From Sedimentisphaerales bacterium (GTDB lineage: Bacteria > Planctomycetota > Phycisphaerae > Sedimentisphaerales > Anaerobacaceae), in the NCBI GenBank assembly GCA_963708075.1, contig OY970194.1, positions 1,216,001 to 1,280,000 of the forward strand: 64,000 nucleotides of DNA. Reading direction: 5' to 3'. Made by a program: the position numbers and the translations under genes. This document shows, piece by piece, positions 1 through 64,000 of the stretch. Within the stretch, counting starts at the first letter, position 1; each line of letters begins with the position of its first letter. The notes beneath the pieces were generated by a model. The model was not told where the DNA came from. It was given only the letters and a program-made list of their open reading frames with translations, and did no database searches.

Positions 1-7
1 GAAGACG

Positions 8-1780
8 GTGTATTCCAATGGCTGGATCAACGCCAAGCTCTACTATCCCCTTTCCGTTGTCGTCGATCTCGGCGTGATGTACGACCTCGCCGACATCTGC
101 TACTTCGACGTGGAAGATCAGGGCGTGCTGACCGTCGACTGGCGGGACGCGGATACGTGGAAGCCCCTGTTCAGCGGTCCGCTGAGCCAGTATCGTCAAT
201 GGGTGTCCCGAAACGTCAACGTCGCGACCCGCTACCTCTGCCTCACGTTCGAAAGTCCCTCGTCGCTGGTGGGGGAGGTCGTGCTCTACGGGACAGCCCG
301 GGGCGAGCGCGCGCCAGCGCCGCAGCCGGTCCCACATTCGAGACCGCTGGTGGATTCTTTCATTGGGGTCAATGGCTTTGTCGATGATCCCATCGAACGC
401 ATCGCGGCCTCCGGACACCTGCGCGAATATCATCAGTGGCAGTGGGACGAGGGAAATCAGGATTCCTCCTATCCCGGCTATCCCAACCATCAGTTGGCCT
501 GGAGCCCGAGCTGGGTCAGCGGTCCCGGCTGGGGATGGGACTTCGACCAATTCTACCAGCAACTCAAGACCGCCGGGGTCGAGGTGTCGCCGTGCCTCCA
601 GGGATGCGCCCCGTATCTCGTCAGCTTCGACGGGAGCCGGTCGGATGAGAAGCCCGTTATCGCCGGCGGCGATCCGATGCAGCCGCAATCGTACGTCGCA
701 CATGCCTCTTATCTGTTTCAGTTCGCCGCCCGGTACGGCGGCACGCGTGTCGATGAGACGCTATTGAAGCTCAAGGCCGGTCAACCTGCTCGCAGCGGCC
801 TGGGGCTCGTGCGATACATGGAGAACTGTAACGAGCCGGATAAATGGTGGAACGGACGAGCATCATGCTTCCTGCCGACTGAGTTGGCCGCAATGTGCAG
901 TGCGGATTATGACGGTCATCGAGGATCCATGGGCCGCACGGTCGGCATCAGGAACGCCGATCCGGGCATGAAGCTCGTTATGGGCGGCCTGGCCAAGCCC
1001 GAGATCGAGTACATCAAGGCCATGAAGTTGTGGGCCGACCTCCACCGCGACGGCGAATTCCCGGCCGATGTCATCAACCTCCATCACTATTCCAACGACG
1101 CCGGGGGACAGGGCGGCCGGCCTACAGTCGGCATCAGCCCGGAAGCGGACGGCCTCCGCGAGCGATTCCAGCGCGTTGTCGAGTGGCGGGACCGGTTCCT
1201 GCCGGGCAAGGAAGTGTGGGTCTCCGAGTTCGGCTATGACACGAATCCGAAATCGACGCAGCATGCCCCGGCCATCGGCGTTGCTGACGCACAAGAGGTC
1301 CAGGGGCAATGGATCGTGCGATCCTTTCTGGCCCTGGCGGCCGCGGGCGTGGACCGTGCCCAAGTCTATATGCTCCGTGACGTCAATGCGGATAGTACCG
1401 TCCAGTATGACAGTTCCGGCCTGACGAGCGAGAAGGGCAAGCACGAGCCAAAACGGGCGTGGTACTACGTGGCCGCCTTGCGCCACATCCTGCGCGGGAC
1501 CCGGTTCGAGTCCGAAGTCCCCTCCGGCGACGCCAGCGTGCGGATCTACCAGTTCCGTTCCGACGACGCGCCTTCTCGCCGCATCTATGCCGTCTGGTGT
1601 CCCACGAGCAGCCAGGCACAGGTGGGCGGCTTTTCGCTCAGTGTACCGAACGCGTCCGCGGCGACGTTAATTACTCTTGAACCTCAAAGCACGATGGGGC
1701 AGAAGACACCCCTGACCATCGGTAATGGCAAAGTCACGATTGATGTCAGCGAGCGGCCGATCTTCATTGCTGTGCCCTGA
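8..1780 (+). CDS. Clan GH-A-like glycoside hydrolase with N-terminal discoidin/F5-8-like domain (probably 5'-truncated by window edge)
   Basis: ENCNEPDKWW (acid/base) and WVSEFGYD (nucleophile) motifs; INLHHY; N-terminal VVDLG...RYLCLTF beta-sandwich pattern. Confidence 0.65.
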   Translation: MYSNGWINAKLYYPLSVVVDLGVMYDLADICYFDVEDQGVLTVDWRDADTWKPLFSGPLSQYRQWVSRNVNVATRYLCLTFESPSSLVGEVVLYGTARGERAPAPQPVPHSRPLVDSFIGVNGFVDDPIERIAASGHLREYHQWQWDEGNQDSSYPGYPNHQLAWSPSWVSGPGWGWDFDQFYQQLKTAGVEVSPCLQGCAPYLVSFDGSRSDEKPVIAGGDPMQPQSYVAHASYLFQFAARYGGTRVDETLLKLKAGQPARSGLGLVRYMENCNEPDKWWNGRASCFLPTELAAMCSADYDGHRGSMGRTVGIRNADPGMKLVMGGLAKPEIEYIKAMKLWADLHRDGEFPADVINLHHYSNDAGGQGGRPTVGISPEADGLRERFQRVVEWRDRFLPGKEVWVSEFGYDTNPKSTQHAPAIGVADAQEVQGQWIVRSFLALAAAGVDRAQVYMLRDVNADSTVQYDSSGLTSEKGKHEPKRAWYYVAALRHILRGTRFESEVPSGDASVRIYQFRSDDAPSRRIYAVWCPTSSQAQVGGFSLSVPNASAATLITLEPQSTMGQKTPLTIGNGKVTIDVSERPIFIAVP

Positions 1781-1805
1781 GCCGCGTACCGATCTGCAAG
1801 GAGAA

Positions 1806-2975
1806 ATGATGATGATGCGACGCCTGATAGTCCTCGCGAGCGTGGTGATTGTTCTTACCGCAGCGAATCTCAATGCGTCTGCAGGCGAGAAGACTTCCGC
1901 GTCGATGCCGCTGCCCCTCAAGGTGGTCGGCACGCAGGTGCTCGACAGCAAGGGCGAGCCGGTGATCCTTCGCGGCGTCAACTGCGCGAGCATGGAGTGG
2001 ACGAGCGACGGCCAGGGGCATATTCTTCAGTCCGTGAAGGTGGCAATCGACGATTGGCGCGTAAACCACATTCGCTTGCCGCTGTCGCAGGACCGCTGGT
2101 TCGGCAAAGCGCCCGAGCAGAAGGATGAAGGCAAAGCCTATCGCGCCCTCGTCAAAGAGGTCGTGGACCTGTGCGCTTCGAAGGGCTGCTACATCATCCT
2201 GGACCTGCACTGGTCGAACGCGGGCGAGTGGGGGCAGAATATCGGTCAGCACGCGATGCCCGATGAGAACAGCCTGGCGTTCTGGAAGGACCTGGCGCCG
2301 GTCTATGCGAACCATCCTGCCGTCATCTACGATCTGTACAATGAGCCGCACGACGTCACGTGGGACATCTGGCTCAACGGCGGCACGGTCACGGACAAGC
2401 CCGGCGGCCGCAGAGGGGGCGAACCGAAGACCTTCCAGGCCGTGGGAATGCAAACGCTTCTCGACGCCGTGCGGGCCACGGGCGCCAAGAACGTCATTAT
2501 CGTGGGCGGCCTCAACTGGGCCTACGACTTCGACGGCATCCTCGACGGCCGGCAACTCAAGGACCCCAACGGCAACGGCGTGATCTACGCCAATCACGCG
2601 TACAACAACAAAGGCCATGGCGTCGACGTCTGGATTGCGAGAATGGAGCAGGCGACGGCAAAGCTGCCGGTGATCGTCAGCGAGTTCGGCGGCTCCGGCG
2701 GGCCCAACCGCAGGGTCCGCAGGTCCGGCCCGACACCTCCGCCCGACCCGACAGGCGACGACTGGCTCCTGCATGTCATGCAGGCCATCCAGGACCACAA
2801 CTGGGCCTGGACCGCGTGGGACTTCCATCCGCAGGCCGGGCCGACCCTGATCTCCGGCTGGGACTACACGCCCACCCCCGACTTCGGCGTCTTTGTGAAA
2901 CAGATGCTCGCCGGCGCCCTCCCGCGCTACACCCCACCCAGTGCTCCGGTGACCTCGCCGCCCGGCACGAAGTAA
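1806..2975 (+). CDS. Glycoside hydrolase family 5 (cellulase family), secreted
   Basis: LRGVN, ILDLHW, YNEPH, ANHAY, VSEFG motifs; signal peptide after AAGGAG RBS. Confidence 0.85.
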   Translation: MMMMRRLIVLASVVIVLTAANLNASAGEKTSASMPLPLKVVGTQVLDSKGEPVILRGVNCASMEWTSDGQGHILQSVKVAIDDWRVNHIRLPLSQDRWFGKAPEQKDEGKAYRALVKEVVDLCASKGCYIILDLHWSNAGEWGQNIGQHAMPDENSLAFWKDLAPVYANHPAVIYDLYNEPHDVTWDIWLNGGTVTDKPGGRRGGEPKTFQAVGMQTLLDAVRATGAKNVIIVGGLNWAYDFDGILDGRQLKDPNGNGVIYANHAYNNKGHGVDVWIARMEQATAKLPVIVSEFGGSGGPNRRVRRSGPTPPPDPTGDDWLLHVMQAIQDHNWAWTAWDFHPQAGPTLISGWDYTPTPDFGVFVKQMLAGALPRYTPPSAPVTSPPGTK

Positions 2976-3028
2976 TAAAAAGCGATCTCCATGCTGCCGC
3001 CGCAACCACGGTCGGACACAGGCCGCGG

Positions 3029-4273
3029 TCAGACGACTTCCTCAGTCTTTTCGTCCCAGCGGATTGTGCGAGCCTGGCGGTAGGACCTAATCGCCATGTA
3101 GCACGCGATCGCGGAGCGAAAGCCGATCTCAAACGGGCAGTTCGGCTCCTTGCGAGTTCGCATGCAATCGAAGAAATTCTGCATGTGCGCCAGCGTCGCG
3201 TCGCCGCCGGCTACGATGTCCGCGCTCTTCTTGGCGGGAGGACCGGCCGGATCGGCGGGTTTCGATGACCGTGGCTTGTCCTGGGGCTCATAGCGGACCT
3301 GGTCGCGGTCGTCGCGCAGGATCGTGCCCTGGTTGCCGAGGACCAGGTCGTCGCCTTCGCCGAAATACCGGTTGCCGAACATGGAGTTCCAGGTGAAGAG
3401 CAGCTTCTCGCTGTGCGTCATGGAGACATCCATCGTGTCGGGGACCTCCATCTCCGGCGACAGGTAGTTGGCGCCCGTCATTGTCACGCCGGCCGGGATC
3501 TTGAGGCCCATCAGCTTGTACCAGAAGCCCACCTGGTGGACCATGTTCTCGTAGACGTTGCCGCCGGCGTAGTCCCAGTAGAATCGCCAGTTGATGACGC
3601 GATTGGGCTCGAAGAGGTGCGGCTTGGCCTCGCCCTGGAAGCCGGGCCAGTCCACGTGCTGCTCGTCGCAATCGGCGGGGATCGCCCGCTTCCAGCCGCC
3701 GTAGGGGGCGTTGCGATAATGATGTGTGTGGATCGCGGTGATTGTCCCCATCTTCTCGGGGTTGAGGAACTCGCGAGCATGCTCGACGGCGGGGCTGCTC
3801 GTCGATTGAATGCCGATCTGGACCACCCGGCCCGAGCCCTGAAATGCCTTGCGCATCCGCTTGGCATGGTCCGGGTTGAACGCCATCGTCTTTTCCTGGT
3901 AGACGTCCTTGCTCGCCTGGATCGCGGGGACGAAGTTCAGGACGTGCTGGTGCTGGGGCGTCGCGATCAGCACGGCATCGACGCTCTTGTCGTCCAGCAG
4001 CTTGCGGAAGTCCTGGTAGGTCTTGATCCGCGGCGTGAAGGCTTTCACTTCGTCCAGGCGGCGTGTATAGACGTCCGCCACGGCAGCCGCTTCGGTGTTT
4101 GGGCATTTCAGGGCAGTCTTGAAAATCTCCTGGCCCCGCCCGCCCGCGCCGATCAGGCCGACGCGAATGCGATCGTTGGCCCCCAACACGCGACGAGTAG
4201 CAAAAGGTCCTGTCACAGCCAGCGTGGCAGCGCCCGCCAGCATATCGGTGACAAATTCACGACGAGTAGGCAT
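3029..4273 (-). CDS. Gfo/Idh/MocA family oxidoreductase with Tat-like signal
   Basis: TRREFV twin-arginine; VGLIGAGGRG; DAVLIATP; YQEK; WRFYWDY. Confidence 0.88.
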   Translation of the reverse strand: MPTRREFVTDMLAGAATLAVTGPFATRRVLGANDRIRVGLIGAGGRGQEIFKTALKCPNTEAAAVADVYTRRLDEVKAFTPRIKTYQDFRKLLDDKSVDAVLIATPQHQHVLNFVPAIQASKDVYQEKTMAFNPDHAKRMRKAFQGSGRVVQIGIQSTSSPAVEHAREFLNPEKMGTITAIHTHHYRNAPYGGWKRAIPADCDEQHVDWPGFQGEAKPHLFEPNRVINWRFYWDYAGGNVYENMVHQVGFWYKLMGLKIPAGVTMTGANYLSPEMEVPDTMDVSMTHSEKLLFTWNSMFGNRYFGEGDDLVLGNQGTILRDDRDQVRYEPQDKPRSSKPADPAGPPAKKSADIVAGGDATLAHMQNFFDCMRTRKEPNCPFEIGFRSAIACYMAIRSYRQARTIRWDEKTEEVV

Positions 4274-4346
4274 GGGTTTCTCCTTACGGCGATCGTCTTG
4301 TCTCTTTTCGCCACGAGAGGATTCTACGCGTGCCCAGGACGGGTCG

Positions 4347-5450
4347 TCAAGGCTGAGTTCGGGGCATAATCGATGAAGGTGGACTTTCCGGCCTCACGGG
4401 GTAGATGAAGACCTTATTATTGATGATCTTCGGCTCCTGTTCCATCTCACTGGCCAGCTTTTGCCGGGCAGCCTCGATCGTGTTCGGTAAAAAGGATACG
4501 TAATGAGTCAATCGATCCCTCTCTGTCTCGGTCCGTTGCCAAGCCACCTTGAGGTCGATGTAGCTGTCGGCTTGCTTGCGAAGGGTCGTGGCCATGCGTT
4601 TGCGTGCCTCGGCCCCCTGCAGGGCGACCGCTTCCTCGATGAACATGAGTTCCAGCTTCGGTGCGAATTCCAGTGGGCGACTCGGAATCGCATTGTCGCG
4701 CGACTTCTGATAGCCTTGGATCGTCTCGATCCTGGCCCGGATGCCGGCGATATCGACTTGGGCCATATTGAGCATTTTGTCCAGCTCGGCCGCCGCGTCG
4801 AGTGCTTGTTTATCGTCCCGGTAAGGCACTTGCCTCTGCAGGTCCTCAAATGACTTCTTCGCGGCCTCTACGGATTGAATGACCTCGGGCAACTTCCGTT
4901 GTTCGTCGGCAAGCTCGTCGGACAGCTTCTTGAGCTCATCCTGCATTGACACGACCTTGTCTCTGCAACTGCCTTTGGCATAGCGCACGTACGCCTCGGC
5001 CATCTTCTTGGCATCCTCCAGGCTCACTGCGTAGAGTAGAAACTGCGGTGAATTAGGGTCGTCCGGCGGAGTATAGAAGTTCGGTGGGGTGTGGAAGTCC
5101 ACCCCGCCCACCCTGTAGCCCTGCAACCCTCCATCTGTTAACTCGAGAAATCGTTGCTGTTCCTTGGAGATACCCAGGCTCCGTGCCAATTGGACGACTT
5201 CGCGTATCTCGTTGCTGCCATGTTTCGGAAAGTATTGCGAACGATTGGATGGGATGCCTGCCGCGTAAGCCACCATCCCGTTCCAGGGCGAGCGGTGGAC
5301 CTGGCGTAAGTGTGGTGCCGACAGCACTATGGAACTGACTTCGAATGTGAGCGGCGTATTGGCATCGTTCGGTTCCGTCCCTGCCATAGATGTAGAGGCG
5401 AGGACTGTCACGAGGCTGAACACGGCGATGGATATCTTTGTGCGGATCAT
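4347..5450 (-). CDS. Hypothetical exported protein with long coiled-coil C-terminal half
   Basis: ATG at 5450 overlaps anti-sigma stop (ATGA); signal peptide MIRTKISIAVFSLVTVLASTSMA; heptad-rich region. Confidence 0.65.
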   Translation of the reverse strand: MIRTKISIAVFSLVTVLASTSMAGTEPNDANTPLTFEVSSIVLSAPHLRQVHRSPWNGMVAYAAGIPSNRSQYFPKHGSNEIREVVQLARSLGISKEQQRFLELTDGGLQGYRVGGVDFHTPPNFYTPPDDPNSPQFLLYAVSLEDAKKMAEAYVRYAKGSCRDKVVSMQDELKKLSDELADEQRKLPEVIQSVEAAKKSFEDLQRQVPYRDDKQALDAAAELDKMLNMAQVDIAGIRARIETIQGYQKSRDNAIPSRPLEFAPKLELMFIEEAVALQGAEARKRMATTLRKQADSYIDLKVAWQRTETERDRLTHYVSFLPNTIEAARQKLASEMEQEPKIINNKVFIYPVRPESPPSSIMPRTQP

Positions 5451-5959
5451 AGTGGATTTCTCCTCAAATAGTTGCCGTTCCTGAGCGTTGCCGCCGCAGG
5501 GGTGTCGGCGTAGTTGTCGAGAATATAGCGATATTGTTCCTGCACGATGGATTCGGTGTCCTCGCATTGGGCGAGGATCTGCGTTGCCGCAAGCAGTCTG
5601 GCCGCCGCGGCGACGCCCGCGACCTGCCGTTCGATCCTGGCGTACTCTAGCTCTGGCGGTCTGTGGATGGAATTCAGAACAAGCGTACCGGCGACAATCA
5701 GGATTGCTGCCGCAACAGCGGCCCAGGGCAGCAAGCGAACTGCAACGCGACGTGCTGAAGTGGTCCTGGCGGCCTCCAGGTCGTCCAGCCAGATGGCCTT
5801 CGCCAGATGCAGCGATCGTTCGAGACATCGAATGACCTCCCGGCACGCGGGGCACTCGGCCAGATGCTCAGCCACCGCTTGCGAATCCTGCTCGGACAGT
5901 TCCCCATCCGCGTAATCCACAAGCATGCCTCTGATCTCTTCACACGATTTCTTCGTCAC
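5447..5959 (-). CDS. Zinc-finger (zf-HC2) membrane-anchored anti-sigma factor
   Basis: HLAECPAC (HxxxCxxC) motif, single TM helix, directly downstream of ECF sigma. Confidence 0.85.
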   Translation of the reverse strand: MTKKSCEEIRGMLVDYADGELSEQDSQAVAEHLAECPACREVIRCLERSLHLAKAIWLDDLEAARTTSARRVAVRLLPWAAVAAAILIVAGTLVLNSIHRPPELEYARIERQVAGVAAAARLLAATQILAQCEDTESIVQEQYRYILDNYADTPAAATLRNGNYLRRNPL

Positions 5960-6534
5960 GGCTCAATACCTCGTTGCAGCAGTTTCCGGGCCAGGATCAT
6001 TCGGCCTTCCCGCAGCCGGCACCGTACCGTGGAGGGATTCAGGTCCAAGGTCCGGCCGATCTCGTTCGAATCGAGGTCGCAGAAATACCGTAAGATGACA
6101 AGCTCCAGCAGGGATGGGTCCAGTTCCGCCATGGTTCGGCGAACGATTTCGAGCTCCTCGGTCACAGTGGCCCGAGTCGTGGCATCGGACGTCCCCGTCG
6201 TCAGAGCTTGTTCGAGGTCGGGCCGCCGCCGCAGGACCTTGGGCACTTTGCGGCGGAACCGGCGGCGGTGCTCTGTCAGGCATCGATTGACGGTGGTCTT
6301 GATCAGCCATCCGGCCATCACTCCTTCGTGCTCGAACCCTTCCCGCTGCTTGAGGACCTGGATGGACACGTCCTGGAGGACATCGTCGATATCGGTCCCG
6401 GCCATTCCCATCCCGGCGGCGATCCGCCGGAGCCGGTCCTGCTCTCGCAGAAAAGTCCTGAACAGGCTCGCCCCGGCCGCTTCCTGCCGGGCCTGTTCCG
6501 CCGAATTCGCCTGTCCGTCCTGTGCATCGCTCAT
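5956..6534 (-). CDS. ECF RNA polymerase sigma factor
   Basis: DIDDVLQDV, GWLIKTTVNRC (region 2) and EIGRTLDLNPSTVRCRL (region 4 HTH). Confidence 0.88.
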   Translation of the reverse strand: MSDAQDGQANSAEQARQEAAGASLFRTFLREQDRLRRIAAGMGMAGTDIDDVLQDVSIQVLKQREGFEHEGVMAGWLIKTTVNRCLTEHRRRFRRKVPKVLRRRPDLEQALTTGTSDATTRATVTEELEIVRRTMAELDPSLLELVILRYFCDLDSNEIGRTLDLNPSTVRCRLREGRMILARKLLQRGIEP

Positions 6535-6864
6535 GCATCTCAATCCAGCCACTTGGGGCATCTGCAAACATAACGCGCAACCATGCCCAGGTGTTGAGAA
6601 AATGTCCGATTCTTATCCCTCCGGCACGGCGAGGCAGGGACCTCCCGTTACTCGCCTGCTTTCGCATGCCACCACTCCACGAAATTGGCTTTGTTTCGCA
6701 TGGAGGTTCATTGGAGGGGCAATGCCGGCAAATGGCCCGCGGTCGGTTTGGGGTGAGGGATCTGCTCTTGGCAAGGCTGGCGCAGGCCGATACGATGGCC
6801 CATGCCGCGCGGGTGTGCGCCCGAATGGCAGCTTGATGAGGCGGTATTGAAAGGGAACTGGCAG

Positions 6865-8376
6865 ATGAATCGCAGGAGTTTTCTGAAGCGGGCGGGCGGG
6901 GTATCAGCAGGCTTGCTGCTAACCAACTGTGGACAGCCGGCGACGGGCTCGTCGTCTCAGGTACAGACAGAACCGAAGAAGCCCAACATTCTCTTTGTCT
7001 TCGCGGACCAGCTTCGCTACGGTGCTTTGGGTTCGAGCGGCAACCGTGTGGTCCACACGCCGAATTTCGACCGTCTGGCCTCCGAGGGCCTGATCTTCGA
7101 TAATGCCTTCGCCAACCATCCCTTGTGCTCGCCGTATCGGGCAAACATCATGACCGGCAAATATGGATTTGCCAATGGCGTGCCGGACAATGAGTATGTA
7201 TTGCAGGATGACCAGGTCACTCTGCCGCAGGCGCTCAAAAGCGCCGGGTATCGCACCGCCTTCGTGGGCAAATGGCACCTGGGCACCGGACCGTACACGC
7301 CCCAGATGCGATATGGATTCGATTATATGTTCGCCTCCAACTGCCCGAACCGCCACTACGGGGCCGCTCACTACCGCAACGAAGCTGGACCGATCAAGAG
7401 CGACAAGTTCACCCCGGAGGAGGAAACCGATGACGCGATCAAGTTCATCGAAGACCATATAAAGACACACAAGGATTCTCCCTTCGCCTTGGTGATGAGT
7501 TGGGAGCCGCCGCACTGGCCCTATGAGCAATACCCGAAGGAATTCAACACGTACGATCCTGCCAAGGTCGATCTGCCCCCCAACGTTCCCGTTCAGATGG
7601 CCGAGTTTGCACGCCGGGAAATTGCACAGTACTACGGCAACGTCTCCTCGCTCGACGCCCAGATGGGCCGATTGATGGAATCGCTCAGCCGGCTTGGGAT
7701 TGCCGACGATACGATCGTGTGTTTCTCGTCCGATCACGGCGATCATCTGAGCAGCCACGGTTACGGCAAGCCGAGTGACAAATGGATGCATCCCACCATG
7801 CGAGCGTCCAAAGCCACTCCTTATGAGGAGTCCGTCCACATCCCGTTCCTCCTGCGTTACCCGCGGGTCGTCAAAGCTGGGCGGCGGACCGAAGCAATGT
7901 TCGGCAGCGTGGACGTCATGCCGACGCTGCTTACCCTCTGCGGCGTGCCGATCCCCAAAGGCGTGCAGGGCCATAGTCTGGCTCACGTTGTCACGGGCAA
8001 GGACGGCGGCGAGTCACCCGATTCCGTTTATCTGATGAACATGGGCACGGGCTGGCCCAACCGGCCCCGGTGGGTCGGCCTGTGGCGCGGCGTCCGCACG
8101 GACCGATGGGTCTATGCCCGCTGGTGGCACAACCAGGACGAGCACGAGCCCGTGCTGTTCGATCACCAGAATGATCCATGCGAGCTTACCAACCTCGCAG
8201 GCAATCCGAAATTCGCCGAGGTTCAGCAGCAAATGGAATCACGCCTGAAGAAATGGATGGCCGACACCGGCGACCCCTTCGACACCGGCCGCCGCGAACC
8301 GACAAAGGGCATGCTGGACCTGCCTTTCAAGTTGCAGCCCCAGTGGTCCCAGCGGCTGGCCGGTGGTGAACGATGA
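6865..8376 (+). CDS. Formylglycine-dependent sulfatase (S1), Tat-exported
   Basis: MNRRSFLKR; PNILFVFADQ; LCSPYR (CxPxR); GKWHLG; SSDHG. Confidence 0.93.
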   Translation: MNRRSFLKRAGGVSAGLLLTNCGQPATGSSSQVQTEPKKPNILFVFADQLRYGALGSSGNRVVHTPNFDRLASEGLIFDNAFANHPLCSPYRANIMTGKYGFANGVPDNEYVLQDDQVTLPQALKSAGYRTAFVGKWHLGTGPYTPQMRYGFDYMFASNCPNRHYGAAHYRNEAGPIKSDKFTPEEETDDAIKFIEDHIKTHKDSPFALVMSWEPPHWPYEQYPKEFNTYDPAKVDLPPNVPVQMAEFARREIAQYYGNVSSLDAQMGRLMESLSRLGIADDTIVCFSSDHGDHLSSHGYGKPSDKWMHPTMRASKATPYEESVHIPFLLRYPRVVKAGRRTEAMFGSVDVMPTLLTLCGVPIPKGVQGHSLAHVVTGKDGGESPDSVYLMNMGTGWPNRPRWVGLWRGVRTDRWVYARWWHNQDEHEPVLFDHQNDPCELTNLAGNPKFAEVQQQMESRLKKWMADTGDPFDTGRREPTKGMLDLPFKLQPQWSQRLAGGER

Positions 8377-8403
8377 ACGAGTAGGCGCGAGCCGGTCAGG
8401 CTC

Positions 8404-8536
8404 CCTGAGACGGCGACAGGGTTCTCCCGTGAAGGACCGAGAATGTGAAATGTGTAGGTGTGACTCTCGGTCTTCAAACGAAGTCCTGGCGACAAACGTA
8501 CTCGATTCCGCCTTCATGGCCCCCGGTCGTCTCAGG
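8404..8536. other. Nested inverted-repeat intergenic element (possible structured RNA or MITE-like)
   Basis: 8404-8414 pairs with 8526-8536, 8427-8435 with 8511-8519, 8436-8442 with 8465-8471. Confidence 0.45.
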
Positions 8537-8645
8537 AAAGATGCTCTTCCTGGGGACAAAGGAGCACCTCTACCGGATCGAATCCACCCAGTAGCACCAT
8601 AGGAGCGAATCAGCTTGGAAGCACTCATTACTCTGGCCTCCAGCA

Positions 8646-9722
8646 TTACGGGTGTCGGTATGGTATTGACGAAGGCTTTATCCTTGCAGCTAAGACTTGC
8701 CTCTTTCTCCACAGGAAGTCGCGGACGACATGCACGGATTTCTCCTTGTGTGGGTTTGGACCAACAAAAACGCTGACATCTGCCCACAACTCCGCATTCT
8801 CCAGGTTGATCACTCTATGAGGGATTATAACGCCTTCGTTCGCGTGGAACCCCAGTTCCTCTGACGTACCCGTGTACTTCAACGTCGACAGGAATCTCCA
8901 TTCCAGTTCCTCATGGAATCCCCAATGCTTCATGATCGCAGCGGTTCTCCACATCTCCCAATTGAAGGTATTTATGATTCGCGCATATTGCGTCTGATCA
9001 ACCGTCATCGCCTCACGTCCTATGCGGTCGAGGACTGCATCGATCATTCGAATTTGATCCTCGGGTTCGTATAGGCAACGTTCAAACGTAAAGCCTTGGT
9101 CTGCTGCCAAGCGTTCAAGCTTGCTCTTACGAAACCCGAGTGCAAAGCCACCTTTAGGGCAGTAGGCACGCCACTGGCTCAGAAGATCTCCGTTCTTTGA
9201 GAAGGAGCAAACATGCATTGCCAGGTTCTTCTCGGGGGCAAGACCACCTCGTTCTTCTCCTATCATAGCACTTTGGACAGCGAGAAGATAATGTCCAAAT
9301 ATAGGGTGGCTTGCCTCTCGTCGTTTCAGCCTGTCCTCAAATAGTTTCATGCCCACGTACCACTCCTCTGCGTCATTCAGGAAGAAGATGCGGCTCGCCC
9401 ATATCTTGGCTTCTTCCACGATCTTCCTCAACCCTTCGGGGGTGGTGTAGTGGTACAGATAGAAGTCACCTTGGTCTGACGTTGCCAACGAGCGGACGCT
9501 GAAGACTTCGTCTTCCTTCAACGGCTCAATCAGCGACTCAGGCGCGGTTATCACCGCTATCGTATCACCGAGCGCGTTGAAGACCTCCAGAGAGTAGCCA
9601 TCTTCCCCACTGGGCACAGGGTGATGATCCACGACTGTCGCCACATCTCCCTTCTTCAGCCCTTTATCGGGGATGTCCCTCGTTAGGACGACTTCCTGAG
9701 ATGGCGCGTACTTCATGCTCAT
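8646..9722 (-). CDS. DUF4926-like N-terminal domain fused to DUF2971-like domain
   Basis: VVLTRDIPDKGLKKGDVATVVD...GYSLEVFNALGDTIAV, then LYHYT, FLND, CSFS..DLLSQWRAY, KHWGFHEELEWR. Confidence 0.7.
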   Translation of the reverse strand: MSMKYAPSQEVVLTRDIPDKGLKKGDVATVVDHHPVPSGEDGYSLEVFNALGDTIAVITAPESLIEPLKEDEVFSVRSLATSDQGDFYLYHYTTPEGLRKIVEEAKIWASRIFFLNDAEEWYVGMKLFEDRLKRREASHPIFGHYLLAVQSAMIGEERGGLAPEKNLAMHVCSFSKNGDLLSQWRAYCPKGGFALGFRKSKLERLAADQGFTFERCLYEPEDQIRMIDAVLDRIGREAMTVDQTQYARIINTFNWEMWRTAAIMKHWGFHEELEWRFLSTLKYTGTSEELGFHANEGVIIPHRVINLENAELWADVSVFVGPNPHKEKSVHVVRDFLWRKRQVLAARIKPSSIPYRHP

Positions 9723-9746
9723 GGCATCCTATGTGACCGTAGTCTT

Positions 9747-10709
9747 TCACGCCGGGGCTTCGGCGGCGGCCTGGTTGACGAGGAAGAGGACGGCCATGCG
9801 GACGGCCAGGCCGTTGGTGACTTGCTGGAGGATGACGCTGTTCTGTCCGTCGGCGACTTCGCTTTCCATTTCCAGGCCGCGGTTGATCGGGCCGGGGTGC
9901 ATGACGAGGATGTCCGGCTTGGCCCGCTTCATGCGCTCGACGGTCAAGCCGAAGTAGTGCGAGTATTCGCGGATGGAGGGGAAGGGATTGCCGCCCAGAC
10001 GCTCGAACTGGATGCGGAGCATGTTCACCACGTCCACTTCCTCGATTACCTTATCGAGCGAGTAGCTGACCTTCACGGGCAGCCGGCCGACCTCGCTGGG
10101 CATCAGCGTGGGCGGGCCGACGAACGTGACCTCGGCGCCGAGCTTGGTCATCGCCCACATGTCGCTGCGCACGACGCGGGAGTGGGCGATATCGCCGACG
10201 ATGGCGATCTTCAGGCCCTGCAGTGTCCCCTTGGCCTGGCGGATCGTGTACGCGTCGAGCAGGCCCTGGGTCGGGTGCTCGCACGAGCCGTCGCCGGCGT
10301 TGACGACACACGCATTGATGTTCCGACTGAGGAGCGTCGGCGCCCCGGCAGCGTTGTGGCGAATTACGACAGTATCGATCCCCATTGCCTCAAGATTGCG
10401 CGCGGTATCCAGCAGGGTCTCGCCCTTGCTGACGGAGCTGCTTTTCTGCGTGAACTCGATAACGTCGGCGCTGAGCCGGCTGGCCGCCAGGGAGAAGCTG
10501 GTGCGGGTCCGCGTGCTGTCCTCGAAGAACAGGTTGACGACGACCTTGCCGCGCAGCGTGGGGGCCTTCTTGATGGAGCGCGTGCTGAACTGCTCGAAGC
10601 CCTTGGCGGTGTCCATGATGTGGACGATCTCCTCGACCGTCAGGTCCCGCAGGCCGAGCAGATGCTTTCGCTGCCACTTGAACGGTTTGTCCCTATGGAT
10701 GATCGCCAT
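9747..10709 (-). CDS. pyrB: Aspartate carbamoyltransferase catalytic subunit
   Basis: FFEDSTRTRTSF, NAGDG..EHPTQ, MHPGP motifs. Confidence 0.96.
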   Translation of the reverse strand: MAIIHRDKPFKWQRKHLLGLRDLTVEEIVHIMDTAKGFEQFSTRSIKKAPTLRGKVVVNLFFEDSTRTRTSFSLAASRLSADVIEFTQKSSSVSKGETLLDTARNLEAMGIDTVVIRHNAAGAPTLLSRNINACVVNAGDGSCEHPTQGLLDAYTIRQAKGTLQGLKIAIVGDIAHSRVVRSDMWAMTKLGAEVTFVGPPTLMPSEVGRLPVKVSYSLDKVIEEVDVVNMLRIQFERLGGNPFPSIREYSHYFGLTVERMKRAKPDILVMHPGPINRGLEMESEVADGQNSVILQQVTNGLAVRMAVLFLVNQAAAEAPA

Positions 10710-10784
10710 ACCTGCACCACGCCGTTTCCCGATTCCACCGGGTGTGTGCCGCTCCACAATCTCGAGGATGCGGTTCATGTGTCC

Positions 10785-11312
10785 CTACTCGACTGTTACC
10801 TCGTCCTTTCCATCCGATTCGACGAGGTTGACTTGAACGGAACGCTGGGGCTCTACGTCGGCCGCACAGCCTGCATAGTCAGCCTGGATGGGCAGCTCTC
10901 GTCCGGCTCGTTCCACGAGGACGGCCAGCCGGATCGCCTTGGGCCGCCCCAGGTCAATCAGGGCGTCCATGGCGGCCCGAGTGGATCGGCCGGTGTATAA
11001 CACGTCATCCACCAGGATGATGATCTTATCATCGATGTTGAACCCGATCTCCGTCGTGCGGACCTGGGGCTGACCGCTGCCGTGGGGGGCGTTCAGGTCG
11101 TCCCGGTAAAGTGTGATGTCGAGTGTGCCGCACGGGACAGGCTTGCCAAGCCGCTGCGAGAGGTAAGTCGCCAATCTCTGGGCGATGATCTCGCCGCGGC
11201 TGCGAATGCCGATAATCGCCAGATCGTGCTTGGGCGAACTCTGGGCCGCAATCTCGTCTGCCAGATCGTGCAGGATTCGGTCCATCTGTCCTGCGTCCAA
11301 GAGTACTTCCAT
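10785..11312 (-). CDS. pyrR: Bifunctional pyrimidine regulator / uracil phosphoribosyltransferase
   Basis: LDITLYRDD, LVDDVLYTGR, RELPIQADY. Confidence 0.95.
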   Translation of the reverse strand: MEVLLDAGQMDRILHDLADEIAAQSSPKHDLAIIGIRSRGEIIAQRLATYLSQRLGKPVPCGTLDITLYRDDLNAPHGSGQPQVRTTEIGFNIDDKIIILVDDVLYTGRSTRAAMDALIDLGRPKAIRLAVLVERAGRELPIQADYAGCAADVEPQRSVQVNLVESDGKDEVTVE

Positions 11313-11442
11313 AGCCGCATCCACCGTTCAGTCGTCAATTGCCGGCCGTCAGCCATCCACCGCCGGCGCCTACGACTATATCGACCAAAGCCCGGCAAGA
11401 CAAGCCCATAATAATGATTGTGGGTGTTGCGGCACAACGGAT

Positions 11443-11537
11443 GGGTGGCAGCGGCAAGCGGTCAGCTTGCCGATGGCTCACACGTATCGGGGCCCACCAT
11501 CGGCAAGCTCCGCGGGCTCCGCTTGCCGCTGCCACCC
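11443..11537. repeat. REP-like inverted doublet (GGGTGGCA family)
   Basis: 19-bp perfect outer arms 11443-11461/11519-11537 and 13-bp inner arms 11464-11476/11497-11509. Confidence 0.75.
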
Positions 11538-11855
11538 GGGCCCGGTAGGAGTGCCCAAGTACCTGAAGTGAGCGCCGTCCCACCGTGTGACCGTCCGGTA
11601 AGATGGGATTTCTCTGGCCTGATTTCGAGAATCTGCTTTGTCTGTACTGCCAGAGATGGTATGATAGGGGCTATAGGCGGAATTTGCTTGAAACGGACCA
11701 TGGTTTCTGGTATCATGAGGCCAGTCCTATGGAGGATGGACTTCGATGAGCTTCGTCGAACGGAGCTTCTCCGCGACGGAGGTCAGCATCTGGGGGAACA
11801 GGGGCAGGGGCGTACCAGCAGGCATTTTCCACCGCCACAAGGGCTTTGGGTGAAG

Positions 11856-13607
11856 ATGGTGCATAGATTGTCCATTTCCATGATAAGACTGTGGATCGCC
11901 GGTGTGGTGATTGGTTCGACGGCGTTCGCCGGCCGGGCGGTGGCTCAGAACGACCCCGCAACTCAACCTCAGGGGCTGAACTGGGCCGGCATTTATGCTC
12001 TGCGCGGACTGGATCCGAATCTGACAGGCGGCGGCGTGCGAGTAGGAGTGATCTGCCGCAGTTTCACAAACCACAATGATGAGCCTCAATACGACTATTC
12101 GCCCAATGTGAACCATAGCTGTTTTCAGAGTGCAAAGCTGCATCTGTACGATGACGGCCAAGCGCCGGCGAGCACATCGCCGCATGAGACGGCCGTCTGC
12201 TCCATCCTGTTTGGGGAGGACCCGCTGGGAAACGCCTCGAACCTGGAGCCGTTCGCATATCAGGGTGCTGTGCCGGCTGCGGAAGGGCACATCTACGAAC
12301 TGCGCCACTTCATAACCCAGTACGTGTTCGCACAGAAGAAACCGGCGGTCGATCTTGTGACGGCCAGTTTCGGAGATCCTCTCGATCGCTGGTGGACGCG
12401 AGGCGTCGAATCGCTGGCGGAACACGAGGGTTTGCCCGTCTTCGCGAGCATCGGCAATGGCACCGACGCCTCTGAGCCACCTCTGTACCCGGGCGCCGGA
12501 TCGAACACAATTGGCGTCGGCGTCGTGAGCCCGGTCAACGCCGATGACCCCGCAACGAGCCTGGCGTACTTCAGCCTGCCGCACCCGGAGCAGTCGAGCC
12601 GGGGGCCGACCGACGACGGCCGCTGCAAGCCTGATCTGATCGCGCCGGGCAACTGCCTTGTAGCCGGGCCCGAGGGCGATCAGGGCTATACGATGTCCGG
12701 CACGTGGTCGAGCTTCTCGACGCCCGTGGCCGCCGGCGCCGCCGGGCTGCTGATCCAGGCGGCCAAGCAGGACAAACGCCTCGACGGCATCCTCTCGCCC
12801 GACGGCGGCAACTGCCTCTTGAAGGCCATCCTGATGACCTCGGCCACGAAACTGCCATACTGGCACAAGGGCCGGCTGACCCCGGAGGATGATCGTGAGA
12901 TGCCTCTCGATTACACGCAAGGCGCTGGCATGGTCAACGCGGTGCGTGCCCATCAAGTGCTGACGGCGGGGCGGGGCAATCCCGGCAATGTCCCGGCAAC
13001 GGGATGGGATTTGAATCGCCTCGAAGGCAGCCAGGTCCTTCAGCAGGTTTATCGCGTCGTGCTGGAGGAGCCGGCGAGCAAGATGCTGACCGTGACGCTT
13101 GTCTGGAACAGGCACTACAGTCAGAAGTATCCGTTCGATCGGCTCTCGGACAGCGACACGAACCTTCGGCTGGAAGTGTGGGCGATTGACCCGACGAATC
13201 CCAACAGCAGTGTCCTGCTGGATTGCAGCGACAGCAAAGTGGACAACGTCGAGCACGTCCACGTTGAGATGGCGGCCGGGTACACGTCCTACGCGATCGT
13301 GGTCTCCTACAGCAATCCCAGTGAGCGCGACCTCCCGGGTGAGCGGTATGGACTCGCCTGGAGCGTCGAGGACAAGCCTGCAGAGGACCGGAATATCCTT
13401 TGGGAGGACCTGAACGCCGACGGCATCGTGAATGAGCAGGATCTCGAGATCGTGCTGAAGAACCTGATGGCGGGTCAGAAATCGCCTGAGGCGTATCTGC
13501 TCGGCGATATCAACATGGATGGGGCCATCGACGTCAACGATGTGAAGGCGGTGAACGCCCGTCTGAACCGCAAGGCGGATTGGTACGCCGGCGACACCGC
13601 AAACTAA
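11856..13607 (+). CDS. Divergent S8 (subtilisin-like) peptidase with C-terminal dockerin-like repeats, secreted (start 11856 or 11880)
   Basis: SPHETAV, ASIGNG, KPDLIAPG, SSFSTPVAAG, KAILMTSA; DLNADGIVNEQD and DINMDGAIDVND repeats. Confidence 0.8.
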   Translation: MVHRLSISMIRLWIAGVVIGSTAFAGRAVAQNDPATQPQGLNWAGIYALRGLDPNLTGGGVRVGVICRSFTNHNDEPQYDYSPNVNHSCFQSAKLHLYDDGQAPASTSPHETAVCSILFGEDPLGNASNLEPFAYQGAVPAAEGHIYELRHFITQYVFAQKKPAVDLVTASFGDPLDRWWTRGVESLAEHEGLPVFASIGNGTDASEPPLYPGAGSNTIGVGVVSPVNADDPATSLAYFSLPHPEQSSRGPTDDGRCKPDLIAPGNCLVAGPEGDQGYTMSGTWSSFSTPVAAGAAGLLIQAAKQDKRLDGILSPDGGNCLLKAILMTSATKLPYWHKGRLTPEDDREMPLDYTQGAGMVNAVRAHQVLTAGRGNPGNVPATGWDLNRLEGSQVLQQVYRVVLEEPASKMLTVTLVWNRHYSQKYPFDRLSDSDTNLRLEVWAIDPTNPNSSVLLDCSDSKVDNVEHVHVEMAAGYTSYAIVVSYSNPSERDLPGERYGLAWSVEDKPAEDRNILWEDLNADGIVNEQDLEIVLKNLMAGQKSPEAYLLGDINMDGAIDVNDVKAVNARLNRKADWYAGDTAN

Positions 13608-13660
13608 GGGTTGGTCGTCAGTCTTATCTCCATTCTGCAAGACTCCACATTGAAGCAGAG

Positions 13661-15094
13661 ATGGATACTATGTACGGCAACAGACTGCTCATCTCGGTAA
13701 TCATAGTCTGGCTCATCGCAGGCCCGGTGGCGGCGGAGAGCTGGCGGTTCGTCGTGATGGGCGACAGCCGGGCAGGTAACATGACCGGCGTGAATGAGAA
13801 GGTGCTCTCCGAGCTCGTAAACGAATGCCTGCAGCGTGACATCGATTTCGTGCTGTTTCCAGGTGATCTGGTCCATGGCCCAGGAGTTGATACCGCGCTC
13901 TTCGAGGAGCAATTGTGGAACTGGGTACGGGTGATGCGGCCGTTATATGATGCGGGAATCCGCGTCTATGTCTGTCGGGGGAATCACGAGATCGCAGACA
14001 TGTGGTATGCTCTGCCGGACGAGCTGCCGGATCCGGCCGACAATCGTGCCGGGAGATGGCTGAGAGTATTCGGCAACGATGAGCACCCGCTGTATGAACT
14101 GCCTGACAACGGACCCGACAGCGAGAAACACATGTCGTATTCCGTCGTGCACAGGAATGCTCTGGTAGTCGGCCTTGACCAGTATGGCGGGATGAACTAT
14201 CGCCCCGTTCACTATGTCAATCAGGAATGGCTCAGTTCTGAGCTCGAAAGGAACGTGCAGCCGCACGTCTTCGTGTTCGGGCACGAGCCGGCGTTTCGCA
14301 CCCTGCACTACGATTGTCTGGATGCTCATCCGGACCGGCGCGACGCGTTGTGGCTGAGCCTCAAAGCCGCCGGGGGGCGGGCCTATTTCTGCTGTCACGA
14401 TCACTACTACGATCATGCGCGCGTGGACGACGGGGACGGAGATCCCGATAACGACATTCATCAGCTCATCGCAGCCACGGCCGGCGCCCCATCCTACACC
14501 TGGACGCCGCCATACGATGGGAACAACAGCGATTTCACCGTGGAGCAGATGTACCACGCGGAGCGGTACGGCTATGTGCTTGTCAACGTGGATGATCTGG
14601 ACGTGACCATGGCCTGGATGGAGCGGCGGGACATCAACCCTCTGGCGCCCCCGTTCTATGAAGCCAGGGAGATCTGGCAGTACAAGGTTTCACCCAACGT
14701 GGTGGTGCTCCGCCCGCGTGCCGGCGAGCAGGTTCCGGCGGGCCGGCCCTACACGATCCGCTGGAAAACCATCGAAGGGGCACAGGCCAGACGGATCCTC
14801 ATTCAGTACTCCCTCGATGCCGGCGCTCAATGGTCCACTGCGGGTGAGGCCGACAACACCGGCACATACGTGTGGTCCACGCCGACGGTGGATTCAGACT
14901 CCTGCCTCGTGAGGATTGCCGGAGTGGGCAATCCGCAGGTCAGCGATACGACGGATGGCACGTTCTCCATCGCCAAATGTCCCGTCAGACGAACCGCCGA
15001 CCTGAACGGCGACTGCCAGGTGGATTTCACCGACCTGGCGATCCTGGCCGGCGAGTGGCTCACCGGCGATTTGTCACCGAACACCGCGAAGTAA
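13661..15094 (+). CDS. Secreted metallophosphoesterase with Ig-like domain and dockerin-like tail
   Basis: GDSR, PGDLV, GNHE, HEP, HDH motifs; DLNGDCQVDFTDL tail; signal peptide. Confidence 0.85.
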   Translation: MDTMYGNRLLISVIIVWLIAGPVAAESWRFVVMGDSRAGNMTGVNEKVLSELVNECLQRDIDFVLFPGDLVHGPGVDTALFEEQLWNWVRVMRPLYDAGIRVYVCRGNHEIADMWYALPDELPDPADNRAGRWLRVFGNDEHPLYELPDNGPDSEKHMSYSVVHRNALVVGLDQYGGMNYRPVHYVNQEWLSSELERNVQPHVFVFGHEPAFRTLHYDCLDAHPDRRDALWLSLKAAGGRAYFCCHDHYYDHARVDDGDGDPDNDIHQLIAATAGAPSYTWTPPYDGNNSDFTVEQMYHAERYGYVLVNVDDLDVTMAWMERRDINPLAPPFYEAREIWQYKVSPNVVVLRPRAGEQVPAGRPYTIRWKTIEGAQARRILIQYSLDAGAQWSTAGEADNTGTYVWSTPTVDSDSCLVRIAGVGNPQVSDTTDGTFSIAKCPVRRTADLNGDCQVDFTDLAILAGEWLTGDLSPNTAK

Positions 15095-15158
15095 CCCCAA
15101 GAACCGTGAACATCCGAGTCGGGTGCCCTTCGCAGGTTGTGCGTACCCGCGCAACCTT

Positions 15159-15183
15159 GGGCAAGCGGGGACGCTCGCCCTAC
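15159..15183 (-). repeat. GTAG-type REP-like palindrome
   Basis: Minus strand GTAGGGCGAGCG-TCCC-CGCTTGCCC; adjacent hairpin around 15134-15157. Confidence 0.55.
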
Positions 15184-15272
15184 CTGACAAATCCCCTTTC
15201 CTTCCCGTGCAGTTTCTGGTACAACTACCGCGAATTGCAGAACTCCACCATGGACAGGGATACAGGTGCGCT

Positions 15273-16562
15273 ATGACGGGTCAGCTTCTCATCAAGAACG
15301 GGCGGGTCATCGACCCCACGAACAATCTCGATAAGAAATGCGATGTGCTGATCTCCGACGGCAAGGTGGCCGAAGTGGGCCAGCTCAACGGCCAGGTCGA
15401 GAAGTCGGCGTCGCGGGTCATCGACGCCACGGGCAAGATCGTGACGCCCGGGCTGATCGACATTCACGTGCATTTCCGCGAGCCAGGGGATGAGGAAGAA
15501 GAGACGATCGCCAGCGGCTCCGCCGCGGCTGTGGCGGCCGGATTCACATCGGTCGTCTGCATGCCCAACACCAACCCCGCGATTGAGAGCGAGACCGACG
15601 TCGAGTACGTCCATCGCAAGGGCCGCCAGACGAGGAAGACCCACGTCTATGTCATGGGCGCGATCACGAAGAAACGCGAGGGGGTCGAGCTGGCCGAGAT
15701 GGGCCTGATGGCCGAGGCGGGGGCCCGCGGCTTCACCGATGACGGCAACGGCGTGCAGAACCCGGCGATCATGCTCCGGGCCCTCAAGTACGCCAAGATG
15801 TTCGACGTGGTGGTCGCCCAGCATTGCCAGGACAACAACTTCGCCGGCAACGGCGTGATGAACGCGGGCTATTACTCGACGATCCTGGGCCTGCCCGGCA
15901 TCGACGCCCTGGCGGAGGAGGCGATGCTCTGGCGGGATATCCAGTTGGTCAGACGGGCCCAGGTACGATACCACGCTCAGCACATCTCGACCGCCGGCTC
16001 TGTGGAGCTGATCCGCCAGGCGAAGAAGGATTCGCTGCCGATCACATGCGAAGTCACGCCCCATCACCTGCTGCTGACCGAGGAACTCTGCGCGGAGTAC
16101 GATACGAATTACAAGGTCAACCCGCCTCTGCGGAGCCAAAAGGACGTAGAGGCTTTGAAACAGGCGATCGCCGAGGGCCTGGTCGATGCGTTGGCCAGCG
16201 ACCACGCGCCGCACCTGCAAAGCGAAAAGGAGCTGGAATTCCTGGCGGCGCCGTTTGGGATCGTAAGTCTGGAGTGTGCGCTGGGGCTGTACGTGAAGGC
16301 GCTGATCGAGCCGAAGATCCTCGATTGGCCCGGCTTGATCCGGCTGATGACGGTAAACCCGGCGAAGATTATCGGGATTGACAAGGGCACGCTCAGCCGG
16401 GGCAAGCAGGGCGATGTTACCATCATCGACCCGGACGCCCAGTGGCAGATCGACGCGACCAAGTTCGTCTCCAAGGGCCGCAACTGCCCCTATCACGGCT
16501 GGACCATCAAAGGCAAAGCCGAAAAGACCATCGTCGGCGGAGAAGTACGCTTCGAGGCCTGA
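15273..16562 (+). CDS. pyrC: Dihydroorotase
   Basis: DIHVHFREPG, MPNTNP, KVNPPLR, SDHAPH. Confidence 0.95.
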   Translation: MTGQLLIKNGRVIDPTNNLDKKCDVLISDGKVAEVGQLNGQVEKSASRVIDATGKIVTPGLIDIHVHFREPGDEEEETIASGSAAAVAAGFTSVVCMPNTNPAIESETDVEYVHRKGRQTRKTHVYVMGAITKKREGVELAEMGLMAEAGARGFTDDGNGVQNPAIMLRALKYAKMFDVVVAQHCQDNNFAGNGVMNAGYYSTILGLPGIDALAEEAMLWRDIQLVRRAQVRYHAQHISTAGSVELIRQAKKDSLPITCEVTPHHLLLTEELCAEYDTNYKVNPPLRSQKDVEALKQAIAEGLVDALASDHAPHLQSEKELEFLAAPFGIVSLECALGLYVKALIEPKILDWPGLIRLMTVNPAKIIGIDKGTLSRGKQGDVTIIDPDAQWQIDATKFVSKGRNCPYHGWTIKGKAEKTIVGGEVRFEA

Positions 16563-16563
16563 C

Positions 16564-16779
16564 ATGAGTATGCAACGTGATGTTCTGCTTAGGAAGGTGA
16601 AGCAAGCCGTGGGCGAGGTAGAGCCAGCGGCTCAGATCGTGCTGTATGGGTCTCAGGCACGGGGTGATTCTGATGCACAGTCCGATTGGGATTTCCTGAT
16701 TCTCGTGGACGGCCGTGTCACCGATGATGGCGTAGACAGGATTCGCTACCAACTCTACGAGATCGTCGTGAAGAACTGA
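16564..16779 (+). CDS. Minimal nucleotidyltransferase (MNT), short, possibly truncated
   Basis: LYGSQARGD...SDWDFLILVD; only 71 codons, no adjacent HEPN gene. Confidence 0.7.
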   Translation: MSMQRDVLLRKVKQAVGEVEPAAQIVLYGSQARGDSDAQSDWDFLILVDGRVTDDGVDRIRYQLYEIVVKN

Positions 16780-16931
16780 TAGTGGCCCCCAGTTAGAATG
16801 CAGCATAGTACGGGGATTGTGATGGAGGGTTTGGCGGAACGTGAACAAAGGGCACATTTCGATACTATTATGTGTAGATCATTGGGCTTCATACGGCACC
16901 GTCGGCCGACGTACCGAGGGGCACTGAGATT

Positions 16932-17411
16932 ATGACGATTGTGGATGGGAATAACCTGTTGTGGGCGCTCCATGAGAGCTTTGACGAGCGGGAGATTACG
17001 AGGGAGATCGATCTGTGCCGGGTTCTGAGCCGGTACTTCGCGCTAATGGCGGAAGACGGCCAGGTCGTGTTTGACGGCGGCGGGCCGGCGCGCCGGGATG
17101 ATTTCGAGAGCGTGAGCAACATCGAGGTCATCTTCGCCGGTTTCCACAAGGACAGCGACAGTGTCATCGAGGAGAAGATCAAGGCCAATACGGCTCCGCG
17201 GCGGCTGACGGTGGTCAGCAGCGACCGCAGGCTGCGCAAGGCCGCAGCGGTGCGCAAGGCGACCGCCGTCAAGTCCGAGGACTTCTGGGAGGAGGTCCAG
17301 AAGGAACTGCGGCGAGGAAAGCCCCGGAAGAAGGAGCCAAAAGGGAAGAAGGAAGGGCTCACCGAGGGCGAGACACAACAGTGGATGGACCTGTTCGGCC
17401 TGGACCAATAG
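16932..17411 (+). CDS. NYN domain (YacP/Rae1-like) protein
   Basis: IVDGNN, VVFDG, DSDSVI, VVSSD acidic PIN/NYN motifs. Confidence 0.8.
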   Translation: MTIVDGNNLLWALHESFDEREITREIDLCRVLSRYFALMAEDGQVVFDGGGPARRDDFESVSNIEVIFAGFHKDSDSVIEEKIKANTAPRRLTVVSSDRRLRKAAAVRKATAVKSEDFWEEVQKELRRGKPRKKEPKGKKEGLTEGETQQWMDLFGLDQ

Positions 17412-17613
17412 CCCCTTTTCCGGCGGGAGATTTGTGTTGCCTGAGCGGCCGGCATAGTGTATAAGGTCGGGTCTTCTGTGTGCAATTTGCGTGAACGCAG
17501 GGGACCGCTTTTTGCGCAAGTGGGCGCACAGGACGTAGTTTAGAGGCCGCCCGCGAGGGGAGGCTCTTAAGCTAAGTGCTTTACTGTTCATACTTTACAG
17601 AAGTGGAGATGAT

Positions 17614-20600
17614 ATGAAGCGTAGAATGGTGACGATTGACGGCAACGCGGCGGCGGCGCACGTCGCCCATGCGACGAATGAAGTCATTGCGATCTATCCG
17701 ATCACGCCGAGCTCCCCGATGGGCGAGATCGCGGATGCCAAGACCGCCAAGAGCGAGATGAACATCTGGGGAACCGTTCCGTCGGTCACCGAAATGCAGT
17801 CTGAGGCGGGTGCGGCGGGGGCCGTGCACGGGGCCCTTACGGCCGGCGCGCTGACGACGACGTTCACGGCCTCGCAGGGTCTGCTGCTGATGATTCCGAA
17901 TATGTATAAGATCGCGGGCGAATTGCTGCCCGCGGTCTTTCATGTAACTGCCCGCTCCCTGGCCACCCACGCACTGTCCATCTTCGGCGATCATGGCGAC
18001 GTCATGACCTGCCGCGAGACGGGTTGGGCCATGCTCTGTGCGTCCAGCGTGCAGGAAGCGATGGACTTTGCCCTGATCTCCCAGCAGGCGACGCTGGCCT
18101 CCCGCGTGCCGTTCCTGCACTTCTTCGACGGCTTCCGCACGAGCCACGAGGAGCAGAAGGTCGAAGAACTGACGTACGATGACATGCGTGCGATGATTGA
18201 CGACAGCCTGGTGGCCCAGCATAAGGCCCGGGCGTTGACGCCGGAGCACCCGATGATCGGCGGCACCGCCCAGAACCCGGACGTGTACTTCCAGGGCCGC
18301 GAGACCTGCAACCCGTTCTATCTGGCTACGCCAAAGATCGTCGAAGAGACGATGAACAAGTTCGCCAAGCTGGTCGGCCGCCAGTACAAGCTGTTCGACT
18401 ACGTCGGCGCACCCGACGCCGAGAAGATCATCATCATCATGGGCAGCGGCGCCGATACCGTGCACGAGACGGTCGATTATCTGAACTCGCAGGGCGAGAA
18501 GGTCGGCGTGGTGAAGGTGCGGCTGTTCCGGCCGTTCAGCACGAAGCATTTTATGGCGATCCTGCCCAAGACCGTCAAGAAGATCGCCGTGCTGGACAGG
18601 ACGAAGGAGCCCGGCGCGCTGGGCGAGCCGATGTACCTCGATATCCGGACCGCGATCGGCGAAGCGATGGCCGACGGCATCTCGCCGTTCGACAAATACC
18701 CTGTGGTCGTCGGCGGCCGTTACGGCCTGGGCTCGAAGGAATTCACTCCGGCGATGGTCAAGGCCGTATTCGACAATCTCGACACCGCCAAGCCGAAGAG
18801 GGGCTTCACGGTCGGGATTATCGATGATGTGACGAACACGAGTCTTGACGTCGATGACTCCTTCCAGATTCCCGCCGAGGGAATGTACCGTGCGATGTTC
18901 TTCGGGCTGGGCTCGGACGGCACGGTCGGCGCCAACAGAAACTCCATCAAAATCATCGGCGAGTCGACCGACAATTACGCCCAGGCCTATTTCGTATATG
19001 ATTCCAGGAAGGCCGGGACCATGACGGTCTCGCACCTGCGGTTCGGCGAAAAGCCCATTCAGCGTCCGTACCTGATCAACCAGGCGGACTTCGTGGCGTG
19101 CCATAATCCGAGCTTCCTCGAGAAGTACGAGATGCTGGCCTCGCTGCGCAAGGGCGGCACGTTCCTGCTGACCACGTTCCACGGTGCAGACAAGGTCTGG
19201 GACACCCTGCCGCAGGAGATCCAGAGGCAGATCATCGACAAGAAGGCCAGGTTCTACGTGATCGATGCGATCTCGCTGGCCCAGGAGATCGGGCTCGGCG
19301 CCCGCATCAACGTGATCATGCAGACGGCGTTCTTCAAGATCAGCAACATCATCCCGCTCGATCAGGCGATCAAACAGATCAAGGACGCCATTCGCAAGAC
19401 CTACGGCAAGCGAGGCGAGAAGGTCATCGAGATGAACAATGCCGCCGTGGACAAGGCCATTGACCGGGTGTACGAGGTCAAGGTTCCGGGCAAGGTCACG
19501 AGCAAGATCAAGCTGCCGCCGGTAGTGCCGGCGAATGCTCCGGAGTTCGTGCGGACGGTCACCGCCGAGCTGATGGCGATGCGCGGCGACTCCGTGCCGG
19601 TCAGCAAGTTCCCGGTGGATGGCCGGTTCCCCGTGGGTACGACCCAGTACGAGAAGCGAAACATCGCGGTGAACATCCCGATTTGGCAGCCGGAGTTGTG
19701 CATCCAGTGCGGCATGTGCTCGTTCGTGTGCCCGCACGCCACGATTCGGATCAAGGCGTACGATCCCAAGGTGCTTGAAAAGGCCCCCTCAACGTTCAAA
19801 AACGCCGAGGCCAAGGGCAAGGAATTCAAGGGCCTGAAGTTCACCGTCCAGGTGGCTCCGGAAGACTGCACCGGCTGCGGGGCCTGCGTGCAGACCTGCC
19901 CCGGCATCGAGCGCGGCCCGGACAAGCAGCCGACCGGCCGCAAGGCCATCAACATGGAAATGCAGGAGCCGATCCGCCAGCGCGAGCGGGCCAACTACAG
20001 CTTCTTCCTCTCGATCCCGAACACGGATCGCTCGCTGTTCAAGGCGAACACGGTCAAAGGCAGCCAGTTGATCCAGCCCTTGTTTGAATACTCGGGCGCC
20101 TGCGCCGGCTGCGGCGAGACGGCCTACGTCAAGCTGCTGTCTCAACTGTTCGGCGATCGCGCGTACATCGGCAATGCGACCGGATGCTCGTCCATCTATG
20201 GCGGCAACCTGCCGACGACGCCCTATACGACGCGTCCGGACGGTCGCGGCCCGGCCTGGTGCAACAGCCTCTTTGAGGACAACACCGAATTCGCGATGGG
20301 CATGAGACTGACCGTCGATCAGTTCAAGCTGATCGCACTGAATGCACTCGACAAAGTGGTCCAGAAAGGATGCGTGGACGGGCAACTGGCGTCCGACATC
20401 CGGGCGGCGACCCAGGCCGATGATCCTGAACAGAACGCCATCGAAGAGCAGCGCGGCCGCGTCGAGCAATTGAAGACGCAGTGCCGCAAGAGCGGCGATT
20501 GCGCCGAATGCAAGCTCCTGCTCACCGTGGCGGACTTTCTGGTCCGAAAGAGCGTCTGGGCGGTCGGCGGCGACGGCTGGGCCTATGACATCGGCTACGG

Positions 20601-21249
20601 CGGATTGGATCACGTGCTGGCCAGCGGCAGGAACGTCAATGTGCTCGTGCTGGACACCGAGGTTTACTCGAACACCGGTGGTCAGATGTCGAAATCGACG
20701 CCGCGGGCGGCCGTGGCGAAGTTCGCAGCGGCCGGCAAGCCCTCCCCGAAGAAAGACCTGGGCCTGCTCGCCATGGTGTACGGGAATATCTATGTCGCCA
20801 AGGTGGCGATGGGCGCCAATCCGAGTCAGGCCGTGAAGGCCTTTGCCGAGGCGGAAGCCTATCCGGGCCCCTCGTTGATCATCGCCTACTCTCACTGCAT
20901 CAATCAGGGCTTCAATCTGACGACCGGCTACGAGGAGCAGAAGAAGGCGGTGGCCTGCGGTCACTGGCCGTTATACCGGTTCGACCCCCGGCTCAAGGCG
21001 CAGGGCAAGAACCCGCTGCAGCTCGACTCCAAGCCGCCGACCATGGAGTTCTCCGAGTATGCATACAACGAGGACCGGTACCGTTCGCTGAAGCAGTCGA
21101 AACCGGAAGCGGCGGCGGAGCTGATGAAGCTCGCCAACCGCGACGCTGTTGAACGATATGCATTGATGGAGCAGCTTGCCGGCCTGAAATGTGGACAGGA
21201 CCAGCAGGGGGCTCCGAAGCCAGGTCCCGAAGGCGAAAAGCAGTCATAG
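17614..21249 (+). CDS. nifJ: Pyruvate:ferredoxin (flavodoxin) oxidoreductase
   Basis: YPITPS, EMQSEAGA, two CxxCxxCxxxCP motifs, GDGWAYDIG, YSNTGGQ. Confidence 0.96.
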   Translation: MKRRMVTIDGNAAAAHVAHATNEVIAIYPITPSSPMGEIADAKTAKSEMNIWGTVPSVTEMQSEAGAAGAVHGALTAGALTTTFTASQGLLLMIPNMYKIAGELLPAVFHVTARSLATHALSIFGDHGDVMTCRETGWAMLCASSVQEAMDFALISQQATLASRVPFLHFFDGFRTSHEEQKVEELTYDDMRAMIDDSLVAQHKARALTPEHPMIGGTAQNPDVYFQGRETCNPFYLATPKIVEETMNKFAKLVGRQYKLFDYVGAPDAEKIIIIMGSGADTVHETVDYLNSQGEKVGVVKVRLFRPFSTKHFMAILPKTVKKIAVLDRTKEPGALGEPMYLDIRTAIGEAMADGISPFDKYPVVVGGRYGLGSKEFTPAMVKAVFDNLDTAKPKRGFTVGIIDDVTNTSLDVDDSFQIPAEGMYRAMFFGLGSDGTVGANRNSIKIIGESTDNYAQAYFVYDSRKAGTMTVSHLRFGEKPIQRPYLINQADFVACHNPSFLEKYEMLASLRKGGTFLLTTFHGADKVWDTLPQEIQRQIIDKKARFYVIDAISLAQEIGLGARINVIMQTAFFKISNIIPLDQAIKQIKDAIRKTYGKRGEKVIEMNNAAVDKAIDRVYEVKVPGKVTSKIKLPPVVPANAPEFVRTVTAELMAMRGDSVPVSKFPVDGRFPVGTTQYEKRNIAVNIPIWQPELCIQCGMCSFVCPHATIRIKAYDPKVLEKAPSTFKNAEAKGKEFKGLKFTVQVAPEDCTGCGACVQTCPGIERGPDKQPTGRKAINMEMQEPIRQRERANYSFFLSIPNTDRSLFKANTVKGSQLIQPLFEYSGACAGCGETAYVKLLSQLFGDRAYIGNATGCSSIYGGNLPTTPYTTRPDGRGPAWCNSLFEDNTEFAMGMRLTVDQFKLIALNALDKVVQKGCVDGQLASDIRAATQADDPEQNAIEEQRGRVEQLKTQCRKSGDCAECKLLLTVADFLVRKSVWAVGGDGWAYDIGYGGLDHVLASGRNVNVLVLDTEVYSNTGGQMSKSTPRAAVAKFAAAGKPSPKKDLGLLAMVYGNIYVAKVAMGANPSQAVKAFAEAEAYPGPSLIIAYSHCINQGFNLTTGYEEQKKAVACGHWPLYRFDPRLKAQGKNPLQLDSKPPTMEFSEYAYNEDRYRSLKQSKPEAAAELMKLANRDAVERYALMEQLAGLKCGQDQQGAPKPGPEGEKQS

Positions 21250-21258
21250 GAAAATGAT

Positions 21259-22092
21259 ATGACAACGAGGGTGACTCGAAGAGCCGTACTGATTGCGTTG
21301 GCGACCTTGACTTTGACCGGCTGTGGCCGGCAGGCGCAGGACTCATCCGGGGACTTGGACCTGCTGGCCACGGGGCCGGATCAGGAGGCATTGCCGGCTG
21401 CGCCGCCTCATGTCGCCGCGGCGATAGAGGCTACGGGCGGTCTGGCCACATGGACGCAGTGCAAGAGGCTCACATTCGATGGAGTCGTCACGGCTTATCA
21501 GACGGATGGCAGCTACTACCTGACGAAGCACCGGTTCGACCTGTGCCCATGGGGCAACGCGATCCAGATATCCGCCCAGGAGCCCCAGACCGGGTTTACC
21601 TGTCGCATTGCGGAAGGGCAGTACCACGTGCTGGATGGCGAGGGCAAGATGGATGTCTCGCCTCTCAGTGTCTGCTATCGGGATTACGCCGAGGCCATGC
21701 TCCAGATCACGACGGCGCCTGTGCGCATGCTCCGGGACAAGGCGACCCTCCTGCGTAAGCCCATCCCCGTGATGATCAGCGGCGCATGGTATTACCCGAT
21801 CGAGGCAAAATTCGAGGCCACGCAGATCGTCTCCAAGAGACTGGGGCGCGAAAAGACCACGGTCATCGAGCCCTATTGGACGCAGGGCGTTTACTACCAG
21901 AACCAGAACGGCTCGCTTGTCGACATCATCTGGCTGGGGAATCCGGTTACGCAGAAATTCCTTATCGTTCGCGGCTACAACTATGCCCGGATCGTCAAGG
22001 ATGGCGCGCTGGTCCCCACCAAGATCGAGATCTTCCAGTCCGATGCCGAAGGCATACAGGGGCAGCGCCTGGCCCTGGTTGACCTGAAGTAG
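21259..22092 (+). CDS. Hypothetical lipoprotein
   Basis: Lipobox LTLTG-C; AAIEATGG motif; beta-rich, possibly LolA-like fold. Confidence 0.65.
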   Translation: MTTRVTRRAVLIALATLTLTGCGRQAQDSSGDLDLLATGPDQEALPAAPPHVAAAIEATGGLATWTQCKRLTFDGVVTAYQTDGSYYLTKHRFDLCPWGNAIQISAQEPQTGFTCRIAEGQYHVLDGEGKMDVSPLSVCYRDYAEAMLQITTAPVRMLRDKATLLRKPIPVMISGAWYYPIEAKFEATQIVSKRLGREKTTVIEPYWTQGVYYQNQNGSLVDIIWLGNPVTQKFLIVRGYNYARIVKDGALVPTKIEIFQSDAEGIQGQRLALVDLK

Positions 22093-22226
22093 CAGGCTCG
22101 CTCGTCCGACGCGGGACCATTTGTGTCCCGTGGGGTTGTGAACTATCATGTGAGCATCGCCGTACGGTACGTAGCTGTACCACAGTCTCGTTAAGAGTGG
22201 CTTCGAAGGACTGCTGAGTATCGACG

Positions 22227-23462
22227 ATGTCTACGCGCGCTGCAATCTGGGTTGCCTTTGTCACGATTCTTGTCCTCGCCCTGGCGGTTTTCTTCGTCAT
22301 GCGAGGCGGCATCGGGCCCATGGCTTCAGCCCCGAACGGCGATGGCGATGAACAGATGCCGGCGGCCGCACCTGCCCCATCCGGCGGGGCTGACTGGCCG
22401 ATGTTCCATGGCAGCCCAAATCTTCGCGGCGTTGCCTCGGGGACTCTGGCCGACTCCCTGACCCTCCGCTGGAAGTTCAGGACCGATGCCGAGGTCAAGT
22501 CCTCTCCCGTAATATCCAGTGGACGCGTTTTCGTTGGCTCATCCGACAAGAACGTATATGCCCTCGACCTGCAGACTGGCAACAAAATCTGGTCTTACCA
22601 GACCGGCGATTCCATTGAGGCAGCGCCCTGTGTGCTCGACGGACGGGTCTTCGTGGGCTCGGGGGACAATTGGCTTTACGCGCTGGATGCCGGGACCGGC
22701 GAGTTGAAGTGGAAATACGAGACGGAGGGCCAGATCCTCGGAGCGGCCAATTGGACGCGATCTCCGGACGGACAGGGGACGTGGATTCTCGTCGGCAGCT
22801 ATGACAACAAGCTGCATTGTGTGGACGCCTCCAGCGGCAAGCAAGTCTGGGTGTATGAAACCGGCAATTACGTGAACGGTTCGCCCGCGGTGGATGATGG
22901 CAAGTGCGCCTTCGGCGGCTGCGATGCGATCATCCACGTGGTCTCTCTCGCCGATGGCTCGAAGGTCTCCGAGATCGACAGCGGCTCGTATATCGCCGCC
23001 TCCGCCGCATTTCTCGACGGCGAAATCTACGTCGGCAACTACGAGAACGTCTTCCTCAAAGTCGATGTCAAGGCAGGCAAGACCGTCTGGAAATATGATC
23101 AGAGCGACGCCCCATTCTTTTCCTCACCGGCCGTTGGCGACGAGTTCGTTGTCTTCGGCGGCCGGGACAATCACGTACACTGTCTTCGCCGCGACGATGG
23201 CCGGCAGGTCTGGATGTTCAAGACCCTGGGCGAGGTGAACAGCTCGCCGGCGATCTGCGGCGACAAGGTCATCGTCGGCAGCGATGATGGCCGGCTGTAT
23301 CTGCTCCGATTGACGGATGGGAAACAACTCTGGTCCTACGAGATCGGTCAGCCTGTGACCTCCTCACCCGCCGTGGCAGGTGGGCTCGTCGTGGTCGGTT
23401 GCGACGATGGCTACGTCTATGCGTTCGGGCCCAAGCCGGCCGACGGGGGCAAAACGCCATGA
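22227..23462 (+). CDS. Membrane-anchored PQQ-like (BamB-like) beta-propeller
   Basis: N-terminal TM; WPMFHG; repeated SSP...VFVGS.D..YALD...G...W blades. Confidence 0.85.
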   Translation: MSTRAAIWVAFVTILVLALAVFFVMRGGIGPMASAPNGDGDEQMPAAAPAPSGGADWPMFHGSPNLRGVASGTLADSLTLRWKFRTDAEVKSSPVISSGRVFVGSSDKNVYALDLQTGNKIWSYQTGDSIEAAPCVLDGRVFVGSGDNWLYALDAGTGELKWKYETEGQILGAANWTRSPDGQGTWILVGSYDNKLHCVDASSGKQVWVYETGNYVNGSPAVDDGKCAFGGCDAIIHVVSLADGSKVSEIDSGSYIAASAAFLDGEIYVGNYENVFLKVDVKAGKTVWKYDQSDAPFFSSPAVGDEFVVFGGRDNHVHCLRRDDGRQVWMFKTLGEVNSSPAICGDKVIVGSDDGRLYLLRLTDGKQLWSYEIGQPVTSSPAVAGGLVVVGCDDGYVYAFGPKPADGGKTP

Positions 23463-24757
23463 GGATCGTCCAGATCACTCCCGGGTCCGGGGACAATTTC
23501 TACTGCGAGAACTGTCTGCGTGACATCGCCCTGGTCAAAGCGCTGCGAAAGCTCGGCCATGACATACTGATGGTGCCCTTGTACCTGCCTTTGCAGGCCG
23601 ACAAAGTCGAGCAGGTCAGCAACGCACCGATCTTCTTCGGCGGCGTCAACGTCTATCTCCAGCAGAAGCTCTCATTGTTTCGCAGAACGCCACGATGGAT
23701 CGACCGATGGTTTGACTCCCGTGGATTGCTCGAATGGGTTGGCCGCAAAGCCGGAATGACGAACGCGCGAGATCTCGGTGAAACGACGATCTCGATGCTG
23801 CAGGGGGAAGACGGCCGGCAGGTGAAGGAACTCGACCGGTTCGTGGACTGGCTCGTGACGGACCGGCAGAAGCCTGATCTCGTGTGCCTGTCCAACGTGC
23901 TGCTCGCCGGCCTGGCCCGGCGGATCAAGGAGAGGCTCGGCACGCCCGTCGTCTGCCTGTTGCAGGATGAAGATGGATTCCTCGACGGCCTGAGCTCGCC
24001 GTACGCGGAGCAGGCGTGGGCGGTCATCCATGAGAGGGTGCACGACATTGACGCGTTCCTGGCCGTCAGCAAGTACTACGCCGGCGCCATGTTGACGCGA
24101 CTGAAAGTGGAGACTGCCCGGATGCACGTGGTCCGCACGGGCGTCGAGCTGGATCTGTACAAGCCGGATGGCGGGAACCCGGTGACGCCGACCGTCGGAT
24201 TTCTGTCTCGGATGTGCCCGGAGCGGGGATTGGAGAGACTGGTCGATGCCTTCATTCTCCTGAAGAAGAACGAGAAATTGGCCTCTGCGAAGCTTCGCGT
24301 TTCCGGTGGCAGGAGCGCCGGCGACGAGCCGTTTATCGAACGGCTGCGAGGCAAGCTGGCGGCGGCAGGTGTTCTCCATGACGTCGAGTTCCTGCAGGCC
24401 TTCGACCGCGATGCGAAGCTGGAGTTTCTGAGGGGTCTTTCCGTGCTGTCGGTGCCCGAGCCGCAGCCCGTTGCGTACGGGCTGTACGTGCTGGAGGCGT
24501 TGGCGATGGGTGTGCCGGTGGTTGAGCCGGCGATCGGTTGCTTCCCGGAAACCCTTGCCTTGACCGGCGGCGGTGTGCTATATGAGCGCAATACGGCGGA
24601 AGAACTCGCCGAGACTCTGACGCCTTTGCTGCTGGACCCGCAGGCGGCCCGACGGCTCGGCGCCCAGGGCCGCACCGGGATGCTCAAGGCCTTCAGCATT
24701 GAACAGACCGCGGCCGAAATGGTCCGCATTTTCGAGCAGGTGGTCCGCAAATCCTGA
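23459..24757 (+). CDS. Glycosyltransferase family 4 with N-terminal CxxC
   Basis: MRIVQITPG, FYCENC, YGLYVLEALAMGVPVV; overlaps upstream stop (ATGA). Confidence 0.85.
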   Translation: MRIVQITPGSGDNFYCENCLRDIALVKALRKLGHDILMVPLYLPLQADKVEQVSNAPIFFGGVNVYLQQKLSLFRRTPRWIDRWFDSRGLLEWVGRKAGMTNARDLGETTISMLQGEDGRQVKELDRFVDWLVTDRQKPDLVCLSNVLLAGLARRIKERLGTPVVCLLQDEDGFLDGLSSPYAEQAWAVIHERVHDIDAFLAVSKYYAGAMLTRLKVETARMHVVRTGVELDLYKPDGGNPVTPTVGFLSRMCPERGLERLVDAFILLKKNEKLASAKLRVSGGRSAGDEPFIERLRGKLAAAGVLHDVEFLQAFDRDAKLEFLRGLSVLSVPEPQPVAYGLYVLEALAMGVPVVEPAIGCFPETLALTGGGVLYERNTAEELAETLTPLLLDPQAARRLGAQGRTGMLKAFSIEQTAAEMVRIFEQVVRKS

Positions 24758-24764
24758 CGGGGAC

Positions 24765-25457
24765 ATGATGATCGAGCTTATCGATGTGACGAAGAGTTAC
24801 GGCGGGAAGGATGGGCCCGATGCGGTGAGCGTGCTGAAAGGCATCACGCTGCACCTTGGGCGGGGCGAGTCGATTGTGATCGTCGGTCCCTCCGGATGTG
24901 GCAAAAGCACGCTGCTGAACATCATCGGCGGCCTGGACCACCCGACGACCGGCCGCGTCATGTTTGACGGAAGGAACCTCGCGGACCTTGCCGATGACGA
25001 ACTCGCACGGATACGCAGCCGAGAGATCGGATTCGTATTCCAGTTGCATCATCTGCTGCCCCAGTGCACGGTGTTGGAGAATGTCGTCGTGCCCACCCTG
25101 GCCGGGCGAAATGACGCGTCACCGAAAGACCTGCGCGGAAGGGCGGAGGCGTTGCTCGACCGCGTAGGCCTGAAGGATCGCATGTCCTATCGGCCCGGGG
25201 AGCTATCCGGCGGGCAACGCCAGCGGGTCGCCGTGGCGCGGGCCCTCATCAACGGGCCGAAGCTGCTGCTGGCTGACGAGCCGACCGGCTCGCTGGACGA
25301 AGGTACCTCACAGAGCATCGCCGAGTTGCTGGTCGAGTTGAACCGCGATGAGGGAGTGGCGCTGGTCGTGGTGACACACTCACGGGAGCTGGCCGGGCGG
25401 ATTGGGCGCGTCATGGAACTGAGCGGCGGGACGTTGCACGACAGAGGTCGCTCATGA
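24765..25457 (+). CDS. ABC transporter ATP-binding protein (LolD/MacB type)
   Basis: GPSGCGKST, LSGGQRQR, LADEPTG, VTH. Confidence 0.93.
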   Translation: MMIELIDVTKSYGGKDGPDAVSVLKGITLHLGRGESIVIVGPSGCGKSTLLNIIGGLDHPTTGRVMFDGRNLADLADDELARIRSREIGFVFQLHHLLPQCTVLENVVVPTLAGRNDASPKDLRGRAEALLDRVGLKDRMSYRPGELSGGQRQRVAVARALINGPKLLLADEPTGSLDEGTSQSIAELLVELNRDEGVALVVVTHSRELAGRIGRVMELSGGTLHDRGRS

Positions 25458-28400
25458 GTTTCTGGCGCCTCGTCACTCGCAGTCTGGGTTTCTACTGGCG
25501 GACCAACGCGGCAGTCCTTCTGGCCGTGGCCGTAGCGACGGCGGTGCTGACCGGCGCGCTGGCGATCGGCGATTCGGTGCAGTACACGCTTCACAGGACA
25601 CTTGATGCCCGTTTGGGCCGGATCGAATTTGCCGTCCTGCCCCAGGGCCGTTTCTTTCGGGCCCAGCTTGCCGACGATCTGCAACAGCAACTCGACGGCA
25701 CGATAGCCCCGGTTTTGCAGGTCCCTGGTATCATCACGAACGAGGACGGCTCCCGGCGAATCAACCGCGCTCGCGTACTTGGTGTAAACGAGAGGTTCTA
25801 CGCCGCCGGCCCGGGGCAGAATCCATTTGAGGGAGGTGCGAATGGCAGCGTCATCGTGAGCGAGTCTGTGGCAAAGGAGCTTCGAGTCGCTCCCGGCGAT
25901 GAGATAGTCCTGCGGGTCGAGAAATCGGGCGTCATGCCGCGTGATGTCCCGCTGGTATCTGACGAGGACCGAACGATTGCCGCTCGCTTGAAGGTCCGGG
26001 CTGTGGCGGGCGATTCGGCCTTCGGCCGATTCGATCTCCAGGCGAACCAGGCGGCCCCGCTTAATGTGTTTGTCCCGTTGGTCTGGCTGGGGAAGCAAGT
26101 CGGGCAGGAAGATCGGGTCAATGTGCTGCTTGCGGCCGGACCCGAGTCCGGAATCACGGCGGCGCAGGTGAATGCGGCTGTGCAAAAGACCTGGCAGTTG
26201 ACCGACGCGGGGCTGGAACTTCGCCACTTAGAGCAGCAGAACGTGCTGGAGCTTCGCAGCGGGCGAATCTTCATCGACGAGCCGCTTGCCGCCGCAGCCA
26301 TGAAGGTCGACAGCAGCGCGGCCGGCACACTGACGTATTTCGTCAACAGCATTCGCCTGGGCGACCAGTCAACGCCGTATTCCATGGTGGCGGCGATGGA
26401 TGGTGACACGGGCGCAGCGAGCCTGCTACCGTCAGGTATGCGATCCGACGAGATCGTGGTCAACCAGTGGCTGGCCGACGATCTGAGGGCCAGGATTGGC
26501 GACTCACTGGATCTCGCGTACTACGTCATCGGTTCCGGGCGTCGGCTTGTCGAGGCGCAGCGTTCCTTCAAGATCGTCCGAATTGTTCCTCTCGATGGTC
26601 CGGCAAGGGACCCGAACCTGATGCCGGAATTCCCTGGCCTGGCGGATGTCGACAATTGTCGCGACTGGAAGCCGGGCATTCCGATCAACCTTGACAGCAT
26701 ACGCCCAAAGGATGAGAAGTACTGGGATGACTATCGGGGCACGCCCAAGGCCTTCGTTACACTGGAAGCCGGACAGGCGGCCTGGCACAACCGCTATGGG
26801 AACCTGACCGCCGTACGTTACCGGTGGCGCGAAGGGCTCGCGCAGGAACTCGATCAGCAGCTCAGGAGCACGATCGACCCTGCCGTGGTGGGTCTGCTCT
26901 TTCAGCCGGTGCGGGAGCGAGGCCTGCGGGCAGGCAGCGAGGGGACCGATTTCGGCGAGCTTTTCCTTGGCTTAAGCATGTTCCTGATCACCTCTGCGGT
27001 TATTCTCACGGGACTGCTTTTTGTGTTCGGCGTGGAGGGCCGCAGCTCGCAGGTTGGGATGCTTCTGGCGATTGGCTGGCCCGCGAGACGGATCAAGCGT
27101 CTGCTTCTGGCTGAAGGCGGACTCATCGCATTGCTCGGCACAATCATCGGCGTCGGAGCCGGGTTGCTCTATACGCAGTTGATCGTCTACGGCCTTTCCA
27201 CGTTCTGGAAGGGAGCCGTCGCCGGCGCCAGGATTCAGTTCCACGCGGATGGCATGAGTCTGGTCGCCGGTGGGCTCGGTGGACTGTGTGCCGCCTGGTT
27301 CGCGATCTGGATCACGCTTCGCCGACAGACGGCCCGGCCCATCCGCCAACTGCTGACGGGCAATCTGGAGGAAGGCTTGACAACCCGCAAATCCCGTTCG
27401 CGGGGTAGGATCGGGATTGCTGTGGCTGTCGTGACGTTCATCAGCGCAGCCGTACTCGTAGCGATTGTGGCGGGCGGGGACAGTCAGGCCGTCGCGGGGG
27501 CGTTCTTCGGCGCCGGCGCATTGCTGTTGCTTGGGACCCTGGCTCTGAGTCACGCGGCCTTACGAATCCTCGGGGGCTGGGACAGGCCTCTGGTTTCGCT
27601 GAGAGGGCTCGGCTTCCGCAGTGCGACGCGGCGCAGCGGCGCAGTCTGGCCGTCATCGCACTGCTGGCCTGCGGCGTATTCATGGTCGTGGCGGTCGGGG
27701 CGAATCGCCGCAGTCCGCCGGCGGGGCCTGCGAGCAGGGCGTCCGGTGCAGGCGGCTTTGTCTTGTATGGTGAGTCGTCCGTCGGGATCCTCTACGACCT
27801 GAACGGCGAGGCCGGGCGGAAGGAACTCGGGCTTGACAGCGGCAGGCTGGCCGGTGTCGGGGCAGTCCAATTCCGCGTGCGCGAGGGCGATGATGCAAGC
27901 TGTCTCAACCTGAATCGAGCGCAGCAGCCGCGATTGCTGGGCGTGCAGATAGAGGCATTGAAGGACCGACAGGCATTCACATTCGCAGCCGAAGCGGAGC
28001 AAGGCCGGGGATGGGACCTGCTTCGGCCGGACCCGCGGGGCGAATTCGTGCCGGCCGTGGGGGATGAGCCTACGGTCAAGTGGGCTCTGGGCAAGAAGGT
28101 CGGCGATGAGCTTGAGTACACGGACGAGATGGGCCGGCCGTTCCGCGTGCGAATCGTGGGCATGCTGGAAAGTTCGGTCTTGCAGGGGAGCCTGGTCATC
28201 GCGGAGAATGAGTTTACGGCCCGGTTCCCATCCGTGGACGGCTACCAGGTGTTCCTGATCGACGTCTCGGCCGACAAGACAGATGTCGTGGCGCAAGAGC
28301 TGTCGTCGGGTCTCAGGGATTATGGGTTGGTGCTGACGCCGACGCAAGAGCGGCTGGCCGTCTTTAACGCAGTGGAAAACACGTACCTGTCGATCTTCGC

Positions 28401-28761
28401 GGTGCTCGGCAGCCTGGGACTTGTGCTCGGCAGTATCGGCCTGGGGCTGGTCGTGCTTCGCAACATGCTCGAACGGCGTGGCGAGCTGGCGATGCTTCGG
28501 GCCGTGGGATTCGATAGAGGGCGTCTCAGACGCATGGTATTCTACGAGCATTGGCCTCTGTGCCTGGCTGGCCTGGGCTGTGGAGTGATCGCGGCGATTG
28601 TGGCTGTGATCCCTGCCTTGCAGTCACGGGGCGGACAAGTCCCGTTCGCCGGACTGCTGGTGACGGTTGCCGCCGTAGGTGTCAGCGGGGCCGTATGGGT
28701 GTGGCTCGCGGGAACGCTGGCCCTGCGCGGCAGGTTGCTGGACGCCCTGAGGCATGAATGA
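25454..28761 (+). CDS. Large duplicated FtsX/MacB-type ABC permease; frameshift near 27640
   Basis: Two halves (GMLLAIGW; ELAMLRAVGF) in ORFs 25454..27802 and 27682..28761; one added base restores RSGRSLAVIALLACG. Confidence 0.8.
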
Positions 28762-28774
28762 TTTCGGGTGACGG

Positions 28775-30194
28775 ATGAAGAGATTCTCGATTGCCGATAT
28801 CATACCGATGGTATTCGCCGTCGCTGGCGTTGTCGGGCTGATGTACCTTTGGCTCAGCGCCGATGCGGCCGTGGAGCTTAAGGAGCGATTGCCCGGCGCC
28901 GACAACAAGCCGGCAAATGCGCCGGGGGATAGTGATGCCATCAAGATCGCCGGTACGCTGACGAAGTCGGATGGGGTTCCCGCGGACCTGCCGGGCGCCT
29001 GGCCCAGGCTTCGGGGGCCCAACGGCGACGGCATCAGCCCCGAGAAGGTGGCGTTGAGCAGGCAATGGCCCGAAGGGGGGCCTCGCGTCCTCTGGTCCGT
29101 CGAAGTTGGTGAAGGTTATGCGGGGGCGGCAGTCCTGGGCGGCAAGGTCTACATCCTCGACTATGACCAGGCGAAGCAGGCCGATGCCGTTCGATGCCTC
29201 TCGCTGACGGACGGCAAGGAGATCTGGCGGTACTCGTACCCAGTGAAGATCAAGCGATTTCACGGCATGAGTCGGACCGTGCCGGCGGTGACGGATAAGT
29301 ACGTCGTTACGCTGGGGCCCAAAGGGCACGTGACCTGCCTCGATGCGAACACGGGCGAGTTCCGCTGGATGCTGAATCTCGTCAAGGAATTCGGCACAGT
29401 GATCCCTCAGTGGTATGCGGCGCAGTGCCCGTTGATCGACGGGGGCATGGCAATCATCGCCCCGGCCGGCGATGTCCTCATGATCGCCGTCGAGTGCGCC
29501 ACGGGCGAGATCGCCTGGAAGACTCCGAACCCGGACAAGTGGGTGATGACGCATTCATCGGTCGCGCCCATGGAATTCAAGGGAAAACGCTTTTACGTCT
29601 ATTGCGGCGGATCAACCGATGCCGGCGGAGTCGTCGGCGTCTCAGCGACCGATGGCACGGTCCTGTGGAAGACAGAGGAATGGAAGGTGCGGACGAACGT
29701 GCCGGTGCCGGTCGTGGTCGGAGAGGATCGGATCTTCCTGACCGCCGGCTATGGGCAGTACGACAACGGGTGCGCCATGCTCCGGCTCGTGGAGAACCGA
29801 CGGCAAAATAACCGCCCGGACGGAATTCAGGTATGCGACGGATGTCTTTGGCACGATGCAGCAGACCCCGATTTTTTACAGCGGCTACATCTACGGTGTC
29901 GGCATGGACAAGCAGTTGATCTGCTTGGACTTAGAGGGCAACGTGGTCTGGGGCAGCACGAGTGCGAACCGGTTCGGCTACGGCCCGTACGTGATCGCCG
30001 GCGGGCTCCTCTATGTCCTCGATGATTCGGGCGTGCTGACGCTCGTCGAGCCGGCATCCTCGGGGTACACGCCACTGGCCCGGGCCAAGATCATGGACGG
30101 TCTTGAGACGTGGGGACCGATGGCTGTCGCCTCGGGCCGATTGATCGTACGCGACCTGACGCACATGGTGTGTCTCGACATTGCCGGCCGGTAG
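28775..30194 (+). CDS. Membrane-anchored PQQ-like beta-propeller; frameshift near 29797
   Basis: WPRLRGP; C-terminal TWGPMAVASGRLIVRD lies in another frame; removing one A restores LVETDGK. Confidence 0.8.
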
Positions 30195-30272
30195 GGCGTT
30201 GATGAAACGGCGTCGATCTGCTATGATGGACTTTCCGTAAATGATTGTCAGATAAGGGCATAGGATAAGGCC

Positions 30273-31313
30273 GTGCAGAGAGGTTTGGGAAAGATAGACA
30301 CCCGGTGGGCCGTCGCGGCGCTTGTTGTTGCGGCGGTTGTGCTCGCGGTGGTTGCAGTCCTGCGGCTCGATACGACGGGCGAAAGGGGCAGCGGCCTGAG
30401 CGGCGAGTACGCCTATGACCTCGCCGAGCTGGCCAAGGTCGATCCCAATCTCATCCTCTACGCCGAGTCCGGCCCGGCGATCAGCACGGGCTTCAAGCAG
30501 TCGCGGGCTATCGCTCTGGACTCAGGCGGTCGGATGTATGTTGCCGGAGACAAGGCAATTCGAGTGTTCGGCAGCACGGGCAATTCCGAGCGGATGATCG
30601 AGCTGTCAGGCGAGCCGCGATGCCTGATGGTCGTGGAGAATGGCAACATCTATGTCGGCTTGGCGGATCACGTCGAAGTCCTCAACGCCGAGGGCAAGAG
30701 CATCGCGTCGTGGGACAGCCTGGGGGATGAAGCCGTCCTGACGAGCATCGCCAGGCACGAGGACAGCGTCTTCGTCGCGGACGCCGGCCATCGGGTCGTG
30801 CTGCATTACGACACCGCCGGCACGCTCGTCGGCCACGTCGGCGAGAAGGACCCCGACAGGGACATCCCGGGCCTCGTGATTCCAAGTCCTCATTTCGACG
30901 TGGCGGTTTCCCGTGATGGCCTGCTCCGCGTCGCCAACCCGGGGCGAAACCGAATCGAGACGTACACGCTCGACGGCAATCTTGAATTCTGGTGGGGCCA
31001 GCGCTCCGTCAAGATCGAGGGTTTCTGTGGCTGCTGCAATCCCGTGAATTTCGCGATCCTGCCCGACGGCGGCTTCGTCACCAGCGAAAAAGGGCTGGTG
31101 CGGGTGAAAATCTACAATAGCGACGGTGGCTTCGTCGGTGTGGTCGCCGGCCCGGCACAACTGACCGACGGCAGTCTGATGAAGATTTGTGAGACTCCCG
31201 AGGAATGCCAGGGGCCCGCGTTCGACGTGGCCGCGGGCGCGGATGGGCGGATCTATGTCCTCGACACGACTGACAACGTGGTCAAGATCTTCAGCAGGAA
31301 AGAAGTGAAATGA
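30273..31313 (+). CDS. Membrane-anchored NHL-repeat beta-propeller
   Basis: IALDSGGRMYVA, VFVADAG, IYVLD blades; GFCGCCNP motif. Confidence 0.8.
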   Translation: MQRGLGKIDTRWAVAALVVAAVVLAVVAVLRLDTTGERGSGLSGEYAYDLAELAKVDPNLILYAESGPAISTGFKQSRAIALDSGGRMYVAGDKAIRVFGSTGNSERMIELSGEPRCLMVVENGNIYVGLADHVEVLNAEGKSIASWDSLGDEAVLTSIARHEDSVFVADAGHRVVLHYDTAGTLVGHVGEKDPDRDIPGLVIPSPHFDVAVSRDGLLRVANPGRNRIETYTLDGNLEFWWGQRSVKIEGFCGCCNPVNFAILPDGGFVTSEKGLVRVKIYNSDGGFVGVVAGPAQLTDGSLMKICETPEECQGPAFDVAAGADGRIYVLDTTDNVVKIFSRKEVK

Positions 31314-31549
31314 TGAAAGAGCCTATACATGCTCGCAGGCAGTTCTTTCGCAGCATGCTCCGCAACGTGAGCCTGGCGCTGCTCGGAGTTGCCGGCGGCA
31401 TCGGCGTCACGAAGCGACGCAGGCTTGTGCGGCAGGGCACGTGCGTCAGTGGGGGGGTCTGCTCCGGCTGCGAAGTCTTCGAGGATTGTGGTTTACCCCG
31501 CGCGCTTTCGGCCAAGCTCGCGTCCGCGAGGATTCACGATGGCAGATAA
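31310..31549 (+). CDS. Small twin-arginine-like membrane protein with four Cys
   Basis: RRQFFR, hydrophobic segment, C-x5-C-x2-C-x5-C; overlaps both neighbours. Confidence 0.6.
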   Translation: MMKEPIHARRQFFRSMLRNVSLALLGVAGGIGVTKRRRLVRQGTCVSGGVCSGCEVFEDCGLPRALSAKLASARIHDGR

Positions 31550-32108
31550 CGGCAACAGCATAAATCGTCGCAAGTTCCTGCGGGAAGGACTCTGGGGCGC
31601 CTGCCTCGGGGGTCTGGGTGCCGCCGCCGGCCTGACCGCCGCCAGGAATAACCGGGACAACATGGTCTGGCAGATCGATCCGAACGTCTGTATCCAGTGC
31701 GGCAATTGTGCCACGTACTGCGTGCTGGAGTTGTCCGCCGTCAAGTGCGTGCAGGCGTACGCCCTGTGTGGCTACTGCGATCTGTGCACGGGGTACCTGG
31801 TCCCGGAGCCCACCGCATTGGACACCAGCGCGGAGAACGCCTTGTGTCCCACGGGGGCGATCAAGCGGACTTACGTCGAGGATCCCTATTACGAGTACAC
31901 GATCGATGAGGTTCTGTGCAACGGCTGCGGCAAGTGCGTCAAGGGCTGCCTGGCCTTCGGCAACGGGTCGCTGTTCCTCCAAGTGCGTCACGACCGCTGT
32001 AAGAACTGCAACGAGTGCGCCATTGCGGCCGCGTGTCCTTCCGGGGCGTTCAAGCGAGTCCCGGCGGACCAGCCGTACCTGCTCAAAGGAGTCGAACGGA
32101 CACAATGA
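31539..32108 (+). CDS. NapG/MauM-like multi-[4Fe-4S] ferredoxin with Tat-like signal
   Basis: NRRKFLR; CIQCGNC, CGYCDLC, CNGCGKC, CKNCNEC...CP. Confidence 0.8.
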   Translation: MADNGNSINRRKFLREGLWGACLGGLGAAAGLTAARNNRDNMVWQIDPNVCIQCGNCATYCVLELSAVKCVQAYALCGYCDLCTGYLVPEPTALDTSAENALCPTGAIKRTYVEDPYYEYTIDEVLCNGCGKCVKGCLAFGNGSLFLQVRHDRCKNCNECAIAAACPSGAFKRVPADQPYLLKGVERTQ

Positions 32109-33406
32109 CGCGCTGGGCCCGTATCACAGCTTTTCTGGTCGTCCTGCTGATGCCGTCTTTGAACGCGATGGGCGAGCTGCGCTTCCCGCCGCCGGAGTTT
32201 GAAAGCGGCTACCAGTTTCCACAGACGACGTCGCCGGCAGCCAGGGCAGCCGTTTATGAGTATATCGACGCGGCGGTCTTGCTCGCGGCCCTGCTGCTGG
32301 GGACGTATCTGATCCTCAGGAAGCGCAGCCGTCGGGCCATCTACGTCCTGATGATCTCCGCCCTGCTGTACTTCGGATTCTGGCGCGATGGGTGCATTTG
32401 TCCTATCGGCGCGATCCAGAATGTCACTTTGACGATTTTTGACAGCGGCTACGCCATCCCGATTACCGCGGGCATATTCTTCGTTCTCCCCCTGGTCTTT
32501 ACGCTATTCGTGGGCCGGACCTTCTGCGGGGCCGTGTGTCCGCTGGGGGCGATTCAGGACGCGGTGCTCATCCGTCCCGTCGCGGTCCCGCGCTGGCTGG
32601 AGAGCGGGTTGCGACTGGGGGCATATACCTATCTCGGTGCGGCGGTGCTCTTCGCGGCCATCGGCAACGCCTTTCTCATCTGCCGATACGACCCATTCGT
32701 CGGTTTCTTCCGGCTGAGCGGCAACTGGAACGTCCTCATCATCGGTGCCTCGCTTCTGTTGATCGGGCTGTTCATCGGCCGGCCGTACTGCCGCTTCCTC
32801 TGCCCCTATGGCGTTCTGCTCCGCCAAATGTCCCGCCTGTCCAAGTGGCGCGTGACCATCACGCCGAACGAGTGCGTCAAGTGCCGGCTGTGCGAAGGTG
32901 CATGCCCCTTCGGAGCCATCCGCGAGCCGACTGGGGACTGGCCACAAGGGGAGTACAAGATCGCCAAGCGACGGCTGGCTTTGTTCCTTCTTCTGCTGCC
33001 AGTGCTGGTTGCCGCCGGCGGCTGGGGCGGCTATGCCCTGAAGGAGCGATTGGCTCGCGTGCATCCGAGGGTCCGAACGGCGGAGCGTGTCTATCTGGAG
33101 GAGACGGGGAAGGTCGAAGGCACGACCAACGCCAGCAACGCATTTCGGGCGACGGGGCGGACCAGTGAAGAGCTCTACCAGGAGGCCACGGCGATTCGTG
33201 ACCGATTTGCTCTGGGGGGGGCGTTGCTTGGCGGATTTCTCGGCCTTGTTGTCGGCGGCAAACTCGTGGCTCTTTCCGTCCGACGCCGGCGCATAGACTA
33301 CGAGGCGGACCGGGCGGGTTGCTTTGCGTGCGGGCGATGCTATCAGTACTGTCCGAAGGAACGCGAGCGGTGGGACAAGGGCAAAGAGGTAATGGCAGGG
33401 CGTTGA
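32105..33406 (+). CDS. NapH/MauN-like polytopic membrane 4Fe-4S protein
   Basis: GRTFCGAVCPLG, RPYCRFLCPYG, CVKCRLCEGACP, CFACGRCYQYCP; multiple TMs. Confidence 0.85.
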   Translation: MTRWARITAFLVVLLMPSLNAMGELRFPPPEFESGYQFPQTTSPAARAAVYEYIDAAVLLAALLLGTYLILRKRSRRAIYVLMISALLYFGFWRDGCICPIGAIQNVTLTIFDSGYAIPITAGIFFVLPLVFTLFVGRTFCGAVCPLGAIQDAVLIRPVAVPRWLESGLRLGAYTYLGAAVLFAAIGNAFLICRYDPFVGFFRLSGNWNVLIIGASLLLIGLFIGRPYCRFLCPYGVLLRQMSRLSKWRVTITPNECVKCRLCEGACPFGAIREPTGDWPQGEYKIAKRRLALFLLLLPVLVAAGGWGGYALKERLARVHPRVRTAERVYLEETGKVEGTTNASNAFRATGRTSEELYQEATAIRDRFALGGALLGGFLGLVVGGKLVALSVRRRRIDYEADRAGCFACGRCYQYCPKERERWDKGKEVMAGR

Positions 33407-35133
33407 TGGCGCAGACAACGGAACAGACTCGTTCGCATGACAGCGATGTCCGATACCGGATGGTGCGGAACACGGCCACTATAGCCGCTGTTTTCTCAGC
33501 GATCTTTACGGCATTGCTCGTGGTCAACCTCATCGGCAGCGGCATCATCGGGCCGTGGCGGGAGAACAGGCTGGCGGCCATGAAGCTGCAGGTGCAGAAA
33601 GAGCCGACGAATCAGGAGCTCGTATCGCAGGTGCGCCAACTGGACCTCAAGATCCGCCGCGACAGGATTTGGCGGCTGGATTTCGCCCACAAGGCAACGC
33701 ACATGCTGCTTGGCAGCGTGATCGTCATGATTGTGGCGGGCGGGATCGCGGGCAAGATGAGGAAAGGACTGCCCCGGCCACGGCATCAGCCGGATGCGGG
33801 GCAGATGCAGATAAGAGAAGCAAAGCAGGCCCGGCTGGCGGTGGTTGGCGCTCTGGCAGTCCTCGTCCTCGGAGGACTGTCTGTTGCTATGAGTGGATGG
33901 GTGAGATTCGCGCAGGCTGGAGATTCAGGACCGGCGTTCGCCACCGCGGAGGAAATGCGCCAGCAGTGGCCCCGCTTCCGAGGTCCCGGCGGCGCGGGCA
34001 TAAGCGCCTACGCCAATGTCCCCATGCAGTGGAACGGCAAGACCGGCGATGGGATCTTGTGGAAGTCCAAGGTGCCGCTGCCGGGACGGAATTCCCCCGT
34101 GGTCTGGAAGGACCGGGTTTTCCTCTCCGGCGGGGACCCGAATATGCGGCAGGTATATTGCTTCGATGCCGCCAAGGGTCAGCTCTTATGGACGGGCGAT
34201 GTCCCGACTGTGCCGCTGCCGAAGGACAAGGAGCTGAACGTCATGGAGGATACGACCTATGCGCCTTCGACCGTAGCCACCGATGGCCGGCGGGTCTACG
34301 CGATCTTTCCCACGGGCGACGTGGCCGGGTTCGACTTCCAGGGCAGGCGGCTGTGGCACAAGAACCTGGGCCTGCCCGACAACTCCTATGGCTACGCATG
34401 CTCGCTGGAGACCTATGAAAAGCTCGTTCTCATCCAATACGACCAGGGCGATGGCACGGAAGGCAAGTCGCGCTTTATCGCACTGGACGGGCAGTCCGGA
34501 AAGGTCGCCTGGGAAGTGAAGCGCGGAACGCCGAATTCCTGGACGACGCCGATTATCGTCGATGTGGCGGGCCAGCCCCAATTGATCACCGTGGCCAAGC
34601 CGTTCGTTATCGCCTACAACCCGGCCAATGGCGTCGAGCTGTGGCGCGCGGAGTGCGTGGGCGGCGACGTGGCCCCATCGCCGATCTATGCCGGCAGTCT
34701 GGTTATCGCGATCGAGCCGTATTCTCAGGTGGTCGCCGTCAAGCCGACGGGACAGGGTGACGTCACGAAGACGCACGTTGTCTGGCACATGGAGGACAGC
34801 GGACCGGACATCTGCTCGCCCGCCAGTGACGGCAAGTACGTATATACGCTCGAGAGCAGCGGCCTGCTGCTCTGCTGCAACGTGGAAGACGGCAAGAAGG
34901 TCTATGAAATGGATTTGAAGGAGGAGTGCCGGGCATCCCCCGGTATCGTCGGCGACAAGCTGTACCTGCTCGATATGAAAGGGATCATGCATATCGCCCA
35001 GATCGGGCCCGAGTACAAGGAGATCGCAAAGTGTGAGCTCGGCGAGGAGTGTTTCGCTTCCCCCGCATTTGCAGACGGCCGGATTTACCTGCGCGGGGCT
35101 GAGAACCTGTACTGCATTGGCAAGGCCCCGTGA
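33406..35133 (+). CDS. PQQ-like beta-propeller with three N-terminal TM helices
   Basis: WPRFRGP; NSPVVWKDRVF; FASPAFADGRIYLR. Confidence 0.85.
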   Translation: MAQTTEQTRSHDSDVRYRMVRNTATIAAVFSAIFTALLVVNLIGSGIIGPWRENRLAAMKLQVQKEPTNQELVSQVRQLDLKIRRDRIWRLDFAHKATHMLLGSVIVMIVAGGIAGKMRKGLPRPRHQPDAGQMQIREAKQARLAVVGALAVLVLGGLSVAMSGWVRFAQAGDSGPAFATAEEMRQQWPRFRGPGGAGISAYANVPMQWNGKTGDGILWKSKVPLPGRNSPVVWKDRVFLSGGDPNMRQVYCFDAAKGQLLWTGDVPTVPLPKDKELNVMEDTTYAPSTVATDGRRVYAIFPTGDVAGFDFQGRRLWHKNLGLPDNSYGYACSLETYEKLVLIQYDQGDGTEGKSRFIALDGQSGKVAWEVKRGTPNSWTTPIIVDVAGQPQLITVAKPFVIAYNPANGVELWRAECVGGDVAPSPIYAGSLVIAIEPYSQVVAVKPTGQGDVTKTHVVWHMEDSGPDICSPASDGKYVYTLESSGLLLCCNVEDGKKVYEMDLKEECRASPGIVGDKLYLLDMKGIMHIAQIGPEYKEIAKCELGEECFASPAFADGRIYLRGAENLYCIGKAP

Positions 35134-37502
35134 GTCGTTTGTTGAGTTCTATGGACCAGTTGGATCTTACATTCGTTGATGAGATCGTCGGGAAGGTCGG
35201 CACCGGCAAGGAGAAGGTGCTGGAACTTCTTCAGGCGATTCAGGGCCATTACGGCTATCTACCGACGGAGGCCCTGCAGCGCGTCTGCGAACTGACGGAG
35301 ATCACGCCGGCGGCCATCGCGGGCGTCTCGACGTTCTACGACCAGTTTCGCCACCGTCCCGCGGGTCGTCATATCATCCACGTCTGCGTAGGCACCGCCT
35401 GCCACGTCAAAGGCGCGGAGCAGGTCTATGAGGAGTTCCGCCGGTACCTGCAGATTCCTGAGGGGGAGGACACGGATGCCCAGAAGCTATTCACGGTCGA
35501 GCGGATCGCCTGCCTGGGCTGCTGTACGCTGGCGCCGGCGGTGCAGATCGACGAGGTGACGTATGGTCATCTGACGCGGGAGACCGTCGCGAAGGTCATC
35601 AACGATTTTCTCCGGCTGGAACAGGCCCGGGCCACCGAGCGGCCGCGCCGCCTGCGGCGTGTGAAGCCCGGCGACCGCGGGGAAATTCGCATCGGACTGG
35701 GTTCGTGTTGCGTCGCACGCGGCAGTGGCAGATTGCATGGGGCTCTGCAGGATGCCCTGGCCCGGGCCGGCGCGAGGGTGCCGGTCAAGCGGGTCGGCTG
35801 CGTCGGCATGTGTCACCAGACGCCCCTGCTGGAGATCGTGCAGCCGAACGGGACATCGTTCCTCTATGCCCGGGTGCAGCCGGAGGATGCCACGCCAATC
35901 GTCCAGCGGCACTTTGGCGTGAAGGGGCCGCACCGGAGACTCTCCAATGCAATATCCACAACCCTGGACCGCCTGCTGACCGATGAGGACTCCGAGCCCG
36001 TCACACGGTACCCGATCAACGTGCGGGACCGTGGTGTGTCGGACTTCCTCGATCGTCAGATTCACATCTCCACGGAACACTGCGGCCACATCGACCCGAC
36101 GGACATTGATGAATACCTGCAGAATGACGGCTTCAAAGCGATGGAGAAGGCGCTGAAGGAGCTCGATCCCCAGGCCGTGATCGCACAGATCGAGGGCAGC
36201 GGACTTCGAGGCAGGGGTGGCGCGGGTTTTCCCACGCACCTCAAGTGGTCCGCCGTTCGCGCCGCTGATGGCGAGAAAAAGCACATCGTCTGCAACGGAG
36301 ATGAGGGCGACCCCGGCGCGTTTATGGACCGCATGCTGATGGAGTCCTACCCGTACCGGATTCTGGAGGGGATGATCATCGCGGCCCGATGCGTCGGCGC
36401 CCGTGAGGGCTACCTCTACATCCGCGCGGAGTACCCGCTGGCGATCAAACGCGTCACGGAGGCCTTGGAGAAATGCCGCGAGCGCGGCTTCCTGGGCAAC
36501 CATATATTGGGCACGGACTTCTCGCTTGAGCTGAAAATCGTGGCAGGAGCTGGGGCGTTCGTGTGTGGCGAGGAAACGGCGTTGATGGCGAGTATCGAGG
36601 GCCGTCGCGGGATGCCCAGGTTGCGGCCGCCGTTCCCGGCGCAGAAGGGTCTCTGGGGATGGCCGACGCTGATCAACAACGTGGAGACGTACGCCGCCGT
36701 GCCCTGGATCCTTCGCAACGGAGCGGAGGCGTTCGCCCGAATCGGGACAGGCCGGAGCAGGGGTACGAAGGTCTTTGCCCTGGCCGGCAAGGTGGCCCGG
36801 GGCGGCCTGATCGAGGTGCCTATGGGCATTTCGGTCGGCCAGATTGTCGAAGAGATCGGCGGGGGCATCGCGGGCGGGCTGAAATTCAAGGCCGTGCAGG
36901 TGGGCGGTCCCTCCGGCGGATGCATCCCGGCGACGAGGGACAACCTGTCCGTGGATTACGAGACGCTCACGGAGGCCGGGGCGATGATGGGCTCCGGCGG
37001 CCTGGTCGTGCTCGATGAGACCGACTGCATGGTCGATATCGCGAGATACTTCCTTCAGTTCACGCAAAACCAATCCTGTGGCAAGTGCACGTTCTGCCGG
37101 GTGGGAACTCGCCGGATGCTGGACATCCTCGACCGGCTGTGTATTGGCAAGGGCGAGGCGGCGGACCTCGAAGAACTCGAACACTTGGCAAAAATCATCA
37201 AGCAGGGCAGTCTCTGCGGGCTGGGCAAGACGGCCCCAAACCCGGTCCTTTCGACGATGCGGTACTTCCGCGACGAGTATGAGGCGCATGTCCAGGGACG
37301 CTGCCCGGCTCGCAAGTGCAAGGCTCTGATCAAGTACACCATCACGGATGCCTGCATTGGCTGCACGCTTTGCGCCCAGCACTGCCCGACGGAGGCCATT
37401 GAAATGAAGCCGTACGAGAAACACGAGGTCATAGACGAGAAGTGCACGCGGTGCGGGACATGCAAAGTCGTCTGTCCCTCCGATGCGGTTCGAGTGGAAT
37501 AG
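35130..37502 (+). CDS. NuoE/NuoF (HydC/HydB-like) fusion, NAD(H)-linked flavo-iron-sulfur subunit
   Basis: CVGTAC..CLGCC; second thioredoxin-like 2Fe-2S; GRGGAGF; DEGDPGAFMD; GGPSG; SCGKCTFC; C-terminal 2x[4Fe-4S]. Confidence 0.9.
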   Translation: MSRLLSSMDQLDLTFVDEIVGKVGTGKEKVLELLQAIQGHYGYLPTEALQRVCELTEITPAAIAGVSTFYDQFRHRPAGRHIIHVCVGTACHVKGAEQVYEEFRRYLQIPEGEDTDAQKLFTVERIACLGCCTLAPAVQIDEVTYGHLTRETVAKVINDFLRLEQARATERPRRLRRVKPGDRGEIRIGLGSCCVARGSGRLHGALQDALARAGARVPVKRVGCVGMCHQTPLLEIVQPNGTSFLYARVQPEDATPIVQRHFGVKGPHRRLSNAISTTLDRLLTDEDSEPVTRYPINVRDRGVSDFLDRQIHISTEHCGHIDPTDIDEYLQNDGFKAMEKALKELDPQAVIAQIEGSGLRGRGGAGFPTHLKWSAVRAADGEKKHIVCNGDEGDPGAFMDRMLMESYPYRILEGMIIAARCVGAREGYLYIRAEYPLAIKRVTEALEKCRERGFLGNHILGTDFSLELKIVAGAGAFVCGEETALMASIEGRRGMPRLRPPFPAQKGLWGWPTLINNVETYAAVPWILRNGAEAFARIGTGRSRGTKVFALAGKVARGGLIEVPMGISVGQIVEEIGGGIAGGLKFKAVQVGGPSGGCIPATRDNLSVDYETLTEAGAMMGSGGLVVLDETDCMVDIARYFLQFTQNQSCGKCTFCRVGTRRMLDILDRLCIGKGEAADLEELEHLAKIIKQGSLCGLGKTAPNPVLSTMRYFRDEYEAHVQGRCPARKCKALIKYTITDACIGCTLCAQHCPTEAIEMKPYEKHEVIDEKCTRCGTCKVVCPSDAVRVE

Positions 37503-37504
37503 CC

Positions 37505-39076
37505 ATGCCAAAGATCACGATAGACGGCCGCGAAGTGCAAGTCCCTGTCGGCGCGACAATCCTCGACGCCGCGGAGAAGCTCGGGATCTCAATCCCGACG
37601 ATGTGCCACCTGCGCGGCCATGAGGCGGCAACGAGCTGCATGGTGTGCGTGGTCAAGGTGGTGGGCGTGAACGGCCTCGTGCCGGCCTGCGGCGCCCTCG
37701 TCCGGGACGAGATGCAGGTCCAGAGCGATTGTCCGGAAGTGCTTGAGGCGAGGAAAGCGGCGATTGAGCTGCTGTTGAGCGATCACGTGGGCGATTGCGT
37801 GGGTCCCTGCCAGATGGGTTGCCCGGCTCACATGAATATCCCGCAGATGATTCGCCAGATCGCGGCGGGCCAGTTGAAGGACGCCATCGCCACTGTCAAG
37901 CGCGACATCGCCCTGCCGGCGGTGCTGGGTCGAATCTGTCCCGCCCCGTGCGAGAAAGCTTGCCGGCGCAGGCAGCACGACGAGGCAGTCTCCATCTGCC
38001 TGTTGAAACGATATGTTGCCGACATGGACCTGCAATCGGCTGCGCCCTTCATTCCGGCGTTGTCGCCAAAGCGGGAAAAGCGTGTCGCGATCATAGGGGC
38101 CGGTCCTGCGGGTCTGGCTGCGGCCTTCTACCTGCAGCAAGACGGTTTCAATTGCACCATTTTCGATGACCATGACGAGCCCGGCGGTATGCTCCGCTAC
38201 GGCGTGCCGGAGGAGAACCTGCCTCGTGACGTGCTGAAGGCCGAGATCGCACAGATTGCGAGACTCGGTGTGACATTCCAATTCGGCACACGCGTCGGTG
38301 CCACTGTGCCGATGGAAAGAATCCGCAATCGGTTCGATGCCGTTTTCATCGCCGCCGGCGAGTCGCAGGCCGATGACCTTGCCTCCCTCGGCGTCGATGT
38401 GTCACCCGAAGGTGTCAAAGTCGATGGTCACACGAGCATGACAAGCGTCCCCGGGGTCTTCGCGGGCGGCGCTGTTGTGCGAAAGCATCGATTGACCGTA
38501 CGTGCAGTTGCCGACGGCAAGGCGGCGGCGGAATCCATCCATCGATACTTGACCGGCGAACGGGCGATTGAAGTCGGACGAGCGTTCAACAGCCGGATGG
38601 GCAAGCTCCAGGAGGGGGAAATGGAGGTCTTTCTGCGTTCAGCCAGTGGTGAAGCCAGGCGCAAGCCCTCCAGTTACACCGGCGGCTTTGGCGAGGAGGA
38701 GGCACGTGCGGAGTCCCTTCGTTGCCTGCATTGTGACTGTCGCAAGCTGGATGACTGCCTGCTGAGGCAATATGCACAAGCGTACGATGCTCGGCAGGCG
38801 AGATACAAGGCCGACCGGCGGCGATTCATCCAGCGGACCGAGCATCCGGAGATCATCTACGAGCCGGGCAAATGCATCAGTTGTGGCATCTGCATCCAGA
38901 TTGCCTCCGCGTTCAAGGAGAAGCTCGGCCTGACGTTCATCGGCCGCGGCTTCGACGTGCGCGTCGCCGTGCCGTTCGACGCCTCCCTGGCTCAGGGCCT
39001 GCAGATCGCCGCGGCACAATGTGTCCAAGCCTGTCCCACCGGCGCGCTGGCCTTTAAGGAGCATCGCGAGCCCTAA
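37505..39076 (+). CDS. 2Fe-2S / GltD-like FAD / 4Fe-4S oxidoreductase subunit
   Basis: IPTMC..SCMVC..PAC; PCQMGCP; GRICPAPCE; IIGAGPAG; GVFAGG; RCLHCDC; CISCGIC..CVQACP. Confidence 0.85.
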   Translation: MPKITIDGREVQVPVGATILDAAEKLGISIPTMCHLRGHEAATSCMVCVVKVVGVNGLVPACGALVRDEMQVQSDCPEVLEARKAAIELLLSDHVGDCVGPCQMGCPAHMNIPQMIRQIAAGQLKDAIATVKRDIALPAVLGRICPAPCEKACRRRQHDEAVSICLLKRYVADMDLQSAAPFIPALSPKREKRVAIIGAGPAGLAAAFYLQQDGFNCTIFDDHDEPGGMLRYGVPEENLPRDVLKAEIAQIARLGVTFQFGTRVGATVPMERIRNRFDAVFIAAGESQADDLASLGVDVSPEGVKVDGHTSMTSVPGVFAGGAVVRKHRLTVRAVADGKAAAESIHRYLTGERAIEVGRAFNSRMGKLQEGEMEVFLRSASGEARRKPSSYTGGFGEEEARAESLRCLHCDCRKLDDCLLRQYAQAYDARQARYKADRRRFIQRTEHPEIIYEPGKCISCGICIQIASAFKEKLGLTFIGRGFDVRVAVPFDASLAQGLQIAAAQCVQACPTGALAFKEHREP

Positions 39077-39777
39077 GCAGGCCGGGCCATTCGCAGGGCG
39101 ACCTCGGCGACGCGTCGGCCGAGGGCTTTTGTTGTCGTCATGCCGTACTCGTCTTTGAGCACACCACCCTCGGCGCCGCTCCAGACGGTTCCGCCGAGGC
39201 GCGAGCTGGGCCGGCCGTTGCCGACAATGACCATTTCCTGGCAGTGAAGGGACATTTGCACCGACTGGATTGTCGCCTCCTGGCCGCCATTGCGCGAGCC
39301 GCCCACCGCCACGACCCCGGCCGCCTTGTTGCTCAACACGTAGTCAGGGTGATAGAGGACGATGCACCGCTCCAGAAAGGCCTTGCACAGCGAGCTCATG
39401 TTGCCGAAGTAGACGGGCGTGCCGATGATGATACCACCTACCTTCGGGTCCTTGAGTCTGGGCACGAGTGTCGGAAAGTCATCCCGTTCACCCTCTCCCA
39501 GGGGGACGCCCGCGGCGACATTGCCATTGATCCTCAGCCCGGCTAACTCGATCAACTCAGTTTCGATCCTCGGGCTGACTTCCTTCGCCGCATCGAGGGA
39601 AACCTGCAACGCAGCGGCTGTGGTTTTGCCTTTGCGGGGACTGCACGAGATGGCGATGATTCTGACCTTGTCATCTGATGAACCTGCGGCCGAGGCCATC
39701 GGTCCGGCAACGGCGGAAACGGCGGCACCGGCAACCATGGAACTCCTGACGAAATCGCGACGCGTGACATCTCTCAT
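39073..39777 (-). CDS. Flavodoxin-fold (NADPH-dependent FMN reductase-like) protein with Tat-like signal
   Basis: TRRDFVR; SCSPRKGKTT; GTPVYFG; GGSRNGGQE. Confidence 0.8.
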   Translation of the reverse strand: MRDVTRRDFVRSSMVAGAAVSAVAGPMASAAGSSDDKVRIIAISCSPRKGKTTAAALQVSLDAAKEVSPRIETELIELAGLRINGNVAAGVPLGEGERDDFPTLVPRLKDPKVGGIIIGTPVYFGNMSSLCKAFLERCIVLYHPDYVLSNKAAGVVAVGGSRNGGQEATIQSVQMSLHCQEMVIVGNGRPSSRLGGTVWSGAEGGVLKDEYGMTTTKALGRRVAEVALRMARPA

Positions 39778-39922
39778 GAATATCTCCTCTTCACAATTTG
39801 GTGAACTGTTATTGCCGGGACAAGTATATATGGCTACTATGGATTTGAACAGGCTGACAGGCTTGGAATATACTCCTGAAGGCGTAAGTCCGTGTGAATA
39901 CTGAAGTTCAGAAAGGGTTGGC

Positions 39923-41176
39923 ATGGTGGGAAGGTCACTGCGATTCGTTGTCTCGGTTGTTGTCGTCTCTCTGGGAATTGCATGGAATAGCGTCGCGCTC
40001 GCTGACGACTGGCCGAACTGGCGGGGCCCCCATCATGACGGCATTTCAAATGAGACGGGCTGGCGCTGGGACCGGTTGGAAGGGGGCGCGAAGATCCTGT
40101 GGCGCAAGTCCATCGGCACCGGTTTTGCCTCCGTCGCCGTCAGTGGCGGCCGCATCTATGCCTTTGGCAATACCGGCAAGGAAGGGGACAACAAGGAAGC
40201 CGAGCAACAAGACGTCCTGCGGTGCTTCGATGCCGGGACGGGCGCGGAGATCTGGAAACATGCCTATCTGTCCCCCTTGCAGCCGAAAAACTACGAAGGC
40301 GGCCCCAATGCGACGCCCACCGTGGAGGGCGGCAAGGTCTACACCCTGAGCAAGCACGGACACGTGTTCTGCGTCGATGCCCAAAGCGGAGCCGTGGTCT
40401 GGCAGAAGCACCTTGGGAAGGACTACGGGATCGAGCCGCCCAACTGGGGCCTCGCAGGCTCCCCCGTCGTCATAGGCGACCTGATAATTCTGAACGCGGG
40501 CAGCTACGGCACGGCCTTGCGAAAGCAGGACGGTACACTGGCCTGGGGTGCCCAAAAGGGTCCGGCGGGGTACGCCTCCGCAGTGCCCTACGAGCAGCAG
40601 GGCAAGAGTTGTGCCGTGATTCTTGGGCACAGAGAGTTGTACAGCGTTGTCGCGGTAACCGGGCAGGTCCTGTGGAAGCAGCCCTGGACCACCATGCACG
40701 ACGAGAACATCCCCGACCAGATCGTGGCAGGGGACAAGCTGTTTGCGTGCTCGGGTCTGGGGACCGGGGCGGCCCTGTTTCGGATGGAGCCAGAGAAACT
40801 CGTCGAGATCTGGCGTCACAAGAACCTGCAGAACTGGCTGAGCAGCTCCGTCCTGTGGAAGGGACACGTGTACGGCGTGGATACGGGTAAGGCGAAAGGC
40901 GTCACGTGCCTGGATTTCCAAACCGGCGACGTGAAGTGGTCGGGCCCGAACGTCGGCGTTGGCAGCCTGATGTTAGCCGATGGCAAGCTGATCGTGCTCA
41001 GCGACGCGGGCAAATTGACCATCGTCGATGCCGTACCGACCGGGTACAAGGAGTTGGCGTCGGCGCAGATTCTTGAGGGCAAGTGCTGGACTATGCCGGT
41101 GCTGGCGAATGGGCGGATCTATGCCCGCAACGCCGTGGGGGATTTCGTTTGCGTGGACGTGAGCGGGGTGAAATAA
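39923..41176 (+). CDS. Secreted PQQ-like beta-propeller
   Basis: Signal peptide; DWPNWRGP; CWTMPVLANGRIYAR. Confidence 0.85.
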   Translation: MVGRSLRFVVSVVVVSLGIAWNSVALADDWPNWRGPHHDGISNETGWRWDRLEGGAKILWRKSIGTGFASVAVSGGRIYAFGNTGKEGDNKEAEQQDVLRCFDAGTGAEIWKHAYLSPLQPKNYEGGPNATPTVEGGKVYTLSKHGHVFCVDAQSGAVVWQKHLGKDYGIEPPNWGLAGSPVVIGDLIILNAGSYGTALRKQDGTLAWGAQKGPAGYASAVPYEQQGKSCAVILGHRELYSVVAVTGQVLWKQPWTTMHDENIPDQIVAGDKLFACSGLGTGAALFRMEPEKLVEIWRHKNLQNWLSSSVLWKGHVYGVDTGKAKGVTCLDFQTGDVKWSGPNVGVGSLMLADGKLIVLSDAGKLTIVDAVPTGYKELASAQILEGKCWTMPVLANGRIYARNAVGDFVCVDVSGVK

Positions 41177-41265
41177 TCGCTTCGGTTTGATCGTCACATC
41201 TACAGCGGACCATCTACGTACCCGCGCAGAAGAGGTGAAACGCAGTGCTTGAAAGGGGTTTGAGG

Positions 41266-42547
41266 ATGTCGATGTCTGTGAGGTTGGCTGTGGTTGCCTG
41301 TGTGGCGTCACTGATTCTGAGCAGTTCTGTGGGGGCGGCGGACTGGCCGCAATGGCGCGGGCCCAACCGCGACGGCGTCTGCCAGGAGAAGGGATTGCTG
41401 AAGGAGTGGCCCAAAGACGGCCCGAAGCTGCTCTGGGAAATCTCCGGTCTCGGACCGGGATATTCCACGGTCTCCATCGCCAACGGCAAGCTCTACACAA
41501 TGGGCGACGGCGAACTGGACGGCCAGAAGGCCCAGCTCGTGTACGCCTATGATCTCAAGACGCAGAAGCGGCTGTGGGCGGCCAAAGTGGGTGGGACGCA
41601 CGATGACGGACCCCGATGCGCCGACGGTCGATGGCGATTCCGTCTATGCCATCGGTACGGATGGGAACGTCGTCGGCATCGCCGCCGATAGCGGCAAAGT
41701 GATCTGGATGAAGAATCTGCTGACCGATCTGGGCGGGGCTTCCAACCCCGGTTGGAAGTTCAGCGAATCGCCACTGATCGATGGTGATAAGCTGCTGTGC
41801 ACGCCGGGCGGCCACAAAGCCGTCATCGCCGCGCTCAACAAGAAGACGGGCGACATGATCTGGCAGTGTACGATGCCCGACATCGGCTCCAACGGCACGG
41901 ACGAGGCCGGGTATTCCTCCATCATGATCAGCCAGGGCGCTGGCGTGAAACAGTACGTGCAACTCACGAATGAAGGCGTGGTCAGTGTTTCTGCCGATGG
42001 CAAATTCCTATGGGGCTACAATCGCGTCGCCAACAAGGTGGCGAACATCCCGACGCCTGTGATTGATGGCGATTATGTCTTCACGTCCACCGCTTATCAA
42101 ACGGGCTCGGCGCTGCTCAAGCTCGTGGCTGACGGCGGGGGCGTCAAGGCCCAGGAAGTCTATTGGCTCGACAAGGGCCAGTTCCAGAACCACCACGGCG
42201 GGTTTGTGAAGGTCGGCGATTACATCTATGGTGGTCACAACCACAACAAGGGTGAGCCCACGTGCGTTGAAATGAAGACAGGCAAGATCATGTGGCACAC
42301 CGATCAGCCGGGCAAGGGCTCCGGATGCGTCTTGTACGCGGATGGGTGCCTGTATTTCCGCTATGAGAACGGCCTGGTTGCCCTGGTCGAGGCGACGCCG
42401 GAGAAGTACAACCTCAAGAGCACGTTCACGCCTCCGAACCGGCCGGGAGCTTCAGGCCCTGCCTGGGCGCATCCCGTCATCTCGGACGGCAAGCTGTATC
42501 TTCGCCATGCCGATGTCCTGTTCTGCTATGACGTGAACGCACAGTAG
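41266..42547 (+). CDS. Secreted PQQ-like beta-propeller; frameshift near 41619
   Basis: DWPQWRGPNRDG; WAHPVISDGKLYLR; GPRC and PTVDG lie in different frames. Confidence 0.8.
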
Positions 42548-42710
42548 CCCGGAGGCAGTCTTACCGAGGTTGACTGGCTGAGTGCTTTTTTTGCTCCGTG
42601 TGAGCCCTTTCCCTATCCTGTTCTGCGTGAGATGCGCGATAGTGAGGGAATGGTCGCATGTCCCATGCAGAATGTGGGGCGGGCACGATTTCATTTCAGG
42701 AGTTCGGCGT

Positions 42711-43739
42711 ATGAGAGCGGCGCTGATACGCGAGCACGGTGACTTGGACGTTGTGCAGGTGGGGGAGGTCGAGGCCTCCGTGCCTGCCGCGGGGGAGGTC
42801 GCGCTGAAAGTCCTGTGCGCGGGCCTGAACCACCTGGATATCTGGGTGCGGATGGGCCGGACCAAGTTGAAAATGCCGCACATCCTGGGCTCAGACGCCG
42901 TCGGTATCGTCACGGCTGTGGGCTTGAACGTTGATAGCCCTCGGGTCGGCGATCGGGTGATCGTCAATCCCGGCCTGAGCTGCGGCCATTGTGAGTTCTG
43001 CCAGCGGGGGGAGCAAAGCCTGTGCGTATCCTTCGGGATCATGGGGCTCAGCCGGCACGGGACATTCGCCGAGCAGGCGGTCGTGCCGGCGTCGAACTGC
43101 TATCCCAAGCCTCCGCACCTGAGTGACGAGGAGGCAGGGGCCCTGGGGTTGACGCATGTCACCGCCTGGCGGATGCTCATGACCCGGGCACAGGTCAAGC
43201 CGGGCGAGAGCGTGCTCATCCACGGCATCGGAGGCGGCGTCGCCCTCAGCGTTCTGCAACTGGCCAAACGCATCGGGGCCGAGGTCTTCGTGACGTCATC
43301 ATCCAACGAGAAATTGTCACGCGCGCGAGAACTCGGGGCCGATCACACAATCAACTACAAAGAGGCAAATGTCGTCGAATGGATCAGGCAGCAGAAGGGG
43401 GACCGGGGCGTTGATGTGGCGATTGACGCCGTTGGCGCCGCGGCGTGGCCGCTTGATTTTACGTGCGTCCGCAAAGGCGGCAGGGTTGTCCTGTGCGGCG
43501 TCACGACCGGCGCAAAGGCTGAGACAGACCTTCGGACCCTCTACTGGAATCAGCTCACCGTTCTCGGCTCGACCCTGGGCTCGACACAGGATTTCGAGCA
43601 GATGCTCACGGCTGTGAACGTGAACCAGCTCCGACCGACAATCGACGAGGTCTACCCGCTGGACCGGGTACGCGATGCGATGGCGAAGATGGAGGAGGCA
43701 AGACAGTTCGGAAAGATCGTGCTGAAAGTCGCTGAATGA
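42711..43739 (+). CDS. Zn-binding medium-chain dehydrogenase/reductase (quinone oxidoreductase-like)
   Basis: LNHLD, CGHCEFC structural Zn site, HGIGGGV. Confidence 0.85.
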   Translation: MRAALIREHGDLDVVQVGEVEASVPAAGEVALKVLCAGLNHLDIWVRMGRTKLKMPHILGSDAVGIVTAVGLNVDSPRVGDRVIVNPGLSCGHCEFCQRGEQSLCVSFGIMGLSRHGTFAEQAVVPASNCYPKPPHLSDEEAGALGLTHVTAWRMLMTRAQVKPGESVLIHGIGGGVALSVLQLAKRIGAEVFVTSSSNEKLSRARELGADHTINYKEANVVEWIRQQKGDRGVDVAIDAVGAAAWPLDFTCVRKGGRVVLCGVTTGAKAETDLRTLYWNQLTVLGSTLGSTQDFEQMLTAVNVNQLRPTIDEVYPLDRVRDAMAKMEEARQFGKIVLKVAE

Positions 43740-43834
43740 GAGCGTGACAGTACGGACTCTTGCGAACATAATTGTTGTGATTGCATACAGGAATGTAGAG
43801 ATCTCCATGAGTGATCCCTTGGAAAGGGTGGATT

Positions 43835-44410
43835 ATGGCGATGACAGCTTCCGCGATGCTTGAGCTCGGGACGAAAGCCCCCGACTTCAGCTTGCCCGAT
43901 ACGCAGGGCGGCACCGTTTCGCTTACGGATTTCGATGGCGCCAAGGCGCTGCTTGTCGTGTTCATGTGCAACCATTGTCCCTTTGTAAAGCACATCTTGT
44001 ACGTCCTTTTGAATTTGGCCCGGGAATATCAGCCCAAAGGGGTCGCCGTTGTGGGGATTAGTGCCAACGATGTGGATGCCTATCCGGAGGACGGGCCCGA
44101 GATGATGGCCCAGTTTGCGGCGCGGATGGATTTTCCATTTCCCTACCTCTATGACGCCACACAGGAGGTGGCCAAGAGGTATCACGCCGCCTGCACGCCG
44201 GATTTCTTTCTGTTCGACGAGGATCGAAAGCTGGTGTATCGTGGGCAGATGGACGACAGTCGGCCCGGCAACAAAGTGGCAGTGACGGGCGAAGATCTGC
44301 GCAGGGCGCTGGATGCCGTTCTGGAGGGCAGGCCCGCGCCGCAGGAGCAGAAGCCGAGCATGGGCTGCAACATCAAATGGAAGCCTGGGAACGAGCCTGA
44401 CTACGCATGA
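43835..44410 (+). CDS. Thioredoxin/AhpC-TSA family protein
   Basis: APDFSLPD, CNHCPF, AACTPDFF, SMGCNIKW. Confidence 0.88.
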   Translation: MAMTASAMLELGTKAPDFSLPDTQGGTVSLTDFDGAKALLVVFMCNHCPFVKHILYVLLNLAREYQPKGVAVVGISANDVDAYPEDGPEMMAQFAARMDFPFPYLYDATQEVAKRYHAACTPDFFLFDEDRKLVYRGQMDDSRPGNKVAVTGEDLRRALDAVLEGRPAPQEQKPSMGCNIKWKPGNEPDYA

Positions 44411-44582
44411 GATTTTCCGCAAGAGGCGGAACGGATTTCTCTGAATGAACGTTATGTAGGTGAAGGACCTTGGGCGGCTGGATTGCAGTGCGTGCCTGTG
44501 CCTGGTGCTCTGACATGAATCGCCGGGCACTTCCCGGCTGAGTGCCTTGGGCTTCAGAATGAGAACGGTTCAGGAACTTTAG

Positions 44583-45914
44583 ATGGTCAAGCGAACGACG
44601 TTTATGCCTGTGATCCTTATCGTGGGGCTTGCAGGTCTTGTCTCAGGGGCCCAGCCGCCTGCCGCGGATGTCAACGCGCCGCAGACCTTGGAGGAATACC
44701 TCCGATTCGCGTCGTTGCACAATGCCGGTCTTAAGGCGGCGTTTGAGGAGTGGAAGGCAGCCCTGGAGCAAATCCCCCAGGCAAAGGCTCTGCCCGATCC
44801 GACATTCACGTACGGCTATTTCACCGAGCAGCTTCAGACACGCCAACAGGCGGGCATCATGCAGATGTTCCCGTGGTTCGGCAAGATCGAGGCCCGCACG
44901 GACGCGGCAGCAGCGGCGGCCAAAGCCGCCCGAAAACGCTACGAAGCGAGAGAGCTGCAACTATTCTTCGACGTCAAGGAGGCGTTTTACGAGTATCTCT
45001 ACCTGGCCAGCGCGATCCAGATCGCCAGGGAGAATCTCGAGCTGGCGCAGCACTTCGAGGAGATCGCACGGGCGAAATATCTGACCGCAACGGGCACACA
45101 TCCGGACATCATCCGGGCACAGATCCGGATCGCGGAGTTGCAGTACAAGCTCAATGCACTGGAGCAGGGACGGGACCCGAATGTGGCGAGGCTGAACGCC
45201 GTGCTCAACCGCCCGGCGGAAGCTCCGTTGCCCTGGCCCCGACAAGAGCCGATCCAGCCTGTGGAGATCGACCGCCGCACACTCGTCGCAGTGATGAAGG
45301 AGAACAACCCGCAGCTTCAAGCGATGGGATTCGATGTCGAGCAGCTTCGCCGGGAGGTGGACGTGGCGAAGCGCAACTTCTACCCGGACATCGGCTTGGA
45401 GGCGCAATGGATGAAGATGAACATGGGCGAGATGTCCGGCAACGATGACGATCTTATGCTGGGTCTGCAACTGAATCTGCCGATCTGGCGGCGCAGCTAC
45501 AAGGCCGGCGAACTGCAGGCACGGGCGATGGCTCGACGGGCCCAGCACGAAAAGAAAGACATGGAAAACGAGCTGGTCGCACGGACGGCCCGTACCTTGT
45601 ACGAGTACGAGGATAATGGCCGCCGGCTGCGGTTGTACGGCGATGAACTTGGCCCCAGGGCCCAGCAGCTTATCAGTGTTTCTGAGGCGGCCTACCTGGC
45701 GGGAACAGTTGATTTTCTCAGTCTGATCGATGCCCAACAGATGCTGCTGGAATTCCGGCTGGAACGGGAGCGGGCCTCGGCCAGCCGGCAGCAGAAATTG
45801 GCCGAGCTGGAGATGCTCGCGGGCACCGGTCTGGCGGGACCAATGCCTGAGTCGAAATCCAATGAGCAAGGACCCGCTGAAATGAATCCTGCAACATCAG
45901 ATCAGAGGAACTGA
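44583..45914 (+). CDS. TolC-family outer membrane efflux protein (CusC-like)
   Basis: Signal peptide, LPDP, FPWFGK, YPD, LPIW repeats; upstream of RND pump. Confidence 0.85.
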   Translation: MVKRTTFMPVILIVGLAGLVSGAQPPAADVNAPQTLEEYLRFASLHNAGLKAAFEEWKAALEQIPQAKALPDPTFTYGYFTEQLQTRQQAGIMQMFPWFGKIEARTDAAAAAAKAARKRYEARELQLFFDVKEAFYEYLYLASAIQIARENLELAQHFEEIARAKYLTATGTHPDIIRAQIRIAELQYKLNALEQGRDPNVARLNAVLNRPAEAPLPWPRQEPIQPVEIDRRTLVAVMKENNPQLQAMGFDVEQLRREVDVAKRNFYPDIGLEAQWMKMNMGEMSGNDDDLMLGLQLNLPIWRRSYKAGELQARAMARRAQHEKKDMENELVARTARTLYEYEDNGRRLRLYGDELGPRAQQLISVSEAAYLAGTVDFLSLIDAQQMLLEFRLERERASASRQQKLAELEMLAGTGLAGPMPESKSNEQGPAEMNPATSDQRN

Positions 45915-46047
45915 GCGCCTGGCAACTTGCTCTTCGATTTTTGCCTTTGAACTGAACTCCTATGGGAATAGTATAGATTGCCAAGTGCTTATCTTTGTTT
46001 AGAGCCTTGGAAAACGTGGTTGGAAGTCAAGTTGAAAGGACCGCACT

Positions 46048-46404
46048 GTGAATCGTAAAGCAAGACTTATAGAGCATCTCGTAATGATGATGGTTCCGGC
46101 GTTCGGCGCACTTGTTCTGTTCGCTGGTTGCCAAAAGGAAAAACCGACGGTGGGGACGCAGGCAACGCAGACAAAGACGCAGGGGACAGTGCCGATGAAG
46201 CACGAGGCGACCCCCGCGCCGGCGCAGCAGGTAGCTCAAGTGGTGGAGCAGACCACCTGCCCGGTGATGGGCGGGCCCATCGACAAGAATGTCTTCATCG
46301 AGTATCAGGGTAAGAAGGTCTACTTCTGTTGCAACGGATGTCCCGAGACGTTTAAGGCCAACCCGGAGAAGTACATTTCCAAGCTGCCGCAGTTTGCCAA
46401 GTAG
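46048..46404 (+). CDS. YHS-domain metal-binding lipoprotein
   Basis: Lipobox LFAG-C; CPVMG...VYFCCNGC...NPEKY. Confidence 0.85.
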   Translation: MNRKARLIEHLVMMMVPAFGALVLFAGCQKEKPTVGTQATQTKTQGTVPMKHEATPAPAQQVAQVVEQTTCPVMGGPIDKNVFIEYQGKKVYFCCNGCPETFKANPEKYISKLPQFAK

Positions 46405-46442
46405 AAGGGGCATTGGGCAATCCTCGCCCGGAGAGCAGAAGA

Positions 46443-47666
46443 ATGAAAAAGAGTAGAGTACTTGCCGCTATCTTTGTCGTCCTGGCATTGGCAGCGGCGA
46501 CAGTAGGCTTCATCGAGCGGGGTCCCTTGATCGCGTGGTATCGTAGCTGCACGGAAAAAGGCGGAATCAAGGGACTCTTCTACTGCCCGATGCATCCCGC
46601 GTTCACATCGGACCGGCCGGGGAACTGCGCCATCTGTGGGATGAGCCTGGTGAAGAAAGAGACGGCGGATGCCCCGGCCGGCGGACAGAAGGGGGCGGGT
46701 GGCGACAGGAAGATACTCTACTATCGCAATCCCATGAATCCCCAGGTCACCTCGCCGGTCCCGATGAAGGATGAGATGGGGATGGACTACGTACCCGTAT
46801 ACGAGGAGCAAGGGACTCAGGCGCATCCGGGTGTCTATATAAGCCCGGAGAAGCAGCAACTGATCGGCGTCAAGAAGGGTAAAGTCCAGATGCGCAAGCT
46901 CTCCGGGCAAATCCTGACGGTGGGCCGGGTGGCATACGATCCCGCTTTGTTCACGGCACAGCAGGAGTATCTGCAAATCCTGAAAGGCCGCCAGTTTGCC
47001 CAGAAGGCCAATCTGAACGAGGTGAACGAGCAGTCGGTTTCGCTGCTGAAGGCCGCACGATCCAAGCTCCTTCTTATGGGGATGAGCGACGCCGAAATCG
47101 ATGCCATGGAAAAACAGGGCAGGGCCGAGACGAACTTGTACCTGCCCACCAGCGAGGACGGGAATGTCTGGGTGTACGTCACGATCTACGAGTATGAGGC
47201 GGGATTGGTTAAGGAGGGTATGCCGGTCCAGGTTGACACGCTGGCCTATCCGGGCCAGACGTTCCAGGGCCGGATCGTCGCGATCACGCCCCTGTTGGAG
47301 ACCGCCACGCGTACGCTCAAAGCCAGGGCCCTGGTGGAGAATCCCGAAGGCAAGCTCAAACTCGAGATGTTTGCCAACGTCCGGATCGACTACGACATTG
47401 GCGAGAGGCTGGCCATACCCGAGGAAGCCGTGATGCACGCGGGCACGCGCGACATCGTGTATGTGGTCGATCCCAACGGCTATTTCGAACCCAGGACGGT
47501 GAGACTGGGTGTGAAGGCTCAAGGTTGGTACGAGCTCTTGCAGGGTCCCGCGGCGGATGAGGAAGTCGTCACTTCCGCCAACTTCCTGGTGGACTCAGAA
47601 TCGAAGCTCAATGCGGTTCTGAACCAGATGACGGAACCCAATCAGCCGGATGGTGGCCACCAATGA
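46443..47666 (+). CDS. cusB: CusB-like RND periplasmic adaptor with heavy-metal-binding domains
   Basis: YCPMHP..CAICGM; YYRNPM..MGMDYVP. Confidence 0.85.
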   Translation: MKKSRVLAAIFVVLALAAATVGFIERGPLIAWYRSCTEKGGIKGLFYCPMHPAFTSDRPGNCAICGMSLVKKETADAPAGGQKGAGGDRKILYYRNPMNPQVTSPVPMKDEMGMDYVPVYEEQGTQAHPGVYISPEKQQLIGVKKGKVQMRKLSGQILTVGRVAYDPALFTAQQEYLQILKGRQFAQKANLNEVNEQSVSLLKAARSKLLLMGMSDAEIDAMEKQGRAETNLYLPTSEDGNVWVYVTIYEYEAGLVKEGMPVQVDTLAYPGQTFQGRIVAITPLLETATRTLKARALVENPEGKLKLEMFANVRIDYDIGERLAIPEEAVMHAGTRDIVYVVDPNGYFEPRTVRLGVKAQGWYELLQGPAADEEVVTSANFLVDSESKLNAVLNQMTEPNQPDGGHQ

Positions 47667-50600
47667 TCGATAGAATCATCGAATTCTGCGCGAAGAACAA
47701 GTTCATCGTGATCTTCTTCACGATCGCGGCCATCGTCGCCGCCATCTACAGCGTCAAGAACATCCCGCTGGACGCCATTCCGGACCTGTCCGACACGCAG
47801 GTGATCATCTATTCGCAATGGGACCGCAGCCCCGACATCATCGAGGACCAGGTGACCTATCCGATCGTCACCGCGATGCTCGGCGCTCCCCATGTCAAAG
47901 CCATTCGTGGGTTTTCCGATTTCGGTTTCTCCTATGTCTACGTCATTTTCCAGGACGGCACGGACATCTACTGGGCGCGCAGCCGCACCGTGGAGTACCT
48001 GAGCAAGATCACCGCCCGCCTCCCGCAGGGAGTGCAGATGGAGATCGGGCCGGACGCCACGGCTTTGGGGTGGGTCTATCAATATGCCCTGGTGGACAAG
48101 ACCGGCAACAACAGTCTCGCCGATATGCGGAGTTTTCAGGATTGGTACCTGCGCTACTGGCTCCAAAGCGTGCCGGGCGTTGCCGAGGTCGCCACCGTCG
48201 GCGGTTTCCAGAAACAATACCAGGTGAACGTCAACCCAAACGCTCTGCTGGCCTACAACATACCGTTGACGAAGGTCGTGGAGGCCGTCCGGCAAAGCAA
48301 CAACGACGTTGGCGCCCGACTCCTCGAAATGTCCGGCACGGAGTACATGATCCGAGCCAAGGGCTATATCAAATCGCCGCAGGACCTGGAGAATACGGTC
48401 ATCGGCACGGATAACGCCGGTACTCCCGTGCTGGTGAAGAACGTGGCGAGCGTTGTACTGGGCCCGGATATCCGCAGGGGGGTAGCCGATCTCGACGGCG
48501 AGGGCGACACCGTCGGCGGGATCGTTGTCATGCGGCAGGGCGAAAACGCCCTTAATGTCATCAATCGCGTCAAAACCAAGATCGAGGACATCAGGCCGTC
48601 GCTGCCGAAAGGTGTTGAGCTCGTTACCACCTACGACCGCTCGGAGCTCATCAAGCGGGCCGTCGACACCTTGCGGCACCAGCTTATCGAAGAGGTGACC
48701 GTCGTCTGTCTCGTGATTCTGCTGTTTCTGTGGCATTTCCCTTCCGCCATTATCCCGATCATTACGATCCCCATCTCGGTATTGCTGGCGTTCATTCCGA
48801 TGTATGGCATGAAGCTGACCGCCAACATTATGTCGATTTCAGGTATCGCCATCTCTATCGGTGTGCTCTGCGACGGCGCCATCGTGGAGGTGGAAAATGC
48901 CTATCGAAAGCTGGAGCTATGGAACTCAGGGGGGCGCAAGGGGGATTTTCACGCTGTCCGCCTCAAGGCTCTGCAGGAGGTGGGGCCGTCGGTGTTCTTC
49001 TCCCTGCTGGTGATCGCGGTGGCGTTCCTGCCGATTTTCACACTGGTGGATCAGGAAGGCCGGCTGTTCAAGCCGCTGGCGTACAGCAAGAACCTGGCCA
49101 TGGCGATTGCCGCCATTCTGGCGATCACTCTCGACCCGGCCATCCGCATGCTGTTCGCTCGGATGGACTACCACTATTTTCGGCCCCGGTGGCTGGCCTG
49201 GCTGTACAATACGCTCACTGTCGGCAAGTACTACCCGGAGGAGAAGCACCCGGTCAGCCGGGTCCTGTTCGCCCTGTATGAGCCGCCCTGCAAGTTCGTC
49301 CTCAACCATGGGCGGGCGACGATCATTATTGCGATTCTGCTGATAATTATCACCGTGCCGGTGTATTTCCGCCTGGGCTCGGAGTTCATGCCGCCGTTGA
49401 ACGAGGGGACCATTCTTTACATGCCGACGACGCTGCCTGGCCTTTCGGTCACGGAGGCAGGCAACCTGCTCCAGATTCAGGATAAGATCCTGGCGTCGTT
49501 CCCCGAGGTGGAACGGGTGTTCGGCAAGGCGGGGCGGGCCAACACGTCCACGGACCCGGCTCCGTTTTCCATGATGGAAACCACCGTGGTCCTCAAGGAC
49601 AAGAAGGATTGGCGTCCGGGTCTGACGTGGGAGCAGTTGATCGACGAGATCAACGCCAAGATGCAGATCCCCGGCGTCACTAATGCCTGGACCATGCCCA
49701 TCCGCGCGGATCGACATGCTCACGACCGGCGTACGCACCCCCGTGGGTATCAAGATCTATGGGCCCAAGCTCGATGAGATCGAGAAGATCGGCATGCAGC
49801 TCGAGCAGATCGTCAAGCCGCTGTCGGGAACCCGCAGCGTGTACGCGGAGCGGGTGTCCGGAGGCTATTTCGTGGATGTCGCCCTCAAGCGAGAGCAATT
49901 GGCCCGTTATGGGCTGACCGTTGAGGACGCCGAGATGATTATCATGTCGGCTGTCGGTGGGGAGAACGTGACGACCGCCATCCAGGGGCCGGAACGGTAC
50001 GGCGTGAACGTGCGGTACGCTCGCGATTACCGGGACGACCTCGAGAAGCTTCAGCGAGTGCTGGTTCCGACCATGTCGGGCGCCCAGATTCCGCTCCAAG
50101 CCATCGCCGACATCAACGTCTCTCTCGGACCTTCGATGATCCGGGATGAAAATGGCATGATGGCGGGTTATGTGTATGTGGACCTTTCGAGCAAGGACAT
50201 CGGCGGCTACGTGGCTCAGGCGAAGCAAGCCGTGCGCGACCAGTTGCAGTTGCCCGCAGGCTATTCTCTCCAGTGGAGCGGCCAGTTTGAGAACATGCTG
50301 CGTGTACGAGAGCGGCTCTGGGTTGTGATCCCGTTGACGATCCTCATTATCTTCATCCTGCTGTATCTGAATACCAAGAGCGTGGTCAAGACAGGCATGG
50401 TTCTGCTGGCCGTGTGGTTCTCGCTGATTGGCGCCATCTGGCTGCTGTACCTGCTGGGCTACAATCTCTCGATTGCGGTCTGGGTCGGCATGATTGCTTT
50501 GATGGGCCTCGATGCCGAGACAGGTGTGTTCATGCTGCTGTTTCTGGATTTGTCCTATGAGGAGAGGCGGGCCCAGGGCCGGCTCAAGACCCTCGCCGAC

Positions 50601-50867
50601 CTGAAAGAAGCCGTGATCCACGGGGCGGTCAGACGTATCCGGCCCAAGATCATGACCGTTGGGACCACGTTCATTGGACTCATCCCCATCATGTGGTCCA
50701 TGGGCACGGGCGCGGACATGATGAAGCGAATTGCCGCCCCCATGATCGGCGGCATCTTCACGAGCTTTCTGCTGGAGCTGCTCGTATACCCGCCATTATA
50801 CATGACCTGGAAATGGCGCACCGAGATGAAGAAAGGCAAGGCTATCCCGCCCCAGCCAAGTGTATAG
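47663..50867 (+). CDS. cusA: CusA/CzcA heavy-metal RND permease; frameshift near 49706
   Basis: DAIPDLSDTQVI, GSEFMPPLNEG, MKRIAAPMIGG; WTMPIR and RIDMLTTG lie in different frames. Confidence 0.9.
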
Positions 50868-50890
50868 CGAAAAAGGCTTGAGCAGGAAAA

Positions 50891-50965
50891 TCGGGGCGAG
50901 TGGACTTGAACCACCGACCTCTTGCACCCCATGCAAGCGCGCTAGCCAAACTGCGCCACGCCCCG
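50891..50965 (-). tRNA. tRNA-Pro (GGG)
   Basis: CGGGGCG acceptor stem, CTTGC/GCAAG anticodon stem with loop ATGGGGT, GTTCAAG T-loop; CCA not encoded. Confidence 0.95.
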
Positions 50966-50980
50966 AGGTATAACAAGGCT

Positions 50981-51009
50981 ATTGTAGTACTGTCGGCTGT
51001 CGCAGACAA
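50981..51009 (-). promoter_or_regulatory. Sigma70-type promoter for tRNA-Pro
   Basis: Minus strand TTGTCT-17bp-TACAAT. Confidence 0.55.
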
Positions 51010-51132
51010 GGCTTTTTTTTGCGAAAGTCAGATAGGACCAACTCAAATAGCCGCAGGATGTCCCGTCCGGCACAGGAAAATCCAACGCAAAACCGACGAT
51101 TGTGAGCTGCAAAAAAATATATTCATAATCGC

Positions 51133-51162
51133 TTGACAAAGTTAGGGTAGCCTAACTATGAT
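51133..51162 (+). promoter_or_regulatory. Sigma70 promoter with DtxR-type operator in spacer
   Basis: TTGACA-18bp-TATGAT enclosing AGTTAGG-GTAG-CCTAACT palindrome. Confidence 0.8.
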
Positions 51163-51194
51163 GATGGAACGAGTGGCAACGAAAGGTCAGTGGC

Positions 51195-51677
51195 ATGGAT
51201 TCTCGCAATGAAAAACAGCTTAGTGCGTCCCTTGAGGACTACCTGGAGGCGATCCTCAACCTGGCGGGTGATTCGCAAGGGGCGAGGAGCAAGGATATCG
51301 CCGAGGCCCTGGGGGTTGCGAGGCCGTCTGTGACCGGTGCGTTGAAGGTGCTGAGAGAGCGGGGGCTGGCCAACTACCAGCCCTACGGCTGCATCACGCT
51401 GACAGCCAGCGGGCGGACGGTAGCCGAAGAGGTCGCTCGAAAGCACAGTGTCCTCACGTCCTTCTTCGTCAGCGTGCTTGGCGTGGAGGAAGACGTGGCG
51501 CAGAAGGCTGCCTGCAAGGCCGAGCATGCACTGGGGCCGGAGATTATCGGCAGATTACTATCCTTCATTGAATATGTTACGGCAAGCAATCAGAGCGGCT
51601 CCAATGTGGCCGGCGAGTTCCGGCAGCTCTGCAAGAAGCGGCCGGTCAGATCGAAGGGAAAAGGCCTGCAGCAATGA
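51195..51677 (+). CDS. DtxR/MntR family metal-dependent repressor
   Basis: EDYLEAI, DIAEALGVARPSVT, ACKAEH. Confidence 0.92.
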   Translation: MDSRNEKQLSASLEDYLEAILNLAGDSQGARSKDIAEALGVARPSVTGALKVLRERGLANYQPYGCITLTASGRTVAEEVARKHSVLTSFFVSVLGVEEDVAQKAACKAEHALGPEIIGRLLSFIEYVTASNQSGSNVAGEFRQLCKKRPVRSKGKGLQQ

Positions 51678-51702
51678 CAGACGATCTCTTTTTTTGTCGA
51701 GT

Positions 51703-51722
51703 AAGTTCGCCTCGCCTAACTT
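51703..51722. promoter_or_regulatory. Second DtxR-type operator upstream of feoB
   Basis: AAGTTCGCCTCGCCTAACTT matches 15/20 of 51139-51158. Confidence 0.6.
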
Positions 51723-51759
51723 TGGGCAGGCTGGTTTACGGCACAATGAGTGATACGCA

Positions 51760-52260
51760 ATGGCAAGACCCAAAGTAGTCCTTGTGGGCAATCCGAATGT
51801 AGGCAAGAGCGTCATGTTCAACAACCTGACGGGCTCGTACGTGACGGTATCGAACTATCCCGGCACGACGGTGGAGGTTTCCCGGGGCACCGGCAGGATC
51901 GGCGACATCGAGTTTGAGGTGATCGATACGCCCGGCATGTATTCGCTCCTGCCGATCACCGAAGAGGAACGGGTCGCCCGGAACATCATCCTGGAAGAAA
52001 GCCCGTCGGTCGTGCTTCACATCGCCGACGCCAAGAATCTGGAACGGATGCTGGGGCTGACCGTGCAGCTTGTGGAAGCCGGCCTGCCCACGATTCTCGT
52101 GCTGAACATGATGGACGAGCTCAAGACACTCGGAAAACGGGTGAATATCGACCTGTTGCGAGCACGACTGAACATACCTGTCGTACCGGCCGTTGCCACC
52201 GCACACGAGGGGATAGACCTGGTAGCACAAAGGATTCGTGATTATGTCTGTAAATCTTGA
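51760..52260 (+). CDS. feoB: FeoB GTPase domain (stand-alone)
   Basis: GNPNVGKS, NYPGTTV, DTPG, NMMD. Confidence 0.88.
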   Translation: MARPKVVLVGNPNVGKSVMFNNLTGSYVTVSNYPGTTVEVSRGTGRIGDIEFEVIDTPGMYSLLPITEEERVARNIILEESPSVVLHIADAKNLERMLGLTVQLVEAGLPTILVLNMMDELKTLGKRVNIDLLRARLNIPVVPAVATAHEGIDLVAQRIRDYVCKS

Positions 52261-53713
52261 TGCCGGGACGCCGCCTCGCAGCAGCCCGGCATTTACGCTC
52301 GATTATGCTGTGGAGCAAATCAGTGGTCTTCTCAAAGGCAACTATGGCCTCTCAAAACGAACGATAGCCCTGCTGCTGCTCCAGGATGATGCGCAGATAC
52401 ACCAGATCGTCAAAGCGCGAGATGCTCACGCGTATGACCAGATCGTGCAGACCATCGCTGCGACCCGACAAGGGTTCTGCGACCCGCTGGATTACATCAT
52501 TACGATGCGCCGCCAGCAGCGGGTCAACGAGCTTTTACAGGGGGTGATTGAGCCTGCCGGCACCGCTCGACGCAGTTTCGCTGAATCCCTGAGCCGACTT
52601 ACGATGCATCCGGTTACAGGGACCCTGATCCTCCTGCTGGTGCTCTATCTCGGATTGTACAAATTCGTCGGGCAGTTCGGAGCGGGCACTCTGGTTGACT
52701 TTCTGGAGAGCACCATTTTCGAGCAGCACATCAACCCATTCGTGACGAGAGTCGTCGAAGGGCTGATTCGCCGGCCCGTGCTCAGGGACCTGTTCGTGGG
52801 CGACTACGGCGTGCTGACGCTTGGTCTGCGATACGCCATGGCGATCATACTGCCGATTGTAACGGTCTTCTTCCTGGTGTTCTCCATCATCGAGGACACC
52901 GGCTACCTTCCGAGACTGGCGATGCTGATCGACCGGCTGTTCAAGAAGATCGGCCTGAGCGGCCGGGCGGTCATTCCGATGGTCCTGGGGTTGGGCTGTG
53001 ACACGATGGCGACGATGGTGACCCGGACCCTGCCGACCAAGCGCGAGCGCTTCATTGCCACGCTGTTGCTGGCGTTGGCGGTGCCGTGCTCGGCGCAGCT
53101 CGGCGTCATCATGGCCCTCCTTCACGACAGGCAGCTCGCGCTTGGCATCTGGGCCGGCGTGATCATCGGCGTGTTCCTGCTCGTCGGATATCTTGGCTCG
53201 AAGCTGTTACCGGGGAGCCGGCCGATATTCTACATGGAGATCCCGCCGCTACGGTTTCCAAAGCTGTCCAACGTATTCGTGAAAACGTACACAAGGGTGG
53301 TGTGGTATCTCAAAGAGATTGTCCCGATTTTCATCGTGGCCAGCGCACTGATCTGGATTGGACAGGTGACGCGGCTTTTCGATCTTTGCATCCGGTTGTT
53401 CAAGTATCCGGTCGGGCTGCTCGGACTTCCGCCGGATGCTGCCAATGTGTTCCTGCTGGGTTTCTTCAGAAGAGACTATGGTGCTGCGGGGCTGTACGAC
53501 CTGAATAAGTCGGGCTCGCTCACAGGCGTTCAGGTGGTTGTGGCGTGCGTCGCCCTTACGCTGTTTCTGCCCTGCATCGCCCAATTGCTGATGAACATCA
53601 AGGAAAGAGGTCTTCGAACGGGCCTGCTGATCTCCGGGATCACGCTGGTTTTTTCTTTCGTGGTGGCCTTTGTGGTGAACTTGATTTTGACTGCGACAGG
53701 GGTGGTATTGTGA
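52244..53713 (+). CDS. feoB: FeoB helical plus membrane (Gate) domain protein
   Basis: EDTGYLPR, LGLGC, VPCSAQ, FYMEIPP, LFLPCIA; own AGGA RBS at 52231. Confidence 0.88.
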   Translation: MSVNLDAGTPPRSSPAFTLDYAVEQISGLLKGNYGLSKRTIALLLLQDDAQIHQIVKARDAHAYDQIVQTIAATRQGFCDPLDYIITMRRQQRVNELLQGVIEPAGTARRSFAESLSRLTMHPVTGTLILLLVLYLGLYKFVGQFGAGTLVDFLESTIFEQHINPFVTRVVEGLIRRPVLRDLFVGDYGVLTLGLRYAMAIILPIVTVFFLVFSIIEDTGYLPRLAMLIDRLFKKIGLSGRAVIPMVLGLGCDTMATMVTRTLPTKRERFIATLLLALAVPCSAQLGVIMALLHDRQLALGIWAGVIIGVFLLVGYLGSKLLPGSRPIFYMEIPPLRFPKLSNVFVKTYTRVVWYLKEIVPIFIVASALIWIGQVTRLFDLCIRLFKYPVGLLGLPPDAANVFLLGFFRRDYGAAGLYDLNKSGSLTGVQVVVACVALTLFLPCIAQLLMNIKERGLRTGLLISGITLVFSFVVAFVVNLILTATGVVL

Positions 53714-53892
53714 AGTGCGCATTGTGTGGACACGAGTTCGATGAGCGGCAGGCTCAGAATGCCTGTGCCGGATGCGTCGTGGCAAAGGGATGCAAGCTGA
53801 TCCGCTGTCCCAATTGCGGATACGAGACTGCACCCACCCCCGAGTGGCTCAGGAAGATTGTCGACAGGAGAAAACATGATAACGCTCAGTGA
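53710..53892 (+). CDS. Small Cys-rich protein (7 Cys)
   Basis: GTG overlapping feoB stop; CALC, CAGC, GC, CPNCGYE. Confidence 0.7.
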   Translation: MKCALCGHEFDERQAQNACAGCVVAKGCKLIRCPNCGYETAPTPEWLRKIVDRRKHDNAQ

Positions 53893-54520
53893 GAGGGCTG
53901 AAGAAATCCTGGAAATACTCTGGCTGGAGACGGTGGAGAACCGTAAGACGCCCGATCTTTCGTTGTTCAGAGACGACACTGCCTTCAAGGAACTCCTCGA
54001 TCAGGGCTATGTTACGTCCGGTCCTGGCGGCGGGTTGACCAGCAAAGGGACAGAGGAGGGCAAACAGTGTGTGCGGAGGCATCGGCTCGGCGAGAGGCTG
54101 TTTGCGGATGTCATCCAAGTCAAGCCCGGGCTCGTTCACGAGGCCAGTTGCAGGCTTGAGCACATGCTGCACAAGGGAATTGAAGACAATATCTGCATTC
54201 TCCTTGGGCATCCGAAGACGTGCCCGCACGGCAAGCCAATTCCCGCCGGCACGTGCTGCAAAGACAGGAAGCACAGGTTCCACAGCGTCGTGATGGCGCT
54301 GTCGGAGATGAAGAAGGGCCAGAAGGGCAAGATCGCGTATGTCCACACCAGCGACAGGGAGATGTTGAGAAAGATCATGGCGATGGGCGCTTTGCCGGGC
54401 CTGGCCGTGACGCTGCTGCAACAGTTTCCGTCACCCGTCTTCCAGATTGGAGAGAGTCAGTTCGCCATCGACAGGGAGTTGGCCGACAGGATCCGTGTGT
54501 GGGTGAGAGATACGAACTGA
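53876..54520 (+). CDS. DtxR-family protein with C-terminal FeoA domain
   Basis: RRHRLGERLF, SCRLEH, CPHGKPIP..CC, MGALPG. Confidence 0.85.
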   Translation: MITLSERAEEILEILWLETVENRKTPDLSLFRDDTAFKELLDQGYVTSGPGGGLTSKGTEEGKQCVRRHRLGERLFADVIQVKPGLVHEASCRLEHMLHKGIEDNICILLGHPKTCPHGKPIPAGTCCKDRKHRFHSVVMALSEMKKGQKGKIAYVHTSDREMLRKIMAMGALPGLAVTLLQQFPSPVFQIGESQFAIDRELADRIRVWVRDTN

Positions 54521-54576
54521 TTGAGCGCACCATCATGTTGCTGTGTGCTCCCTTGTTTTTTGAAAGGAGAGTGCAA

Positions 54577-55404
54577 ATGCGCGACAAGGTATTTGAGACA
54601 GCTACGCTGCTTTTGGTCCTGTATGGGAACGTCTCTGCCGGGGCTGAAGAGGTCAGGAAGATACAGGACAACTCCTTTTTGATCGAAGAGGCGTACAACC
54701 AGGAGGATGGGGTCGTGCAGCACATCCAGACTTTTCTGCTTACGGAAGGAGGGAGTTGGGCCTATTCGTTTACACAAGAATGGCCTGTGCCTACGCAGAA
54801 GCACCAGTTCTCCTATACCATTCCCTATCTGCGGGTCGATGACGCGGAGGATCCGACCGGCTTTGGATCTGTCCTTTTCAATTACCGCTATCAGGCTGTG
54901 CTGGAAGGGCCGATTGCATTCTCCCCACGCATCTCACTCATAACGCCCACCGGAGACCATGAGGAATGGCTGGGAGGCGATGCCTGGGGTATGCAGGGCA
55001 ACCTGCCCCTGAGCGTGGAGCTTGCGGACAGATGGGTTACGCACTGGAATCTCGGGGCTACTTTCTTAACGGATGCAAAGGGCCTCGATGGCTCGCGGGC
55101 CGACATAACCGGATTCAACTACGGGGTGGGTTTCATCTACATGGTGAACGACAATTTCAACTTGATGCTTGAACTCGCGGGGAACACAATCGAAACGGTT
55201 GGTGACGGAGGAAGAGTCGAGACGGAAGGCTTCTTCTTCATCAATCCGGGGGTGCGTTTTGCCATCGATTTCGAGTCAGGGCTCCAGATCGTTCCCGGCC
55301 TGAGCTTCCCCATCGGCGTTGGTCCATCAGAAGGAGACTTCGGCGTCTTCTGCTATCTGTCTTTCGAGCATCCTCTGTTCAAGCCGAAGCCATCATCTCG
55401 CTGA
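54577..55404 (+). CDS. Putative outer-membrane beta-barrel transporter
   Basis: Signal peptide, IQDNSFLIEEAYNQE, alternating beta strands, C-terminal YLSFEH. Confidence 0.65.
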   Translation: MRDKVFETATLLLVLYGNVSAGAEEVRKIQDNSFLIEEAYNQEDGVVQHIQTFLLTEGGSWAYSFTQEWPVPTQKHQFSYTIPYLRVDDAEDPTGFGSVLFNYRYQAVLEGPIAFSPRISLITPTGDHEEWLGGDAWGMQGNLPLSVELADRWVTHWNLGATFLTDAKGLDGSRADITGFNYGVGFIYMVNDNFNLMLELAGNTIETVGDGGRVETEGFFFINPGVRFAIDFESGLQIVPGLSFPIGVGPSEGDFGVFCYLSFEHPLFKPKPSSR

Positions 55405-55436
55405 ATTCGGAAAGGGCTCCCTCCTCATTTGGTGTT

Positions 55437-55859
55437 TCAGCCCAAGCCCGAATGTTCGATGCGTCGCAGGGCACGGTAAAGGCGCGGGTGCCGGCGATAC
55501 CATCGTATTCGGGCTGTACCCTCGTACATCGTTGGAGTGAATAGCTTTGCAGAGGTCCGCACAGAACGCGGCAATCGACGGGTGCGTCGGGAGGTGGTTT
55601 CGGCAGGTTTCTCGGGGCTGTTGAAGGTCATGAGCAAGGCGCCGGCCGCCGCCCCGGTGGCGTAGCTCAGCGCCAGGAGCCAGTTGTTAGTACGGATGAA
55701 ATTCGACAGTACCCACAACCCCAAGAGATTTTCGAAAAACACAATAGTTACGAGAACGGTCTTCTCCCCGCGGGCGCACGCCAAGGTACGACGCAAGGCG
55801 AGATACCATTCGCCGCATCCGACTGTCAGGTAAAGGATCATCGCCGGGAGGAGGTTCAT
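55437..55859 (-). CDS. Hypothetical small membrane protein (DUF5698-like)
   Basis: Three TM segments, strong AGGAGG RBS. Confidence 0.55.
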   Translation of the reverse strand: MNLLPAMILYLTVGCGEWYLALRRTLACARGEKTVLVTIVFFENLLGLWVLSNFIRTNNWLLALSYATGAAAGALLMTFNSPEKPAETTSRRTRRLPRSVRTSAKLFTPTMYEGTARIRWYRRHPRLYRALRRIEHSGLG

Positions 55860-56081
55860 AATCTTCCTCCTTCCCGATGGTCCACCGTGCCAGGATGTTC
55901 TGGTTCGTCCTCATACCTAAAGTATACCGTGCCGGCCTTTCCGTTGCAAGCACCGGCGAGCGATCTGCGCAGAATGTCATCTGGTTGTAAAGCATTGGCA
56001 CACCAGGAGTTAAGGTGCACTTGCACGGAAAGGTCCGGCCGCGATTGGGAATTTACTGACTCGCCTTTTCTATGGCCAATT

Positions 56082-57035
56082 TTACCGCAGGTCGGTCTCC
56101 TGTCTGAGCCATGCGACGAAGCTTGCCAGGCCGGTGCGGATGTCCGTTGCCGGGCTGTAGCCGAGGTCTCTTTGGGCCTTTGTTACGTCGGCAAACGTGC
56201 GGTCCACGTCGCCTGGCTGCAGCGGCAGATGAGTCTTCCGGGCCTTCTTGCCGAGCGCGATTTCGAGCTCGGCGATGAGATCGTTGACGCTGATCGGCCG
56301 GGATTCCCCAAGGTTGTAAATTTCGTAGCCGGTGCATCGGTTGATGGAGGCGACAACGCCGTTGATGATGTCATCGATATAGGTGAAGTCCCGCATCATC
56401 ATGCCGTCGCCGTAGACGGGGAGGGGTTTGCCCTCTTCAATGAGTCGGGCAAATTTATGGATTGCCAGGTCCGGCCGCTGGCGCGGGCCATAGACGGTGA
56501 AGAAACGCAGGCAGTTCATGGCAATACCGTGGAGGTGGTGGTACGTGTGGCAGATCAGCTCACCGGCCTTCTTCGTGGCGGCGTACGGCGATATGGGAAA
56601 ATCCACGTTGTCGTCCTCCGAGAACGGAACCTTCCTATTATTGCCATAGACACTCGAACTGGATGCAAAGATGAACTTGGGGATTTTGCGCTCGCGGGCG
56701 ATCTCCAGCAGGACGACGGTTCCGTTGATGTTGACATCCGTGTAGAGCACCGGCTCGGCGATGGAGGGTCTGACGCCGGCCCTGGCCGCCAGGTGCACGA
56801 TTGCATCGACGTCGCTTGCGATTGCTCTGCTCATGGCGACCCTGTCGCGGATGTCGGCCTCCACAAGCTCAAAACGCGGATTCGGCAGGCACGCGGCGAT
56901 GTTGCGGCGTTTGATGCGAGGGTCGTAGAACCCATCGAAGCTGTCTACGCCAACGACAGTCCAGCCGTCGTGCAGGAGACGCTCTGTCAAATGTGAGCCG
57001 ATGAAGCCCGCCGCTCCAGTGACTATCGCCTTCAT
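56082..57035 (-). CDS. NAD-dependent epimerase (UDP-glucuronate 4-epimerase-like)
   Basis: TGAAGFIG, HLAARAGVRPS, SSSSVYG, YAATK, RPDLA. Confidence 0.85.
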   Translation of the reverse strand: MKAIVTGAAGFIGSHLTERLLHDGWTVVGVDSFDGFYDPRIKRRNIAACLPNPRFELVEADIRDRVAMSRAIASDVDAIVHLAARAGVRPSIAEPVLYTDVNINGTVVLLEIARERKIPKFIFASSSSVYGNNRKVPFSEDDNVDFPISPYAATKKAGELICHTYHHLHGIAMNCLRFFTVYGPRQRPDLAIHKFARLIEEGKPLPVYGDGMMMRDFTYIDDIINGVVASINRCTGYEIYNLGESRPISVNDLIAELEIALGKKARKTHLPLQPGDVDRTFADVTKAQRDLGYSPATDIRTGLASFVAWLRQETDLR

Positions 57036-57091
57036 GCCTTTGGATTCTCCTCTACCTCACCGCCAGAACTGTCCATGTTACGCTCGTATCG

Positions 57092-57958
57092 TCACAGGGT
57101 CTGGGCCAACCGCTTGATGTACTGGCGCAGGTCCTCCGCCATGTCGTCTCGCCGCAGCGCGAACTCGATATTCGTCCGGATGAATCCCTCCTTGTTGCCG
57201 ATGTCACATCGCCTGCCTTCCAGGCGCAGCCCATACACCGGCTGTTCCCGCACGAGGGCCCGCAGGGCCTCGGTGAGCTGGATCTCGCCGTCCTTGCTGG
57301 GCGCCGTCTGCTCGATGTGGCGGAAAATATCGGGAGTGAGCAGGTACCGACCGGAAATAGCAAGGTTAGATGGTGCGTTTTCCTGCTTCGGCTTCTCGAC
57401 GAAGTCGTTGATCCTGTAGACGCCGGGCTCAGTCTGGTACCCGTCGATAATCCCATAGAGCCCCACCTTCCTCGGCTCGACCTGCTCGAGCAGAATGACC
57501 GGCGCATGCACCCGCTCGTACAAGTCGACGAGTTGCCTGGACGCGGGCGTAACCGAGTCGATCAGGGTGTCCCCGAGCAGGACGACGAAGGGCTCGTTAT
57601 TGACGTGATGGCGGGCGTAGTAAACGGCGTCGCCCAAGCCCCTCATCTGCTTCTGCCACACGAAGTAGATATCCGCCAGGGTCGAGATGCGCCGCATGGC
57701 CTCCAGCTCCGCCGTCTTGCCGTGGGCCTGGAGCTGGCTCTCAAGCTGAAAACTGCGGTCGAAATGCTCTTCGATGGAGCGTTTGCCCGCGCCGATGATC
57801 ATGAGCAGGTCGGTGATGCCCGCCTGGACGGCCTCCTCCACGACATACTGGATCACAGGCGTGTCCACAATGGGCAACATCTCCTTCGGCTGCGACTTCG
57901 TCGCCGGAAGAAAGCGGGTGCCATACCCTGCGGCAGGAATGACGGCCTTGCGAATCAT
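57092..57958 (-). CDS. galU: UTP-glucose-1-phosphate uridylyltransferase family
   Basis: PAAGYGTRFLPATK..PKEMLP, GLGDAV, VEKP, GEIQLT. Confidence 0.9.
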   Translation of the reverse strand: MIRKAVIPAAGYGTRFLPATKSQPKEMLPIVDTPVIQYVVEEAVQAGITDLLMIIGAGKRSIEEHFDRSFQLESQLQAHGKTAELEAMRRISTLADIYFVWQKQMRGLGDAVYYARHHVNNEPFVVLLGDTLIDSVTPASRQLVDLYERVHAPVILLEQVEPRKVGLYGIIDGYQTEPGVYRINDFVEKPKQENAPSNLAISGRYLLTPDIFRHIEQTAPSKDGEIQLTEALRALVREQPVYGLRLEGRRCDIGNKEGFIRTNIEFALRRDDMAEDLRQYIKRLAQTL

Positions 57959-58974
57959 GAGTGCGCGTTTGCCTTTCCAGGGACAATTCTCGGCTTGATG
58001 ACCTTGATGTTGAGCTTGCGGAGCGTCTTGCGCAATTCCATGAACATACGCTCGTCCGCGTACGCTCCGACGATGGCCCCGCCGGAGCCGGTGAACGTGG
58101 CACTGGCGCCGGTGGAACGAGCGGCCTCGACCATCCGAATATTGTCGGTGGCGATTCGGTAGATCTGTGTTCGCTTGTCGAAGCCGGCATTGAGCAGACT
58201 GCCGATTCTGTCAAGGTGGCCGTCGAGCAAGCAGCGTTTGGCCTTATCGGTCAGGTCGGCCCAGAAACGCATCGCGTTGACGACTTTTCGCTCGCCCTGG
58301 TCGAAGCGGTGGCGAATATTGTTGTGGAACGTCTCTGTGGGCTCGCTCAGGTCGTCGCGATAGGCGATATAGAGCTTGGGCAGCAGCCTGGGATCGAGCG
58401 GCTCGTAGTAGCCGTATCCCTGCTTGTGCATGATCTCCTTGGCGAAATCCATGTACACCAGGCCTTCGTAGACCTGAATGACGCGATCCTGGAGTCCGGC
58501 AGGGATATGCAACTCCTCCGACTCGGCGGCCAGGACCAGGTTGGCCTGCACGTACTTCGGGATGCTGACCCCGTAAAAGGCCATGAGGGCCCGCAGACAC
58601 GCGGCGATGATCGCGCTGGAGCCGGCCAGGCCAACGCCGTGCGGAATGTCCGAGCTGTAGTGGATCGTGAAGTTCTTGTCGTGCAATTCGATCAGGTTTT
58701 CCTTGCAGTAGTCGTAGAACTTCTTGACGGTCGCCTTCAGCAGGCGAATGCCGCCATAGTAGCCGTGCAGCCGCACGTCCGTGACGAGGGCGTCAATGTC
58801 GTTGAAACAGGAGCGGTCCTTCTCGCTCGACAGAATCTCCAGCTCCGGTGTCTCGTACAGGATGACCTCCGCGCAGAAATTGTCGAAGACGAACGAAATG
58901 GTCTTGCCGAAATAGCCGTCCGAGGGGTTGCCCACGAGTCCCGCCCTCGGATAGGCCTTGGTCCGAATAATCAC
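57955..58974 (-). CDS. GHMP kinase, glucuronokinase-like
   Basis: RAGLVGNPSD, GYYGGIRLL, IPHGVGLAGSSA, AGLQDRV, TGSGGA. Confidence 0.8.
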   Translation of the reverse strand: MIIRTKAYPRAGLVGNPSDGYFGKTISFVFDNFCAEVILYETPELEILSSEKDRSCFNDIDALVTDVRLHGYYGGIRLLKATVKKFYDYCKENLIELHDKNFTIHYSSDIPHGVGLAGSSAIIAACLRALMAFYGVSIPKYVQANLVLAAESEELHIPAGLQDRVIQVYEGLVYMDFAKEIMHKQGYGYYEPLDPRLLPKLYIAYRDDLSEPTETFHNNIRHRFDQGERKVVNAMRFWADLTDKAKRCLLDGHLDRIGSLLNAGFDKRTQIYRIATDNIRMVEAARSTGASATFTGSGGAIVGAYADERMFMELRKTLRKLNIKVIKPRIVPGKANAHS

Positions 58975-59010
58975 ACCGTCTCCCCTAAAGCTGTGTGCAA
59001 CGTCCCCTTC

Positions 59011-59583
59011 CTATCCCTTCTTTTCACCGTGATTGGTTTCCGCTGGTTCGATCATGTCCATGCCGATTTCGACGCTTGCCGCCTGGCCCAGCATGTCGAT
59101 CTGCAGCACGAGCCGGGTATCGCCCCGGGTCTGCACGACGATCCCTTCCAAGCCCAGCAACGGTCCCGCGATGACACGGCACCACTGCCCGGTTTCGATG
59201 TACTTATGCGGCACCAGCGGCGCTCCGGCACGCAGGGCCTGCTCGAACCGCACCAGCTCACGGAGAAATGTCTCCTGGTTTTTGACTTCCAGGAGATTCG
59301 CCACGCGGTTGGTCTTCAGTAGTTCCACGCGTGCGGGCTCGTCGCCGCAGAAAAACAGGTAGCCCGTAAACAATGGCAGGAGGGATTTGATCGTTCGGTG
59401 GGTCTGGCGCCGCACCTTCCAGGTCATGGGCAGGAAGTAGCTGATGTTCTTGGCCATCAGGTCGTGAGCCAGGGCCTTTTCGTTCCTGCTGCGGGTGTGA
59501 GCGACCCACCATCGGCCCTGGAAAACCCGAATCGATTCCGTCTCCGGCCAAACAAGGGGCGGATTCTCATGTATCTTGAGCAA
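59011..59583 (-). CDS. NusG paralog antiterminator (UpxY/RfaH/LoaP-like)
   Basis: WWVAHTRSRNEK, PLFTGYLF, KOW GPLLGLEG. Confidence 0.88.
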   Translation of the reverse strand: MLKIHENPPLVWPETESIRVFQGRWWVAHTRSRNEKALAHDLMAKNISYFLPMTWKVRRQTHRTIKSLLPLFTGYLFFCGDEPARVELLKTNRVANLLEVKNQETFLRELVRFEQALRAGAPLVPHKYIETGQWCRVIAGPLLGLEGIVVQTRGDTRLVLQIDMLGQAASVEIGMDMIEPAETNHGEKKG

Positions 59584-59708
59584 CTGCGTTCTCCGAACTT
59601 CTCACAACGCCGGGTTCAGTCGGGCAAAACCAACGCCCCCCATCGATTCCGGCGGTGCATCATCCTTAAACCATTCCGGCTTTCCAGCCGATTTACCGAC
59701 AGGGTGTT

Positions 59709-59737
59709 AGTGTATGTCTATCGACGGGAATTGTCAA
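59709..59737 (-). promoter_or_regulatory. Sigma70 promoter of the NusG-paralog operon
   Basis: Minus strand TTGACA-17bp-TACACT. Confidence 0.7.
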
Positions 59738-59849
59738 AGCAAATAGGGATATCGCTGATGGACAAGGAAGACTCCGCTTGACCCTTGAAGTGAACGTCCT
59801 TACGATGGAAGAGGAATCGGCAACGGAGTAATCCTCCACAGGAGAGAAC

Positions 59850-60905
59850 ATGGGCAATTTGCAGGGCCATACAGCCGCACAAGGCAGCCGGGCTAAGGCC
59901 GCTGACCAAATGGCCGTGCTGTTTACCTGCATTGGCAGGCGAGTGTCGCTTCTGCGCAGCTTCCAGGACGCGGCGAAGAAGCTCAAGCAGAAGGTCTCCT
60001 TCTGCGGCACCGATACGAACCACCTGAGCCCTGCCTTGCAGCTCTGCGACAAGGCCTTTCTCGTTCAACCGATTACGCATGCCAGGTATATCGATCAGCT
60101 TCTGTCCATCGTCCGCAGGCACAAGGTCAAGTTGCTGGTCCCGACGGTGGATCTGGACCTGCGTTTGCTTGCCGACCACAAGCCGCAGTTCGAGCGTTTG
60201 GGTTGCCGCGTACTCGTCTCAGAGCCCGACGTGATCGACATCTGTCAGGACAAGAGACGGACGTTCGGGTTCCTTACGAAGCATGGCTTCGGTACGCCCG
60301 AGACGATGAGCGTCCGCATGGCTCTGGCGGCCGACCGTCGTGGGGAGCTTGCCTGGCCGTGCCTCCTGAAGCGATGGGATGGCTCTGCGGGCAAGGACAT
60401 CGCCGTTGTGAACAACAGGACCGAGATGCGGTTCTTCGCCCGCAGAATCCCCAATGCGATGTGCCAGGAACTCATCAAGGGGACGGAGTATACGTGCGAC
60501 GTGTACGTGGACTTCACCATGCGGGTCCGATGCGTTGTTCCCCGCCGGCGAATCGAGGTCCGCTCGGGCGAGGTGAGCAAGGGACAGGTCGTCAAGCACG
60601 GGGAGATCATGAGCCAGGCCAGGAGGCTGGCCGAGCTTCTGAAAGCCGGGCCGGGGGTAATCACGCTGCAACTGTTCGTCACGGAAAGCGGCCGGATTCG
60701 ATTCACGGAGATCAATCCCCGCTTCGGCGGCGGCGCACCACTGTCCATCCACGCCGGGGCCGATTTCCCCAAGTGGATCCTCCAGGAGTTGACCGGCGGC
60801 CGGCCTCGCATCGGGTTCGACGACTTCAAGGATGGCCTGATGATGCTGCGGTACGACGCCGAGGTCTGGCTTGAAGAGTCCCAGATCAAGGGCACGAGAG
60901 TCTGA
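59850..60905 (+). CDS. ATP-grasp protein (carbamoyl-phosphate synthase-like, polysaccharide-locus type)
   Basis: CQDK, QELIKGTEY, EINPRFGGG. Confidence 0.85.
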   Translation: MGNLQGHTAAQGSRAKAADQMAVLFTCIGRRVSLLRSFQDAAKKLKQKVSFCGTDTNHLSPALQLCDKAFLVQPITHARYIDQLLSIVRRHKVKLLVPTVDLDLRLLADHKPQFERLGCRVLVSEPDVIDICQDKRRTFGFLTKHGFGTPETMSVRMALAADRRGELAWPCLLKRWDGSAGKDIAVVNNRTEMRFFARRIPNAMCQELIKGTEYTCDVYVDFTMRVRCVVPRRRIEVRSGEVSKGQVVKHGEIMSQARRLAELLKAGPGVITLQLFVTESGRIRFTEINPRFGGGAPLSIHAGADFPKWILQELTGGRPRIGFDDFKDGLMMLRYDAEVWLEESQIKGTRV

Positions 60906-62059
60906 TGTTCGATTCCCTTATAGGTGAAGAAAGGCCGCTGCGCTGGGTACTCCAGTTTTGGCCCGTACTTGCGACGGCGTTCGTCAGCTCGCTGGCGGCC
61001 ACGGCCCTGTGCAAGAAAGTCGCGATTCGATTCGGGATCGTGGACAGGCCGGACAATACCGTCAAGACGCACAGGGAGCCGATCGCATATCTTGGCGGGG
61101 TGGGCATGCTCATCGGTCTGACGGTCGGTGTCCTCGCCGGCGTTTACCTGTTGCGTACCGACGACGCGTTTCCACAGGAGCTTCGCTGGCTGCTGGGCGT
61201 GCTCGCCGGTGCGGCCATTGCGTGTTTCGTCGGCCTGGCGGATGACATTCTGGACCTTCGCCCGCGGCATAAGATGCTCGGCCAAGTGCTCGCGGCGGTT
61301 CTTCTGCTCCTGGTCGGCATCAACCCCAATCTTCAACAAATCGCCAAACCGCTCGGCCTGCCCATGCCGGCGCAGGTCGAGATCGTTCTCGACGTGTTGA
61401 TCGTCACTTTCTTTGTTCTCGGCGCAACGAATTCGTTGAACCTGCTTGACGGGCTGGACGGCCTCTGTGCCGGCGTGACAGGCATCATCACTGTCGCCAT
61501 GCTTCTGCTGGCCACGCATCTGGCCACGTGGGGATTCAGTGACTTCGGTGACCCCGTGCGGATTGTCATCTGCCTGGGCCTTGTCGGCGGCGTGTGCGGC
61601 TTCCTGCCATTCAATCGCCACCCGGCCAAGATCTTCATGGGCGACGCCGGCAGCATGCTCCTGGGCTTCGTCGTCGCCGGCCTGATGATCCTGTTTGCGG
61701 AGAAGGTGCCTCGCTGGTGGCTGGCGTCGGTAGTCGTTTTCGGCCTGCCGATCCTCGACACAGGCACGGCCGTCGTCCGGCGGCTCTTGAATCATCGCCC
61801 GGTCTTCCTCTCCGACCGCGGACACATCTACGACCAGATGATCGACCGGGGAATCCCCCTGAAGAGGACCGTCGCCATCTGCTATGGGCTGGCGGGGCTG
61901 TACGCCATGATCGGCCTGGCCATGAGCCAGATCCGCACCCGCTATGCGGCCGTCGTCTACATCCTTGTCTTCCTCATCTCTGCCCTGGCCGTCTGGCAGA
62001 AAGGCTACCTCCGGATGGAGGGCCTGCGAGGAGTCGTTCCTGAGAAAGCGACTCTGTAG
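60905..62059 (+). CDS. WecA/TagO-like polyprenyl-phosphate GlcNAc-1-P transferase (MraY family)
   Basis: GLADD, NLLDGLDGL, PAKIFMGDAGS; many TMs. Confidence 0.9.
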   Translation: MFDSLIGEERPLRWVLQFWPVLATAFVSSLAATALCKKVAIRFGIVDRPDNTVKTHREPIAYLGGVGMLIGLTVGVLAGVYLLRTDDAFPQELRWLLGVLAGAAIACFVGLADDILDLRPRHKMLGQVLAAVLLLLVGINPNLQQIAKPLGLPMPAQVEIVLDVLIVTFFVLGATNSLNLLDGLDGLCAGVTGIITVAMLLLATHLATWGFSDFGDPVRIVICLGLVGGVCGFLPFNRHPAKIFMGDAGSMLLGFVVAGLMILFAEKVPRWWLASVVVFGLPILDTGTAVVRRLLNHRPVFLSDRGHIYDQMIDRGIPLKRTVAICYGLAGLYAMIGLAMSQIRTRYAAVVYILVFLISALAVWQKGYLRMEGLRGVVPEKATL

Positions 62060-62239
62060 GGTGTGCACCGCACACCGCTTCATAGTGAGGGCGTCCCACC
62101 CTTGTCTGCCGCTTATTGGTGTGCGATGCACACCCGACTGCCCCCAAACTGGGGGTAGCGGGTGCCATGCCCACGCTCGCGTGGGCATGCTTCATCGACA
62201 GGCCAAGGCATGCTTACGCAAAGCGTAAGCATGGCACCC
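62056..62239. repeat. Cluster of two REP-like inverted doublets
   Basis: GTAGGGTGTGCACCGCACACC (62056-62076) with inverted copy 62118-62138; GGGTGCCATGCCCACGCTCGCGTGGGCATG (62160-62189) with inverted variant 62209-62239. Confidence 0.75.
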
Positions 62240-62291
62240 AGGCGGAACACTCTATCGCGCCCACAACTTTAAGAGGGTCGCAGTACTACCA

Positions 62292-63239
62292 TTAGATCGT
62301 CACCGTCAGGTACTCGCTGTCGCGGATGAACTTCACGGCCCCTTCGAATGCAGCCGGAATCAGCACGCAGTCACCCGCTTTGCACTCGACCGGCTCCACG
62401 TCCATCGAGAGAATGACCCCTCCGCCGGTGATGAAGATCAGCACCCGCATCAGCCCACGGACGAGAAGCAACTCGCAGTTCCTGCACTGATGGCCCTTGT
62501 CGACCTTGAAGTACGGTGAATCGACCAGCCGGCCCACGGTCGTCACCGGCAGCTTGTCCGGCGTGATGTCGAAGCGGATGCTCTCCAGAGCCTCGTCGAT
62601 ATGTAGCGGCCTCGGACTGCCATGCTCGTCCACGCGATTCCAGTCGAAGACCCGGTACGTCGTATCGGATGGCGTCTGGACCTCCGCGATGAGTAGCCCG
62701 GCGGAAAGAGCGTGTACGGTCCCGGCCGGCAGGTAGTGACATTCGCCCACCTGCACGGGGACCCGCGCCAACAGGTCGGCTACTGACCCGTCCTCGATCG
62801 CCCGGGTGAACTGCTCCTTGGTGACGCCCTTCTTGAGCCCTTTATAGATGGCGGCCCCAGGCTCGGCATGGATGATGTACCAGCACTCGGTCTTGGGCTG
62901 GCCCGTGCCCATCCGCCGACAGGTCTGCGGGTCCGGATGCACTTGCACGCTGAGCACATCCTGGGCATCAAGAAACTTGATCAGCAGCGGAAATGCCGTC
63001 GGAAAATCCTTTGTCCCCGTAATCTCCTCGCGATACCGCGCAACCGCCTCACCCAGAGTCTGTCCCCGAAGCGGTCCATTGCCGATAGTCGATCTCCCCT
63101 CAACCAGATCAGCGATCTCCCAGCTCTCGCCGATCTTCTTTCCCGGTGGCAACTCCTTGCCGAACACGTCCCGGAGCCTCTGTCCGCCCCAGATCCGCTC
63201 CTTAAACACCGGCACCGATTTCAACGGATATACTCTCAT
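62292..63239 (-). CDS. manA: Mannose-6-phosphate isomerase, class I
   Basis: IWGG, GESWE, LSVQVHP, KTECWY, GTVHA, EVQ, YRVFDWNR. Confidence 0.9.
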   Translation of the reverse strand: MRVYPLKSVPVFKERIWGGQRLRDVFGKELPPGKKIGESWEIADLVEGRSTIGNGPLRGQTLGEAVARYREEITGTKDFPTAFPLLIKFLDAQDVLSVQVHPDPQTCRRMGTGQPKTECWYIIHAEPGAAIYKGLKKGVTKEQFTRAIEDGSVADLLARVPVQVGECHYLPAGTVHALSAGLLIAEVQTPSDTTYRVFDWNRVDEHGSPRPLHIDEALESIRFDITPDKLPVTTVGRLVDSPYFKVDKGHQCRNCELLLVRGLMRVLIFITGGGVILSMDVEPVECKAGDCVLIPAAFEGAVKFIRDSEYLTVTI

Positions 63240-63287
63240 CCCGCCCATTCTATCCAAGACCCCGCCCGCTGACAAACCCGCTTTGGC

Positions 63288-63998
63288 CTAGAAAGGTTCC
63301 TCTGAGATTTCTTTATGACGTGACTGCAACTGACGAATCTTCCCGTCTACTGCATTCACTAAGTCCTTGGCTGCTCCAATCACGGTCTCGACATCCCCCC
63401 GTGACAGAAACCTTTCTTTGCCGTCGGTTGTCTTCCCATTTCGATGCACGATGTCATGACGAATCCTGACCGCTTCATACAAGGCCCCAAGCTTATCAGG
63501 CCAATCCACCCCAAGCACAGTCTTGTAGAGTTGATGCGCCCTAGCCAGGTTGTGCCAGCTTATCTGAAGAAGGTATTCTCGCACGACTTTTTCAGGTGTT
63601 ACGTCTCCACGAACAAGATCCGTAAGTTCGACCTTTCTTGCCTTCAAATTCGGGTCCGTGACTGCTAATTTACACAGGAGAGTTCTATCGGCAAGGACCG
63701 TGACGATAAAAGCATCTGAGAGATATGCTTCCAGTGCTATTATTACACTCGCATAGAGGAGTCGGAGGAAGTATCCCTCCGATGCCGAAGGCGGATTGAT
63801 ATCGAGGAGTTGTTCGATTGTATCGAGGCTGTGCCCAAAGGCCTGGTAGAACTGGCTGGTTCTTATCGCTTCGGCCAGATAGTCATCCGACTGATCTTGG
63901 TCTGGGATTCCAGACCATTCGTAGCACGAATATTCATTGACAAGCTCCTGAGCGCACTCATCAATGACATCGTCATCTACGATGCCGCTGAATTCGTT
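63288..63998 (-). CDS. HEPN-domain protein (5' end outside the window)
   Basis: Frame open to window edge; LYASVIIALEAYLSD helix and RHDIVH (RxxxxH); visibly AT-richer. Confidence 0.7.
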   Translation of the reverse strand, partial: NEFSGIVDDDVIDECAQELVNEYSCYEWSGIPDQDQSDDYLAEAIRTSQFYQAFGHSLDTIEQLLDINPPSASEGYFLRLLYASVIIALEAYLSDAFIVTVLADRTLLCKLAVTDPNLKARKVELTDLVRGDVTPEKVVREYLLQISWHNLARAHQLYKTVLGVDWPDKLGALYEAVRIRHDIVHRNGKTTDGKERFLSRGDVETVIGAAKDLVNAVDGKIRQLQSRHKEISEEPF

Positions 63999-64000
63999 AG

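What the first reader, a model, noticed from the sequence alone, without database searches (positions are those of the whole stretch)
22227..39076. Candidate new system: 12-gene operon coupling a bifurcating-type NADH module to membrane Fe-S proteins, beta-propellers, a glycosyltransferase and an ABC transporter
Seen: twelve co-oriented genes, most overlapping or nearly abutting (overlaps at 23459, 25454, 31310, 31539, 32105, 33406, 35130). In order: propeller, GT4, ABC ATPase, double FtsX permease, propeller, NHL propeller, 4-Cys membrane peptide, NapG-like ferredoxin, NapH-like membrane protein, 3-TM propeller, NuoEF fusion, GltD-like Fe-S flavoprotein. Known: NapGH pairs move electrons at the membrane for nitrate or N2O reductases, and HydBC-like modules feed hydrogenase, formate dehydrogenase or Nfn catalytic subunits. 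None of these terminal enzymes is in this operon. Inference: an uncharacterised trans-membrane redox machine linking cytoplasmic NADH/ferredoxin (PFOR is two genes upstream) to extracytoplasmic propeller enzymes, possibly making, modifying or exporting a glycosylated or lipid-linked product. I know of no named pathway with this gene set.
Basis: partly seen in the sequence, partly recalled or inferred. Interest (0 to 1): 0.9.

Follow-up and report, generated by a model that had tools for sequence, protein, structure and literature searches.

The report
Anaerobic electron-wire arm of lipid pathway
This gene cluster is real and conserved in many anaerobic bacteria; it appears to wire an electron-bifurcating NADH/ferredoxin enzyme that has lost its own substrate site through the membrane to periplasmic metal-binding proteins, as the oxygen-free arm of an undescribed pathway that probably makes a sugar-bearing, often terpene-tailed cell-envelope molecule.

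Summary
All twelve genes and seven overlaps are confirmed; two frameshifts are assembly errors. K+L are an NfnABC-type Bfu enzyme with a complete bifurcating core, but L lacks the NADP domain (motif in 2 of 63 L sequences) and in four relatives the FAD domain too, while keeping its Fe-S chain: a wire without a substrate site. F-H-I-J travel together almost without exception (75/75, 72/72, 63/64 loci); H and G carry twin-arginine signals. The operon is two modules. In 200 Planctomycetota genomes the glycosyltransferase B (61) occurs with either this redox module (24 genomes, mostly without aa3-type oxidase) or an unrelated aryl-acid-reductase/radical-SAM/monooxygenase module (42, nearly all with it); 60 of 61 have one, 4 have both. 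Both arms are often joined to a polyprenyl-synthase/SHC-like-cyclase cluster. Best reading: F-L is the anaerobic redox arm of an unknown envelope glyco(mero)terpenoid pathway. Product, direction of flow and complex formation are inferred only. The scan found this operon before on other DNA (five notes) and the terpenoid link once; I did not see the aerobic/anaerobic swap in those notes. Not found in ten literature searches.

The parts
22227..23462 (+). A: membrane-anchored PQQ-repeat (BamB/ACSF4-like) beta-propeller; belongs to the shared A-B-C-D module
   Evidence: Pfam PF13570 303 bits, PF13360; one N-terminal TM; next to B in both operon types
23459..24757 (+). B: GT4 glycosyltransferase with an invariant N-terminal CxxC (C16, C19); hub gene of the wider system
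   Evidence: PF00534; C16/C19 invariant in 39 of 39; GT-B model pLDDT 89.6, nearest GlgM/MshA/SPS; 61 of 200 genomes
24768..25457 (+). C: LolD/YbbA-type ABC ATPase
   Evidence: PF00005; TIGR02211 265 bits, below cut-off 308
25454..28761 (+). D: double-FtsX type VII ABC permease (about 1100 aa) with large conserved periplasmic domains; frameshift near 27637 is an assembly error
   Evidence: PF02687, PF12704; homologues 1069-1236 aa; profile hit to E. coli YbbP E 3.2e-8
28775..30194 (+). E: anchored PQQ-repeat propeller with invariant His163, Cys218, His260 (numbering of homologue L009): candidate metal site; frameshift near 29795 is an assembly error
   Evidence: 61 of 61 for each residue; metal site is inference
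30273..31313 (+). F: anchored six-bladed NHL propeller with F(C/S)GCCNP motif; marker gene of the redox module
   Evidence: FCGCCNP 50 and FSGCCNP 21 of 73; model pLDDT 89, nearest folds TRIM NHL domains; twin-arginine motif in 13 of 73
31310..31549 (+). G: small twin-arginine protein with C-x5-C-x2-C-x5-C motif, probable single Fe-S cluster
   Evidence: RR motif 36 of 41; found in 45 of 75 loci by tblastn plus 24 of the 30 misses by motif
31539..32108 (+). H: twin-arginine 4x[4Fe-4S] ferredoxin (NapG/NrfC/WorS-like), periplasmic
   Evidence: 16 Cys invariant in 78 of 78, a 17th in 77; RR motif 75 of 78; nearest PDB 9mqx_E, E 3e-5; host has TatC
32105..33406 (+). I: NapH/NosR/CcoG-family membrane polyferredoxin: CxC, two CxxxCP, and a 2x[4Fe-4S] domain split by two extra helices
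   Evidence: PF12801; invariant Cys; napH model 40 bits, cut-off 213
33406..35133 (+). J: three-TM protein with a C-terminal PQQ-repeat propeller; possible membrane scaffold
   Evidence: next to I in 63 of 64 loci
35130..37502 (+). K: BfuC-BfuB (NfnC-NfnB) fusion, complete bifurcating core
   Evidence: best PDB hits NfnB 9bov_B 750 bits, 8oh5_B, 9n5u_B; cluster ligands and flavin motifs conserved in 51 of 51, two B5-site Cys in 38 of 51
37505..39076 (+). L: NfnA-derived BfuA without NADP domain, without the C-terminal Fdh-like domain and without cluster A4; keeps A1, A2, A3, A6, A7 ligands and a glycine-rich FAD motif
   Evidence: 21 of 43 loci with enough DNA

Best explanation
E-F-G-H-I-J-K-L is the oxygen-independent redox arm of a larger, undescribed envelope pathway whose shared core is A-B-C-D. 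Inferred working: K binds NADH and ferredoxin and couples them at the FMN/Fe-S bifurcation site; L, having lost its NADP site, serves as an Fe-S wire (A1-A2-A3-A6-A7, with or without FAD) that hands mid-potential electrons to the membrane polyferredoxin I; I passes them across the membrane to the Tat-exported ferredoxin H (and G), and on to Cys/His sites in the anchored propellers F and E. These act on a hydrophobic substrate glycosylated by B and lifted out of the inner membrane by the type VII ABC transporter C-D; in many genomes the substrate carries a polyprenyl chain from the DUF116-polyprenyl synthase and SHC-like cyclase. I favour outward flow (reduction), because the module that replaces F-L in aerobes contains an aryl-acid to alcohol reductase set. 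Shown: gene set, synteny, domain losses, motifs, co-occurrence and the aerobe/anaerobe split. Inferred: complex formation, bifurcation, direction, substrate and product.
For: Bfu core ligands complete. NADP motif in only 2 of 63 L sequences; FAD domain also gone in L104-L107, at least two separate losses on the K tree, while A6/A7 Cys stay and three short forms show an extra Cys beside the A7 motif. Operon Ks form one clade apart from the host's other NuoF-like proteins. Tat motifs on H and G. F-H-I-J linkage. B present in 22 of 24 F-positive Planctomycetota and in 15 of 15 F- or H-positive genomes of other groups tested. In 200 genomes two markers of the alternative module (HemN-like radical SAM, EhpF-like ligase) mark the same 42 genomes; all 42 have B; 60 of 61 B genomes have F or that module; 4 have both. 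aa3-type oxidase subunit I in 3 of 20 F-only and 36 of 38 alternative-only genomes. SHC-like cyclase in 18 of 24 F genomes against 29 of 176 others; single co-oriented clusters join terpenoid genes to E-L in L104, L105, L121, L122, L123, L128, L074. Four F genomes lack both menaquinone routes tested.
Against: No expression, biochemical or structural data tie K-L to I or H to F/E. K-L were not beside H-I-J in L046, L056, L077 and L080. Two Verrucomicrobiota (L069, L075) have an L with an intact NADP domain in the same operon, nested among NADP-less relatives, so an Nfn activity is compatible with the system. The alternative module makes or imports a small molecule, which a redox wire alone cannot replace, so the two arms need not do the same chemistry. 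Both arms co-occur in 4 of 200 genomes, in G264 and side by side in L050. The cyclase is dispensable: absent from 6 of 24 F genomes and 7 of 10 others tested; B is missing from the locus in L011, L079 and L123 and was not found in G071 or G136. Genomes are kin and mostly MAGs, so the Fisher values overstate. The second phylum gave too few cases to test exclusivity (F 7 of 121, EhpF-like 1 of 121).
Confidence: 0.5

Rival explanations
1. Same wiring and same pathway, but inward flow: the periplasmic propellers oxidise the substrate without oxygen and K-L dispose of the electrons by bifurcation to NAD+ and ferredoxin, as Wor-Bfu does for aldehydes. F-L would replace the flavin monooxygenase step of the aerobic module.
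For: The aerobic module holds a halogenase/QhpG-like flavin monooxygenase; H's nearest solved relative is the Fe-S nanowire subunit of Wor-Bfu (PMC12318220 abstract); F-only genomes mostly lack aa3-type oxidase.
Against: The oxygen-independent genes of the aerobic module (EhpF-like, HemN-like) are also missing from F-only genomes; no pterin, haem or flavin dehydrogenase subunit is in the operon.
Confidence: 0.22
2. F-L is a maturation system: it supplies reductant to keep or assemble Cys/His metal centres in periplasmic proteins (E, F, A or the periplasmic domains of D), like NosR/NosGH with NosDFY or CcoG, and has no direct lipid substrate.
For: I belongs to the NapH/NosR/CcoG family; invariant CC in F, His/Cys in E, CxxC in B and two conserved Cys in D; ABC plus propeller plus NapGH-like pair recalls clade II nos operons (recalled).
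Against: Does not explain why a bifurcating core is kept intact, nor why a small-molecule biosynthetic module replaces it in aerobes.
Confidence: 0.13
3. An energy-metabolism complex (Bfu coupled to a membrane electron carrier through a NapGH-like pair), co-located with but functionally separate from A-B-C-D, or using the pathway's own prenylated product as the carrier.
For: Nuo-Bfu precedent for quinone as third substrate (PMC9304861 section 5); the host has a futalosine-pathway gene; A-D are often elsewhere in the genome.
Against: No MqnA/D or MenB match in G042, G048, G053, G066; B accompanies F in 22 of 24 and 15 of 15 genomes even when unlinked; repeated gene interleaving with A-D and terpenoid genes.
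Confidence: 0.15

Closest known systems
NfnABC / StnABC transhydrogenases of the Bfu family (C. saccharolyticus 9BOV/9BP5, S. ovata 8OH5, T. sibiricus 9N5U; PMC11829005, PMC12018979)
   Same: K is the best-matching BfuB with all core ligands; L aligns to NfnA residues 5-297 and about 427-674 with A1, A2, A3, A6, A7 ligands; A4 lost as in the T. sibiricus enzyme.
   Different: C fused to B; about 140 residues with the NADP fold and the whole Fdh-like C-terminal domain are missing; the FAD-site Arg is not conserved and the Asp is kept in 18 of 49; encoded with membrane and periplasmic genes.
Type 2/3 and membrane Bfu enzymes (Wor-, Nuo-, Mbh-Bfu; PMC9304861)
   Same: BfuABC used as a plug-in module with extra subunits for the third reaction.
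   Different: None of those described in the sections read has a NapGH-like trans-membrane branch, Tat-exported subunits or propellers.
NapGH / NosGH / MauMN pairs; NosR and CcoG
   Same: Tat-type four-cluster ferredoxin beside a membrane polyferredoxin with two CxxxCP motifs.
   Different: Far below NCBIfam cut-offs (napH 40 vs 213 bits); extra helices split the ferredoxin domain; no nitrate, N2O or amine enzyme; present in genomes without the menaquinone genes tested.
YbbAP-TesA type VII ABC lipid-extraction complex (PMC12646458, abstract)
   Same: Single-chain double-FtsX permease plus LolD-like ATPase with a candidate periplasmic partner enzyme; weak profile match to YbbP.
   Different: D is about 300 aa longer; partners are propellers, not an esterase; extraction not shown.
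'SHC-like' cyclases of unknown function in PVC/FCB bacteria (PMC7306690, PMC12324236)
   Same: Same taxa, below SHC/OSC cut-offs, next to a polyprenyl synthase, as the supplement of PMC7306690 notes.
   Different: The passages read mention no GT4/ABC core, no Bfu arm and no aerobic alternative; clade membership was not tested by a tree here.
EhpF(/EhpG) phenazine-carboxylate adenylation/reduction enzymes
   Same: The alternative module's ligase matches EhpF, E 3e-40 over the whole length, beside an aldehyde-dehydrogenase-like gene and an Fe-ADH.
   Different: Not in this window or this genome as an orthologue; EhpF/G function is recalled, not read.

Membership tests
Bfu (BfuBC core) | BfuB FMN/NADH domain with B1, B2 site, B3/B4 and B5 site | tested here: met
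   GDPGAFMD, GAGAFxCGEE, GGPSG 51/51; C650/653/656/696, C633/H720/C725/C730 and eight C-terminal Cys 51/51; C194, C224 51/51, C193, C228 38/51; site names assigned by alignment to 9bov_B
Bfu (BfuBC core) | BfuC [2Fe-2S] C1 | tested here: met
   C86, C91, C128, C132 51/51, fused to BfuB
Bfu (BfuBC core) | BfuA with A1 and A2 | tested here: met
   C34/45/48/62 and H94, C98, C412, C418 invariant in 48
Bfu (BfuBC core) | Coupled NAD and ferredoxin turnover | not testable with these tools
   needs purified enzyme
NfnABC (Nfn-Bfu) | NADP(H)-binding domain in BfuA | tested here: not met
   absent in the window protein; motif in 2 of 63 L sequences, 3 of the 63 being fragments
NfnABC (Nfn-Bfu) | A6/A7 clusters with Lys or Glu fourth ligand, FAD glycine motif | tested here: met
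   K168 42, E 7 of 49; glycine motif 54 of 63
NfnABC (Nfn-Bfu) | FAD-site Arg and Asp; C-terminal Fdh-like domain | tested here: not met
   position 238 variable, position 323 Asp in 18 of 49; protein ends at 523 aa against 963-1178
NapGH/MauMN pair | Tat-exported four-cluster ferredoxin | tested here: met
   export itself inferred from motif; TatC present
NapGH/MauMN pair | Membrane partner above the napH family cut-off | tested here: not met
   TIGR02163 40 bits, cut-off 213; motifs present
NapGH/MauMN pair | Quinol pool and terminal reductase | tested here: not met
   no reductase in operon; MqnA/D in 1 of 5 and MenB in 0 of 5 F-positive genomes
PQQ quinoprotein dehydrogenases | Score above family cut-off | tested here: not met
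   TIGR03075 best 90 bits, cut-off 480; pqq genes not searched
GT4 glycosyltransferases | GT-B fold and GT4 profile | tested here: met
   second Glu of the E-x7-E motif invariant, first not conserved
GT4 glycosyltransferases | Sugar-transfer activity, donor and acceptor | not testable with these tools
   none
Type VII ABC, YbbAP-like | Double FtsX/MacB chain with LolD-like ATPase | tested here: met
Type VII ABC, YbbAP-like | Extraction of hydrophobic substrate for a periplasmic enzyme | not testable with these tools
   analogy only
SHC-like unknown-function cyclase clade (linked cluster) | Placement in that clade on a cyclase tree | not tested
   inferred from taxa, sub-cut-off scores and adjacent polyprenyl synthase

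The most novel reading that the evidence does not exclude
A widespread, undescribed envelope glyco-meroterpenoid pathway of PVC/FCB bacteria exists in an aerobic and an anaerobic version. In the anaerobic version a Bfu enzyme with no catalytic third site exports confurcated low-potential electrons across the inner membrane to new Cys/His metallo-propeller enzymes in the periplasm. This would be the first periplasm-facing electron-bifurcating complex and would supply the pathway context for the orphan SHC-like cyclases.
Probability: 0.35. Interest if true: 0.93.

Novelty: new variant of a known kind. Interest (0 to 1): 0.82.

Why it matters
It points to a new output for flavin-based electron bifurcation (a trans-membrane wire to the periplasm), shows that proteins annotated as Nfn or glutamate synthase small subunit in these anaerobes cannot bind NADP in the usual way, and ties the orphan SHC-like cyclases, whose product is an open question for lipid biomarkers, to a defined gene set with an aerobic and an anaerobic arm. 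Cultured carriers exist (Perlabentimonas gracilis, locus L071, has E-L with A and B), so the ideas can be tested.

Tried and rejected
Complex prediction of I with L: no answer; neither support nor evidence against. RNA evidence: no RNA holder listed. Promoter/terminator scan: 5 and 12 sites against 3.6 and 12.3 by shuffling, uninformative; one weak promoter-like site lies in the 78-nt E-F gap. Fold search of F gave only generic NHL/WD40 domains; atlas searches gave only hypothetical NHL and generic GT4 clusters; no solved relative of I beyond its ferredoxin motif or of D. My first count, NADP domain missing in 49 of 49, came from a 500-620 aa length filter that dropped 10 of 58 L-assigned ORFs; two of the dropped ones keep the domain, so 'universal loss' was rejected. 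The idea that those two are the ancestral state was not supported by the K tree (quick tree, careful search unfinished, 30 rows chosen by hand, midpoint root). PFOR linkage rejected. True pseudogenes for D and E rejected. Genes inserted inside other copies of the operon were mostly mobile or unrelated. 'Chorismate lyase' for one gene of the alternative module has only a weak hit (2nwi, E 9e-5; its DUF98/chorismate-lyase fold is recalled) and no Pfam hit. Literature searches found no description of the system; the held supplement of PMC9304861 (8,449 characters) named none of six taxa searched, but its sequence table and figures were not seen and may list these K proteins as clade 53 Nfn-Bfu of Bacteroidetes.

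Full report
Observation. D and E are split by frameshifts, but their homologues are single ORFs and contigs of two independent runs show the compensating single-base differences at 27637 and 29795: assembly errors.

Conservation. Counting only loci with enough DNA: F 75/75, I 72/72, J 63/64, K 54/59, L 50/55, E 60/68, but D 28/59, C 25/57, B 24/56, A 19/50. G was found in 45/75 by tblastn and in 24 of the 30 misses by motif. I had strong matches in 23 of 23 same-genus genomes and 6 of 17 others of the order. So there is a tight redox module (E-L) and a looser module (A-D).

The cytoplasmic end. K and L match NfnB and NfnA of the Bfu-family transhydrogenases best. From PMC11829005 (parts 1-3 of 8 read) and PMC12018979 (passages), electrons there run NADPH-FAD-A7-A6-A3-A2-A1 to the B1-FMN-C1 bifurcation site. 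K keeps the flavin motifs and the ligands that align with C1, B1, B2, B3 and B4 in 51 of 51 sequences, and two of four B5-site Cys in all, the other two in 38 (site names by alignment). L lacks about 140 residues holding the NADP fold, the whole Fdh-like domain and cluster A4; the FAD-site Arg is gone and the Asp is kept in 18 of 49. The NADP motif occurs in 2 of 63 L sequences (three are fragments). Those two (L069, L075) sit in the same operon and nest among NADP-less Verrucomicrobiota on a K tree, so they are not clearly ancestral (quick tree). In L104-L107 the FAD domain is gone as well, at least twice independently, yet A6/A7 Cys mostly remain and L104-L106 show an extra Cys beside the A7 motif. 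I infer that L is kept as a wire that ends on a protein partner. The Bfu classification (PMC9304861: abstract, section 4 part 1 of 2, all of section 5, passages) describes no such type; it does list Bacteroidetes among clade 53 Nfn-Bfu, which may be these proteins misassigned (its sequence table was not seen).

The membrane and periplasmic end. H has 16 invariant Cys and a twin-arginine motif in 75 of 78; G has the motif in 36 of 41, F in 13 of 73; the host has TatC. I has the NapH/NosR-family CxxxCP pairs and a split 2x[4Fe-4S] domain but scores far below the napH cut-off. Four F-positive genomes of 90-99% completeness have no MqnA/D or MenB match, while the host has an Mqn gene, so a classical quinol dehydrogenase role is not general. 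F is a six-bladed NHL propeller with F(C/S)GCCNP in 71 of 73; E has invariant His163, Cys218 and His260 in 61 of 61. These are candidate redox or metal sites; E was not modelled.

The wider system. The host has that cluster 4.7 Mb away (ferredoxin, radical SAM, DUF116-polyprenyl synthase, MFS, prenyltransferase-repeat protein, SHC-like cyclase; C1:5948679-5957438). It lies within 10 kb of H in 7 of 80 loci, and in L104, L105/L131, L121, L122, L123, L128 and L074 its genes are co-oriented and contiguous with E-L or A-D (these regions were chosen because hits shared a contig). PMC7306690 (passages and supplement passages) and PMC12324236 (passages) describe an SHC-like clade of unknown function in these phyla, usually beside a polyprenyl synthase; membership was not tested by tree.

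One fixed sample of 200 Planctomycetota genomes (at least 90% complete) was searched with seven queries: F 24, B 61, L 25 at a looser match (18 of them F-positive), polyprenyl synthase 49, cyclase 47. B accompanies F in 22 of 24, and in 15 of 15 genomes of other groups tested. Of 14 B regions from F-negative genomes, 9 held genes of a second module: sodium symporter, EhpF-like ligase, aldehyde-dehydrogenase-like protein, Fe-ADH, HemN-like radical SAM, possible chorismate-lyase-fold protein, halogenase-like flavoprotein, thioesterase, EamA and PaaK-like ligase; in the other 5, B stood alone. Two markers of this module hit the same 42 genomes, all B-positive. F and this module overlap in 4 genomes; 60 of 61 B genomes have one of them, and the exception (G150) has L beside B. 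An aa3-type oxidase subunit I was found in 3 of 20 F-only, 36 of 38 alternative-only and 4 of 4 double genomes. The host lacks the second module. Kinship inflates these contrasts, and a Verrucomicrobiota-centred sample was too sparse to test them (7 and 1 of 121, different genomes); G264 and L050 carry both arms.

Mechanism. The simplest reading is one pathway with a shared core (GT4, type VII ABC transporter with weak likeness to the lipid-extracting YbbP, and PMC12646458 abstract, and propeller A), an optional polyprenyl/cyclase part, and two alternative arms sorted by oxygen. E-L is the anaerobic arm: Bfu core, Fe-S wire, membrane polyferredoxin, periplasmic ferredoxin, metallo-propellers. 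I give 0.5 to outward, reductive flow (the aerobic arm has an acid-to-alcohol reductase set; EhpF/G chemistry is recalled), 0.22 to inward flow as in Wor-Bfu (H's nearest structure; PMC12318220 abstract), 0.13 to metal-centre maturation and 0.15 to a separate energy complex. The arms may tailor the scaffold differently rather than do the same reaction. No step is shown biochemically.

Novelty. The parts are known; K-L meet the sequence definition of the Bfu core but fail the NfnABC test, and H-I work like but are not NapGH. Ten searches of the held literature found no description; subscription papers are largely not covered. The scan noted the same operon on five other DNA stretches and the terpenoid cluster on one; these are unchecked notes and not independent support. 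In the short texts shown I saw no mention of the aerobic alternative arm (one search found nothing). Verdict: real, widespread, a new variant of the Bfu family and probably part of a new pathway; interest 0.82.

Noticed in passing
window 39073-39924 (-): NADPH-dependent FMN reductase-like gene converging on L and overlapping its stop; found after L in only 3 of 43 loci.
   Followed up: partly
window 41245-42547: Another PQQ-repeat propeller, split by a two-base assembly error near 41617.
   Followed up: partly
window 21259-22092: Lipoprotein of no family upstream of A, seen at the edge of 4 loci of close relatives.
   Followed up: partly
G000:C1:3942700-3954400: A separate cluster with an MqnA-like gene, a long membrane protein, a distant EhpF-like ligase (31% identity), a hydrolase-like and an aminotransferase-like gene (labels other than MqnA and EhpF read by eye).
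   Followed up: no
L127:4723-14752, L115, L112-L114: In many genomes the terpenoid cluster also carries a GcvH-like protein, a CobW-like GTPase and a cysteine desulfurase, and one of two different radical SAM types; sulfur insertion is possible.
   Followed up: partly
L070, L071, L076, L084, L087 upstream of E: Bacteroidota copies have three or four further propeller genes in tandem before E.
   Followed up: no
L110:7232-11880: B between an MMPL/sterol-sensing transporter and a LolA-like gene, again suggesting lipid export.
   Followed up: no
window 44583-53710: Outer-membrane efflux protein (Pfam) followed by what look by eye like a CusB/CusA pair and a DtxR/FeoB-like iron module.
   Followed up: no
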